NCBI GenBank assembly: GCA_040285825.1
Contig: JAUPSS010000003.1
Span: forward strand, 3,410,001 to 3,474,000
Reading direction: 5' to 3'
Origin: Eukaryota sp. TZLM1-RC
Taxonomy: Eukaryota > Protista > Metamonada: BaSk clade
Length of the DNA: 64,000 nt
Part shown: positions 1 through 64,000 of the stretch, one piece after another
Layout of the letters: each line of letters begins with the position of its first letter
How positions within the stretch are numbered: the stretch's first letter is position 1
Translations under genes and position numbers: made by a program
Notes under the pieces: model-generated
Databases searched by the model: none
The model's input: only the letters and a program-made list of their open reading frames with translations
What the model was told of the DNA's origin: nothing

Positions 1-766
1 TTATTGAGAGCTTAACGTCTGAGTCATCTTTTATCCAAAATATTCAATCTAAATTTTGAAGGTTGAAAATTCAGGAAAAGACAGCATGTTCTCAAGCTTG
101 CAAGCTTAACAGAACCACAACTCCAAATCCTTTTGAAGTTGGTTAATTGGTATCAAGAGCTTCTAGTTTAACCGCTAAGCTTCATGAAGACTATTTAGGA
201 CCATTTTTAATTACCCAAATTGTATCTAATTCGTCCGTGAATATTGAAGACCTCTACAATGAACGATTGTCCAAATTAGCGTCAAACAACTTACTTCTTG
301 GCACTCAAGCCTACCTGTCAATGATGAGTTCCACTCACTGATTGCTGCAGGTGATGTCGAAGAACACATCGTTGAAAAGGTGCTTAGCCAGGACGGTGAC
401 TTTTGCCAGGTCCAAAAGCCAGAAAAAGAGATCACCACTGATCAATTGTTTACAGTCAAAAATATTGCAGCGTACCAAAACTTTATTAAGACTTCCAAAA
501 CACGTCGCCGTACTAAATTTGCTGCTCCCAAGAAGCGCTCCAAGTCTAGTACTTTTTCCACCTGTGACTAGAGCCTTTAGGGCTCGTCGCTTGAAAGAGA
601 AGAAAGGGCAGTGTTAGTCTTGAATAGTAGTAAATGGCTTTGTATTTATAGTTTATTAGATATATTCCGCCTATTAGTGTAAGAAGAGTGAATACAATTC
701 CTTTTCGTAATTAATCTCATTACATTTATAAAGTTATGTCAAACACTAACGAGCAAAGAAACTTCA
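1..766 (+). mobile_element. 3' end of a degenerate Ty3/gypsy LTR retrotransposon (integrase C-terminus, chromodomain-like region, PPT, 3' LTR from 612; LTR right end approximate)
   Basis: Broken frames (KLHEDYLGPFLI; SQDGDFCQVQ...TVKNIAAYQNF) match the integrase tails at 36926-38386 and 43449-44438. A purine tract GAAAGAGAAGAAAGGGCAG is followed by TGTTAGTC, as in the other elements. Confidence 0.85.
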
Positions 767-799
767 ATAATTCAGTATCATGTGTTCCTAACATTTGAA

Positions 800-1090
800 G
801 GTGTCATAAAAAGTGATCAATTAGTGTGGTAACCTTCAATCAATTTGATCCATATTAATTCTTTAACCCCTGCCTTGAAGGCTATTACTGACATTCATTA
901 AACCATTTGTCCATTTGCATTTTCCTTGCTACTTGTATCAATTTCTTTGTCATATTAAATGATTTTGTAGTAATTGTAACACAATCTCCAGGAAGAATTT
1001 TCATAAGGTTTATTGGCAATATAATGACTGCTCTTTTGATTTTCAATTCTTAAGGTGTTGTCCCTTTGTTATCTTCTGCTTTGTTATCTG
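800..1090 (+). pseudogene. Degenerate RLE non-LTR retrotransposon 3' remnant (family D-like)
   Basis: Remnant peptides ICPFAFSL, GRIF and GVVPLLSSALLS match the C-terminus of the copy at 59640-60240. Confidence 0.6.
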
Positions 1091-1660
1091 AAGGTCGGTT
1101 CTGTGAGATCTAAACTGCCAAGTGGATTCTTGTGGGCTGATTTGGGATATTTGAATACAGAATTAATGAAGTTTAAGTTGCATTAGGTATTTTATTGAAA
1201 AATCATTTCTACAAAAACGTGGATATGTAAGTTCCGCAAATCAATGTTTAGTCGTCGAGTTTTTGATCTTGAAAGGCACAAAATGACGTTTTACAAGTTG
1301 GAAACAAGTTTGAAAACCAATCATCAGATCTAGTTCACTCAATCAAATGTTGACTGCACATAACAATGTTTGTGATTGGCTTCAGGCTTTTCCAATAAAT
1401 AATGTGATAATAAATTAAATAAATAGAAAGTTATCTTCAAGAAAAAACTATTGTGTCAAGTGGATGTTTCAATCAGATTTGATTGCTTAATCACGTATCA
1501 AGGTTGGTTAACATAGTCCTTTCACTATCAATAATGGACAGAATGACGACGAACTAACACCTAAATAAACATTAATAGTAAAAAAAATAAAGAAGTGCCA
1601 CGTGTCAACATCACAATAACAGAGAAAAATGTTTTTTATGGTTTTTTTTATTTCGAATAA

Positions 1661-2335
1661 TTAAACCTCCAGTGGTTTCAGTCCCAAAGATAATCGAAGT
1701 GCATTCTCTTTTTCTATTTCAGTTCCTTCTGCTTGGAGGGTGGTTTCCATTGTACTAGTTTCAATAACCACAGTAGACTCGACTTCTTTTTGCACGTCTT
1801 CCTGCGACATAACCTCCAACAGAGGTGTCCTCCTTGGTGGTAATCCTAGGTTGGAGCGTGAAGGAAGGTAAGGGAGCGAAACGTCAAATAATCTATTCGA
1901 TGTTAATAGTGCATGGGACAGCTCATCAATGTGCATGATATCCCAGCCGTAGGAGAAACGGACACGGAGCTTACGGAAATCAGAGTAGAATTGGTCTAAC
2001 AAAGGATAAACATACTGAGGTTTAAAGGCTGACCTAATGTACATCATTCCAAGCGCTGTAATGTATTTAAACTTATTCTGTTGTATTAAGGGAAGAACTA
2101 TATCAGACGAAGGTGCTAGTTGTAGCAGTTTATACAGTAGACACAAGAAAGGAGTGGGTTTGAGGTAGATGGAATAAGATCCTCCAATATAGTCCAAAGT
2201 AGTAGCTTTTTGAACTACACCAGCTTCGTTGAGACCATAACAATGCTCTTTCCAATATGAGTGCTGTAAGATGCGCTGAGAGACAATGGGATCGACAGCA
2301 GAAGTTGGATTTCTGTGTCTAAGGACTGTGGTCAT
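1661..2335 (-). CDS. PRPF38A: Pre-mRNA splicing factor Prp38 with C-terminal HIND-like motif
   Basis: YWKEHCYGLN, YIGGSY..KPTPFLCLLYKLLQLAP, FKYITALGMMYIR and YSDFRKLR are Prp38 signature blocks. Confidence 0.95.
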   Translation of the reverse strand: MTTVLRHRNPTSAVDPIVSQRILQHSYWKEHCYGLNEAGVVQKATTLDYIGGSYSIYLKPTPFLCLLYKLLQLAPSSDIVLPLIQQNKFKYITALGMMYIRSAFKPQYVYPLLDQFYSDFRKLRVRFSYGWDIMHIDELSHALLTSNRLFDVSLPYLPSRSNLGLPPRRTPLLEVMSQEDVQKEVESTVVIETSTMETTLQAEGTEIEKENALRLSLGLKPLEV

Positions 2336-2337
2336 TA

Positions 2338-2506
2338 CTGTCTGTGATTTTCATTTTTTGCATACTTTCTTCAAGCATCATTCAAACTTATTCCAAGAAC
2401 TTTCATCCTTGGTGAGATCATCCACAGATGTTCTAGAATCCTCGAATAATTGGCCACCAATCTCAGTGAGCCCATTTCTCCTCTAGAACAATACGTAGCT
2501 TTAAAG
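2338..2506 (-). ncRNA. Candidate omega-RNA / right end of Fanzor family B copy 1
   Basis: Lies directly downstream of the Fanzor stop. Contains the long-range stem TGTTCTAGAG/TTCTAGAACA and the hairpin CCAAGGAT-GAAA-GTTCTTGG. Ends ...CACAGACAG|TA, similar to the family A ends (...CACAG|TA). Confidence 0.5.
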
Positions 2507-4330
2507 CTAGTTTCTTTCTGGTCTCTGGAACGCTTCTGGTCTTGTTCCATAGTAGTGCTCACTAATTGCAATTTCTAGCTGATTTAGTGATGCAGAAATG
2601 TCTCTAGACCAAACTTGATTACATTCCGGACAACTGAAATAGGTGTTGTGAATTTCAACTTCACCATTAACTTCTCGATAGATCTTTTGGTGTAGCATCT
2701 TGCAGCAGTTCACCTTTGCAGATGTCATATATTCATCTCCGATCTTCACATTAGCAAATGAACAATGTAACAACTTGAGAAACGCCTTGCGTGGTGTTTT
2801 CACTTTTTGACGTGATGTACCACCACCTCCATTGCCAAACCACACCTTTACTTCTCGACTGTCTGCAAATTTTTTTCACACGTTGATAATTGAGCAGAAT
2901 CTTTTCTGTTTTCTTATAAAGAAGTCAAATGTGTTTCTCCTCAATGCTTTTCGAGCACTCAGATATAATTGCTGCTTTAGCAATGATCGTCTTACGTTAT
3001 TACCTTCATAGTCCTTATAGTCACCCATAGTTGATATTTCAAGCAGATAATGGTTCAATTTCTGCACGTCATAAACCTCTATTGATGAGTGGGTCAGTGA
3101 AGTGGAGTGATTGATTTTCGTTGCTTTGGTGCCAAGAAGATATTGGATACGGTCGGTTCTGAACGTGTTCCAATGCTGGAACCACATAGATTTGAGTGGT
3201 TGATGGCCCAGAACACCATTTCCGTTTGGTCATCAGGTGCCTGCCACTCAGTAGCTTTTGGTTTCTGGCGAGGTCGAGGCCGTTCAACCTTGGCTTGAAA
3301 GGTATGTTTTCTGTTCCGAGTGGGTTCATAGTAATCAAGTTCCCCTCTGCATCTCTTATCAGCCAAGGCTTCTCCAGACAATCACACTCGTGTTGCTTTT
3401 GGGTGGGGTTTGAAAGTTATACGGACATTATCACCATTAGAAGACATGGTGTAGTCTTTAGCTTTTGTTCTAAAAAAATAAATAAGGGTTTTTCAAAATG
3501 TTCGTGATATGTTTTTAAAGACAAAATGGTTGAGAACCCCTGTGGAAAAGGGAACAAAAGCACGCTTCAAACTAGCAATAGGGGTGAGTCTCTGTCGTCT
3601 GAAGGTTTGTGGAAAGGCTTGCTCCAGGCGGTTTTGGATTATTAATCCGCAACGAAAGTTGTAGGTACTGTTCCCTTGATCAAGCATCCCTCTTCGGGAA
3701 GAAAGAAGAGTGTTGTACCTTTGAGGATCACCAACCAAGAAGTTAAACAGAGTGACAGCCATTGTATGGTGTGTGTTGAACCAAGAAAGAAAAGATTGCC
3801 GAAAGTTCCATGTTGTTGTGAAGTACAGAGCAGCATAAGTGGCTGGTGCAGCGCAGTTATGTCCCATTGCATACGAGCGGAAGAAGTTAAGCTTCCAAGA
3901 CACAAGACCATCAGCAAGAAGCTGCTGGTAGTTGACTTGCAACTGGCGGCACTTTGCCTCCACTAGTTGTTGTAGAGGCCTACTAGTGGGTAGTGTATGT
4001 TTACGACCTGTTCTTGACATGAACAAGAAGCAAACGGCCATGTAGAGATTCACTCGAACCTCTCATACACATGGCCTTTGCCAGGTCTGTTGAATGTATG
4101 TCTGACTTTATCCTTAAAAACCACCACAAAGTCAAGACACTGAATCCAGAATTGATACTGAGTCAGAAAATGACTGTCTTCAGGGAAACGCACAGCAAAA
4201 ACTCTGGCCAGCAAGCTGCCCAGGTGAGCCATGGTGGTCACCGTGGTAAGCTGTCAATCAATACAATCACACATTGGCCGCTCAAAGAACTGATGCAGAG
4301 AGCAGACACGTGTCCATGACTACATAGACC
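2507..4330 (-). pseudogene. Fanzor family B, full-length but frameshifted, with RuvC-I inactivated
   Basis: C-terminus WFGNGG...DEYMTS..NCC...CPEC..WSRDISASLN...RPEAFQR gives RuvC-II, Zn finger and RuvC-III. N-terminus TRVCSL...VTTMAHLGSLL aligns with family A TRSCAL...VTEICHEASLL. RuvC-I reads FWAIN--HSNLCG versus IGVDLGQSRLCG in family A. Confidence 0.88.
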
Positions 4331-4729
4331 TTACTGAAAACGGAAGGTGCACAGACAATCAGAAATGATTGATTTCTCAGTTGCAGTTATTTTTAAGATT
4401 TGGTTTAGTTTCAACTTCTTACATCCACAAAACAATAAAACCTGCACAAACTGATAAATAGGCGCATTCATAATAGATAATGGACCTGCTTTAAGCATTT
4501 TCTTTCCTAAAAAAAGTAAACTGTTGTGAAATTTGATGAAATTGTTGTTAGTTTAATCAAGGGTGTATGTAGATTCAATAAATTCCTAAAGTTTCTCAAT
4601 TTAATTTTTTTGTTCAGTACAACCATGTTACTAAGGGAAGTCACAACACTTGTTTCTTCCTTCTCATTTCTTTTTCTTTTTTGACGCAGAATCTTTTTCT
4701 CCTCGTTCAACTATATCTGAGTTGGCCAG

Positions 4730-5025
4730 TGATCTTGGTGGAACTGTTGGCTTTTTTATTATAGAGAATATAGGTTTCGTTCAGTGCGCTCACACATTGA
4801 CTATAAAACATTGGATGACCATAAAATAGAAGATAACTAACAAAAGACAGTCTGTAGAGGCACTACTGGCTATTCTTGAGTCTGAACTCGAGTCTATTGC
4901 AGATCGTCCATCCCAACCTGCGCCAACAATTTTTGCTGTGCCACTTCCTCCAGCTGCAGTCCCTGCTTATCCTCCCTATGGCGCTGCCCCACCTGCACTT
5001 TCACTTCCTCTTCCTGAGTTTTAAA
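4730..5025 (+). pseudogene. Pro-rich coding remnant, possibly retroelement gag
   Basis: Interrupted frame RQSVEALLAILESELESIADRPSQPAPTIFAVPLPP... is compositionally similar to the gag regions in this window. Confidence 0.3.
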
Positions 5026-5299
5026 TGAATCGCATCAACTGAAGTTGTGACTTGGGATTATCGGAAGTTGATAAAATGAATCAAGATCTTATCTCTAAGT
5101 TTTTTTTGACTTTGACAATAAAATGGCACCAATTCTTTTCATTGATTTAGAAAAAACATACTTTGTCGACACTTTTGAAGGAAAGCTGGGGTCATAGGTC
5201 CTTATATGTGGAAACCTCGCATTGATGTCCAAGAAAATGTTGAGTGCTCTTTAATTTTACTAAATGTAGAGGATAAATTTTTGTGAAAACACAGGGCAA

Positions 5300-5979
5300 G
5301 TCGCTTTTCATGTAAAATCGCATGAATTGAGTCACTTGGCAACTCAATTTCAAACATTAACATTAAGTAGATTCTGTGTTTCGAACCAGAAAAATCTACC
5401 TCAGTATAACCTCATGGCTAATAGGGCTAATCATAAGTGAACTCTTGAGATGCAATTAAAATGATCGATTTGGTACGAAACTTAAAAACCAATTTACCTA
5501 TTCTAGGAAGCATTGGCTAAAGTTGATGAAGAGAAAGAGTTACTCAAGAAAAAACTCAGGTCTGAATGGGAGTACGAATTAATGATAAAGGAGGAAGTTC
5601 AATTTGTGGTTTCTCGGCCAATTTGTGAAACAGTAAGTCATTTTGAACATTGGCAGAACGAAGAATGGAAGAAGAAAGATCAAATGGAAAAAGAAGAAAG
5701 AATTTGCAGTTGACAGAAGATCAGACTGTTGAAGAATTAAGCAAAACATTGGCTCAGGTAAAGGTCCAAAATGATTGCATTCTTGAAGAGTCTGATAGTG
5801 ATGATCTGTCATTTGTTGAGGATGATTTTTCTGGGATGTCAGATGTTGAACTTGACAACTTTGATGGCTTGGGTGAATTCAATCAGGAAATCCTGAATGA
5901 TGATGCTGATACTTCCGATATTGATTTGGCTGATTTTTCAGAAGGGGAAATTGACGAGTTGGTAGAGGTTCCTGTGTAA
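5300..5979 (+). pseudogene. Possible degenerate DNA transposase (hAT-like) C-terminus with acidic tail
   Basis: Broken frames (HELSHLATQFQTL, SQYNLMANRANHK) followed by a D/E-rich tail. Weak resemblance only. Confidence 0.25.
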
Positions 5980-6188
5980 TATAGAAAGAAATTTAAAGAA
6001 TTGCTACTTAGAAGTAAAGAAAAACGGTAGTAATTTCAGCGTTTTCATTGTATTAAAGTTATTGTAAAATTAGACTTTTATTAGTGTTTGAAACATTTTA
6101 TTTAAAACAAATTGTTATTATTTGATCGAGATAACAAAAAGTTGACAAAAACCACGAAAGAATTCAAACTAGCAAATCCTTTAACATA

Positions 6189-6418
6189 TGAAATTCCACA
6201 TTCTCACTGTAAAATTCACTCCTGCTTTCAACTTTCTCAATGTCTAATCACAGGCTGTAAGAGACATGTAGCGTCATTTGACAAAACCAATCATGATCTT
6301 CATTAATGGGCACCTCACTTAAATACACCTACTGCTTCCACAGAACAAAGCCTCACAATTTGATGTATCTAAATGGATCTACCAAATGCTACTAAGGATT
6401 TTTTAGATCGGTCTCAAA
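6189..6418 (-). ncRNA. Putative omega-RNA scaffold, Fanzor A copy 1
   Basis: Homologous to 25517-25757 and 30645-30885. The terminal hairpin is kept, with a shorter loop. Confidence 0.7.
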
Positions 6419-6461
6419 TGTTTTTCGAAAATTTTAGTTTCTGTTTGCTCAGATTCTTCAT

Positions 6462-8438
6462 TCATTTCCTCAACACAGTTTCTGGGCAAATGTATCTTTC
6501 CGGCCACAATTCCGCTTTTTTCTTAATTTGAATGTTTTTTGCAGCGGAAATATCTCTGTCATATACTATTTGAAAATCAGTACAAATACGCATTTCCCAT
6601 GAGCCTGCTTGAATATTCTCGGTCATGCAACAACTGGATACTTTGCTTGTATTAAATTCACTGGTTGACAAGTGCGTCACGTCCTTTTTATAACACAACC
6701 ATTTTCTGAAAATCCTTGCTGATCCATCACGATTAATTTTTCGTCAATGAGAAGGGAAATTAGCAGAACCCACAGCGAGGTAGAGTGTTTCAGGATGTCC
6801 AGCCAGTCTTTGAAATTTGTTGAGACTCTCTCGGAACCGTCTCTCTTTTCGTCTGCGGTTATCAAATTTAATTATTTTCCTTTTCTGGCAATTACTTTCC
6901 AAATACAGTTTCCTCCTGATCAAAATCCAATGGTTCAAATATTGGTTGAAATTTTGAACGGAATATTGGTTGGGAGAGTGTTCACTGGGTGAAAGTTTTG
7001 TCATGTATCTCCTGTTAGTTGGACAAGGGATAACTCCACATTGATTATCATTTAAGAAGAAACCACATAATCTTGATTGGCCCAGATCAACACCAATAAG
7101 GGGGCTTTCTGGTAAAATTTCGACTGGATGTCTACGCCTTTGACGGAACATTTTTTTGGTACCATTCAACTGTGTTTCTCTTGTTTTGTGGGCATCAGAG
7201 TCACTTTTCATTTCTTTTTTCAATCTTCGTTTCTTTTTCGGTGGTTCATTCAGCTCATTTGTGTTTTCTGAGTCATTATTTTCAACTCCAAATGTCAAAA
7301 GTAGTTCAATACCATTAGTTTTCAATAAAAAATTTTCAATTTATTTTTCAAACTTTTTCTGTTGATATTGAATTTTTGGTAAAAAACCCATTGTTTGAAT
7401 ATTCGTTTCAGACATGGATTTTTGATGAATTTTGTTTTGGAAGATGATCCTTCAATAAGTGGGAATTTTTTCACAGAGTGGAAAATTTGTGAAGGTACCT
7501 CATGAAATTTAGAAATTTTATGAGAAGCTAAAGGTATTATTCTAAATTTCTTCCAGCAATGCATATGAGAAAACAAAGTGAATAAGTATTGTAAAATTTT
7601 AAGATTAAAGAGAAAAAGTTCACGATTTTCCTTTGATAAAAAGGTGATTTTATCATGTGAAGACAGTAGAGAAGCAATGGTAGGAAGTTTTTGAAGGAGA
7701 TTCAAGATAAACTTACATGCATTTAACAAAAAGAATCTTTCTTTTGAATTATTAAGATGGAAATTGATGTATGGTTCGAGAATAGAATGAATAGCTACTT
7801 CTTCGGATTGCTCATTTTCTGTTATTGCATTAGCTTCTAGAGGTCCTAAGAATTCATCTGGTATAATAGAGAGAAGATAATTGGCACAGACATTCGTTTT
7901 ATCCAGAGCCCTACAATGAGCACGAATGAAGTTTGTTGTCCAGGATTGACAAATTTTAGGTCAACTCGTCTTAACATTATATGCCAATTGATGAGCTCGA
8001 CAAGCAAGGTAAAGGGAAGTCCTTTTGTATTAATAAAATTACATCTCTGTGACTGCAGCCAATCATTGAGGAAAATATCGAATAAATTTCTACAGGCAAC
8101 TAGAGAATTTTCCCATGTAGAAACAAGAGATCTGTGTTGTGGGCATTGATGAAGAAATCCACTGTAAAATATATGTAATAATTGGCGTTGCCCTCTGGAG
8201 CTGGATGGCTTTGGAAAACAACCAGTGGTGATGACGGTCTTAAAAAGATCTTGTTCTTCTAGATGCCAAGAGAAAATTCAGAAAAAATGATTGAAGCAAT
8301 AAAGAAGCTTCTTGACAAATCTCGGTGATCAAAGGAAGATCAGCCCGAATTTGTTGCACTGCTGCAGGTGTCAGCAGCAAGTTAAATGCACAAGACCGAG
8401 TGAATACACGTGACACAGGGGGAGGGGGTGTCTGACAT
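6462..8438 (-). pseudogene. Fanzor family A copy 1 (frameshifted)
   Basis: Collinear with the intact ORF 25790-27745 (PLIGVDLGQSRLCG, SEFNTSKVSSCC, YDRDISAAKNI) but split by frameshifts and deletions near 6745, 7380 and 8240. Confidence 0.93.
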
Positions 8439-8691
8439 GTAGTGAGAATAAACAGCTCATCTTTCAAATTTTACACTTGTCACCCCATTTTTGACTTATG
8501 GTTGCCTGTTCTGGGAGGTTCTTAACCCTCAACTTGGTTTTGGGAGGCTTTCACTATTCCCACACTTTTTCCTTCATAAACTAGGTTTTTATTTCCCTCA
8601 CTTACCTTCTTCTCCGAGCTTTAGGACTCCCCCTGTACTCTTTTTACGTGTTTTTCTACTCATCTTGGATTCAATTTAACTTATACCTATT

Positions 8692-8850
8692 CAAACTGAA
8701 GTTACAAAGTAGAAAGTATCAGATCTTACTGCTCCTCCTCGTGAAGGAGCCTGTATTCATGGTCTTTCATTAGAAAAGGCAAGATGCGTTGTTCAACCTG
8801 GTTGTCTCGCTGAATCAGAACCCCAGGTACTTTTGGATGAAGTTCCAGTG
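8692..8850 (+). pseudogene. Dynein heavy chain C-terminal fragment
   Basis: QTEVTK*KVSDLTAPPREGACIHGLSLEKAR...GCLAESEPQVLLDEVPV matches the axonemal DHC motif PPREGAYIHGLFLEGARW. Contains an in-frame stop and is isolated. Confidence 0.75.
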
Positions 8851-9027
8851 TTTTTTTAAAAGGACTGTAGTTATTAATAATCATTTTCTCCTGACCATTG
8901 TATACACAATAGTTGATTAGGTTGGATTATTGATCTTTCCAGACTTCATTGATTTGTATTTGATCTGCTTTTTTGGATGAAGATACGACGTATTTGAGTT
9001 TTGAGCTTAATGAACCATTTGAATCAT

Positions 9028-9217
9028 TGTTGCCTGTGGGCTAGAGTCAGACATATATGTGAACAGATAGTAATTTTATTACGACGAGAAATGAGCTATA
9101 GTGAATTTCAATACCATCACTAGTGAGGTCTCCATGAATAAACAATGAACATTAAGCTAATAAACAAGAATAAATAGATAAGTCTATCTACACTCTAGAA
9201 TAGTGTAAAGACTAACA
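9028..9217 (-). mobile_element. Solo LTR (190 bp) of the 33527-38576 family, with 4-bp TSD TCAT
   Basis: Near-identical reverse complement of the 190-bp LTRs. TCAT at 9024-9027 and 9218-9221. Confidence 0.97.
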
Positions 9218-9329
9218 TCATCACCTAATGTTCTGGAAAAAAAGGATTTTCTGCCAGTAATGAAGGTTTTGCAACAAAAAGGGGATTGTGTTTAAAGTTG
9301 CTCTGTAATATTAATATAAAATGCGTTTT

Positions 9330-9800
9330 ATTAACCAAAACACAATCAAAAACTGTGAAACACTGAGCATGCAACACTTTTAAGCCACCACACACGGTGT
9401 TTCCATTATTCTATTCCATTTGACAATGAAATCATCAATGAAATGCAGATCGATCTTAGCAACTATTCTTTGGAAAAGTTTCAACCAAAAAATTTGTATT
9501 TGACAATAACAATTCAAGACTCTGGTATTTCGAACTTTTTATTGTGTCTCTACTATCTAAATATTGTTCCATCGGTGATGTTGACTCACAAATCAGGACT
9601 GTCTTCCTTCTTTTGTCATCTGTCTGTTTAGAGATAAGAATTAGATCAGGCATTAACTCAGTCACAAGCAAAGAAAAATTAACATAATGATATCTGTGAT
9701 AAGGTAATCTTAATGTGTTTGTAAGATCATGTGAAATTTCAATTAATTTTTCATTTAAATAAATAGTACTCAGTTGGTAACTGATCCTACTTTTTTGCAC
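9330..9800 (-). pseudogene. RLE endonuclease remnant of a separate (HERO/NeSL/R4-like) non-LTR family
   Basis: MPDLILISK...TVLICESTSPMEQYL...IKSSKYQSL fits the PD..E.T.P.E...K..KY RLE pattern. Confidence 0.65.
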
Positions 9801-9859
9801 AATATTGTTAGAACGTCTGAAATTTCCATAAGCTTTGCCAACTGAAAAATTACCTTGAA

Positions 9860-10759
9860 ATGCAGAATTTCGTTAACAATCGCACCATATTTCTCTCTCA
9901 AAGAGGGTCAAATCTCAACATTACGCCACTTTGTTGCTGTAATCAGTGCCCACTCTCCGATCACGACTCGAGTAACACCGACTCTGGCCATAATGCAATG
10001 ACGTCTTCCTCTGAGTCATTCTGCTCAAATTCTGTTGATAGCGACATAACACCTTACTGTAACATAAACACTCCTGCATCTTCCGCTATTCCGACCTTCA
10101 CACAGACCCACATTACCAGCGAGGATCCTCTAGAATCCCTGGAAAGAGTAACTAATGATAGGACACAACTCCAGTTACAGGTAGCCCACCTTGAATCTGA
10201 GCTTCAAAGTCTCACTAACCAGCTCAACAGTACAAAAACTTTACTTGAAAGAAAAGAGCAACAATTTGAACGCGAGCGTTGTCTTCTTCAACGGAGAATC
10301 CTTTCTCTTCAACAAAAACCATTGGAAGAACCTGCAAATTCTTTCTCGTGGAGTTTTTCTCCCCGAATAGAGTCACCAAAGCTTTTAAGTACCCGTAGTT
10401 ATTCTAAGGAGGAGTTGGAAATAGCTTCGCTACGTCAACAGTTGGTTGTTCTTGAAAACTTTTCTATGAATATCTCAGAAGAAACTACCATCTTGAGCCA
10501 GCGTTATGAGGAATCTCTACACGATTTACAAACCAAATTTGATCGGGAAGTTGTTTTTTTAAGGACTCACTTAACCGAATCTGATATTTCAAAAAGGAAA
10601 TTCAGTTTTCAAAAAGCCAAAATGGAACAGCAATTGAATAATGAAAGACAATTATTTGCTAATACATTACTTTTAGAGAAGGAAAAACATTTGTTGGAAA
10701 AAAATAATTTAATTCACAATTACCAAAGCCAATTGAAGAAATTAAGAGAAAGTTTGTAA
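9860..10759 (+). CDS. Hypothetical coiled-coil protein
   Basis: 299-aa open frame with an S/T-rich N-terminus and heptad-like Q/E/L-rich segments. Confidence 0.7.
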   Translation: MQNFVNNRTIFLSQRGSNLNITPLCCCNQCPLSDHDSSNTDSGHNAMTSSSESFCSNSVDSDITPYCNINTPASSAIPTFTQTHITSEDPLESLERVTNDRTQLQLQVAHLESELQSLTNQLNSTKTLLERKEQQFERERCLLQRRILSLQQKPLEEPANSFSWSFSPRIESPKLLSTRSYSKEELEIASLRQQLVVLENFSMNISEETTILSQRYEESLHDLQTKFDREVVFLRTHLTESDISKRKFSFQKAKMEQQLNNERQLFANTLLLEKEKHLLEKNNLIHNYQSQLKKLRESL

Positions 10760-10860
10760 CTAATTGTAAATTCAGATGTTTCAGTTGTAATAAATTCAAA
10801 CAATAAAACACATAGATAAGACTAACATTAAACAATAACAAAACTAAAAGAACAATAGAG

Positions 10861-13644
10861 TCATTCTTTTCGAGAATCAATGCGACCACGACGTTTACTA
10901 GAAGACTTTTTATGTGTAGAGGGACTTGCTGGTTTGCGTACATCCTCTATGGTAGGAACAATAGGAGGGTCTTCCCCCCGTAACACAGCATCAGAAACTC
11001 TAGCTTCCCATTTCATTTGCTCTCTAAGAACTCGTCGTTTCTCGTAGAGCTCCCAAAAGTCAGTAGAATGGGAGAACCTACACGAATCGCCTTCTTCACA
11101 ATGACCGTCTAAAAACAACTTAAAACATGGAGCAAGTTTGGCATCATGGACGTATGGACAACTGGTTCCTCTGTTGCAAGAACCAGACATGAAAAATCTA
11201 CAGGGCTCAGGTATGGGCTTTCCGGAACCTACATGTTTGAACGGACAGGCAGACCCCTTGCGACACATCCCAACTTCAAAGAACTTGCAAGTTTTATCAG
11301 TTTTGGACGTAGATAGTGCTACAGGTTGGGCAGGCAAGGTAGAAGGTGGATGTGAAGGTGGGGAAACAGGACTAGGCCGTGGTGGTGTTGAACTCTGTGT
11401 TGCAGGAGCTTCGCTCTTGTCCTTATCTTTTTTCTTCTTAGTGCGCTTACGTTTTTTGGGAGGTGACTTATTGCTACCAGGAGCATCAAGTACCTGAGAA
11501 GTTCTTTTTGCTGTTGAAGATCCCAGGCCGAGAATTGACCCCAACGAAACTTTTTCAACAGGCTCAGTATCTGACTCAGAGTCAACATCTGAGCCTTTTG
11601 AAGGTTTTGGGTCGTGAGATACAACTGTTGAGATAGATTCTGAAGTCGACTGTTTCTTAGACTGAGGTTGACTTACATCACCAGCGTACCAGACATCAAA
11701 GAATGATTGCTCTGTGACCTTGTCAATAGTGGGAGCGGACATCGTCTCCCCTAAGAGTGTTTCAGAAGATTTCTCAGCTTCTTCAAATGCTTTTGAATAA
11801 TGCTCACTCTCTTCTGGACTGAAATCTTTTTTAGATTCATCTTCTGCACCCGTTGTTTCTAGCCTTTCATTTAAACCTTCATGCACTGCTGCTAAATCAA
11901 CATCCTGCATAAGTTCTGCTATAGATTCCTTCTGTTGCAGTTCTGTTTCTTTTTGTTCAGGAATTTGTAATCCTTGTGATTGCACAGGTGTTCTCTTTTT
12001 CACTTGCTTAATTAGAGATCCCAATATATCATCTCCCTCGAGTTCCTCCTTTTCATCCTCAATTTTTGACTCAGGAGGTTTCTCCTCCACTTCATGTGGT
12101 GGTTGTTGTGATACATACTTTTGCTTTGTTTTTTGATGTGGCTTTTTTGACTTATCTCCGGGTTTTGGTGAGCTTGAACGTAGCAAGGACTCTTCATCTA
12201 AAAATTCTCCCCGATCATCAACCTTTGTTGAGTGTCCGATCTTCTCTTCAAAATAAAACATATTTGAGGTTAGATCGGTTTGGTTAAAATGTTTAATTTG
12301 TCCTTTTTTTATTGCAACAGCAATCGCAGATGTTACATATCGTGTAGGAACAGGTGGTAGAGGGGGCATTTGACAGACTGTTGAACTAGCAACTACTTTG
12401 GAACAATCAGCAAGATTAGGTAGATAGACTCTTGAAACATGACGACCCCAGGATCCTAGGAAAAATTCTAAAATGTTATCTGGAACAGTGTTGATTGGTG
12501 GTGCCAAAGGTGAAGGTAATGTCTGCCCCGGAAACATATGGTGAAGCAATAGCATACGTACCTTTAGATACATTCTGTCAAAAGTGGGATGGCAAATGGA
12601 AAAATTGGTCAATGCAAAAACAGCAGGTTCAGACACTAATATATAATCATTTTTTGCAAAAGAGAATAAAATGTCCAAAATAGGCCGGAAAAACCGATTC
12701 TTGGGTGAACTAAAAAACGCAATCTTTCCATAAGTTAAAATGACAACCGACTTGACCATAGCAGCAAATCTTTTGCTTTGAAGAATTGTTACAAATATTG
12801 GTGATATACGAGGCCACCATTTGTCCGGGTTTGACCTCAGCAGAAGACCCAATGCGTTAGCTGCAGGATATTGCACTAGAAAACATTCAGACTCAGTAAA
12901 AGGATCCGGAGTGAGGTGCTGAGTAGGTTGAGGATCCAGTTCAGCTGCACAAATGTCAAATACTCTCTCTTCTAGATGAGAATCTCCTTGGACATTGCCC
13001 ACAGGACAAACGGCATGACCAAGTGATTGAAAGCAAGCCCAACGTAGACGAAAATGGCGGCCTGGATCCTGGGCAATTCGAAGCCACTCAGGTGCCATTT
13101 GAGCTCTGAGAGCTGCAGAACTCTGACTCATTCTACCGAGACCTATTAACGCGCCCCAAACTATAGAAAGTTTTGCTTTCTTGCTCTGGTACGCCTCAAA
13201 GAAAAAAGGGACTATACTGCTTTGTATATGGGGATATTTGCGACCAATTCGACTCAATGCACAATATGCTGCTTTTCTTACATACTGTGATTGTTCATTT
13301 TCTCGTTTCAATAAAAGAGTAAGTAAATCAAGCATTTGAGACACAATTGTAGGATCATGTGCAGCCAATAAACCAAGAGATCTGACAGCCCATCGCCGGG
13401 GATTAGATCTATGTATCTTTGGATTTTGCAGAACATGTAATATAAGGGTTAAGGCAGGTGGTCGGAGATCAGGTCTTGCTGACGATATGTACACCACAGC
13501 TTGAACAGCCTGCTTGACTACTCGATAATTTTCTGGAGGGTTGTGTATAATCCTGCGACAAAGATCAAACACCGCATTGACCTCTTCTGAAGAATGATCT
13601 GTCAGAAATGCCTCTGCTAGTTGCGGGTTCTCAACTTTATGCAT
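10861..13644 (-). CDS. HEAT/ARM-repeat protein with three C-terminal CCCH zinc fingers
   Basis: 927 aa. HEAT-like motifs (RRWAVRSLGLL, VRKAAYCALSRIG, LRWACFQSLGH), an acidic/basic linker, and 3x C-x7-C-x5-C-x3-H. Confidence 0.85.
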   Translation of the reverse strand: MHKVENPQLAEAFLTDHSSEEVNAVFDLCRRIIHNPPENYRVVKQAVQAVVYISSARPDLRPPALTLILHVLQNPKIHRSNPRRWAVRSLGLLAAHDPTIVSQMLDLLTLLLKRENEQSQYVRKAAYCALSRIGRKYPHIQSSIVPFFFEAYQSKKAKLSIVWGALIGLGRMSQSSAALRAQMAPEWLRIAQDPGRHFRLRWACFQSLGHAVCPVGNVQGDSHLEERVFDICAAELDPQPTQHLTPDPFTESECFLVQYPAANALGLLLRSNPDKWWPRISPIFVTILQSKRFAAMVKSVVILTYGKIAFFSSPKNRFFRPILDILFSFAKNDYILVSEPAVFALTNFSICHPTFDRMYLKVRMLLLHHMFPGQTLPSPLAPPINTVPDNILEFFLGSWGRHVSRVYLPNLADCSKVVASSTVCQMPPLPPVPTRYVTSAIAVAIKKGQIKHFNQTDLTSNMFYFEEKIGHSTKVDDRGEFLDEESLLRSSSPKPGDKSKKPHQKTKQKYVSQQPPHEVEEKPPESKIEDEKEELEGDDILGSLIKQVKKRTPVQSQGLQIPEQKETELQQKESIAELMQDVDLAAVHEGLNERLETTGAEDESKKDFSPEESEHYSKAFEEAEKSSETLLGETMSAPTIDKVTEQSFFDVWYAGDVSQPQSKKQSTSESISTVVSHDPKPSKGSDVDSESDTEPVEKVSLGSILGLGSSTAKRTSQVLDAPGSNKSPPKKRKRTKKKKDKDKSEAPATQSSTPPRPSPVSPPSHPPSTLPAQPVALSTSKTDKTCKFFEVGMCRKGSACPFKHVGSGKPIPEPCRFFMSGSCNRGTSCPYVHDAKLAPCFKLFLDGHCEEGDSCRFSHSTDFWELYEKRRVLREQMKWEARVSDAVLRGEDPPIVPTIEDVRKPASPSTHKKSSSKRRGRIDSRKE

Positions 13645-13669
13645 TCAACTAGTCTGGAATTCTGTTTTT

Positions 13670-14276
13670 TGAAAATCACAATTTGAAAAAACAGTTGAGC
13701 CACTCCGTTCAGGCCTATTATCAGTACCTGATTGCAATGGCAGCACTGTTGGTCGATGTTACTCAACCTACTGAATCCTCAAAGTGACAACACTGAAAGA
13801 CAAAGTTTATTGGAACACCATCTACATCAAGGAAAAAGAAAAGCTATTCACCGTAATCGCTTCGACTTTTTATCCGTCGCCAAAAGAGATTCAGCCATTT
13901 TGTCCAGAAAATCAAAGACATGGCTGAAAATCGTGAAGTGATTATTTGGTTTGGGAAAGGAGGTGATGGACCATCCCGTCAAAGAGTGAAAACACCAAGA
14001 AAGCATTTTCTGAAGTATCTCAAGGCTCGATTTCCAAGTGTGAAGGACGGCGATGAATACTATACATCAGCCAAAGTGAACTGTTGCAAACTTTTCCATG
14101 AAGACCTTTACTTCATAGAGAATGGAGAAAGGAAAAAGTCTAAAGCCTATTTTGCATGTCCAGAATGTGGGATGGTTTGGTCAAGAGATATATCTGCATC
14201 GATAAACCAGTGGGAGATTGCAGTAAGCGAGTACTTTTTGAACACTAGACCCCTAGCTTTTAGAAGACCTCAATAA
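13670..14276 (+). pseudogene. Fanzor family B copy 2, 5'-truncated (RuvC-II, Zn finger and RuvC-III only)
   Basis: IWFGKGGDG...DEYYTS..NCC...CPEC..WSRDISASIN...RPLAFRR; clearly homologous to 2507-2845. Confidence 0.88.
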
Positions 14277-14405
14277 GAGTCTTCAAATCCAACGTAGTTT
14301 GATCTAAGCCGTTCATCTCCGAATGGTTAAATTTAGACATGTGGATGTGGTTGAAGTATTGAAAACTACAAAAACACTCCGATTGAATTTTCCTGGGCCA
14401 CTACA
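14277..14405 (+). ncRNA. Candidate omega-RNA region of Fanzor B copy 2
   Basis: Nested pairings CTTCAA/TTGAAG, ATCCA/TGGAT and AGCCGTTC/GAATGGTT immediately after the stop. The 3' boundary is uncertain. Confidence 0.4.
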
Positions 14406-14434
14406 AAAAAATTTGATAGATTTTGATTTATTAT

Positions 14435-17400
14435 TTGTTTTGTTATCGAATTCACCAGTTTCTACAATAGTTGATGGTGTTGAAATTCAAGCCAAATTAT
14501 ATTCAATTGATGTTATTTGTCATTTGGGTTCGTTTTTAGGAAATAATGATGAAATTACCAAAAAATTGTTTGAAAAGTTGAACTCAATTTCCGATAAAGT
14601 TGACCGAATGATGACTTTAGATATACAGAAACATATCAAATTTACCATTATAAGACTGTGTTTTAGTTCCAATTTCAATCATATATTTCGATCTACAAAT
14701 CCCTTATCACTAGGCCTTTGGCTCAGAAGTTTAATGAGTTACGTGCAAAAGTTTTGTCACAATGACTGGGATGTAAAATGTTCCAAATTCCAGATCATGC
14801 TTATCTTAGTCCACAATCTGGTGGTTTAGGTTGGACGAAGGCTTCTATTCTTGCCTCATGTGCTTTTATTGGTGGATGCAGAAATGCAATCTTTGAGTTT
14901 TCCGAAAGATTTGCAGTATGTGAAGATCTTTTTTTTACTCTACTAATTTTTATTCAACAAACAAACATGAAATTCACAATTAAAACTCCACATCCTCAAA
15001 ACCTGCCTCCCCTACATCAAAACAATTAATTGCTAAAGATTCAGAAAATTTCCCAAAAGAAGATAGTGAATCAGAAATTAGTTTTACCATTCCCTTAAAA
15101 ATAGAAAATACAATCCTGTTTTGCCAGTAAACACGATTGAAAATTCTTCCAGTTCTTTCCTTTACAACTACAAAAAAATCCTCAAGGAAAGCCATAGCAG
15201 CCTTACCTAGAGATCCAAGCAAAGAAAAAACAAATGGACATAAATTATATTGGGCATGAGAATTTTCATTAACCGAGGAAATGGGTTTCGCATATTTAGC
15301 AATTTTATATTTTTCGCCTGCAAGAAGAGGATTATTTACATCTGAGTTAATGAGATGTTCGTTACAGGAATTACAAGGGTCAATAGACATGGCGTCCAAA
15401 ATAGTAAAACTACCATTTAAACCAGGAACAACTAGATCACCTCTAGTCAGACCCATAGAAGCTCTGTTGTAACGCGTACTATCAATAATGGGATCATCAA
15501 GAATTAATTTTGATAACAGCGGTTCTAAAAAGGAATCTATTCGATATGATTTGCACATTACATAAATTTGGTCCCTGACGTTATTATGCACTTTGCTTCT
15601 AAACGTAATGAAATGTTTGCAGTTCAAAAGATGAGTAAACAAAAGAGGTTTACTACATTTACAAGTTAAATGATTGGGCAAATTGTTTGGCCACAGAAAA
15701 CAACGAAAACGCATGTTCAGAAGCCATTCATTGTTTTTTGACAAAAGTCCATAAACAGAGGGAACTTGAGTTACTAAAGCAGCAGCTGAACTATCACGAA
15801 TATCCTTTAAAAAATTACCGAAAGCGGGATTTTTAGTTTTGGCCAAGCCATGTCTTGCTTCATAATCCAAGCCTTCATATAATTTAACCAGATGGTGCTG
15901 AAGCTTTTTCAAGCAAAAACGTAAATTTGGAAGTGATCGGGTGGGAATTTCTTGAACATTTTGAGGAAAACACTGAATCCAGATATCACTAGGCAAATTT
16001 TCTAATTCAAATTGCAGTTGATTCAAGTAAAAATTTGATTCACCATTGATCAGATGAACATCAAAAGGGAACCTTTGGAAAAATTCAAAAACAAAATTTT
16101 TACCACCCCCCCAAAATGCTGTACGATGGGGGAGTGGACCTTAAAATATGAGTGAATTTTCCAGAATAACAAATTGTTAAAATAAAAAATTTGATGTGTT
16201 TCTCAATGTCACATTCAGCAATGAAACTAAGATCCTTGTCAAACTTCTCCACTAAATTGTTTAAATGGGAATAAATTTCATCCAAATTGCCAAGCCAACA
16301 TCCAAGAAACTTAAAAGCTTGTTGGTCGTAATTGATAAAAGGAATCTGAGCTCCGCCAATCATCAAAGATTGTTTTTCTTTACCAATCAAGAGACATTTA
16401 GATGGGTTCAAAGCTAAAACAATTTCTTTGTATTTCGCCGCAATGTCTTCAGAAACCCTAGAAATGCTTTCAAAAGAACCAATAATAGAAATGTCATCCA
16501 TATAGGCAACAATACGCAAATCAGGGAAATCTTGTTGTGTCATTTGAATAATATTATGAATAGCCAAACAAAACAGCAAAGGGCCAAGAGGATCACCTTG
16601 TTTCACACCAGAAGAAGATTCAAGGGTAAAGGAGTCAAAAATTAAGTCTGATTTTTTTTCCATAAAATAAATAAAAATATGCAGAAAGTTCAGGAAAATC
16701 TTGCAGAAGCACATCAAAAATACAATTACGTTTCACAGAATTGAAAGCATTTTTGAAATCCAAATTGAAAATATATTGATGTTGTTGACTATTGAAAAAA
16801 ACATCTGAAGTCATTGAAGCAACAGAAGCAGCTTCAATAGTTTTTATACCAAATTGGAAAGGCTTCAAATAGTCCCTTGCTTTAGGAGAAATTCTGTTAA
16901 AAATAAGCGAAGAAAGCAATCTGGTTAATGACTCTCCAATAGCAATTGGTCTAACTCCATCAGATCTATTAATGACAACACAAAGTTCCACTGTTTTTGC
17001 ATTAAATGAAGAAATTTCAAAAATTGATGCAAAAAAATGGAGTCGATGCTTTCCCCAATCATTTAATGGCAATATTGCAGAAAAGAATCTTTTAAATTTA
17101 AAATACACTCTTCGAACAATACAGAAACGATTGACTGGAATGTATGAAAATGAGCTTTATAATAATATATGCAGATCGGCTGTTTTAAATCAAGATCTTC
17201 ACTCATTGTTATTGGAAAAGGGTGTTTGTGAAAACAATTCATCAGATTCTTCACTTTTTGTAAACATTGTACCACGAAGATTTGGATTGTGTGCCACTAA
17301 TGAAGCATTTCTAACAAAAATGGGATTATATTTGAATATCCCCATTAATCAATTATTATCAAAAGAAAAATGTATTTGTTCGAATTCACCTAAACTCACT

Positions 17401-18020
17401 TTGCGCCATGCTCTGAATTGTTCTAAATTGATAACTTTTCGTTCTCCATTACATGATGCTGTTAGAGACACTGTTTTCAATATGGCACAAACTGCAAGAA
17501 TATCGTCTATCAAAGAGCCTCTGCTGAAGGAAACACTTTCTCTGAATAATTTTGGTTCTGATGATAAGTGTGATATATACTGTGATTGGATTGATAATTC
17601 TGAAGCTATTGTTGACTTTGTCTCATGTAATGTTGCAAATGATACTTTGGTTCACAGAAGAAAACTTAACCGTGTACATGCTCTTGATTCTAAAGCAAAA
17701 GAAAAACATAGCAAATATGATTAAGATATTGAAGAAGCTAATGCTGGTAGAAATACACAACTAGTTTTTATTGCTTTCCCATTTTCGATAAATGGAAGAT
17801 TATCAGTTGAAACAGAAACTTTTTTGAATGACTTTCAAAAAATGGTTCAAGAAAAAACAATGAAAAGATTTGATATTTTTTTATGGCGTTCTCGAATTCA
17901 ATTTGCCATTATTAATAGATTACCTCGGTTTTTCAATCGAATAAGAGGAGCTTTAGCCAGACAGCAAGCAGATCAAGATTTTGTAGAGGAAATCCTGGTT
18001 CAATGATATTCGTCCCATTA
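14435..18020 (+). mobile_element. CRE-like RLE non-LTR retrotransposon family B (5'-truncated), split by an insertion at 14930-16961
   Basis: Left part ends ...ERFAVCEDL and right part resumes LMTTQSST..., which are contiguous in the copy at 20867-21271. Has the C-x-C..H...C Zn knuckle, HDAVRD and RLE motifs. Confidence 0.88.
14930..16961 (-). mobile_element. CRE-like RLE non-LTR retrotransposon family A (5'-truncated; RT + Zn knuckle + RLE), TSD AGATCT, short poly(A)
   Basis: RT motifs RPIAIGE, DFKNAFNS, GVKQGDPLGPLLF and AYMDD. RLE motif RGDL..D...EKYKIAKY. AGATCT at 14924-14929 and 16962-16967, T-run at 14930-14936. Internal deletion near 16120. Confidence 0.92.
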
Positions 18021-18039
18021 GTTATGAATTAATTTAATT

Positions 18040-18290
18040 AAGGAAACAGTTAAGGGGTCCTTATATTTTGATTGAGCCATTGGTATAGAAGAATCATTAC
18101 ACACATCAGTGGATCTCACATCAGTAATAATGGTATTACCAGCAAAACCTTCAAGCATTAAATCACCCCTTCTTCGACCAAAAGAATTCAAAGTATCTTC
18201 ATCAACCAAACGGGACAGTAAAGGTTCTAAATAGGGAACAATTCTATGTGATTTTGACATACAATAGAGTTGATCTCTTACTGCATCATA
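18040..18290 (-). pseudogene. RLE retrotransposon family D fragment
   Basis: HDAVRDQLYCM...EPLLSRL...RRGDLMLEG...DVRSTDV. Confidence 0.8.
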
Positions 18291-19249
18291 ACTTTTGCCA
18301 CTGCAAAAAGATACTGTTTTTGAAAGAAGTAAACTCGGGCAACGAGACTTTGATAGATATTGGAGGAAATCAAATAAATAATCAAATACATGGCATTTAT
18401 TTCATTTCAACATGTTCTGGTTTACTGCGTCAATATAAACACAAGCAACTATCTCTTTACCATCCCTGTCCTTTTGATTGATCGAGTCTTTTACTATGCA
18501 ATGGATTTGGTGGATAAATTGAGGCTCGTTCCCACCATTGTCAGAATTGATTTTCTAAAATATTCAGTTCTTCTCCATGGGTTAACTCTCGCCTTTGCAC
18601 TAAGCTCATATTCCCATCGACTAAATCATTAAATGAGGAGGATGATCAAACATTCTATAAGTGTTGTTATATGTTCCTATTTTGTTGTCTAACATGTCCC
18701 CAAAATTGCTTACGGCCCTCTGAGTTGAAAACAATTAGTCCTTGAATAAAGAAAACAATATAATGATTATAAGATTGATTGAGCATTTCTTCATTTACTA
18801 TGGTTAATGTTCTAAATAATGGATCTGCAAGAACTACATCAAAATGTGCTCAATTCAATACAACTAATTGTTTTTGTTTCAATAATTTATAATTTAATTG
18901 TTTCGACCATAATTTTGCATCAATCAAAAATAAAGGGCATTTTGTTGACCTTAAATACATTTCGAGGTTGTTTCAGAATCTGATCTCCAATGTTGAAGGT
19001 GTGGTTTTCCAACCAAACAAAAAGTAAATTGAGCAAATATACAAAGTATCAATCATTGACAGATATTGAAGTAGATGTTGATTAAGTAAATTTAATCAAA
19101 AATAAAACTTTGTTTCAAGTCAATAACAAAATTGTCAAAATTGATCCTGCAATATCCAATTCTTTATTGAGCTACAAGTCAATATACATTGCAGTTTTCT
19201 GCATTCAATTGTCACTAGTCTCCTACAATTTCAGTAAAAATTTACAGTT

Positions 19250-19930
19250 TAATAGTTTCATCTGCTGATAATGAAGCGTTTGTGACACAAATGAGATTAT
19301 CTTCAAATACTCCAATTAAACGATGATTATCAGAATAAAACTGTATTTGGTCGAATTCGCCTCAACTCACCTTGCGTAATGCTCTTAATTGTCCTCAATT
19401 GAACTTTGGGTGCTTCATTACATGATGATGTTAAGGACAATGTTATTTAGCCGAATTTGATCTATTATGCAATAATCTTGTGTATTAAAGAGCCTTTGCT
19501 AAGAGAATCCCTACAATTGAACAAGTTCGATTCTAATATTGACCTTGATGTTTACTGCTGTTAGATTCAAAATTCTGAAGTTATTGTTGACTTTGTCTTC
19601 TGTGATGTTGCAAATGACATTATGGTTCGTAGAAGGAAAATAAATCTGTAAAAGCTTTTGAATTCAACATAAAGAACACGCTCAGAAAATATGAAAATGA
19701 CATCGAAGAAGCTAATGACAATAGAAATTGACAAGTTGTATTTATTCTTTCCCATTTCCTATAAATGAAACACCAGTAGTAGAAGTAGGAAAATTTTCAT
19801 TTATTTTTCTATCAACAATTGAAAAAAAAAGATGAAACACATATGAGATTTGATAATGTGGGACGTTTTAAAAGACGTTTCAATTTGCCAAAATTGATAC
19901 ATTAAAACTGTTTTTTATCAAAATGGAAAC
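19250..19930 (+). pseudogene. Old degenerate RLE family B copy
   Basis: Nucleotide similarity to 17290-17930, with many stops. Confidence 0.75.
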
Positions 19931-19959
19931 AAAACAAAAAAACAAGTTTGATCCCAAGT

Positions 19960-21595
19960 TACATATAATTTATTGAAATTGCACACTTAACAAAATAAAC
20001 TACTAACTAATGAGACGAAATTTATTGAACCAAGATTTCCTCTCCAAAATCCTTATCTGCTTGCTGTCTCGCTAAAACTTCTCTACTTCGATTGAAAAAC
20101 CGAGGCAATCTAGTAATTATGGCAAATTGAATTCGACAGCGCCATAGAAAGATATCAAATCTTTTCATTGTTTGTTCTATAACCATGTTTTTGAAATCAT
20201 TCAAAGAAGTTCCTGCTTCTACTAATAGTCTTTTGCTTATAGAAAATGGAAAAGTAATAAAAACAAGTGGTCTATTTCTATCAGCATTAGCTTCTTCGAT
20301 ATCTTTGTCATATTTTCTATGTTATTCATTCGCTTTATATTCAAGAGCATCTACATGATTAAGTTTTCTTCTTTGAACCAAAGTGTCATTTGCAACATTA
20401 CAGGAGACAAAATCAACAACAGCCTCAGAGTTCTCAATCCAATCACAGTATATATCACCTCTATCATCAGAGCCATAATTATTCAAAGACAGTGTTTCTT
20501 TCAGCAGAGGCTCTTTGATACACGATATTCTTGCAGTTCGTGTCATATTAAAAACAGTGTCTCTAACAGCATCATGTAATGGAGAACGATAAGTAATCAA
20601 TTTCGAACAATTCAGAGAATGATGCAAAGTGAGCTGAGGTGAAATCGAACAAATACATTTTTCTTTTAATAATAATTGATTAATGGGAATATTCAAATAT
20701 AATCTCATTTTTGTTATAAACGCTTCATTGGTAGCACACAGTTCAAATCTTCGTGGTACAATGGTCACAAACAGTGAAGAATCTGATGACTGATTTTCAC
20801 AATCACCTTTTCCAATAACCATGAGTGGAGATCTTTATTTAAAACAGGCGAGCTGCATATATTTTTCTAAAAATCATTTTCATACATTCCAGTCAATCGT
20901 TTCTGTAATGTTCGAAGAGTGTCTTTTAAATTTAAAAATCTCTTTTCTGCAACATTACCATTGAATGATTGGAAGAAGCATCGACTCCATTTTTCCACAT
21001 CAATTTTTGAAATTTCTTCACTTAATGCAAAAACAGTAGAACTTTGCGTTGTCATCAATAAATCTTCCCAATCTACAAATCTTTCGGAAATCTCAAAGAT
21101 TGCATTTCTGCATCCACCAATAAAAGCACATGAGGCAAGAATAGAAGCCTTCGTCCAACCTAAACCACCAGATTGTGGACTAAGAAAAGCGTGATCTGGA
21201 ATTTGGAACATTTTACATCCCAATAATTGTGACAAAACTTTTGCACGTAACTCATCAAACTTCTGAGCCAAAGGCCTAGTGATAAGAGGATTTGTAGATC
21301 GAAATATATAATTAAAGTTGGAACTGAAACATGGTCTTATAATGGTAAATTTGATATGTTTCTATATATCCAATTTCATCATTTGGTCAATTTTTTCGGA
21401 AACTGAATTCAACTTTTCAAACAATTGTTTGGTAACTTCATCATTATTTCCTAAAAACGAACCCAAATGTCGAATAGCATCAATTGAATATAATTTGGCT
21501 TGAATTTCAATACCATCAACTATTGTGGAAACTGGAGAATTTGAAAGTAAAACACATTAAGGTAAGTTGAGTCGAAGTCCAATTGTTGAATAATT
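19960..21595 (-). mobile_element. RLE family B copy (5'-truncated, frameshifted)
   Basis: RT thumb SPQSGGLG, Zn knuckle, RGDIYCD and 3' UTR; very similar to the other family B copies. Confidence 0.9.
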
Positions 21596-21639
21596 CTATA
21601 AAACAGACTGAGTTCCCAAGTTTGAAAGTTGAAAAGCAA

Positions 21640-22800
21640 GTTACCTTTGTAAAGCTGCCTTTATTGGAGGTGGTAAAAATTTTATTTTAGAATTTGTGAA
21701 TCGCTTTCCAGAAAAAATTGATCTCATTGAAAACTGTGGCAGCTCTTATTTTATTTCTTTGCAACAGGAAATTGAAACTCTTTCACCAAATTTTTGGTCT
21801 AAATGTTTGCCCTCTGATATTGTGGAACTTCCTTCAAGAAGCTTGCTCTCCTTACCACTGACTTTTACAAAATTACAGAAAAAAATCTTAAAAGTTTTAG
21901 AAAACTTGGATTATATTGTATGTCTTAGCTTGGCTAAAGAAAAAAATCCCGTTTTTGCAAACTTTTTGATTGATTTTGAAGACAATTGCTCAAATTGCCT
22001 AATCTCCCAAATTCCCAACATTTACGGCCTTCTACTTAATGATCACCAATGGACCACTGCAATGAGAATGAGATGTTTTCTATGGCCTTGTTCTTTACCA
22101 AATGATTTAATTTGTCGCTGCAAGAGTGTTGTTACGCTTTCCCATATTTTTAACTGTAAGTATTTTATAACTTATCGCTCAATTGTTCATGACTCAGTTC
22201 GTGATCAATTCTATGCCATGTGCAAAAGTTTCAATATAGAGGCATTTATAGAACCATTAATACGTAAGCTAACTCCAGATCAAACTGATGATTCCTTAAG
22301 TAAAAGAAGGGCAGATTTAGTAGCTCCAGGGATCGATGATGTTCTCAATGTTGTTGATGTTGTCTCAGTAGATGTCTGCAAAAATTCTGCTGCTCGTTTG
22401 GTGTATCTCGCTGATTCGCTGATTCTATCTAACGCCGAAAAAAAGAAAACAAAAAAATATGAAGAACCATTGGCACAATTAGGTAGAGTCGAACATGTGA
22501 AATATCTGTTTGTGTCGTTTGCAATTTCTCTCTTTGGCAATATTGGACCTTCCGGGTTACACTTTTTTCAAAACTTCAAAAAAGTTTTACTAAATAGATC
22601 TCGTAAAAAAAAGAATTCCAATTGCTGGTTTAATAGAATTGCTTTTTGCATTTTCAAGTCTATTCCAACAATGATTTCTAAAGCTCTTTTAGCTATTGGT
22701 GTAGAATATGAACGAAATGCTGTGAGTAGGTTTAGTAATAGTGATGCTTGTTTGGAGGATATTGAATACTAGATAGAATTTTATTTCTCAATAAATATTC
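21640..22800 (+). mobile_element. RLE family C 3' part (ORF 21696-22772)
   Basis: CRC..LSHIFNC..HDSVRD..EPL..RRADL..VDVVSVDV..AEKKKTKKY. Confidence 0.88.
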
Positions 22801-22859
22801 CAGTTAAAATCAGTTTGGGATTTGAAAACATTTTTACAAAACCTATCCACATCCTTCCA

Positions 22860-23215
22860 ATGCAACCACCTTCTCTCTCTGATATCAATCCCTTAGGTAT
22901 GCTTATTTCCTACATGTTGACCCTTTAGACCCCTTCAGCAGCAAGACAGGCAACTCGGGACAACGAGTTCATATTCGTGCAGTACAACGTAAGAACAAGT
23001 GGGTCACAGTTATAGAAGGCCTTCCAGATATCTTTGACTACCGTAAAATACTAAAAGTTCTGCGTCAAGACCTCTTTTGTAATGGTACTGTCGTAGACGA
23101 CAAGCATTATGGAACAGTCATTACTCTCCAAGGAGACCATAGATACGATGTTGAAAAGTTCCTTCTTCATGAAGAACTAGCGGAAAAGGAAGAGATTAGT
23201 GTCCATGGTGCTTAG
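22860..23215 (+). CDS. EIF1: Translation initiation factor eIF1/SUI1; exons 22860-22896 and 22929-23215 (missed by the ORF track)
   Basis: Spliced product MQPPSLSDINPL-D-PF...VHIRAVQRKNKWVTVIEGL..FCNGTVVDD..YG.VITLQGDHR...ISVHGA*. The 32-nt GTATGC...TTGAC...TTTAG intron restores the conserved DPF motif. Confidence 0.95.
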
Positions 23216-23313
23216 GTTTCGCTTTTTTTTGTTCTCTTACTTATTAATACATTATTAATTCTTTTTAATAAAAACAAGTTTGTTTATTGGTTGAAAACCT
23301 ATATATACAAAAA

Positions 23314-24045
23314 CTACAAGCGACCAAGCCTTTCTTCTTCAGAATTCTGTAAAAAACAAGCATGTAAGTACCTTTTACCACAAGGTAGAAGAAGAGAGGA
23401 ATTTGGCATTGTTTGACTGGGACTTCCAAGTGAGGTATAGCCATCTTGATAAAGCTTGCAATACGGGATCCTGGCCTTGAGTATAAAGCTCCAAACATCA
23501 TGGTAAGACCAATCCAATACAGGCGATATTCTGGTTATAGAAGGCCAACCTACAGTGGATTCAGCTATAGAGGAAATGTTCATAGAATAAGGATCTGTCC
23601 GCCGTAGTCCAGTAATAACAGCGTTAACACCCTTAGACTGTAATAATGAAAGACATTCTTTGAAGGAACCAGACAGCTGACACACGGAGAAACTGTATAA
23701 ATGGGCGACTTCCTCCATGTACTGAAGCATTTCAGGGAATGTTTCGTTTACGTGGAAAAAGTAAACATTTAGAACAGATGACGGTGGTTTACCAGATTGC
23801 CTTAGAGATTTACTATTGGTAAGCAGGAAATAATAAAATGTGAGGAAAACGGCAACAGTGTTGTCTTTACCTCCATTAAAAGAAAGTACAACTGTGGACA
23901 CATCAAACTGTGAAAAGGCCTGGTCAAGGATAGAAAGAGAGGTTGAGACGCGTTCTGCAAGATGATTATCAGTGTCACGTAAATGTGAAATACGTTGAAG
24001 AAGATCTTCAAAGAGATGTTCTTCAGTATCATTAAATGTGCTCAT
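23314..24045 (-). CDS. FLAD1: FAD synthetase (PAPS-reductase-like FMN adenylyltransferase)
   Basis: LSFNGGKD, G.RRTDPY, RISPVLDWSY.DVW, YCKLY.DGYTSLG and EERLGR. Confidence 0.93.
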   Translation of the reverse strand: MSTFNDTEEHLFEDLLQRISHLRDTDNHLAERVSTSLSILDQAFSQFDVSTVVLSFNGGKDNTVAVFLTFYYFLLTNSKSLRQSGKPPSSVLNVYFFHVNETFPEMLQYMEEVAHLYSFSVCQLSGSFKECLSLLQSKGVNAVITGLRRTDPYSMNISSIAESTVGWPSITRISPVLDWSYHDVWSFILKARIPYCKLYQDGYTSLGSPSQTMPNSSLLLPCGKRYLHACFLQNSEEERLGRL

Positions 24046-24305
24046 AGAAAACTAACAGGAAAATGGAATGTTCAGCATTGGTAGATGGTGACGTTAGGAT
24101 TGGAGAATTGGTGACGTGAATTGATTAGGTCCAGCACCTTTCAACTTATTGGAACATCAAAGTAATCTAACCACAAGAACACACTAACTCTGACTCTTTG
24201 ACACTAATTAATGACTTTAGACTCTGAAGTTTAGAGCTTTATGAAAAAATAATTTATTAGTTAATAATAATCACCGCTAACAGCCTTGTCACATAATTCT
24301 TTTGG

Positions 24306-24450
24306 TGGTTAGACTTAGCTATTCAGTATCGCAATTTAGTTGTAATGTATTTATGTTATCGGAGACCTCACTAGTGATATAGTTCAGCACACCGGCCATT
24401 CAATTCGTGTAGTTTAGTTCCTTTTAGTATATAAAAATGTTGTCTAATTA
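24306..24450 (+). mobile_element. Probable diverged solo-LTR remnant related to the 190-bp LTR
   Basis: Exact 18-nt match GGAGACCTCACTAGTGAT (24361-24378) to the LTR core, and a T(G)GTTAGAC-like start. Ends uncertain. Confidence 0.4.
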
Positions 24451-24798
24451 ATGAATTAATTTTTGAATTAAATGGACCAATACCTTCACCAATTGTCAGT
24501 CGTTCTCTTGTACTGTACAGCAGTCGTCATTATTCTGTACCTGTTATAGAACCGGGTATCAAATACGAACTATTGTCGAAACAATCTTGGTATTTCTTGA
24601 ACTCATATACCAAACACGATGCCCGAAAACACACAACGTATGCTCCAAAAGGGAGAAAAACTGCCAGGTCAACCAGATCCTCGTGAAAGAAGTGGCGAAG
24701 TCGGGATGCATAGGGCTTCAAAGAAAGCTGCTCTAGCTTCAGAAGCCCAGGAATATGCAATAGGTGACCGAACAAAGCATAAGAAATTGACAAAAAAG

Positions 24799-25491
24799 CA
24801 GTGTTCGGAATTTTGACCACGCGGTGGCACCAACCACCATGTGCCACCGCGTGGTCCACCTGGTGGTAAAATTGGACCACACGGTGGTGTATTTTTTAGC
24901 CTATAAAATGCTGTTACCTTGTCAAATCATTATGAACAAAACATGTTTATTTCAACTAACAAATACTAAACCCATAACTCAACTATCAAACCAAAAAAGC
25001 ATTTGAGATTGATCATATCATTCCTCCTCAATGTCCTCCGAAACATAAAGATTTCTGAAATAACAAGGATCGTATAGGACTTCCTCGCCCAGTGGATAAT
25101 CTACTTCTTGGTCCTGCTCTGCAACTTCTACCTCTGCAACTTCCTCCATCTCTTCCATCATCTCTACTATTTCAGCATTCATCCATTTGGGGTATTCTTG
25201 ACGATTGACCAGCAGTTTCTTCTTTAGTTTCAAGTTGCAATAGATGAACACTAAGGACTTCACTGGTCATTCTATTTCGCCTTTGATTCATTATGAAACC
25301 AAAAGCTTAGGGGAAATGCATTCAAAAATAGGGTGTTTTCTACCAGGCCATGGTATTTAGATGAAAGGAGAAAGGAATAATGAAATGAAATTGACCACCA
25401 AGAAAACCACCATGGTGGCACCAACCACCACGTGGCACCACGTGGTCCACCTGGTGGTAAAATTGAACCACCTGGTGGTGTCCGAACACTG
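24799..25491 (-). mobile_element. Non-autonomous hAT element (693 bp)
   Basis: TIR CAGTGTTCGGA/TCCGAACACTG; perfect 8-bp TSD CAAAAAAG (24791-24798, 25492-25499); transposase tail LVFIYCNL; CCACC/GGTGG subterminal arrays. Confidence 0.93.
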
Positions 25492-25516
25492 CAAAAAAGA
25501 AATGGCCTCGGTCCTA

Positions 25517-25757
25517 CTGTGAATTTCACTTATCATGCATTCCCCTGTGAAATTCACTCCTGTTTTCAACTTTCTCAATGTCTACTCACAGGCTGTAAGA
25601 GACATGTAGCATCATTTGACAAAGACAATCATGATCTTCATCAATGGGCTACCTCACTTAAATACACCTACTGCTTTCACAGAACAAAGCCTCGCGACTT
25701 GATGTATCTAAGTGGATCTACCAAATGCTACTAAGGCATTTGTAGATCGGTCTCAAA
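25517..25757 (-). ncRNA. Putative omega-RNA scaffold of the intact Fanzor (guide would continue into the flank, about 25516-25500)
   Basis: Conserved in three copies. Five predicted helical domains, GNRA tetraloops, a covarying terminal stem and a sharp 3' homology boundary. Confidence 0.8.
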
Positions 25758-25789
25758 AGATTTTGTTTCTGTATGCTCAGGTTCCCCAT

Positions 25790-27745
25790 TCATCTTCTCA
25801 ACAGAGCATCTGGGCAAATGTATCTTTCCGGCCACAATTCCGCTTTCTTCTTAATTTGAATATTTTTTGCAGCGGAAATATCTCTGTCATATACTATTTG
25901 ACACTCAGTACAAATACGCATCTGCCATGAGCCTGCTTGAATATTCTCGGCCATGCAACAACTTGACATTTTGCTTGTATTAAATTCACTGGTTGACAAG
26001 TGCTTCACGTCCTTTTGATAACACAACCATTTTCTGAAAGCCCTTGCTGATCCATATCGATTGACTTTTCGGCAATGAGAAGGGAAATTAGCAGAACCCA
26101 CAGCAAGATAGAGTTTTTCAGGATGTCCAGCCAGCCTTTGAAATTTGTTGAGACTCTCTCTGAACCGTCTCTCTTTTCGTCTGCGGTTATCAAATTTAAT
26201 TATTTTCCATTTCTGGCGATTACTTTCCAAATACACTTTCCTCCTGACCAAATTCCAATGGTTCAAATATTGGTTGAAATTTTGAACGGAATATTGGTTG
26301 GGAGAGTGTTTACTGGGTGAAGGTTTTGTCATGTATCTCCTGTTAGTTGGACAAGGGATAACTCCACATTGATTATCATTTAAAAAGTAACCACATAATC
26401 TTGATTGGCCAAGATCAACACCAATAAGGGGGCTTTCAGGTAAAATTTCGACTGGATGTCTACGTCTTCGACGGGGCATTTTTTTAGTACCCTTCAACTG
26501 TGTTTCTCTGGTTTTGTTGGCATTAGGGTCACTTTTCATTTCATTTTTTGATCTTCTTTTCTTTTTCGGTGGTTCATCCAGCTCATCTGTGTTTTCTGAG
26601 TCATTATTTTTACCTTCAAAGGTCAAAAGCAGTTCATTACCATTAGTTTTCAATAAAATTTTGTTAAATCTATTTTTCAAACTTTTTCTGTTGATATTGA
26701 ATTTTTGGAAAGGGCATTGTTTGAATGTTCGTTTCAGACATGTATTTTTGATAAACTTTGTTTTGGAAGATGATCCTTCAATAATTGGAAATTTTTTCAC
26801 AGAGTGGAAAATTTGTGAAGGTACCTCAATAAATTTAGAACCTTTATGAGAAGCTAAAGGTATTATTCTAAATTTCTTCCAGCAATGCATATGAGAAAAG
26901 AAAGTGAGTAAGTATTGTGAAATTTTAAGATTGAAGAGAAAAAGCTCACCAATTTCCTTTGATGAAAAAGTGATTTTATCATGTGAGGACAGTAGGGAGG
27001 CAGTGGTAGGAAATCTTTGGAGGAGATTCAAGATAAACCTACATGCATTCAATAAAAAAAATCTTTCTCTTGAATTATTCAAATTGAAATTGATGAGGTA
27101 TTCAAGAACAGAATCAACTACTACTTCCTCGGGTTCGGCTAGTAGTTCATCTGGCAAAAGTGAAAGAATATTATTTGCAAAGACATTTGTTTTATTCAGG
27201 GCTCTACAATGAGCACGAATAAAGTTTTTTGTCCAGGATTGACAAATTTTGGGTAAACTTGTCTTCACGTTGGAGGCCAATTGACGAGCCCGACAAGCAA
27301 GGTAAGGAGAAAGCCCTTTTCTATTGATAAAATTACAGTTCTGGGACTGCAGCCAATCATTGAGGAAAAGATTGAATGAATTTCTGTAAGGCACTAAAGA
27401 ATTTTCCCACACAGAAACAAGAGACCTGTCTTGGGGGCATTCAGGAAGAAATCCATTGTAAAAGATATGGAGTAATTGGCGTTGGCCTTTAGATGTGGAA
27501 GGCTTAGGAAAAGAACCAGTGGTGATGACGGTCATAAACAGATACCATACATCCTGTTCCACTAAAGCTCTAGATGCCAACGGAAAATTTAGAAGAAAAG
27601 ATTGAAGTAATAAAGAAGCTTCATGACAAATCTCGGTGACCACAGGAAGGTCAGTCCGAATTTGTTGCACCGCTGCAGGGGTCAGCAGCGAGTTAAGTGC
27701 ACAAGACCGAGTGAATACACGTGACACAGAGTGGGTGTCTGTCAT
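25790..27745 (-). CDS. Fanzor (Fanzor1-like) RNA-guided endonuclease, intact, 651 aa
   Basis: RuvC-I PLIGVDLG; rearranged RuvC-II STSEFNTSK next to the Zn finger (SCC...CTEC); RuvC-III YDRDISAAKNI; SV40-type NLS PPKKKRR. Confidence 0.95.
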   Translation of the reverse strand: MTDTHSVSRVFTRSCALNSLLTPAAVQQIRTDLPVVTEICHEASLLLQSFLLNFPLASRALVEQDVWYLFMTVITTGSFPKPSTSKGQRQLLHIFYNGFLPECPQDRSLVSVWENSLVPYRNSFNLFLNDWLQSQNCNFINRKGLSPYLACRARQLASNVKTSLPKICQSWTKNFIRAHCRALNKTNVFANNILSLLPDELLAEPEEVVVDSVLEYLINFNLNNSRERFFLLNACRFILNLLQRFPTTASLLSSHDKITFSSKEIGELFLFNLKISQYLLTFFSHMHCWKKFRIIPLASHKGSKFIEVPSQIFHSVKKFPIIEGSSSKTKFIKNTCLKRTFKQCPFQKFNINRKSLKNRFNKILLKTNGNELLLTFEGKNNDSENTDELDEPPKKKRRSKNEMKSDPNANKTRETQLKGTKKMPRRRRRHPVEILPESPLIGVDLGQSRLCGYFLNDNQCGVIPCPTNRRYMTKPSPSKHSPNQYSVQNFNQYLNHWNLVRRKVYLESNRQKWKIIKFDNRRRKERRFRESLNKFQRLAGHPEKLYLAVGSANFPSHCRKVNRYGSARAFRKWLCYQKDVKHLSTSEFNTSKMSSCCMAENIQAGSWQMRICTECQIVYDRDISAAKNIQIKKKAELWPERYICPDALLRR

Positions 27746-28100
27746 GTAGTGAGAATAAAGAGCTCATCTATCAAATTTTACACTTGTCACCCCATTTTCG
27801 ACTTCTGGTTGCCTGTTCTGGGAGGTTTTTAACCCTCAACTTGGTTTTGGGAGGTTTTCACTATTCCCACACTTTCCCAACTAGTGGTTCTTATATCTTT
27901 CACTCAACTTCTTTTCTGAGGTTTAGGAGTCCCTTGTAATCTTTCAACTTCTTTCTATTACTCCCTCAGTTCATGACCCCACTACTGGCCCTCCACAAAC
28001 TGCAACCTATGCTGCTCTACCACCGACGCCTCAACCGGTACAGTCCATGTACACACCTCCTGCTCCTCGCTCATCCGGTAATAATACCAGGAAAACTTTC

Positions 28101-28301
28101 CTTGAAAGTTCTGATTGGAAGTTAAACAAAACTGTTAGTCATTCATCAAACAAAAACACTTCTGTCCCTAGCGTTTCACTTGGCTTGAAGCTTTCTAATG
28201 GCATCTCGAAGTAAAATGTTAACATTGAGCTAGACGAACGAGAGCTGGAAGCCCTTTTCAATACTGTTGAAGATATCTCTGTTCATTTAGACAATCTGTA
28301 A
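28101..28301 (+). pseudogene. COMM-domain (COMMD10-like) 3' gene fragment
   Basis: LESSDWKLNKTVSHSS...PSVSLGLKL..K*NVNIELDERELEALFNTVEDISVHLDNL* followed by AATAAA. Has an internal stop and no N-terminus. Confidence 0.7.
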
Positions 28302-28609
28302 TAAAGTAAGTTATTTTGTAAATAAATAGTTGATGTTTTTTGTTGTTTATTTGAACATTATTGGCACGTTATTATGCTAAGAAGCTCCTGAACTGTGTGT
28401 TCTAGGTTTTCTGTGTTTTATGTCTACACCATTAAGTAAAAGTTGAAAACTAAGGCCCATAGATGTCGTAGGGAGAAACCAGACGTTGGTGCAAGATCAA
28501 AGATAATATTTTACAATTATGCAGTGTTCTGTGACACCAATAGAAAAACTATAATTAATTTCTTGTCAACTTTCATTGTAGACTCACTAAACTGATCATA
28601 AGGTAACAA

Positions 28610-28834
28610 ACCAGCAGCTATAATTTCATCACACAACAATAATTGAGAAGAAATAACAGCAGATGAACGAATCATATTTCTTAAAACACAATAGTTGTCC
28701 CAAATTCCAAGTTCCTTTGAATCACAGCCTTCTCCAGAAAAGACATCTAAACCAACAATGCCACCCTCTTCGGCTTCTTCTTGCAAGTTGATAATAGTCT
28801 CTTCAGCATCAAGACCAGAGTTTTGAGCAAGTGT
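28610..28834 (-). pseudogene. CCT6: Chaperonin CCT zeta C-terminal fragment
   Basis: TLAQNSGLDAEETII...VGLDVFSGE...GIWDNYCV..MIRSS.VISSQLLLCDEIIAAG. No upstream part of the gene is present. Confidence 0.88.
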
Positions 28835-28863
28835 TTATCTCAATAGGTCAGAAACACAAAAAA

Positions 28864-28893
28864 GGGATTAGGGAGGGATTAGGGAGGGAAGGG
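28864..28893 (+). repeat. G-run cluster with two TTAGGG hexamers (potential G-quadruplex)
   Basis: GGGATTAGGGAGGGATTAGGGAGGGAAGGG. Confidence 0.7.
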
Positions 28894-28989
28894 AAAAAAA
28901 AGGGATTTGCATTCAACCTAAAATTCAACCACAGTAATATTGTCGTTACAGAATTAACACAACGAAAATAAACTGTTTATCAGTCCATT

Positions 28990-29034
28990 TCTTTGAATAG
29001 TATTTCCGACAAACATGACAAGAATAACTACTGT
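28990..29034 (-). repeat. 45-bp copy of the RNF32-like gene 3' coding end
   Basis: 44/45 identical to 31809-31853. Confidence 0.9.
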
Positions 29035-29134
29035 TACCAAATTTGGTGTAGCTTAATGGAAGGAGGACAAAACGTGCAATTTGTCTATATGGATGCAGAT
29101 CAGGTTCACTTAAAAGAAATAGGATGTGTGCTTG

Positions 29135-29820
29135 TGTATTTGTTCGAATTCACCACAGCTCACTTTGCGTCACCCTCTGAATTGTTCGAAATAGACAACT
29201 CATCGTTCTCCATTACATGATGCTGTTAGAGACACTGTTTTTAGTATGGCACGAGCTGCAAGAATCTCGTGTATCAAAGAGCCTCTGCTGAAAGAAACAT
29301 TGTCATTGAATAATTTTGGTTTCGATGACAAAGGTGATATACACTGTGGTTGGATTGAGAAATCTGAAGCTGTTGTTGACTTTGTCTCATGTAATGTTGC
29401 AAATGACATTTTGGTTCAAAGAAGAAAAGTGAATCCTGTAGATGCTCTTGAATTTAAAGCTATAGAAAAACATAGAAAATATGAAAAAGATATCGAAGAA
29501 GCTAATGCTGATAGATCTTGACCACTTGTTTTTTTATTGCTTTTCCATTTTCTATCAACGGAAGACTATCAATAGAAGTAGGAAACTTTTTGAATGATTT
29601 CCAAAAAATGGTTCAAGATAAAACAATAAAAATATTTGATATCCTTTTTTGGCGCCCTCGGATTCTATTTGCTAGAATTGATAGATTGCCTCGGTTTTTC
29701 AATGGAATAAGAAAAGCTTTGGCTAGACATCAAGCAGATCAAAATTGTGTGGAGGAAATCGTGGTTGAATGAATTTCGTCCCATTAGTTAAGAATATATT
29801 TTGTTAAGTGTGTAAGTTTA
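29135..29820 (+). mobile_element. RLE family B 3' fragment
   Basis: HDAVRD...KEPLLKE...KGDIHCG...EKHRKY plus 3' UTR. Confidence 0.88.
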
Positions 29821-30049
29821 AGAAATTGAAAACAGTAATGGGGATACCAGTTTTCATTCCTCAAGTATTAACTATGTTGGTAAGTTAGGGGAATCGACTC
29901 GAGTATTGCCATGGACGAATCACAACAAACCAGGTTTTGACGTCTCACTAAGTAAATTTGATTATGAGAAAGATCTATTGAGTTTATTTGTAGAAGTTAT
30001 TTATGGTAATTTTTTTGGTTTTTGCAATCTAAATCAAAAAATTGTTAAT

Positions 30050-30549
30050 TATTGAACTTTTCAACCAATATTTGAACCATTGGAATTTGGTCAGGAGGAA
30101 AGTGTAGTTGGAAAGTAATCGCCAGAAATGGAAAATAATTAAATTTGAAAACCGCAGACGAAAAGAGAGACGGTTCCGAGAGAGTCTCGACAAATTTCAA
30201 AGACTGGCTGGACATCCTTCAAAAACTCTACCTTGCTGTGGGTTCTGCTAATTTCCCTTCTCATTGCCGAAAAGACAATCGATATGGATCAGCAAGTGGG
30301 TTCAGAAAATGGTTGTGTTATCAAAAGGACGTGAAGCACTTGTCAACCAGTGAATTTAATACAAGCAAACTGTCCAGTTGTTGCATGGCCGAGAATATTC
30401 AAGCAGGCTCATGGCAGATGCGTATTTGTACTGAGTGTCAAATTGTATATGACAGAGATATTTTCGCTGCAAAAAATATTCAAATTAAGAAGAAAGCGGA
30501 ATTGTGGCCGGAAAGATACATTTGCTCAGAAGCTCTGTTGATAAGATGA
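30050..30549 (+). pseudogene. Fanzor family A copy 3, 5'-truncated
   Basis: Near-identical to the last ~160 codons of the intact ORF, with frameshifts. Lacks RuvC-I. Confidence 0.93.
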
Positions 30550-30644
30550 ATGGGGAAGCTGAGCATACAGAAACAAAAACATTGGAAAAACTGATATTTT
30601 TTTTGAATTTTTTATTTTTATTTTTTTATTTTTTTTGAAAAACT

Positions 30645-30885
30645 TTTGAGACCGATCTACAAATACCTTGGCAGCATTTGGTAGATCCACGTAGATACAT
30701 CAAGTCGCGAGGCTTTGTTCTGTGAAAACAGTAGGTGTTTTTAAGTGAGGTAGCCCATTGATGAAGATCATGATTGTCTTTGTCAAATGACGCTACATGT
30801 CTCCTACAGCCTGTGAGTAGACATTGAGAAAGTTGAAAACAGGAAAGAATTTTACAGGGGAATGCATGATAAGTAAAATTCACAG
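30645..30885 (+). ncRNA. Putative omega-RNA scaffold, Fanzor A copy 3
   Basis: Homologous to 25517-25757; ends ...AATTCACAG|TA. Confidence 0.78.
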
Positions 30886-30937
30886 TACGAAGTGTTATAA
30901 ATTTTTTTTGAGATTTTGATTTATTTCAATATAATTG

Positions 30938-31723
30938 CTATAAAAAGTTCAACACACGACCAAATCGACTTTTCTGAATAACTTCCAGTCCTTTTCTCAG
31001 TCCTCCCTGAAAATGAGATAGGAGAGAATGATTTACATCATGTTGAGGAGAAATTCCACACCTTGGAACAAGATCAATGAGGTAGTGCTCACTTGATTCA
31101 TAAGTCACACATATCTCTGACCCATCGCCCTCTTCAGCAACACACACAGAGGCCCAAAGAATAAAGCCATGGTCACTTATACAATATAACCTGTTTAAGG
31201 TCTTCCAGAGGTTGCATTGTTCATTAGACAAAAACATTGAACCAATTACCTCAGACTTTGCAGTGATGGGAACGTTGAAAAGTGCCCATTGTTGATTAAA
31301 GTTCATGAGTAACGGGTGATCTTCACTTAACTCTATTGTAGCATTGAATAAACACTGTTTTGTACCGTTTAAATTAAAGCAGCAAACGAGTTGATTACTC
31401 TCTGAATCGACCCATGTAATTCGCCCAACATCCAGGTCAACTTGAACTGTATAAGGTCCAAAGCTGATTCCGTTCGTTTGTCCAACGATCGACATTTCAA
31501 AGCACTCCTGTTGGAAAACTTCCCATGTGTGTTCCATGACCTGTTCAACAGTGGAGTTGATTGCCAGATTATAGGTGATCAGAACAGATAGAAATATCAA
31601 AAAAAGTAGTATTAACAAAAGGTTACGCTTAAAGAGCACTTTTAGCTTCAGCATTGACAACAGCCAGGAGTAACAACAAAGGTGAGATCGTTGCTTATTG
31701 AGTTTACAGTTGTCACTAATCAT
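30938..31723 (-). CDS. Hypothetical membrane-anchored or secreted Cys-rich protein
   Basis: Hydrophobic stretch LLLILLFLIFLSVLITY followed by a Cys-containing beta-rich domain. True start uncertain. Confidence 0.65.
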   Translation of the reverse strand: MISDNCKLNKQRSHLCCYSWLLSMLKLKVLFKRNLLLILLFLIFLSVLITYNLAINSTVEQVMEHTWEVFQQECFEMSIVGQTNGISFGPYTVQVDLDVGRITWVDSESNQLVCCFNLNGTKQCLFNATIELSEDHPLLMNFNQQWALFNVPITAKSEVIGSMFLSNEQCNLWKTLNRLYCISDHGFILWASVCVAEEGDGSEICVTYESSEHYLIDLVPRCGISPQHDVNHSLLSHFQGGLRKGLEVIQKSRFGRVLNFL

Positions 31724-31791
31724 TTAATCATTAGGTCCAAATTAAAATTTAATTAAATTATAAATTAACTAAATAAAACTGTTTATAATTT

Positions 31792-32715
31792 TTAATACTC
31801 CATTTCAATCTTTGAATAGTATTTCCGACAAACAGGACAAGAATAACTACTGTGACTAAACTTTTCCAAAGAACGTAAACAATTGGAGTGAAAGAAATGA
31901 CAACACGAAAGCAAGCTCGAACTTTTTCCACTAGTGAGGGACACAAGAGAATTGTCAAGTCCTCTACAGGACAATTTGATATCACCTAAGCAAATGGGAC
32001 AAGCCTCAACAGTATCTGGAGACTGAACTGTTAATCCAAGGCGGTTAATAACTGTCTGTTTGATTGATTGCCAATCAACTTCCGTCTGATTCTCGGAGCT
32101 GTACAGTGCTCTACGCAAAAGATCTCTTTGAAGCAGAATATCTTTGTCAATACTTGAAATCATTTGATCAACTTGCATCTGAAATGACAAAATTGGTGTC
32201 AAGAATCTTGAGCAAACATCTGCCATGCTTTCATAAACGAACTGCCGTTGCTGCTTCTTTGGGAGTAACTTCACTTGATTTAAGGTCTTTCTCACCTTCC
32301 ATCTCGCAAGACAGCCTCGAATAGCTGACTGGATCTTGATAGCAGATAAAATGGAGAGATGAAGCTTGGGGTCAAAGGAGCTCAGCTTCTCCTCATAATG
32401 TTGTCTACAGAGAGGACACGTGCGAGAGCTGGAATACTGTTCAAAAAAAGCTAGACAGTGGGGATGAAAAATATGGGAACATAGAAGCAGTGTGACTTTG
32501 TTACTGGAGAACCCATCAAGACAGATACAACAAGTGGCGTTGGAAAGGCAGTTCTCTCTAATAACAGCTTGGTTTTTAGCTTTGTTCCACTTAGGATGAT
32601 GTTCCGATGGACTGTCTACTGGGATCGTCTGCTTTTTACATTTTTTATGCTTTACATTGAGGGATTTTGAGAAGGAAAGAGTAAGTGACGAAGAGAGAGA
32701 CGCAACAGATGGCAT
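31792..32715 (-). CDS. RNF32: RING-IQ-RING E3 ligase, RNF32-like (likely start MPSVAS)
   Basis: Two RING-H2 domains (CCICL..LLCSHIFHPHC..FE..CPLCR; CPICL..LLSCCHFFHSNC..CPVCR) flanking the IQ motif AIKIQSAIRG. Confidence 0.85.
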   Translation of the reverse strand: MPSVASLSSSLTLSFSKSLNVKHKKCKKQTIPVDSPSEHHPKWNKAKNQAVIRENCLSNATCCICLDGFSSNKVTLLLCSHIFHPHCLAFFEQYSSSRTCPLCRQHYEEKLSSFDPKLHLSILSAIKIQSAIRGCLARWKVRKTLNQVKLLPKKQQRQFVYESMADVCSRFLTPILSFQMQVDQMISSIDKDILLQRDLLRRALYSSENQTEVDWQSIKQTVINRLGLTVQSPDTVEACPICLGDIKLSCRGLDNSLVSLTSGKSSSLLSCCHFFHSNCLRSLEKFSHSSYSCPVCRKYYSKIEMEY

Positions 32716-32753
32716 CAAAACTTTTTTAAATATGGGGAACCCAGATACATTAT

Positions 32754-33347
32754 ATGCAGATGACATTTGTTCTACCTTCACCACACACATTTGATGGAAT
32801 GTCTTTTGCTCAGGTTCTCAACCAAAGACGTTCTAAACGGTCCTTCTGTGAACAATCTTTATCTCTATCAGAAATATCCCAACTCTGTTACTCAGCACAG
32901 GGAATTTCTAGTAACAACAAAAGAGTCTGCCCCAGCGCAGGTGCTTTATATCCACTAGAACTCTATATTGTTGTTCAAAATGTTGATGATTTGCAACCTG
33001 GGTTATACAAGTATAATCCAGGTCCCCATGAATTAAATTTACTTATCATTGGAAATTTAACACATCCCATATACAATGCTGCTTTACGACAGGAAAGTGT
33101 AATGAGTGCACCAGTGAACTTTGTGTTCTCTGCTGTTTATGATAGAATCTGCAGCAAATACGGTCACAGAGGTGAGCGATACGCACATATTGAAGTTGGA
33201 CACGCTGCACAAAATCTATGTCTTCGAGCCACTTCATTATCCCTACATACCGTATGTATAGGTGCTTTTGATGGCGAGAGGCTATCAAAGTCAATGAACT
33301 TGCCTGTGACTGAAGCTCCTCTATATATTGTTCCTGTTGGTAAATGA
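32754..33347 (+). CDS. SagB/ThcOx-family FMN nitroreductase/dehydrogenase
   Basis: RRSKRSF, PSAGALYPLELY, GLYKYNP..HEL, KYG.RGERY..IEVGHAAQNL and IGAFD. Confidence 0.93.
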   Translation: MQMTFVLPSPHTFDGMSFAQVLNQRRSKRSFCEQSLSLSEISQLCYSAQGISSNNKRVCPSAGALYPLELYIVVQNVDDLQPGLYKYNPGPHELNLLIIGNLTHPIYNAALRQESVMSAPVNFVFSAVYDRICSKYGHRGERYAHIEVGHAAQNLCLRATSLSLHTVCIGAFDGERLSKSMNLPVTEAPLYIVPVGK

Positions 33348-33689
33348 AGGCATTTTGTTTCAGATTTGATAAATGTACATAATCCATTGTTATAATTGAG
33401 AAATACCTCCCTTCACCAAACATAGGAACTTCAATGTTAGAGAACATCAATAATAATGTGAATCATAATCAATTAAATAGTAAATTGCATCAGATTAATT
33501 AGCCTTCATAGATCAATGAAAACGTGTGTTAGTCTTTACACTATTCTAGAGTGTAGATAGACTTATCTATTTGTTCTTGTTTATTAGCTTAATGTTCATT
33601 GTTTATTCATGGAGACCTCACTAGTGATGGTATTGAAATTCACTATAGCTCATATCTCGTCGTAATAAAATTACTATCTGTTCACAAAT

Positions 33690-36600
33690 ATGTCTGACTC
33701 TAGCCCACAGGCAACAATAATTATTGGCCGTTCTTCGGCTAACGAACAACAGGCTCCTCTTGATGCAGCCTCACCTCCGGGTGAAACCAACCCCAATCTC
33801 GGCCGTAGGGATTCCGCCTCCCATCTCGCCAACAATCCTCAGGACTCAGAGGGGGACCCTCTCACTCCTGCCAAGGATTCTCCTTCTCCTGAAGAAGCCA
33901 ACGTAGATACCTCGAAAGGGGATTCTACCTCCACGACTTCCAAGGAGTCGACAGATTCTTCTGGTCAAGCTCGTCCCTCCTCTACTTCTCCCAATGTATC
34001 TACTTACACTAAATCCAAGTGGCAGTATACCATGGAGAAATTCCGTAGGGATTTAGAACTATGGAACTTCCTGGATCTACTCGCCTTGAAGGTAGAACTT
34101 GCTACTCGTGCTCCCAAGGACCACTTCGAGCAGTTCATGATTCAGATGTTCCTAAACGAGTCTCCTCCTCGGATTCCTTCAGTTGAAGAAGATGGAGACC
34201 ACTTCAAGTTCTTGCTGCTACCCCAACCCTATGATCCATTGACCCATCCAGATCCGGATTGTCTCATGGATTTCTATCCATTCCGTTTGGATAGAGAATC
34301 AGCAGTCGAACCTAATCCAGGCCAAGTTTTCGCCGCTCGTAGTGCTTACGGTCAGGAGCTCTCGAGAGTGTGGAACTCGTTGGAAAACCCTCCTACTCTC
34401 AGAAGTCTCCCAGATAATCCCGAAACCACTCCCATACCTTCTCGTCAAGAGAAAGTAGCTGTTCATGGCGAGGATGAAGACGGTAACCCATGCGTTTTCT
34501 GGGTACCGAGAAGTCAAGTTCTCTCTCCTGATCCTTCCATCCCCAAACCCCTCTCTGGAGATTTGTCCGTTTCGGATCTCGACACTTCTCCTCCCATCCT
34601 TCTCCCATCTAACGCGGTGGATTTTGACTCTCTTAGCATGCCTAAAACATCCGAGTCCACCACCAAAATCAGGGACAGCCCCTCTCGTTGTTTCCCTACA
34701 ATCACTCGAAATCCCTCCAAACGCCTCTTAAATCCTTTGAGCACATTTGACCCTGAATCTTCGAATATCAATAGAATTTTTAGTCTGTCTTCCGTTTGTG
34801 CCAATAAATCAATTAATTGTCCCAAGTTTATAGAACTCTGGTTACAGATTAATAACATAGATGTATCTGGTCTCATTGATAGTGGTGCATCCATATCTGT
34901 CATCTCAAGAGACCTATCCACAAAATGCAAGATGGAACACAGCTCTGAATCTGTCAAATTCATTGGTGTTAACGGAGAACCATCAAACTCTGACGGCAAT
35001 GCCAAAGGAATCCTATCCTTCAATGTCGGTAGCATTGCCAAAGTTGTGCATCTTACCAAATCGTTACCAATCGTTCCAGGCAACAACATTCTAATTATAG
35101 GAATAGACATCCTATATGAACTCGGCCTCATGAACAACGACAGGGTATACATTCATCTCGATGAGCTTCACAGAACACTAATGTTACCTGAATCTGAGTT
35201 TGACCACAGAATTTCACAGATATCTGACTTCAAGGTGTCAAAAACATTCAAAGATCACGTCAACTCGTCAGGTTGTCAAATAAAGCTCAACAATCAATCA
35301 GAAAATCAACAGCTCCTCGCAACTCTTGAAGAGTTCAAAGATGTTTTCACGTTGAAACCCCATGAAGACGGCATCGACTGTAACCCCATGGACATCGATT
35401 TCTACGATGAAGACACTGTTGTTTATCGTCCACCTCGCAAGTTAAACCCTGAACGACTCAAAATCGCCAACCAAATCTTCGATGAGTTAATCGAATCTGG
35501 TTTCGCCACAGAATCCAACGGTAGATTCAGCTCCCCAGTCGTTCTTGTAGTTTATCCGGATCATCGGAAACCACGTCTTACAGGCGACTTCAGTGGCCCG
35601 AACGGAGTCAATGCAAACACTATCCCCATTGCTCCAAACCTTCCAAAGATCTCTGATGTATTAGAGTTCTTATCTCAAGCCAATTACATTGGAACACTTG
35701 ATCTCCCAAAAGCATTTTGGCAACTCAAGATCAACGAAAGAGACATCGAGAAAACCACCCTCAGCATTCCTGGTCGCAGTATCAGCTTCAACAGGGCATG
35801 TTTCAGTCTCAAGAACGTTCCCGCAGTGTTTCAAAATGTAATGTCCAACATCTTTAGCATCGAAGGCGTGTTTATCTACATCGACGATATCATTATCATA
35901 GGTAATACCCTTCCTCAATTCATCGACAGGCTCAAAGCCGTCCTCTTCCGCGCTAAAGACAAGCGGGTCAGCCTTGGCCTACCAAAATGCCATTTCAAGT
36001 CTAAAGATCATGAAATCAAGATTCTTGGTAGTATCTTCGTCAACGGTACACGCCAAATCGATCCCTCACGACTAACTGGACTAGTTGAGCTTCCAGCTCC
36101 CAAGACAGTGAAAGACGTCAGAAGCTTTGTAGGATCCATCAACTACATTAGAGACTGGCTGCCTTCGGTATCCGAAATCATATCACCTATCATCGAGCTT
36201 ACCAGAGGAAACCCTCGCCGTATCGAGTGGACCTCAGATCATGAACTCCGCTTCAACAAGATCAAGCAGCTCGTAAAGGAGAATATGCCATTGAGTTTAC
36301 CCCCAGCAGATAACCGTGTCCTTATCAGTTGTGACGCATCAGACATTGCTATTGGCGGCGTCATTTGGGAAGAATATGATCCTTGTGAACACAATGGCAC
36401 TCCTCTCATTGACCGTAAGGTCAGACCTATCAGTTTCTTCAGCAGGATTCTCTCCAATTCCCAAAAGAATTGGTCAACGATGCAGAAAGAGCTTTACGCT
36501 ATACTTCTCATCCTAACAGAATCATGCATCGAGAGTTACCTTAAAAGCAGGAAGCTCACGATATTCACAGATCACAGGAACCTCTCATATCTGGTAACAG

Positions 36601-36743
36601 CCCCTGATAAGAATCGAATTGTCACACGTTGGTTACCAATACTCAGTGAGTTCGACTTCAAGTTGGTACACACCAGGGGGAAGCCAACTAGTGGGCATAC
36701 TTGCTATTTAGACAGGTCCCAACGACCGATTTTGTACGCATAA
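33690..36743 (+). CDS. Gag-protease-RT-RNase H part of the polyprotein (disrupted near 36680)
   Basis: LIDSGAS, LDLPKAFWQ, YIDDIII, CDASD, KELYAI and TDHRNL. A frameshift plus stop falls where the sister element reads HTKGEENHWADMLSR. Confidence 0.93.
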   Translation: MSDSSPQATIIIGRSSANEQQAPLDAASPPGETNPNLGRRDSASHLANNPQDSEGDPLTPAKDSPSPEEANVDTSKGDSTSTTSKESTDSSGQARPSSTSPNVSTYTKSKWQYTMEKFRRDLELWNFLDLLALKVELATRAPKDHFEQFMIQMFLNESPPRIPSVEEDGDHFKFLLLPQPYDPLTHPDPDCLMDFYPFRLDRESAVEPNPGQVFAARSAYGQELSRVWNSLENPPTLRSLPDNPETTPIPSRQEKVAVHGEDEDGNPCVFWVPRSQVLSPDPSIPKPLSGDLSVSDLDTSPPILLPSNAVDFDSLSMPKTSESTTKIRDSPSRCFPTITRNPSKRLLNPLSTFDPESSNINRIFSLSSVCANKSINCPKFIELWLQINNIDVSGLIDSGASISVISRDLSTKCKMEHSSESVKFIGVNGEPSNSDGNAKGILSFNVGSIAKVVHLTKSLPIVPGNNILIIGIDILYELGLMNNDRVYIHLDELHRTLMLPESEFDHRISQISDFKVSKTFKDHVNSSGCQIKLNNQSENQQLLATLEEFKDVFTLKPHEDGIDCNPMDIDFYDEDTVVYRPPRKLNPERLKIANQIFDELIESGFATESNGRFSSPVVLVVYPDHRKPRLTGDFSGPNGVNANTIPIAPNLPKISDVLEFLSQANYIGTLDLPKAFWQLKINERDIEKTTLSIPGRSISFNRACFSLKNVPAVFQNVMSNIFSIEGVFIYIDDIIIIGNTLPQFIDRLKAVLFRAKDKRVSLGLPKCHFKSKDHEIKILGSIFVNGTRQIDPSRLTGLVELPAPKTVKDVRSFVGSINYIRDWLPSVSEIISPIIELTRGNPRRIEWTSDHELRFNKIKQLVKENMPLSLPPADNRVLISCDASDIAIGGVIWEEYDPCEHNGTPLIDRKVRPISFFSRILSNSQKNWSTMQKELYAILLILTESCIESYLKSRKLTIFTDHRNLSYLVTAPDKNRIVTRWLPILSEFDFKLVHTRGKPTSGHTCYLDRSQRPILYA

Positions 36744-36925
36744 ACACAATCAACACAGGCAACACTCGTTCATCAGCGAGCGAGACCACCTATTAACCGT
36801 TTCACCCAATCTATTATATCAGAAACTATAAGCCATTAGACGAATCTGCTCTTCCAGACCCAGACGACCTTCGGGATACCCACAAAATCCTCATTTTAAA
36901 AGAGAAATGTGCATCTGCAATCCCC

Positions 36926-38386
36926 ATGTTCGATCCTTGGTTGAGTAGAATCCGTTCAGAGCAAAGACAAGCTGTTGCAGCTCACGAACGTTCATTTAAT
37001 AACTGTTCCGTCCATCATCTTGACCTCTACGTTAACGAATCAGGCAAGATCATCATCCCGTCATCACTCATCAACGACACGCTCTTGATCATACATGGTT
37101 ATGTATCAGGCGGTCATCCTAGTATGTCTAAGAGTTTACGCAGGCTATCCTCTAGCGACTACTATTGGCCCAGTATGACTGATGATATGAAGAACCACGT
37201 GCGTTCTTGTCCATCATGTCAGAAAACGGCACCTGTCCCCAAATCTATCACTCTTTCCACCGGATCTCTCTGGGCTGACAAACCCTTCGCGAGATTGAAC
37301 GTGGATACCATTGGTCCTCTTCCTCCAGATCAGGAGGCCAATAAGTACATCTTAGTTTTCGTGGACAGTTTCACTCGGTATACAATCCTCGTGCCCCTCA
37401 AAGAATTAAACGCAAGGCTGACAGCCGACGCATTGATTTGGAGTGTGTGCGCAATCTTCGGTATACCTTACAGCATTCACAGTGACAACGGCCCAGAATT
37501 CGCCAACAACGTGTTTAAATCACTGTGCGAATTCCTGTCTATCAACGTGACGAACAGTATGCCAAATTTCAGTCAATCAAATGGCCTAGTTGAACGACGT
37601 CATAGAGTCATTTTACAAAATCTTAGGAAGCTCCTAATCGATTTTAACGCCTATGACAACTGGTCAGAATACTTACCTTACGTACAACTCTTAACGAATT
37701 CGTCTAAGAGATCTATCACAGGTTTCAGTCCATTCGAGCTTATGTTTGGGTCAGACGTCAGTCCCAGAGCTGACCCTTTATCAATTTTCTCCACCATCGA
37801 AAAGGCTACCACTGAGGTTCCTTTCATTCTGGATATCCAATCTAAATTTAATCGATTGAAAGAAAAACGAGAAAAAGCAGAAATCACCCAAACATCGAAA
37901 TCGCCGGAGGAGAAGCCAAGCACGAGTAATTTGCTATTCGAAGTTGGATGTTTAATCCTCAAATCATCTTGTAACTCCAAATTACATGGGAATTATCTGG
38001 GCCCATATTTGGTCATCGACAAACCTAGTAAATCAACTTTATTATTAAAGAATTTAATCACAGGTGTCGAATCTAAGGCTAGCATTTCACAATGCAAATT
38101 GTACCATTCTGACAAACCCACTGATGATGAGTTTCATCGTATCGTGGCCTCAGGTGATACTGAGGAACATCTTCTATTAGAAGTTCTCAGCCAGGATGGT
38201 GACGTGTGTCAAGTCGTATACGCTGGAGATGTACGAGGCACCGAGCCTGTCGACCGCATTAAGAACACCAAGGCCTACCAAGCCTTCCTCCAGACTAATA
38301 AGTCACGACCCCCCACTAGTCAACCTACTCGCAAACAACCTCGTAGAAGAGCTAGAAAAGACCGTCGAAAGGAGGGGAAGAAGTAG
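36926..38386 (+). CDS. Integrase with GPY/F motif and chromodomain-like C-terminus
   Basis: HHCC (IHG..GGHP..CPSC), NVDTIG, HSDNGPEF, NGLVERRH, YLGPY. Stop codon abuts the 3' LTR. Confidence 0.95.
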   Translation: MFDPWLSRIRSEQRQAVAAHERSFNNCSVHHLDLYVNESGKIIIPSSLINDTLLIIHGYVSGGHPSMSKSLRRLSSSDYYWPSMTDDMKNHVRSCPSCQKTAPVPKSITLSTGSLWADKPFARLNVDTIGPLPPDQEANKYILVFVDSFTRYTILVPLKELNARLTADALIWSVCAIFGIPYSIHSDNGPEFANNVFKSLCEFLSINVTNSMPNFSQSNGLVERRHRVILQNLRKLLIDFNAYDNWSEYLPYVQLLTNSSKRSITGFSPFELMFGSDVSPRADPLSIFSTIEKATTEVPFILDIQSKFNRLKEKREKAEITQTSKSPEEKPSTSNLLFEVGCLILKSSCNSKLHGNYLGPYLVIDKPSKSTLLLKNLITGVESKASISQCKLYHSDKPTDDEFHRIVASGDTEEHLLLEVLSQDGDVCQVVYAGDVRGTEPVDRIKNTKAYQAFLQTNKSRPPTSQPTRKQPRRRARKDRRKEGKK

Positions 38387-38605
38387 TGTTAGTCTTTACA
38401 CTATTCTAGAGTGTAGATAGACTTATCTATTTGTTCTTGTTTATTAGCTTAATGTTCATTGTTTATTCATGGAGACCTCACTAGTGATGGTATTGAAATT
38501 CACTATAGCTCATTTCTCGTCGTAATAAAATTACTATCTGTTCACACATATGTCTGACTCTAGCCCACAGGCAACACGTGCCTCATGATTTGATTTGCAA
38601 ATATG

Positions 38606-39510
38606 TAGGGTTGGGTATTGGGTTAACTTAGTCCGTTAACCTTCAACCAAACTAAGTTTTAGTGCACTAAAGACTGAAATTTCTTTAGTCTAGTTTTAGT
38701 GCGACTAAGACATCTCATTGTTTAGCTTTAGCACATTATTCATTCAAAACCTAAGTTAACTCGCACTACACTAAAAACAATTAAACACATAAATTTCAAG
38801 TGATCTGATACTGCTAAATTCAGGAATATGAGAAATCAGTTTCAATTTTAAAGACTATTAGTTGAAAATATACACTTTGTACCCCTTCAACTATGGAATC
38901 AGGTGATAACTTCCCAAACCCCACCAAATAACCCAAAACTGATTCACCAATCGAAGTATCGGATGATGATACAACCACGAGCACTAGTGGTACTCAGATT
39001 GAGCTGACACCGCTTTCTCCTGGACAAACCTGGTATGGCCACAAACTTTTATACGTCGCTGATGATAAAAAGTACTGCCGTCTGTGCCGCAATTCCGCTC
39101 CAATGTCAGTGAAAACCTCCCAATCGTCGCTTAAATACCATCTTGACAAGTTCCATCCTTCCTGGAGAGAGAAAACCCGCTCTGCCCAACCAATTCTTAA
39201 TTCATTTGTTCGCCGTAAATTTTTCTCCTTAGGCCTCACGTCAGATGAACGAAAAAAAGCTCGTCGTCAGTTAATAAGACTCATTATTCTTGAATGTCTT
39301 CCTTTGCGCTTTGTCGAATCACCTGAATTTCGCAGTTTAGTTAACTTCTATAATTCATCTGCTGAATCAATTTCTGGAAGAACACTAGCCAGAGAATTTG
39401 GGAAACAACATGCTCTTCTAAGAGAGTCTGTGAATAAACATTTATTAGTGCTAACATCTAAATTAGCTATAACCACTGATCTCTGGACATCTACTGATAA
39501 CACCAAAGCG
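38606..39510 (+). mobile_element. hAT transposon left half (BED finger to first catalytic Asp), truncated
   Basis: Starts TAGGGTTGGG with TTAGT/ACTAA subterminal repeats. W..CRLC..LKYHL..H BED finger; LPLRFVE..EFR; AITTDLWTS. Confidence 0.88.
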
Positions 39511-39579
39511 CAAAGGAACTTTTTTTGTCCACTGATGGGTGTAATGATTCTTTCATTCCATTAGCTCAGTCATGATACA

Positions 39580-40680
39580 AAAATCCTCTGTCTGTTGTGG
39601 CCAAGCGGGAAAATCCTGCTTTTGCAATTTTTTTGATTGATTTAAAGAAGAATTCATCTGCAGATTTGCAGAACCAAATTCCCCAGATTTATGGTTTGTT
39701 TTTAAGTGATGACCAATGGACTACTGCTATAAGAATGCGCTTTTATCTATGGTGCTGTAATTTGCCCAATGTTTTTTTGGGAAACTGTGGAGCTGGTTTG
39801 ACATTATCACATTTATTCAATTGCAACAGATTTATTTGTTATGCCCTGCTTTGATGATGTTTTGAATTTTGTTGATATTGTAACAGTAGTTGTTTGCAGG
39901 AAAAGTGCCTTGAAAAATGCACAATCCTAAGTATCCGCTCTTGATGATTCAGAATTGTATAAACAAAAGAAATATGAAAATCCTTTGAAAGAATTGAAAT
40001 ATGTTCACCACGTATATTACCCAATTTGCCCATTTGTTATATTTTTGCATGGACGACTTGGAAAAACTGCAATGAATTCTATTGATGATTTTGAAAATCT
40101 TGTAACAAGAAGAATGAATAAGCTTTTTGGTCACCATTTGTGATTGAATCGTACAGTTTTTACTATTTTCAAAGCATTTCCTAAAATGATTTCGAAAGCT
40201 CTGATGTCTGTCAGTGAACATTACAAAGACATTGCTGTTGCACGATCTGATGGTGTGGAAGCTTGTTTTGAAGATATTTATTTTTAGACTGTATTTTTTG
40301 GAATAAATTAATAATTACTACAAAAAGTTTGTCGCCGAAAACACTAAAATTGATGAATAAAAGGCAAAATTGCTTTCCTTGAATGCTGAATCCCACTCAT
40401 TATGTCCTTTGTCCATTTGCTTTTTCCTTACATGGCACGTTTGGACCACTTGCATTATCTTTTTTGGATGATTTTGTTGAAATTGTAAATCAACGTACAG
40501 GATGAATTGTTGACAAAACATTTTGGCAGAACAGAATTGTATTTTCAATTTTTTAAAGGTGATGTTCCCTTTTTGTCTTCTGCTTCATTATCTCTTGGTC
40601 GCTTTTATGAAAGAAAAACTTCCGGTTAACTCTTATTGGCTGATTTGAGGTATGCAGATTTAGAATTTTAATTTGTGTTG
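39580..40680 (+). pseudogene. Degenerate RLE family C (39580-40310) and family D (40320-40680) 3' fragments in tandem
   Basis: KRENPAFA..QIPQIYGL..DQWTTAIRMR, then CPFAFSL..WQNRIVFSIF. Confidence 0.8.
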
Positions 40681-41142
40681 TTTAGTGTCTCGGTGGAATA
40701 GATTTAATGATTTTTAAAAAAACATCTTAATGAGATAAATTTTATTAAATTATTAGTTTCGTTATAATCATTCTTTTACAAGTTAGCTCACGTCAATCAG
40801 GGTTTCGATTCTATTTTAATCAGACCCACTCAACTGTTCGCTGAGTTAAGTTCGTTAAAATGTTGTGAATTTTAAAAGCACAAGATGCTATATAATGAGG
40901 ATATACGGCAATAGCCTGCATGTTTTTGACCAACGCAATTCATGACATTCGGACAAAACACAAATACACATGACCTTAAAATGACATAACATAATGACGT
41001 GACCTTATCATCACCCCATCTCTTGTTAAGGTTGACACTTCAACAGAGTTTTGAACTGAGATTGATCAACCTGGTCACACTGCATTTGTTTGATTGTAAG
41101 TGGTGAACTGTGTGTATTTATAAGTATTTATATAAACAAATT

Positions 41143-42066
41143 TTAATCAAATTGTTCAAACTTTAACCGCATCAAATCTTCTCTTAATTTTGATATAGTT
41201 GCTTGAGAGTCACTATTAATTTCACGTTCAAGATCCAAATCACACTCCAATGCTGATATCTTGTCTTCAAGTACCCTGATTGATTGATTCAACGTACTCA
41301 TTTCACCAATCATGTGCTTCTTCTCTCTATTCATAGCTTCAACCCTACTGTTCAGTTTAGCAATGGTTTTACGGAGAGATTCAGTCTCTGCTTGCTGGGC
41401 CCGAACATCTCTTTGTTCAAGTTCATTATGGTTGGGGTGATAAAGTTCATAAGCATTGGTAGATTCGAATTTGTGAAAATTAAAGCCAAAAAATTTCAAT
41501 AGGCTGTGTGACTCTGTTTCTGAACAACTACTAGATTGCAAGAATGAAGAAAGGGTGTAAAATATTCTGTTAAATGAATGTAACTGCAAGGAATTCTTTG
41601 ATGGTGTATTTAAATGAATAGTAAACAATATAACATTGAAAGTCAAAACATTAAGAAATTTCAACACAAAAAAGGCCAAACCATGAATTTTAATAAAAGA
41701 TTCGTAATAAGATTGATGCGAAAAAATAGAAGCAGGCAGAAAGTACAGGATTTGGAGCAAACAACAGAAAGAAATATACATTTTGATGACTCTTTGCATT
41801 TTGTGATAATCACCAAAGTATCCCAAGCTCAACAACTTTGGAAGTTGTGACTGTTGAATCAAGATCAATAAGACAGAAAAGGGTAAGAGTAAGGTATGAT
41901 ACAAACCAAGACTAGGTGAATCAACATGATCTGCATACAGGAAGACAAGAACAACAGAGAGAATCCCACAAAATACCTGGAGAAGGCAGATCATTCGGAA
42001 ACACTTAGGTGGTTTCTTGTGAAGAGTGAAGGGGGTAGGAGTAGAATCGAGTAACATATCTGTCAT
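41143..42066 (-). CDS. Multi-pass membrane protein with C-terminal coiled coil, TMEM192/plant FIP1-like
   Basis: About 4 hydrophobic helices, a LGYF.DY motif, and the coiled coil ALECDLDLEREINSD. The ORF is solid; the family assignment is tentative. Confidence 0.6.
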   Translation of the reverse strand: MTDMLLDSTPTPFTLHKKPPKCFRMICLLQVFCGILSVVLVFLYADHVDSPSLGLYHTLLLPFSVLLILIQQSQLPKLLSLGYFGDYHKMQRVIKMYISFCCLLQILYFLPASIFSHQSYYESFIKIHGLAFFVLKFLNVLTFNVILFTIHLNTPSKNSLQLHSFNRIFYTLSSFLQSSSCSETESHSLLKFFGFNFHKFESTNAYELYHPNHNELEQRDVRAQQAETESLRKTIAKLNSRVEAMNREKKHMIGEMSTLNQSIRVLEDKISALECDLDLEREINSDSQATISKLREDLMRLKFEQFD

Positions 42067-42289
42067 TCTAACAGATATTATCTATGCCTATGTTGAGGGA
42101 CTGAGTATTTGGGAAATGCCATTTTTAATCCTTCATCAACTTTGGCTCTCATGGGTATTTTGGCCCGTGACGAATAGACAACTGATACCTCTTTCTTTGC
42201 CTCGGTTTTCTGAACCGTCGGAATGTATCTTCTGTTTTTTCCACTTCCTTAAATTGAAACAACAGCAACTGGTTAACCACTGACTACAA

Positions 42290-42369
42290 GGTGGCACAAG
42301 TACTCACTGTTTAGTGATGCCGGAGTTCATTGTTCCCAACTCTAGGGTATCAACTTGTGTTACCCTTTT
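42290..42369 (+). ncRNA. Candidate small structured RNA ending in oligo-U
   Basis: 12-bp terminal stem (42290-42301/42353-42364), inner 7-bp and 6-bp stems, four G-U pairs on the + strand, followed by CTTTT. Confidence 0.35.
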
Positions 42370-42406
42370 GGTGTGCCCTTGCATTTAATTCCCTCCTTTG
42401 ATTTCA

Positions 42407-42919
42407 ATGGTTCCAGTGGATGAACTCCAAAGTTTAAAATGTCCTATACACCAGGGTGTTCTCATCGATGCTGTGGTTTTGTCTTGTGGACATACATTGT
42501 GTCATTTGTGTGCTGCTGAACTGCTCAGTTGCTCCCAAGTCCGCTGCCCTGTTTGCTCTGACGTTTCTTCTTCTGAGTTACTTCCCAACTATACCGTGCA
42601 CAACGTTATCAGTGAACTAGACAGTCATATTCCACCGGATCAACTTTTAACCCCCGATGAGCTGTTTGAATTAGGTAGAAAACATTACTATTTAGGCACT
42701 ACTGAATCTAGGCGTAGAGCTATTCGCTTTATTACCCGAGCTGCTGAACAAGGTCATGGTAGAGCAGCCAATAGCTTGGGGTTGTGTTATCGCGATGGGC
42801 ATGGAGTTGGTCAAGACTTAATATCTGCGGAGCGATGGTTCAAGAAGGCAGTTCAGGCGGGGTATCCTGATGCACGTAAGAATCTTCATAATCTGAATCA
42901 ACTGTGTAGCTTGTTGTAG
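42407..42919 (+). CDS. RING finger + Sel1-like repeat protein
   Basis: CPIH..SCGHTLCHLC..CPVC; RAAEQGHGRAANSLGLCYRDGHGV.QDL..A.RWFKKA..AG. Confidence 0.9.
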   Translation: MVPVDELQSLKCPIHQGVLIDAVVLSCGHTLCHLCAAELLSCSQVRCPVCSDVSSSELLPNYTVHNVISELDSHIPPDQLLTPDELFELGRKHYYLGTTESRRRAIRFITRAAEQGHGRAANSLGLCYRDGHGVGQDLISAERWFKKAVQAGYPDARKNLHNLNQLCSLL

Positions 42920-43316
42920 TGCTTGTTTTGTGTCCTTAAAAACTTTATTTTTTTCCTTTTTCATTATTTCTCGAAAGAATTCAATGTAAAACCTTTATTT
43001 GAATGTCAAGCAGCATTTGTAGGTAGTGGAATAATTCTGTTTTTGAATTTCTTAATTGTTTTCCGGAAGATTGCTTTTTGTGTAATCCACTTTCTAGTAA
43101 ATAGTTGCTTGACCTCGATGTAAGGTTGATCAAGGTTAGTTTCAGTTCAAAAACTGAACCCACTGGTTTTCGAACTTGAGCCTAACCTATCAAAAAATAA
43201 GCCTTAGTAATGCAATTCTTTCTTTTTATTCACTCGTTTATTCAACAAAAACTAATAAAAACAGACAACAAACCAAATACCAAACTTGATTATCTAATTA
43301 CATCATTGTGTCGCAG

Positions 43317-46300
43317 TGATGATCTGCGGGGGTTAGACATAGTATACCTGAAATTTAAAGTAATTTATTACAAGGGAAAGAGGATTTCCCTTAACTTAAG
43401 CGCATGGGCGCAATGATACAATAAACTATAAATAAACTATTATAAATATTATCCAAGGCTAACACTGCCCTTTCTTCTTTTCGAGCGTCGAGGCCTGATA
43501 GGAGTAGGATTAACATTATTATTAATATTATCAGAACGACGTTTACAACGGGAAGGACGAGAGCGAGTATTAGATATAGACTTGGAGAATTCTTTGTAAG
43601 CAGAGGTGTTTTGAACAGTCGAAACCAGCTCAGTGGTAATATGATTGCCAGGCCATTGGACTTGCCAGTAATCACCATCCTGACTGAGGACTTTCTGAAT
43701 CACGTGCTCTTCTGCATCGCCAGCAGCAACCCAGGAGTGAAATTCATCATCTGCTGGTAAACTGGAATGCCAAGGTTGGAGGTGCTTCACACTGGCTTTA
43801 ACAACTATACCAGTACACAGCTTCTTTTTATCAACTGTGGAGGTAGAGGGTGTGTCAATAACTAAAAATGGCCCTTTGTAATTACCATGTAACTTAGCAG
43901 TGGAAGACGTAGCTCGTTTGACCAATTGGCCAGGAGAAAAAGGGTTGGCTTCGATTTGGGAATCACGAGGAGGAGCCTTGGAAGCTTGACAGAGCTCTGC
44001 TTCCTCCTGTTTCTTCTTCAATCTAGCAAATTTAGATTGAATGTCGTTGATATACGTTGACTCAGACTTTGAGCTTTCGAGGGTCTTTATGATTTTGCCG
44101 GGGTCAGCTCTGGGGCTAAAATTTGAACCAAACATGAGCTCGTATGGAGAGTAATCTGTAATCGAACTCTTGGATGAGTTGATTAACAATTGTACATAGG
44201 GTATGTACTCTGACCATGCATCGTAGGCGTTGAAGTCTACGAGCAGCTTCCTCAAATTCTGCAGAATGTCACGGTGACGGCGTTCGACTAAACCGTTGGA
44301 CTCAGAGAAGTGAGGGACGGACTTGGAGACCTCTATGCCCAAAAACTCACATAGAGCGTCGAAGACAGCTTTTGAGAACTCTGGGCCGTTGTCACTATGA
44401 ACTATGAACGGGTTCCAAATATCGCGCATACCTTCCATATGAGAGCGTCAGCGGTAAGGTTGGCGTTGAATTCTTTGAGAGGGACTATGATGGTGAACCT
44501 CGTGAAGCTATCCACAAATACAAGAATGTATCTGTGTCCGTCTTGATCTTCTGGAAGAGGACCAATGACGTCGACGTTAACTCTTGCAAATGGTCTGTCA
44601 GCCCACAAGGAACCAGTTGTAGGGACATGCAGTTTGGGGACTGCTGCTGTCTTCTGACAGGAGGGGTATTCTTGGACGTGCTTGGTCATGTCAAAAAGCA
44701 TTATAGGCCACCAGTAGTCGCTGTTCTTGAGTCTGAGGAGACTTTCTGCCTTACTGGGGTGGCCACCTTGCGGGAGTCCATGTAGAAGGTTAAGCGTATC
44801 CTTAACCAGTGATTGAGGAATCACGATCTTGTGCTCTGGAGTTAGATAAAGATCTAGACGACTATCCAAAGTACAGTTGTTTAACGAGGTGTCCTGGTTA
44901 GCGAGAGCTCGCTTTTGTTCGGACCTGATCTTGCAGAGCCATGGCTCGAAGAGTGGAAGGTCATTGGAGCATTTATCTTGAAGGATAAGCACCTTCTCGA
45001 ATGTATGGAGATCTTCAACGAAGCATCTCTCTGACTCAGTTTCATCAATCCTATTTGTGTAGTAGATAAGGTGAAACTCTTGGTCGTTGGAATGGACCAG
45101 ATGGTTGATGGTATGATTGTCTTGGGGTGGTACTATCCTAGATAGCATGTCTGCCCAATGGTTCTCTTCCCCTTTTGTATGAACGATGTCGAATAGGAAC
45201 TCAGAAAAGATGGGAAGCCACCTTCTGACTATTCTGTTTTTGTTCGGAGCGGTAAGCATGTAAGTAAGGTTTTGGTGATCTGTGAAAATAATCAGACGCC
45301 TTCCTTTGAGGTAGTTCTCGAAGCCACTTTCGGTAAGCATTAGAAAGATAGCATAAAGCACTTTCTGTACCGTGGGCCAGTTCTGCTGGGAGTTAGTCAA
45401 CAATCTGCTGACGAAGCTGATTGGTCTACATTTCCTATTGAATAACGAAGTACCAGGGACCTTAGTGGGTTCTATTTGTTCCCAAATCACGTGGAGGGGG
45501 TTATTGTATCTCTGATCGAGAGGGAGGTTCCGGTTTTCCCTGCTAATGGATTGAGGAGTGGCAGGAGGACGAGAACGTTCCTCAAGTTGCCTTCTTAGTT
45601 CAGACACTTCTCCTGCTAGTCTGATTTGAGTAGGATCAGATTCATTGATATATCTCTCTTCAATGGTCCTCTTAGTCCTTGCATACAGAATAAATCTGTC
45701 GATGAATTTCAAGATCCTTACTGGGTCAGAGATATCGTTATCTTCCAGGGTGGGTTTTCTAGGACGACCACCTCTTTGTCTATCTCTGTCTCTATCCTGT
45801 GAACTCGCCATAGCTTCCATCAGTAGAGTGTTAGAATACTGAAAAGCTATAGGAGTGTTAGATGGAGTTACTCCTGGGAGCCTAGGGTCCTGAGGAACCT
45901 GGGAAGGAGTTGATGGATCTTGTGATTGGACAGCTACAGGTTGTTGCACCGTCTCAGGGGTGTCTGTAGTCGCCATCGGTTCATCTTGTTGATCATTTGG
46001 AGGCTCAATGCTCAAAGATGAGAAAACAGTGTCTGAATCCACTGGGTCATGACTGCTCGGATAGTAACTTTCCAAACTACCATCGATGTTGACCCATAGA
46101 AGAGAACTTGAAATGGTGACACCAATGTTCTCCTGTACATTCATAAGGGCATCCCTGAGAGGCCTATTCCTTCTATGTTCGATACCAAAATACGACGCAC
46201 AATGGTCTGGTCTACGATCTTGAAGGTACAATCTCTGAAAATTTGTTGTGTAGGTGTACCACCATCCAGTCCTGAAGTCTCTGTTAATATAAATATCCAG

Positions 46301-47917
46301 AGAAGCATTGTATCCAGGGCTAAACCTGGGAAAAGGACATGGATTGCACCGGTTGAGGAAGAGATTCAACTAATCGCCAGCGAAGATCCTCTGTACACCT
46401 TCACGAGGAGTTCTGAACCCTCCAACAGTATCCCGTTGAGGATAATTTGGAGGGGTTCACAACGAACCGTAAGATTGTCTACTTCCTCCGTTGGGAAGTA
46501 GGGGCCTATTCTTCTGCAGATCCTGACGCCGTGATCATTAACTACTTCTGGACCCCAAAATGGGGGTCAAGCAGCAATGAGTCCATTGGGAGGAATCGAT
46601 GCAGGATCTGCTTGCATTAACTCAATACCAGCATTAAGAACTAACTTTTGAGCTTCAGTTCTCTGCTGAGTAGAGATAAAGGGAGAGTCTGATTCCTGAG
46701 GCTGACTTGGGGCTTGATAGGTGTTAGGCTGTGCAGCGCTAAGCACCTGCCAAGCAGCAGGAACAGAAGAAACAACGTGACCTTGCTGAGGAGTCTGGCC
46801 AGAGGTTGGAGGGATATGAATTACTCCTCTAGTAGGAACTTTCGAAGAAGGAACAGCTGGAGCTGAGTGGACTTCTGAAGGAGCTACCGTAGTAGGAACA
46901 GAAGTATCAGGAAGACCTGCTACGGGAACTTCTTGAGAAGGAGTAGTAGGATTAGGGTTACCAGCAGGTACTGTAGGAGAAGCTGGTTGTTGCGGTGGGC
47001 TGCTTTTCATTGGAACTTCCGTAGAAGGAGTGGAAGGAGCTCGTTGTCCTTCCTCAGGATCTTCCGTAGAAGGAGTGGAAGGAGCTCGTTGTCCTTCCTC
47101 AGGATCTTCCGTAGAAGGAGTGGAAGGAGCTCGTTGTCCTTCCTTAGGAACTTCCGTAGAAGAAGTGGAAGGGACGACAGGAGCGCAAACTATAGGTGAA
47201 AGGGAGACTCTACATCTTGAGCTTCAGCAGGTCAGATATGTTGTTGCTGGCCGAGTCAGGGTCAGTCTGGTTGATATACTTCAGATATTCTGGTTGATAT
47301 ACTTCAGATATTCATCTAAAGTACTGAACTGTTCAGGACCTAAAAGGGAATCTTCAACCTCTCCTTCAGAACCAGGGGGAGAAGAAAGAGGTACAAAGTT
47401 TTCCACATTAGAGGCAGGAACAAGAAGACTGATAGGAACCACAGGAACATCCGTGGATGGAGTGGGACCTTGACTCGGAGGGTGAGAGGAAGTATCACTT
47501 CTCTCGCCACCAGAGGTTAGTTCTGTTCCCAACTGAGGAGTTTAAGAGCAAGAACTTGATGCATTGGGTTGCGTGACTGAATCTCCGGAAGGAGGAGTCG
47601 ACGCAGGAGGAGGAGAAGCATTGCTTCCCTCGGATCCAGTTGTCAAGGGTTGTTCTGTTCCCGACTGAGGAGTTCGGGAGGCAAAACTCGAATGGTGAGA
47701 CGTAGGAGGATCAGTCCTAATAGTCTCAGATGTGTCATTGGAACCACCCAAAGATGATCCAATACGTATTGATGATCTGCGGGGATTAGAAATAGTATAC
47801 CTGAAATGTAAAGTAATTTATTACAAGGGAAAGAGGATTTCCCTTAACTTAAGCGTATGGGCGCAATGATACAATAAACTATAAATAAACTATTATAAAT
47901 ATTATCCAAGGCTAACA
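43317..47917 (-). mobile_element. Non-autonomous Ty3/gypsy element (protease and RT deleted); LTRs 47770-47917 and 43317-43464; TSD GCAG
   Basis: 148-bp LTRs with 4 mismatches. GCAG at 43313-43316 and 47918-47921. Gag joins RNase H directly near 45490. Integrase is frameshifted at about 44420. Confidence 0.96.
47016..47172. repeat. 45-bp tandem repeat (about 3.5 copies) within gag
   Basis: Unit CTTCCGTAGAAGGAGTGGAAGGAGCTCGTTGTCCTTCCTCAGGAT, encoding PSTPSTEDPEEGQRA on the minus strand. Confidence 0.95.
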
Positions 47918-47999
47918 GCAGAACAGTAATTCCTCAGAATTTCAAAAAGTGCAGATGTTGTGTAACTCAATGCAAGTTATTTGAAGAAAGAGTCCCCTG

Positions 48000-48766
48000 T
48001 AGGAATTCAATTTGAATCGAGTTAAGTTAACTCAAATCAAACTTATTTGACTCAACTCGACTCATGAGTCAAATGAGTTGACCCGACTCGACACATTCCT
48101 GCATACATTGTCTCAAATCGACTCATGAGTCAAATGAGTTGACTCGACTCAACACATTCCTGCATACATTGTCTCAAATCGACTCATTAGTCAAATGAGT
48201 TGGCTTGACTCGGCTCACTCCTGCATACATTCTCTTAAATCTTGTTCAACATCATCATAGACAATGTTCTCTTCACATATTATGTTATTTCAAATAAAAA
48301 TCATATTGTATTTGAAACAGATCAAACAAATAAACTAAAATCTACTAACCTGAATTTAATCTAATTATCAACCATAATTTGTTGTTTTTTATACCATGAC
48401 CTTAAACATAACAAACATCTTGCAGTATCTTTATTTAAACGGGCTCATAAACAGTTTAAACAGAATGGAAAACAGTTGAAATATAAGTTGTTTTTATTAC
48501 AAGTCTAGGATGTACAATATCTACGAATATGACCTACTACATGACACTTTCCACGTGACCTGTATTCTGTTAAAAGTTTTGAGTCTTTCCTGGAGATGGA
48601 GGAAATAGATGTTGAATGATGTTAGATACAGTTTAACGATTTACTAAGGATGAACTACGTAGTCTTGGCGTGTAATCGAAGAACAGGAGAAGAACAGGAG
48701 AAGAACAGGAGAGGAAGAAGTTTTATGTCACAGAGTGGAGTTGACTCAACTCAAATCGAAATCCTA
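48000..48766. mobile_element. hAT-type MITE
   Basis: TIRs TAGGAATTCAATTTGA and (reverse complement) TAGGATTTCGATTTGA. 8-bp TSD GTCCCCTG/GTCCCCCG. GACTC/GAGTC subterminal motifs. Confidence 0.85.
48057..48239. repeat. 61-bp tandem repeat x3 inside the MITE
   Basis: Units start at 48057, 48118 and 48179 (TCGACTCATGAGTCAAATGAGTTG...). Confidence 0.95.
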
Positions 48767-49666
48767 GTCCCCCGTTAAACTCATTTTGTCAATATCAAAT
48801 TTTGTATTTTGAGTTTTTTATTATTGTACTCGTCACGAACATGACATAATGCTCAGATTAAATATGAACAAATTTTGGTGAATTTGAACCTGAACCATGA
48901 TTACCCTAATCAATATCGAAAGTGACTAAATGAGACCAAATATCTGGTGTGAATGTTTTTCTGATACAGTTCAACTTATTTAACTAAGAAAAGTTAACGA
49001 AAAAATTTTCGGTTTTTGTGTAAAGCTCCGAAAAGATCTCACAGTAATTTTCTTGAATTTTAATAAGAAATTTATTCTTGCAGCAGTTAGATTTAAAAAT
49101 TCAACCATAAAAACTTAACTAATACTTTAACCAACTAAAACCCCATTAATTGATTGTCGGCAGATTTTCGCTATTCACTTGAATAGCAACTCGCTTGAAT
49201 TTAGATAGACGTGAAAAACAAATATTGAGTATTTTAAATAAATTGTTCAATTTGTGTTTCTGTATACAGCAGGGGTCACCGATCGTATTTAATTTGAACC
49301 GAAAGTTCTGCTGCAAAATTTTGATCTGCTAAGTTTCTCATTTCTAAATCCTCTAATGTGGTTGAATAAATAAAGATGCTCAATAACTTTAGAGTTATTT
49401 TTAATCACACTAAGTATCACATCCTTTATCAAATATTAAAAACAGTGTAAATAACAGAATCATGTAATGAAGAACCATAAGGTATCATTTTGGGGCATCT
49501 AAGAGCGTGACTTATGTTGAGCACTGAATTTGAAGAAATAGAGTTTTCTTTTGATAATAGTCGATTGTAATGTTCAAGTCATTTCAAGTCATTCTTGTTG
49601 TTGACTAACAAAATTCTTCAAACTGATTGCTTGAGAAACAGTTTTTTTATAAGTTCCCATAGTTCA

Positions 49667-50323
49667 ATGGGTGAGGACTCTGGGTGCTCGATTGAGGAAC
49701 TGTGTTCCTACTTAGAAGAGTCTCTTAGACGCTCAGAATATCTTCTTTCATCAACTGCGTCATGTATTATTTCAGCTCACAAGACAGAATCAGGCAACAG
49801 TTATGAAACTCTGACAAAAGCCCTCTCTACTGCTCGTGAATACAGAAAGAACATAGTCTCTACCATTCGTCAGATCGCAAAGACTATCCAATCGTTGCCT
49901 GATGATCAACCATCAGATCAGCACATTAGATCAACATGCTCATCACAAAATGATCTCGATTTATCGGTACTACTAAAGCTTCGTTCGACCTTGGTACATC
50001 AAATTCAACTATCTCAAGACTCCTGTAGGTCAACAGAAGAAGTATCACAGCTGGAAAACGATTTAGAAAAGATCAATTGTGAACTCTCCAAACGTGACCT
50101 ATCCCTTGATTCCAGCATGGAAAACCTTGTAGATGACGTTGTCAAGAATGATGTTGAGAACTTCAATGATTCGGTTTCTCTATTTGCTGATTGTCAGGAT
50201 TCCCTCTGTGAGAACCTCGTTGTTCCAGAAACACCCATTGTGAGAAAGGAGAAACCTGCTGAATCTTTTCGAAGCCCTAAAATGGAACCTTCGATGTTGT
50301 CTTCTTTGCTGGAGAACATGTAA
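49667..50323 (+). CDS. Hypothetical helical/coiled-coil protein
   Basis: Uninterrupted ~218-aa frame from ATG 49667. Confidence 0.7.
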   Translation: MGEDSGCSIEELCSYLEESLRRSEYLLSSTASCIISAHKTESGNSYETLTKALSTAREYRKNIVSTIRQIAKTIQSLPDDQPSDQHIRSTCSSQNDLDLSVLLKLRSTLVHQIQLSQDSCRSTEEVSQLENDLEKINCELSKRDLSLDSSMENLVDDVVKNDVENFNDSVSLFADCQDSLCENLVVPETPIVRKEKPAESFRSPKMEPSMLSSLLENM

Positions 50324-51079
50324 TAATTCGTTAATTCAATCATTTTTGATTGATTCATGACTGTTGGGCAACCATTTTTTGGTCTCAGTTTATGGTTGTA
50401 TCTGAAGAGTCTTGTACTTGATCAATTTTACATGTCCTTTCAGTGCGAAAGTAGAAAAAATGAACCCTTTTTCAATCAATTTATCATACTTTTTCATCAT
50501 TTGTGGAATAAGTGAGGTATGATTATCTTAAATTGATTTTGCTTCATTTTAAAATTTCATAACATCAATAAAATATCATTATTCGTATGTAATTAAAATT
50601 ATTTATTGTTTTTATTTTACTCATAATTTTATTTTTAACATGCATTTTGTCACTAATGAGTGTTGAATCAACAGGTCCAGGCTGCACTTAGAAGTTTCAC
50701 TTATTTGCAAAATATATCACATTGTGTCAGAAGACTCCATCTAAACTTCTTTCTGTCGTGACGATGACCACAGTTTTTCCAGAAAGTTTGAGTGCAAAGA
50801 AGGCCAAAATGAAAAGATTTGTGAAGTAGTGCAATGCAAAAACTAGAAATGAGAAAAACCTAATTGGAATCTGATTGATTGATGAATTGGATGGACGAGA
50901 GAGATCAAATGTGTTAAAGTGACATGAGTCTCAAACCAATGTTATTGAATCAACTGATGCAAGCCTAAAAGATATTGGACACGGTTCTGACAATGCTGGC
51001 CTACACATGAGTCCGATTCAACAACTTAGTCTTATAACATTATTTTAAAAGTAATAGAGTTTTTATGTTTGAACTAATA

Positions 51080-53095
51080 CAACACTTCACAAAATAAACT
51101 CAGAACTAATGGGACTAAATTCAATGAACCACGATGTCCTCTACAAAATCCTGTTCTGCTTGTTTTCTCGCTGTTGCTTCTCTTATTCAATGAAAAACCG
51201 AGGTAATATACTAATAAAAGCAAATTCATGACCGTCACAAAAAGATATCAAATCTTTTCATTGTTTTTTCTTGACCCAATTTGAGGATATCATTCAAAAA
51301 GTTTCCTACTTCTATTGATAGTCTTCCGTTTATTGAAAATGGGAAAGCAATAAAAACAAGTGGTCTATTTCTATCGGTGTTAGCTTCTTCGATATCTTTG
51401 TCATATTTTCTATGTTTTTCTTTAGCATTAAATTCAAGAGCACTTACAGGATTAAGTTTTCTTCTTTGAACCAAAGTGTCATTTGCAACATTACAGGAGA
51501 CAAAATCAACAACAGCCTCAGAGTTCTCAATCCAATCACAGTATATATCACCTCTATCATCAGAGCCATAATTACTCAGAGAAAGTGTTTCATTCAGTAG
51601 AGGCTCTTTGATACACGATATTCTTGCAGTTCGTGTCATATTAAAAACAGTGTCTCTTACAGCATCATGTAATGGAGAACGATAAGTAATCAATTTCGAA
51701 CAATTCAGAGCATGATGCAAAGTGAGCTGAGGTGAAATCGAACAAATACATTTTTCTTTTAATAATAATTGATTAATGGGAATATTCAAATATAATCTCA
51801 TTTTTGTTGTAAACGCTTCATTGGTAGCACACAGTGCAAATCTTCGTGGTACAATGGTCACAAACAGTGAAGAATCTGATGACTGATTTTCACAATCACC
51901 TTCTCCAATAACAATGAGTGGAAATCTTTATTTAAAAGAGGCGAGTTGCAAATATTTTTCTAAAGATCATTTTCATACATTCCAGTCAATCGTTTCTGTA
52001 ATGTTCGAAGAGTGTATTTTAAATTTAAAAAATTCTTTTCTGCAATATTGCCATTGAATGATTGGGGAAAGCATCGATCCATTTTTCTACATCAATTTTT
52101 GAAATTTTTTCATTTAATGTAAAAACAGTAGAACTTGGCGTTGTCACCAATAAATATTCTCAATCGGCAAGTCTTTCAGAAAACTCAAAGATTGCATTTC
52201 TACAATCACCAATAAAAGCACATGTAGTCAGAATAGAGGCTTTAGTCCAACCTAAACCGCAATAATGTGGACTAAGGTAAGCATGATCAGGAACTTGGGA
52301 CGTTTTACATCCTATTAATTGAAACAAAACTATAGCACGTAATTCATTGAACTTTTGGGCTACAGGTCTAGATATAAGAGGATTAATAGTTCGAAATTCA
52401 TGATTGAAATTTTAATTGAAACACAGGCTTACTAAAGTAAATTGGATGTGTTTCTATACATCCATTTTCATTATTGGGTCAATTTTTTCAGAAATAACGT
52501 TCAATCTGTCAAAGAATTGTTTGGAGATTTCATCATTATTTCCTAAAAACCAAACTTACTGATGGATTGCATCAGATGAATATAACATGGCTTGAATTTC
52601 AATTCCATCAACTTTTGTTGAAATTGGAGAATTTGAAAGTAAATTACACTTAAGTAAGTTCAGTCGGAGGCACATTTTGTTCAATTGTTCTAAAGTTGCT
52701 TGTTTCACAATCTTAAAGTTACCTATCAATACTACATCGTCCATGTAAGCAATCATCTTCAGTGGAGGAAACAAAGCTGAAATGTCAGTTGAAATAAGAG
52801 ATGTCCTAAGGGGTCCCCTTGTTCAACGCCATTGGAGGATTTCAAACTAGAATCAACACAAAACAAATTTGAATTAGTGCAGCCTGTCGATTGAAAATAA
52901 GGTAACAAATCTACCAATTCTTTCATCAAGGGGTTTTGATTACTACCTCTATAAAATTGAATTGAAAACATTACTGAAATCTAACAACAAACATAGTTTT
53001 GATTCATTTTGATGAAATGAAACATCTGTAGCAAAGACTGCTGACGCAAGACCAGCAGCAATTTTAATTCCATATTGAAAAACTAACATTGCTGA
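51080..53095 (-). mobile_element. RLE family B copy including a degenerate RT
   Basis: GVEQGDPLG, IAYMDD, Zn knuckle and RLE; several frameshifts. Confidence 0.88.
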
Positions 53096-53109
53096 CTTCA
53101 AAATTTAAA

Positions 53110-54100
53110 ATAATATTTATTTATCAAATAGCGAATAAGAATTCATCAAATACACAAGAAAAGCCTTACATCCTCAAAACCTGCCTCTCCTACATCGAAA
53201 CAGTCAATTACTAAAAATTTAGAAAATTTACCAAAAGAAAAAAGTGAATCAGAAATTAATTTCACTATTCCGTTATGAATGGAAAATACAATCCTGTTTT
53301 TCCAGTAAACACGATTGAAAATTCTTCCAGTTCTTTCCTTTACAACTACAACAAAAACCTCAAGGAAAGGCAAAGCAGCGTCCCCTAAGGATCTGAGCAA
53401 TGGAATAACAAAGGGATATAAACTATATTGGGCATGAGAATTTTCATTGACAGAAAAAAAAGGTTCGCGTATTTAGCAATTTTGTATGTTTCACCAGCAA
53501 GAAGAGGATTACTAACATCTGAATTAACAAAATGTTCGTTAGAAGAATTACAAGGGTCAATAGACATGGCGTCCAAAATAGTAAAACTACCATTTAAACC
53601 GGGAACAACTAGATCACCTCTTGTCAGACCCATAGAAGCTCTGTTGTAGCGCGTACTATCAATATGGGGGTCAGCAAGAATTAATTTTGATAGCAAAGGC
53701 TCTAAAAAGGAATATACTCGATATGATTTGCAATTTCATAAATTTGGTCCCTGACATTATTATGCACTTTACTTTTAAATGTACTAAAATGCTTACAGTT
53801 CAAAAGATGAGTAAACAAAAGGGTTTATAACAATTACTTGTTAAATGATTAGGCAAATTGTGTGGCCATAGAAAACAACGAAAACGCATTTTTCAAAGCC
53901 ATCCATTGTTTTTTCAAAAGAAGGTCACAAAGCGAGGAAATTTGAGTAACTAAAGCAGCAACAGAACTATTACGAGTGTCCTTTAAAAATATTCGAAAGC
54001 GGGATTTTCAGTTTTGGCCAAGCAATGTCTTACTTCATGAACCAAGCCTTCATACAATTTAACCAGATGCTGCTGAAGCTTTTTTAGGCAAAAACGTAAT
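53110..54100 (-). mobile_element. RLE family A 3' fragment (degenerate)
   Basis: Collinear with 14980-15920. Confidence 0.88.
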
Positions 54101-54612
54101 TTTGCAAAAAACATTGTTGATTTTGCTTTTTCTTTCAATATATTCAAACAACCCTGAATAGGAAAAATGATATGTCAACCTTCATAGACTGCAATGTGCT
54201 TTTGCAATGGGACCTCTATTTATTGTTGAATTTCTGACAAGTGCAGTCAAACGTGAACACTTTAATTCTTCAAGATATTTGAGCTGACCTGAACAATCTT
54301 TTAAAGAAAAACCGCAGCCTTGATATGATCTATAGAAAGTTTAGAATGTCCAGCATACTTTCCACGTGGTCTTGTTTCTAATAACTGACAGAACTTCTGA
54401 TGCCATCAATGATTCACTTTCTCAACAATCTCAATTATATTTTTGACCTGCAAGTGGTTCTTCAAATAAACACAGATTCATAAGCTGGTCACTATCTGAA
54501 TTATTTGTAGCTTTAACTCCTAGATTCATAGAGGACAATGTAGATTATGATAAAGATTTGAAATATAAGATTTCATTCAATCTTGGGACATTTTTATTGG
54601 TCAATTAAACAT

Positions 54613-56013
54613 ATGTTGTCCACGGACGACTTCCAGGATGCCATAGAGCTATTGAATGACAACCAGGAAGCGTTGCGACAGCAGGTCTCCAACGTCATTG
54701 ACAAACAGTCTTTATCACGCTCCTCATCCATCTCCATCTTCTCTGGCAAACCAGATTCTGCATCTTATGCATCTGCCTTAGACTTTGTTGATGTTGTCCC
54801 TGTTTCTGATGAATCTGTACCTACCACCACGATTCCCCAACCCACTGCTGCTGTTACCCCTCCACTCTCCCCATTCCATAGCCAATCTATCCCCCCTTTC
54901 AATGACTTGGAAGACGGACATCTCTCAGATGAATCCCCGTTTGCTGAACTTGAACGTCTATCTGTTTCCTCCCTCAAAGACCACGCCTCCTCGCTTACCT
55001 CGCAGATCAGATCACTGTTGGAAAAGGATCTTGGAGATGATGTTTGTGCAGATAACCTGATACCCCAATCCAATACAGAAGATTCAACCCATTTAAAGGA
55101 GCAGTGCGAACAACTAGAGTCTTTATTAGACTATCTGACCACCAGAATAGCCTTGGTTCAATCATACAAGGATTATTGTGAATTGACCCAATCAGTGGTT
55201 AGCAGCGGATTGGAGGAAGTGGTTGGATTTGAAGAATATTATGATCATGTAATGAATCTTTATTCCTCAGTAGTTGCTTTTGAACGGGATTTCAATCAAA
55301 ATTTGATAGTTGATGGTCAGAATGTTGCTTTAAAATTAGAAAATGTTGTCAGCAATTTAAACCATGATTCTGATCTTATTCATACTTTAAAAACAATTCA
55401 GTCAAGATTTCAATCACCAACTAATCGCCGAGAAGTCCGGCAGTCACGTGATCAGATCAAGAGCACACGTGATCAGGCCAAATGTCAAAGCCCATTATCC
55501 CCCACTAAAAAGAATATTTGGAAACCTGTTTTTCCCAAACAACCAAGCCCTAAAGCTGATGTTTTATCTAAATACAACAAATACGAGGATTCTAAATGGG
55601 AGAATTCCTTGAGAAAATCCAAGAACAACTCTCCAAAGACCTCTAATTCAATCAGCAGAAGGACCAAGCCTCATGTGCTTCAGGACCAGCCAGTTTCTCC
55701 TTTGCTGGCGGAAAGCAGAGACGGAAGGGTTATGACTGAAGTAAGTGAAGGGAAGAAAAGAAGAGAATCATTGCGTGTCGCGGATTTGATTGATAGTAAA
55801 GGGTCGAAAACGTCACGTCATCAGGTCAAAAGTCCACGTCATCATGATGTGGAGTCTTTAAAAAATTCAGTGTCAGTTCCAATGCCCAGATCGCCTATTT
55901 CCCCAGCGATTACTATGAGTTCTATTTATCCTGAGGTTGTTGATCAAGAAACTTCTGGTGTTGGGTCCAGTTTAGAGCGTATCAGGTTGCTTAAAAGTCT
56001 TCTTCCTAATTAA
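54613..56013 (+). CDS. Hypothetical protein, coiled coil plus S/P-rich disordered tail
   Basis: Open frame of ~466 aa from ATG 54613, with AATAAA after the stop. Confidence 0.75.
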   Translation: MLSTDDFQDAIELLNDNQEALRQQVSNVIDKQSLSRSSSISIFSGKPDSASYASALDFVDVVPVSDESVPTTTIPQPTAAVTPPLSPFHSQSIPPFNDLEDGHLSDESPFAELERLSVSSLKDHASSLTSQIRSLLEKDLGDDVCADNLIPQSNTEDSTHLKEQCEQLESLLDYLTTRIALVQSYKDYCELTQSVVSSGLEEVVGFEEYYDHVMNLYSSVVAFERDFNQNLIVDGQNVALKLENVVSNLNHDSDLIHTLKTIQSRFQSPTNRREVRQSRDQIKSTRDQAKCQSPLSPTKKNIWKPVFPKQPSPKADVLSKYNKYEDSKWENSLRKSKNNSPKTSNSISRRTKPHVLQDQPVSPLLAESRDGRVMTEVSEGKKRRESLRVADLIDSKGSKTSRHQVKSPRHHDVESLKNSVSVPMPRSPISPAITMSSIYPEVVDQETSGVGSSLERIRLLKSLLPN

Positions 56014-56251
56014 TTGTAATAAAGTTTTTTATAAATTTCAGTTTTCCTTTAAATTCTGAGTTGGTATTGTGGAAAATGTTCCAGCTTATCTGGTCCACGA
56101 GGTTTGTGTTTATAGAGATGTTTGTAAATGGTGTTGTTGAGATTTAGTATGATAATGAGCTATATTTAAGAAAGGTAGGTCAAATGATGGAAAGTGCCAA
56201 TCATTTACATCAGATTTTGAATTCTAGTGTAAAAAGAATATCAATCAGCAT

Positions 56252-56285
56252 TCACCAAAGATGAAAGTTCTTGGAATAAGTTTGA
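56252..56285 (+). repeat. Orphan copy of the Fanzor B 3' GAAA-tetraloop hairpin
   Basis: 33/34 identical to the reverse complement of 2382-2415. Confidence 0.85.
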
Positions 56286-56291
56286 TAACAA

Positions 56292-56651
56292 ATGATTCTT
56301 AAACTAATCATCACCTTGACGCTCATCCTTGTCAGTGTTGTTTCATTTACTCCAACATGGACTATAAGGATCGTTAACCCTGCTTGTACCGCTAAGCTGA
56401 ACTCAACAGAGATCGAAGGTTATTTTGAACAACCTCCGCCACAGGTGCTCTTACCACGCACCCCAGCTCACATTACGTGTAAGGCCAACTCCACTAGTAT
56501 TGTTTATGATTTTGAAACTTGCAGACACAACCTCCCAGTGACTATCATGTATTTGAGCACTCCGACTGGAACTCAGGTGTCCTGTCGTCCCGAATGCACT
56601 GTCACTTACAGGGGCGGAACTCATTTCAGTGCTGTCATCAACTCCTTATAA
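56292..56651 (+). CDS. Small secreted Cys-containing protein
   Basis: Signal peptide MILKLIITLTLILVSVVS, then a beta-rich domain with 5 Cys and N-glycosylation sequons. Confidence 0.75.
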   Translation: MILKLIITLTLILVSVVSFTPTWTIRIVNPACTAKLNSTEIEGYFEQPPPQVLLPRTPAHITCKANSTSIVYDFETCRHNLPVTIMYLSTPTGTQVSCRPECTVTYRGGTHFSAVINSL

Positions 56652-56770
56652 TTGTATAGAATATATACTTTTTTGTAAAGTTTTGGCTTTTTTGAATACT
56701 TTGTTATAACTCAGTCAAGGGCAATATATCTGAAAAGAATCACATGAATTTAAAATGAGAAAGTTACAAA

Positions 56771-58621
56771 CAGGGATAACTAAAGTGGTAAAGTACTTTA
56801 AGCACTTTACTTTACTTTACTTTAAAGAATCTTTTTTTGATAAAGTAGAGTCATCATTATTTGGTTTGACAAACATGTTGTACATTTTAATAGAGAACAT
56901 TCTATTTACGAAATCCTCTTCAAGTAAGGTAACTTTTCAATTCACCATAAGATAACAAAACCTAACATTTATTCAGAAACTCATCAAAAACTGATTGAAA
57001 AGTTAAGTATGTGGTGGATGAGCACCAACACTCTTCTACTCATGGATCTCAATTACATCTTCATCGGATGACACCCCGCTACTTACTTCCAACTCATCAG
57101 GTTCATTGGGGACATCTGCACCATTCAGCCAGTCCCAATACTTCTTTGAACTACTTCTTCCTCCTCTGACGTAATGCTTCACCATCACACTATCTATTGC
57201 CCTCTGACTTTCCATTTTGTTTCTTTCTTGTGTACATACAATACGAAAGTCCGACCAGTTTCTTTCAGCTTCTGAGTTTGATGTCACCATACTTAACAGT
57301 CTCACTGCCAGGTTAGATAGCTCAGTGTTACCGCCATGAACATACCACCATTCATGTGCTGCCATTCTGGAAGCTATGTTGAATAGTTCACTGTGTTCGA
57401 ATAAATCTGACCCTGCAACATAACAAGACCATTGATGAATGATGTCTGCCTTTTTTGCGCGTCCAAATTGTTCTTCAATCACTCGAAACAAAGCATCACG
57501 ACACTCTTGAAATTGTTGTTCTGTAATTAAATCCCTAAATTCAGGATCCAAACAAAAAGCCGCCCGATGATAGTCGTTGAAGATTTGCAAAATTCTGAAT
57601 TCAAATCTCTGAAGAAGTAGACTGTGTTCTTCTTCTGATATAAATGATAGTTGAGTGAGATCCATTCTTTCTTTTTCCATTTGTAGATAGCGATACAGTT
57701 TGCCCATAATTGGTGTCAAACTATCAATTCTTTGCATGATATTGACAAGTGGTTTCATGAAGTCCACCAATTTTTCCACTTTTGTAATTTGGTGTAAGAA
57801 GGTAATTGAAAAACTTGTCCATATAACTTAAAATGCTCAACTGATTTATCTATCAAGCCATGTAGCAATGTTCCACTACTAACTTTCGTTAGAGGGAGAC
57901 CTTCACTAAAACAGTACGTTGCAGCCATGTCTTCCAGCATCTTCGTGTTCAACCGCTCTTGAGTCTTCTTCAAAGTGAGTTGATGAAGTGTTCTTTGGAC
58001 AGTTGGTTGTTGACTGCCTGAAAAGAAGGGATTGTGAATCGTTGATGGAGTTGATGGATTCTGTGGTGTAGAAGGAGTTGATGGAGTCTGTGGTGTAAAA
58101 GGAGTAAGTGGAGAAGGACTTGAAAAGGACGGAAGTGCTTGTCTAGGAGCTGGACTATTGATACTGGAAGCTCGTCTTTTGCGTTGTCTAGAATGTGTAG
58201 CTAGATACACTCGTAAGTCTGCAACCTTCTTACCATTGTTACTCTCAGGACACCCTATTTGGTTGCATAACGGTACCTGTCTTTTTGGTAGTAGGTCAGG
58301 TACATAATGCCCTTCCATTGCCCATCGGTTGACAGAATAGACCTCATCGCATAATAGACATTGAAAGCGCGCACAAGTCTTTGAAACAACTTCGTTGACT
58401 TGACAGACATTCGTCCAAGCCTCACAAGGGAGTGAAGTCATTAACAAAAGAAAATATATAAGAAAAATGAAGTGAGAAAGGGGTGGAGAGTAAAGAAAGA
58501 AGCGTTCACTACTTTATACCACTTTAGCCAATTTTAGAGCTTAAAGCTTCAAGTTTAAAGTAAAGCTTAAAGTAAATAAAGTACTTTAATTTCATTTTTT
58601 GGACCACTTTAGTCATCCCTG
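56771..58621 (-). mobile_element. Internally deleted hAT transposon (1851 bp)
   Basis: 19-bp TIR CAGGGATRACTAAAGTGGT; perfect TSD GTTACAAA (56763-56770, 58622-58629). BED-like N-terminus and dimerisation domain (EWWYVHG..AERNWS..RN) present; central catalytic region missing. Confidence 0.95.
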
Positions 58622-59009
58622 GTTACAAAAATGGTCACGTTTGGACTCCTCCTCTTTCAAATCTATTTACATTTTACCTTTCTGACAGTAGCAAAACAAT
58701 GGTTGTTATCTTGTGACCAAATAGATGGTCCAGTAAGTGTGTGGACTATAGTTGTAATTCCGAATTACACGATACATCTATTAGACCAGGATTACATTCA
58801 CAATTTCGTAAAGTCGCTGATTGTCCAGTCACTATCTTTGAATTAAATACTTTTCACCTCATACATGTCTTGGAGAAAACGCAGAATATATTGCAAATAT
58901 GGTCAGTATTCAAACAAGAGTCGATGCAAACCATTTTTTATCAACGTAGTGATAAAACAAGATGTTAAGCAGAGGATTGTGTTTTACAAGAACTGGGATG
59001 TATGAAGAT

Positions 59010-59600
59010 GATTGTTTTTGGAAAATATTTGCAGGGTGGCTGTTTTAGATCAAGAAACTTATGTTTTGAGGAGCCTCCCTCTGCTGAGAAAAACACTATC
59101 ATTAAACAAGTTTTGGTTTGAAGGCAGAGATGATATTTACTGCTATTGGATTGATAATTCTGAACTTGTTGTTGACTTTGTCTCCTGTAATGTTGCAAAT
59201 GACAGTTTGGTTCAAAGAAGAACGCTTAGTCCTGTAGATGCTGTTGATGCTGTTGAATCCAAAGTGGATGAAAAACAAAGAAAATATGTTAAAGATATTG
59301 GAGAAGCTAATGCTGATAGAAAAACACCACTAGTTTTTATTGTTGTCCCATTTTCTATGAACGAAAGGTTATCAGTAGAAGCAGGAAATTTTTTGAATGA
59401 TTTCCATAAATTGGTTCAAGAAGAAACAATGAAGAGATTTGATGTCCTTTTGTGGCAGTTAAGAATTCAATTTGCTATAGTTAATGGATTAAATAAACTC
59501 TTTCGTGGAATAAGAGAAGCAGTGGCGAGAAAACAAGCAGAACAGGATTTTGTATAGGTAAGCTTGGTTTACTGAATTTCGTCCAATTAATTCTGAGTTT
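59010..59600 (+). pseudogene. RLE family B 3' fragment
   Basis: DIYCYWIDNSE.VVDFVSCNVAND..EKQRKY. Confidence 0.85.
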
Positions 59601-59639
59601 ATTTTTTTAAAATTAATTTATTTTATTCCAACGAGAAAC

Positions 59640-60240
59640 TAAACAACACAAATTAAAATTTTAAACCTTCATAGCACAAATCCTCCAAAAAGAATCGACT
59701 GAATGTTTTTTTCACAAAAGCGACCAAGAGAAAACAAAGCAGAAGATAATAAGGGGACAACACCTTTGAAAAATTGAAAATACAATTCGGTTCTGCCAAA
59801 ATGTTCTGTCAAAAATTCTTCCTGTACGTTGTTTTACAATTTCAACAAAATCATCCAAAAAAGATAAAGCAAGTGGTCCAAGCGTACAATGTAAGGAAAA
59901 AGCAAATGGACAAAAAACATAAAAAGTATGCGATTCAGCATTCAAGGATAGCATCATTGCTTTATATTTATCAATTTTAGAATTTTCGGTAACAGACAGC
60001 GGATTCTTGTATTTTGACTGAGCTAATGGTATGAAAGAATTATTACACACATCAGTTGATCTCACATCAGTAAAGATAGTGGTCCCATCAAGTCCTCCAA
60101 GCATTAAATCACCACTATTACGACCAAAAGAATTCAAAGTATCTTCATCAACCAAACGAGAAGTGAACGTTCTAAACAGGAGACAATTCTGTGTGACTGA
60201 GACATACAATAGAGTTGATCCCTAACTGCGTCATGGACTT
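59640..60240 (-). pseudogene. RLE family D 3' fragment
   Basis: HDAVRDQLY..GDLMLGG..DVRSTDV..ENSKIDKY..WQNRIVFSIF. Confidence 0.85.
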
Positions 60241-60284
60241 TTGATCGGAATGTAATAAAGTTTATAAGTTTTCTGTAGGCTTGG

Positions 60285-61220
60285 TTTTAGGCTTGGATTA
60301 TGAAGTAAGACTTGGCTTGGCCAAAACTAAAAATCCCGCTTTCGGTAATTTTTTAAAGGATATTCGTGATAGTTCAGCTGCTGCTTTAGTAACTCAAGTT
60401 CCCTCTGTTTATGGACTTTTGTTAAAAGACAATGAATGGCTTCTAAACATGCGTTTTCGTTGTTTTCTGTGGCCAAACAATTTACCCAATCATTTAACTT
60501 GTAAATGTGGTAAACCTCTTTTGTTTACTCATCTTTTGAACTGTAAACATTTCATTACGTTTAGAAGCAAAGTGCATAATAACGTCAGGGACCAAATTTA
60601 TGTAATGTGCAAATCATATCGTGTAGATTCCTTTTTAGAACCGCTGTTATCAAAACTAATTCTTGATGATCCCAATATTGATAGTACGCGTTACAACAGA
60701 GCTTCTATGGGTCTGACTAGAGGTGATTTAGTTGTTCCTGGTTTAAATGGTAGTTTTACTATTTTGGACGCCATGTCTATTGACCCTTGTAATTCCTCTA
60801 ACGAACATTTCATTAACTCGGATGTAAATAATCCTCTTCTTGCAGGCGAAAAATATAAAATTGCTAAATATGCGAAACCCATTTCCTCGGTTAATGAAAA
60901 TTCTCATGCCCAATATAATTTATGTCCATTTGTTTTTTTCTTTGCTTGGATCTCTAGGTAAGGCTGCTATGGCTTTCCTTGAGGATTTTGTTGTAGTTGT
61001 AAAGGAAAGAACTGGAAGAATTTTCAATCGTGTTTACTGGCAAAACAGGATTGTATTTTCTATTTTTAAGGGAATGGTAACACTAATTTCTGATTCACTA
61101 TCTTCTTTTGGGAAATTTTCTGAATCTTTAGCGATTAATTGTTTTGATGTAGGGGAGGCAGGTTTTGAGGATGTGGAGTTTTAATTGTGTATTTCATATT
61201 TGTTGTTGAATAAAAATAAA
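60285..61220 (+). mobile_element. RLE family A 3' fragment
   Basis: Nearly identical to the reverse complement of 14960-15875; one frameshift in a T-run. Confidence 0.9.
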
Positions 61221-61311
61221 CTTATATTTCTGTATATTCTGAGTTTACAGACTTTATTCTTTTCATCATCATTTCAAATACCACTATTGGACATCTTTGT
61301 GCTCTTAGTCG

Positions 61312-63519
61312 ATGCCAAATAAGCCCTTCAAAAGCAAGCATGCTACTAAGGGTGAGATCAAGAAGCGAAACCATGGCAGAGTTCCTTCAAGCAAAGTTTC
61401 TGTTTCTAGAGTAGAACATTCAAAGCAGGTACGAAAGAACAGGGCCTCTCAACTCCGCAAGCAGTCTAAAAGGGAACACATGGATCTACTTAGGAGGGGA
61501 CTGGTTCCACCAAGAGTAGTTACACTTGTTCCCTTTTCTGCTTCTATTGACACCCCTTTTATTGCTGATCAACTCCTCCAACATTGTCCTCAGCCTATAG
61601 TGGATGGTATTGGCCATAAGTCTGCAATGTTTCCTGATAAAAAGAACCGATTCACTTTGATTCCCTCCTCCGCCGATCTCCGTGATATTCTGGAAAAGTC
61701 TCTCCTTGCTGACGTCATTTTGGTTTCCGTTTCTGCTCATGGTTTGACCTCAGATGCTCTTCATATTGCTAATGCTATCAAGGTTCAAGGTTTGCCTACG
61801 GTCATTACAATTATAACAAACCTGGAAGACTTCAGTCCCAGTAAACGACAAGCTCAGAAAAAGTTTTTGATTAGTCAGATTAATGAACTTTTTGGTGACG
61901 TCAGATGCTTGACTTTTTCGGACAGTCAATCAGATTTAGCTAATATTTTGCGATTTTTGAAGGAAATAAAACTTCAAAAGATTACGTGGAGAGCCAACCG
62001 TCCGTATTTGATTGCTCAATCAGTCTCCCGACCTCCATCCACGTCATCACTGCTAGTTTCCGGTTACATTCGAGGAGCACCTATCTGCGTCAATAGATTA
62101 ATTCATTTAAATAATTTTGGGGACTTTATTGTCAATTCAATCAAAGTAGAAGATGATCCGCTCAAAACACACGGTCAAAATGATGACGTCATCATATCAC
62201 GTGATCCAACACGTGGAGATGATCTTCAGTTTGTCAGACCAGTTGACTGGACAGCTGGAGAACAAACTTGGCCAACAGAAGAAGAGCTCAATGACACATG
62301 TCAACAGTTCAGTGACGAGGAGGGTGAAAATTTTAGTTCGTCAGACGAAAGTTCTGATGATGAATGTAACATTAATGTCAATGAACTAGACATTGATGCT
62401 GGTGAGGAAATAGGTCAAAGTATCACATCATCAGGTCAAAATCATGACGTGATCGATACCACTGACATGGCATGTGATCATATTTCGGACAATGATGATG
62501 TTCCCGACTTTGATTTTGTTCCAAGAGCAGAAGATGAACTTCAATTTCCAGAGGAAGTTGAAACGTCACCGCACACGTCAGCACAGGTCTTATTTAAACA
62601 TTTTAGGGGGTTAGAATCATTAAGAACCTCACCTTGGGATCCAAAAGAGAATTTACCAAAAAATTATTCAAGAATTTTTGGAATCCACGACTATAAAGTC
62701 ATTAGTAAAATGGCTCAAAGGAGAGCTCAAGTAGTTGATAATGATGACGTGATTGCTTCAGGAAACTACGTGACCATTGAGTTATTCAATGTTCCTTCTG
62801 ATTTTGAGGACAAGTTTTCTCAATTTGAGTCCATTCTATCCTTGTCGGGGTTAATGAAGAATGAGGGTAAAATGACAATGATCCACTGTGCATTAATCCT
62901 TGAAGGGGAAGAAGACGAAAAACTTTTGGAATCTTTTAACGAGATCTCAGTCAGATTAGGTATCAAGAAACTGGTCATTCGCCCAGTGTTTTCTGAGAAA
63001 CTATCGGGTTCTGATAAGTTGAAATATTGTAAGAATGTCTATGCAAAAAGAACATATGTCATGTCATTTTATGGTCCTTTATTTTACGCTCCTATGCCAA
63101 TATTATTGATTAATCAATCAAAACTGATCGGTTATGGATCAGTGATTAGTTGCGATCCCGATTTGATTATTCTTCAAAAGATTATCCTCACCGGATATCC
63201 AATCAAAATTCATAAGGCAACTGCAACAATTAGATACATGTTCTTCAATAGAGAAGATATTCTATTCTTCAAACCTGTTCGTCTATGGACAAGAGATGGG
63301 CTTAATGGTAACATTATTGCCCCTATAGGAACTCATGGTCATATGAAGTGTAGATTTAGTGCCACATTAAAATCTTCTGATACAGTTTGTATGTCATTAT
63401 TTAAAAGAATTTATCCAAAATTTGATACCAAGTTTTTGGTTCATTTAAATGATCCGATCAACATGGAAGCTGACGTTTTAGAAGAAGAGTATTTACCTTA
63501 TGGTTTAGTATCTCCTTAG
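61312..63519 (+). CDS. TSR1: Pre-rRNA-processing protein Tsr1
   Basis: NKPFKSKHATKG, WRANRPYL, EQTWPTEEEL, FPEEVET, FRGLESLRTSPWDPKENLP..YSRIF, IRYMFFN.EDI..FKPV and GTHGHMKC. Confidence 0.97.
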   Translation: MPNKPFKSKHATKGEIKKRNHGRVPSSKVSVSRVEHSKQVRKNRASQLRKQSKREHMDLLRRGLVPPRVVTLVPFSASIDTPFIADQLLQHCPQPIVDGIGHKSAMFPDKKNRFTLIPSSADLRDILEKSLLADVILVSVSAHGLTSDALHIANAIKVQGLPTVITIITNLEDFSPSKRQAQKKFLISQINELFGDVRCLTFSDSQSDLANILRFLKEIKLQKITWRANRPYLIAQSVSRPPSTSSLLVSGYIRGAPICVNRLIHLNNFGDFIVNSIKVEDDPLKTHGQNDDVIISRDPTRGDDLQFVRPVDWTAGEQTWPTEEELNDTCQQFSDEEGENFSSSDESSDDECNINVNELDIDAGEEIGQSITSSGQNHDVIDTTDMACDHISDNDDVPDFDFVPRAEDELQFPEEVETSPHTSAQVLFKHFRGLESLRTSPWDPKENLPKNYSRIFGIHDYKVISKMAQRRAQVVDNDDVIASGNYVTIELFNVPSDFEDKFSQFESILSLSGLMKNEGKMTMIHCALILEGEEDEKLLESFNEISVRLGIKKLVIRPVFSEKLSGSDKLKYCKNVYAKRTYVMSFYGPLFYAPMPILLINQSKLIGYGSVISCDPDLIILQKIILTGYPIKIHKATATIRYMFFNREDILFFKPVRLWTRDGLNGNIIAPIGTHGHMKCRFSATLKSSDTVCMSLFKRIYPKFDTKFLVHLNDPINMEADVLEEEYLPYGLVSP

Positions 63520-63843
63520 TTTTTAGTCTTATTACTTATAAATTAATAGTTTTTCCAATTGATTTGTTTTCAATGATGTTGAATATTTATTAAGTAAAGG
63601 TAATTGAAAGCAACAATCAATTTCAAGATGTGACTTCAATTGTTGAGCACATTATGTATATCAAAATGAACCAATAAAGTATTTGGTCTAAATACTGTCT
63701 GGAACTACAACAACAAGTCGGAACTTATGTTTGCTTTGGTTGACATGAGAGGAATTGAACCTTTGATCTGGTTGAACTTTGACAACTAATGGTGACTCAC
63801 CATGAAGAACTTGAGTTGTCCATTCACAACTTAATTTATACTC

Positions 63844-64000
63844 ATGAAAAGTATACTGCTACTTCTGCTCTTCACATTTTGTTTAGCCCACGTCTACTTC
63901 CAGGAAACCTTTGACAACACTGATGCATGGGTACAGTCTAAGCATCAAAATGGAGAGTTTGTTCTTTCTCCTGTCAACGAGGAGTATCCTGAAGACCTTG
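63844..64000 (+). CDS. CALR: Calreticulin, 5' end (runs off the window)
   Basis: MKSILLLLLFTFCLA signal peptide, then HVYFQETFD..W.QSKH..GEFVLS...D.G. Confidence 0.85.
   Translation, partial: MKSILLLLLFTFCLAHVYFQETFDNTDAWVQSKHQNGEFVLSPVNEEYPEDL

Follow-up and report, generated by a model that had tools for sequence, protein, structure and literature searches.

The closest described relatives of the locus reported here are Fanzor1 nucleases and the mobile elements that carry them, and the mechanism of homologs has been described (PMC10432273, PMC10711439, PMC10530073). Fanzor proteins share the signature D-X(125,275)-[TS][TS]-X-X-C4 finger-X(5,50)-RD (PMC3627910). They have Gly or Pro at the canonical RuvC-II position and the Glu beside the zinc site, and the RuvC-I fingerprint DPG is found "near exclusively" in them (PMC10711439). 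Fanzor1 scaffolds take in the terminal inverted repeat (TIR) and the target-site duplication (TSD) and run about 15 nt beyond (PMC10711439); for SpuFz1 of Spizellomyces punctatus, the TAM matches the left flank of the element (PMC10432273). Fanzor1 proteins have an enlarged REC with kinked REC2 helices, and their carriers are canonical eukaryotic transposons with TIRs and a TSD rather than IS607 elements. Characterized Fanzors cut 9 to 21 nt from the TAM, and even for these the native role is unproven.

We analyzed a 64,000-nt stretch of DNA (the window) whose source is Skoliomonas litria (TZLM1-RC), a haloalkaliphilic anaerobic metamonad and soda-lake protist (PMC11603281); the product of its main open reading frame (ORF) matches an entry of the NCBI protein set of Eukaryota sp. 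TZLM1-RC letter for letter. The Skoliomonas genome paper (PMC11603281) does not mention Fanzors, and a literature search found no publications on Fanzors of this genus. The window contains an intact-looking Fanzor element of 3,418 bp (25517-28934, minus strand). We interpret it as a DNA transposon of the cut-and-paste type that is non-autonomous and encodes an RNA-guided endonuclease of the Fanzor1 type, and assign this model as a whole, including the omega-RNA and homing, a probability of roughly 80%.

The element, its copies and its cargo

Copy comparison places the ends of the element at CTGTG...CACAG, and these boundaries agree among six left and seven right ends of TZLM1 copies as well as in copies of the sister species GEM-RC1. 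The preliminary description had delimited the interval 25500-27745, which does enclose the Fanzor ORF but is smaller than the element. The right end reads ...GTGAAATTCACAG|TA at 25517 and the left end TA|CTGTGGTTGAATTT at 28934; the left end (28837-28934, minus strand) carries an imperfect TIR, CTGTG-GTT-GAATTT, and in GEM copy L002 the TIR is a perfect 11 bp. The right TA (25515-25516) is a true duplication, because the insertion site of copy L006 is also present in the empty state, with a single TA, as a 98-99% copy within L007. At L003, TT stands on either side of the element. By its TA duplication, the element would belong to the IS630/Tc1/mariner type (PMC3627910), whose non-autonomous forms also have TIRs such as those seen here. 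No transposase and no serine recombinase is encoded inside 25517-28934, and an IS630/Tc1/mariner-type transposase encoded elsewhere in the genome would move the element. A Helitron2-borne Fanzor1 of the CRe type (5' hairpin, asymmetric TIRs, no TSD) was rejected on the 2-bp TSD and terminal TIR, and an IS607/Fanzor2 context on the missing recombinase. We also rejected a right end that abuts a host ATG: among copies with a listed downstream gene, the next called gene lies 66 to 1300 bp away, and no annotated start falls at the end.

The left flank of the element is TTA (28935-28937, minus strand), as are five of six TZLM1 left flanks; T directly precedes the TA in 5/5 TA left flanks (chance about 0.004). 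Because of this preceding T, and by analogy with SpuFz1, we predict that 5'-TTA is the TAM of the S. litria Fanzor.

The preliminary description had noted two more copies in the window, and both are present. Copy B (6199-8643, minus strand) is older and broken, with 87% identity, frameshifts and a clipped right end, while copy C (30059-30885, plus strand) is 5'-truncated with a near-complete omega-RNA end and its own guide. Genome-wide, a 90% cluster has 82 members, mostly truncated, and a second full-length copy of 651 aa is 97% identical, with 18 non-synonymous differences. The Fanzor ORF is under purifying selection; dN/dS is about 0.09 against GEM-RC1, with synonymous sites saturated (pS 0.75), and 0.26-0.28 between recent copies. 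The size of the cluster, the 97% identical copy and the ratio of 0.26 between copies support a family that is young, high-copy and recently active. It is somewhat unlikely that the family functions while the window copy is silent or dead and intact only through youth. The prevalence of truncated cluster members and the PAZ-Piwi proteins encoded in the host genus (L010) would fit a silenced copy, but here neither the leader nor the ORF nor the omega region is damaged, and the other full-length copy has diverged very little.

Several other mobile elements share the window. A second, distant Fanzor family is represented by decayed copies at 2513-4253 (minus strand) and 13698-14273 (plus strand), which are 47-51% identical to P0148 in the C-terminal part; the former ends about 170 nt ahead of a co-oriented PRP38 start codon at 2335. 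Two Gypsy-like LTR retrotransposons have near-identical LTR pairs (33526-38576 and 43312-47917), a solo LTR is found at 9022-9217, and many fragments of RT/endonuclease non-LTR retroelements (14433-22800, 29135-29827, 51082-53820 and 59078-61204) often lie beside or inside Fanzor copies.

GEM-RC1 encodes full-length proteins at 56-57% identity, and Skoliomonas sp. TZLM3-RCL encodes several more distant Fanzor families. Three homolog searches and a scan of 1.84 billion representative proteins confined close homologs to Skoliomonas apart from one 121-aa Logan fragment. Scans of viral contigs returned one weak 21-aa match for P0054 and none for P0058, and a metagenome search with a 14-nt pattern, which is too short, gave chance matches, none fitting the RNA region or the protein. 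In a tree built from Skoliomonas proteins and the Logan fragment, without reference Fanzors, TZLM1 groups with GEM and then with RCL; this agrees with the host tree (PMC11603281) and thus suggests vertical inheritance of the Skoliomonas family. Prokaryotic contamination was rejected, given the many contigs, the eukaryotic flanking genes and a tree that follows host phylogeny.

Upstream of the ORF, all TZLM1 copies examined share a 133-bp leader (27746-27878, minus strand), a putative promoter/5' UTR. Between it and the left end, copies hold mosaics of host-gene fragments. Here these are a piece from the 3' end of a COMM-domain gene, containing an internal stop (27945-28300, plus strand; PF07258, E 2.4e-4), which only this copy has among those examined, and a C-terminal fragment of a TCP-1/CCT chaperonin (28593-28836, minus strand; PF00118, E 5.8e-17), which is found in many. 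The start of an MJ1316-RCC1 gene is also cargo in many copies; the MJ1316 clusters comprise 21 annotated proteins, and the 756-aa full-length gene accounts for two of these. At L133, the MJ1316-RCC1 gene and a decayed Fanzor core face each other head to head, and the cargo matches the initial 456 bp of this gene at 98% identity. Cargo thus comes, at least in part, from DNA flanking older or truncated copies on their 5' side.

Fanzor cores stand head to head with intact host genes at L133 7410-10271 (MJ1316-RCC1-BTB) and L005 1446-2820 (a 452-aa gene), where the leader may drive transcription in both directions; 5' fragments of these host genes recur elsewhere in the genome. A 66-bp older extension of the leader (27879-27944), shared with copy B (8568-8643), starts after TTA here and after GTA in B, and may represent an older, nested left boundary. 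The segment 28990-29044, immediately beyond the left end of the element, duplicates 55 bp of the 3' end of a nearby RING gene (31809-31863).

The closest TZLM3-RCL family, 31% identical over the full Fanzor, lies outside the window in a 4.5-kb element, of which two copies, 96% identical to each other, occupy unrelated loci (L010 4470-9016, encoding P0117, and L011 4481-9024, encoding P0115 and P0037). The L010 ORF encodes 1,323 aa, comprising a short leader, a 2A-like DVEPNPG, an intact EXO1, an acidic linker and a Fanzor from about residue 580. The EXO1 part matches human EXO1 at E 6e-43 and has all of the acidic motifs (GID, IDG, FESD, TEDSD and GCDY). In a second RCL family the C-terminal part of EXO1 is still in frame. 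The fusion looks derived, because more distant Skoliomonas Fanzor families do not have EXO1. A literature search found no natural Fanzor-EXO1 fusion. The sister fusion suggests that natural selection has favored the cut-and-resect chemistry that engineers build deliberately.

One captured piece of cargo bears on cleavage. L007 1881-2152 corresponds to the empty target of L006 (691-952), stops 10 nt after the TTA and is joined to the leader; because characterized Fanzors cut at 9-21 nt, this piece could be a trimmed cut end and, in this one case, a footprint of native cleavage. More speculatively, the Skoliomonas clade might form a Fanzor1 subfamily of its own, in which guided cutting is linked to the processing of ends and the shuffling of genes. 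The RCL EXO1 fusion could then resect the break that it makes and so force homing, and TZLM1 elements would capture the ends that Fanzor produces when it cuts empty target sites, as in the L007 cargo. We consider this doubtful. If true, native Fanzor cleavage would have left a footprint in the genome, and Pack-type gene capture could be driven by a nuclease.

The nuclease

The ORF, at 25790-27745 on the minus strand, is uninterrupted over 651 aa, as the preliminary description had it; it is intron-free and encodes a Fanzor1-type protein, an assignment that draws on translation, Pfam, alignment and structure models. Its motifs begin at residues 392 (PPKKKRR), 425 (RRRRR), 441 (IGVD), 586 (SEFNTS), 596 (CC), 612 (CxxC) and 620 (DRD). 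We aligned nine sequences, with relatives down to 23% identity, and found D444, G550, E587, T590, S591, C596, C597, C612, C615, R621 and D622 to be invariant. This set includes all three RuvC acidic residues and all four cysteines of the CC..CxxC finger claimed earlier, namely, Asp444 of RuvC-I in VDLG (26414-26416), Glu587 of RuvC-II (25985-25987), Asp622 of RuvC-III in RD (25880-25882) and the zinc site C596-C597...C612-x-x-C615 (25901-25960). The canonical RuvC-II position is occupied by Gly550 (AVGSA), and with Glu587 lying in EFNTS beside the zinc site, this is the Fanzor rearrangement, as had been proposed.

The spacing from D444 to T590 and the RD fit the Fanzor signature; there are four cysteines, the first pair being CC with S594 where C is expected. 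TNG (26639-26647) is the counterpart of the Fanzor1 WED motif TDG (PMC10711439) and appears as TDG/SDG in relatives P0056 and P0042. Of the two basic stretches singled out at first, the SV40-like PPKKKRR (26552-26572), a nuclear localization signal (NLS) candidate in a basic loop ahead of RuvC-I, is conserved in GEM, but RRRRR is not (RQRRR in P0012, RRRPP in GEM).

RuvC-I reads DLG in all TZLM1 and GEM copies, a departure from the DPG fingerprint that counts against the preferred model; DLG is a derived change, because the sister families of TZLM3-RCL carry DPG or DPN. This shift within the TZLM1/GEM lineage, together with the altered zinc site and the strong preference for TTA insertion, would also suit a protein that is guided by RNA to bind DNA but cuts it little or not at all, similar to TldR/Cas12m and acting, for example, in regulation or transposition target selection. 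Nuclease-dead derivatives usually lack the acidic residues. Here the three are kept in every copy and species spanning them, under strong purifying selection, which makes a binder improbable. By analogy with its homologs, the 651-aa protein would be expected to carry out RNA-guided, TAM-dependent cleavage.

In Pfam, the TNB zinc domain PF07282 is the sole match (28.2 bits; cutoff, 26.3), so that the profile search for TnpB similarity proposed at the outset was positive. Sequence searches of the PDB matched the TNB region alone, with no match in the WED-RuvC part. The model built from residues 285-651 matched Cas12f, TnpB and Fanzor folds at Z 11.3-11.9, with 16 structure matches at E<=1e-3, although its confidence is low (pLDDT 55) and the scores do not separate Fanzor1 from Fanzor2/TnpB. 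Against viral structures, insect-virus Fanzor1-like proteins are among its top matches (E 5e-9 and 7e-7), and its best Atlas/ESM neighbors are NCLDV clusters annotated PF07282/DUF8286 (0.98). The full-length AlphaFold model has a pLDDT of only 43; its top four PDB matches are all SpuFz1, at weak E values of 0.007-0.024. The N-terminal half, long and helical in this model, was initially described as lineage-specific. That holds for its sequence, but SpuFz1 as the top PDB match and a lead from residues 1-300 to NCLDV DUF8286 clusters (0.91) indicate that it is probably a diverged Fanzor1 REC/WED region. Together, the D-E-D triad, the rearranged Glu, PF07282 and the fold support the Fanzor identity proposed at first; affinity to Fanzor1 rests on motifs, size and context rather than on a reference tree.

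The probable right-end RNA and a proposed model for homing

The 3' region of the element (25517-25757, minus strand) is a probable omega-RNA, with a multi-helix scaffold of about 240 nt suggested by folding, conservation and covariation. On the minus strand, 25515-25760 has a folding energy of -80.7 kcal/mol (z -5.3), and its GEM counterpart forms the same helices (z -5.6). Other 240-nt windows of the element reach z -2.7 or weaker, except the one overlapping the 3' region; a palindromic hAT end outside the element reaches -4.3. The region is 79-81% identical between TZLM1 and GEM, and synonymous sites of the ORF are at saturation. Of 76 consensus pairs, in which 98% of cells pair, six have changed on both sides (comparing two lineages only), and many more differ by G-U-type one-sided changes on the minus strand. 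The terminal 11-bp hairpin (25519-25557, minus strand) includes the right TIR and a variable loop and shows a compensatory C-G to U-A change in GEM. These data bear out the conserved structured 3' region reported from the sequence at first. An Rfam search of the region gave no real match. The scaffold is longer than solved Fanzor1 RNAs, which have 75-150 nt (PMC11423790). Counting against the preferred model, the RCL sister element ends 44 bp past its stop, with no similar 3' RNA fold there. At L001, a 2.1-kb retroelement with an 11-bp TSD (6215-8324) sits within the right-end terminal hairpin and splits the omega-RNA end of that copy.

Two readings of this structure other than an omega-RNA are, taken together, highly improbable: an end that acts at the DNA level, through transposase-binding subterminal repeats or a hairpin like that of Helitron2, and a 3' UTR element of the mRNA. 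In their favor, the TIR and the terminal hairpin overlap, truncation at the 5' side with the 3' end left intact is common among copies, as it is in Helitron2-borne CRe elements, and the plus strand folds too (z -4.2). Against them, the stronger fold and the one-sided G-U-type changes are on the minus strand, the fold spans about 240 nt while the left end has nothing comparable, the TA duplication and perfect GEM TIR favor a DDE element, and overlap of TIR and omega-RNA is normal in Fanzor1 (PMC10711439).

Conservation stops sharply at CACAG|TA, and the flanks beyond the TA differ in every copy, consistent with the locus-specific guide proposed earlier; we place the predicted guide at 25495-25514 (minus strand), its position following PMC10711439. 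Among the sequences examined, which do not cover the whole genome, the predicted guides had no match with a TAM. A hAT mini-element of 693 bp (24799-25491; TIRs CAGTGTTCGGA, 8-bp TSD CAAAAAAG), with 68-bp direct repeats close to both ends, adjoins the predicted guide; destruction of the guide by this insertion was rejected, as the first 23 nt of the flank are unchanged. Fragments of hAT transposase at 57036-58447 (minus strand; PF05699 match at 57036-57779) and 39103-39564 (plus strand) are a possible partner of the mini-element.

In the transposon-Fanzor model, a TA-specific DDE transposase acting in trans would move the element into (T)TA sites. Transcription of the RNA of about 240 nt would run over the right end and the TA and continue for about 15-20 nt in the flank, and this stretch of flank would serve as the guide. 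The RNP would recognize 5'-TTA followed by the guide sequence, a junction that would exist only at empty or excised alleles; it would cut the empty allele, and homologous repair from the filled allele would restore or spread the element. Truncated copies such as C could supply additional guides in trans, and the host-gene fragments 5' of the ORF would be passengers from DNA beside earlier copies. Because the family is young and high-copy and the host culturable, this proposed native role, homing at excision sites, is testable via polymorphic empty and filled sites.

Comparison with known systems

The preliminary description spoke of a new eukaryotic OMEGA family, which is overstated: motifs and architecture are those of a Fanzor1 in a non-autonomous, TA-duplicating TIR element, as in Spu-1. 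The S. litria element is best described as a divergent Fanzor1 like SpuFz1. Its zinc site is altered and it departs from the DPG fingerprint, so it is no plain member, but neither does it represent a system of a new kind. It adds free-living metamonads to the hosts of Fanzors, an extension on which we found no publication, and provides a complete, sharply bounded candidate editor: 651 aa, intron-free, with an NLS candidate, scaffold boundaries and a predicted TTA TAM.

SpuFz1 and its element Spu-1 (PMC10432273, PMC3627910) share with it a single-ORF non-autonomous element with inverted repeats; numerous full, partial and omega-only copies; an omega-RNA at the right end (probable in S. litria); a protein of 600-650 aa with a rearranged RuvC-II; and a TAM that ends in TA and equals the left flank (predicted in S. 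litria). However, SpuFz1 has no significant sequence match to the S. litria protein (profile E 0.75). It has DPN where S. litria has DLG, a scaffold of about 90 nt rather than about 240 nt, and the TAM CATA rather than the predicted TTA; Spu-1 has 30-nt inverted repeats in place of a short imperfect TIR and lacks the upstream host-gene cargo.

Fanzor1 proteins of insect viruses and NCLDVs (the HAgv-1/SfAV group, Tipula nudivirus and Tetraselmis virus) are the best viral structural and language-model neighbors, and their elements are likewise compact, with TIRs, a short TSD and no transposase; they differ in their 14-19% identity in structural alignments and in a TSD of TTAN rather than TA. Among Fanzor1 in Tc1/mariner elements (PUl-4 and PGv-1; PMC3627910), PUl-4 also has a TA TSD and encodes a Fanzor only, and MCi-2 of Mucor (PMC3627910) also combines a variable 5' region with a constant 3' region. 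Unlike in PUl-4, PGv-1 and MCi-2, the variable 5' part in S. litria consists of host-gene fragments that can be identified, joined as a mosaic, and one parent locus has been traced (L133).

Fanzor2 (ApmFz2 and MmeFz2) and the IS607 pro-Fanzor TnpB have the rearranged Glu as well, and RuvC/TNB fold scores are equal to those of Fanzor1 (Z 11.3). In contrast to these, the S. litria element has no serine recombinase, its protein has 440 residues before RuvC-I and a TDG-like WED motif, and its RCL relatives have DPN, as in SpuFz1. Finally, Pack-TYPE elements (Pack-MULE and Pack-CACTA; PMC8903248) are also non-autonomous TIR elements with mosaics of host-gene fragments, whereas the S. litria element has its own intact nuclease gene and cargo that comes at least partly from DNA directly 5' of older copies.
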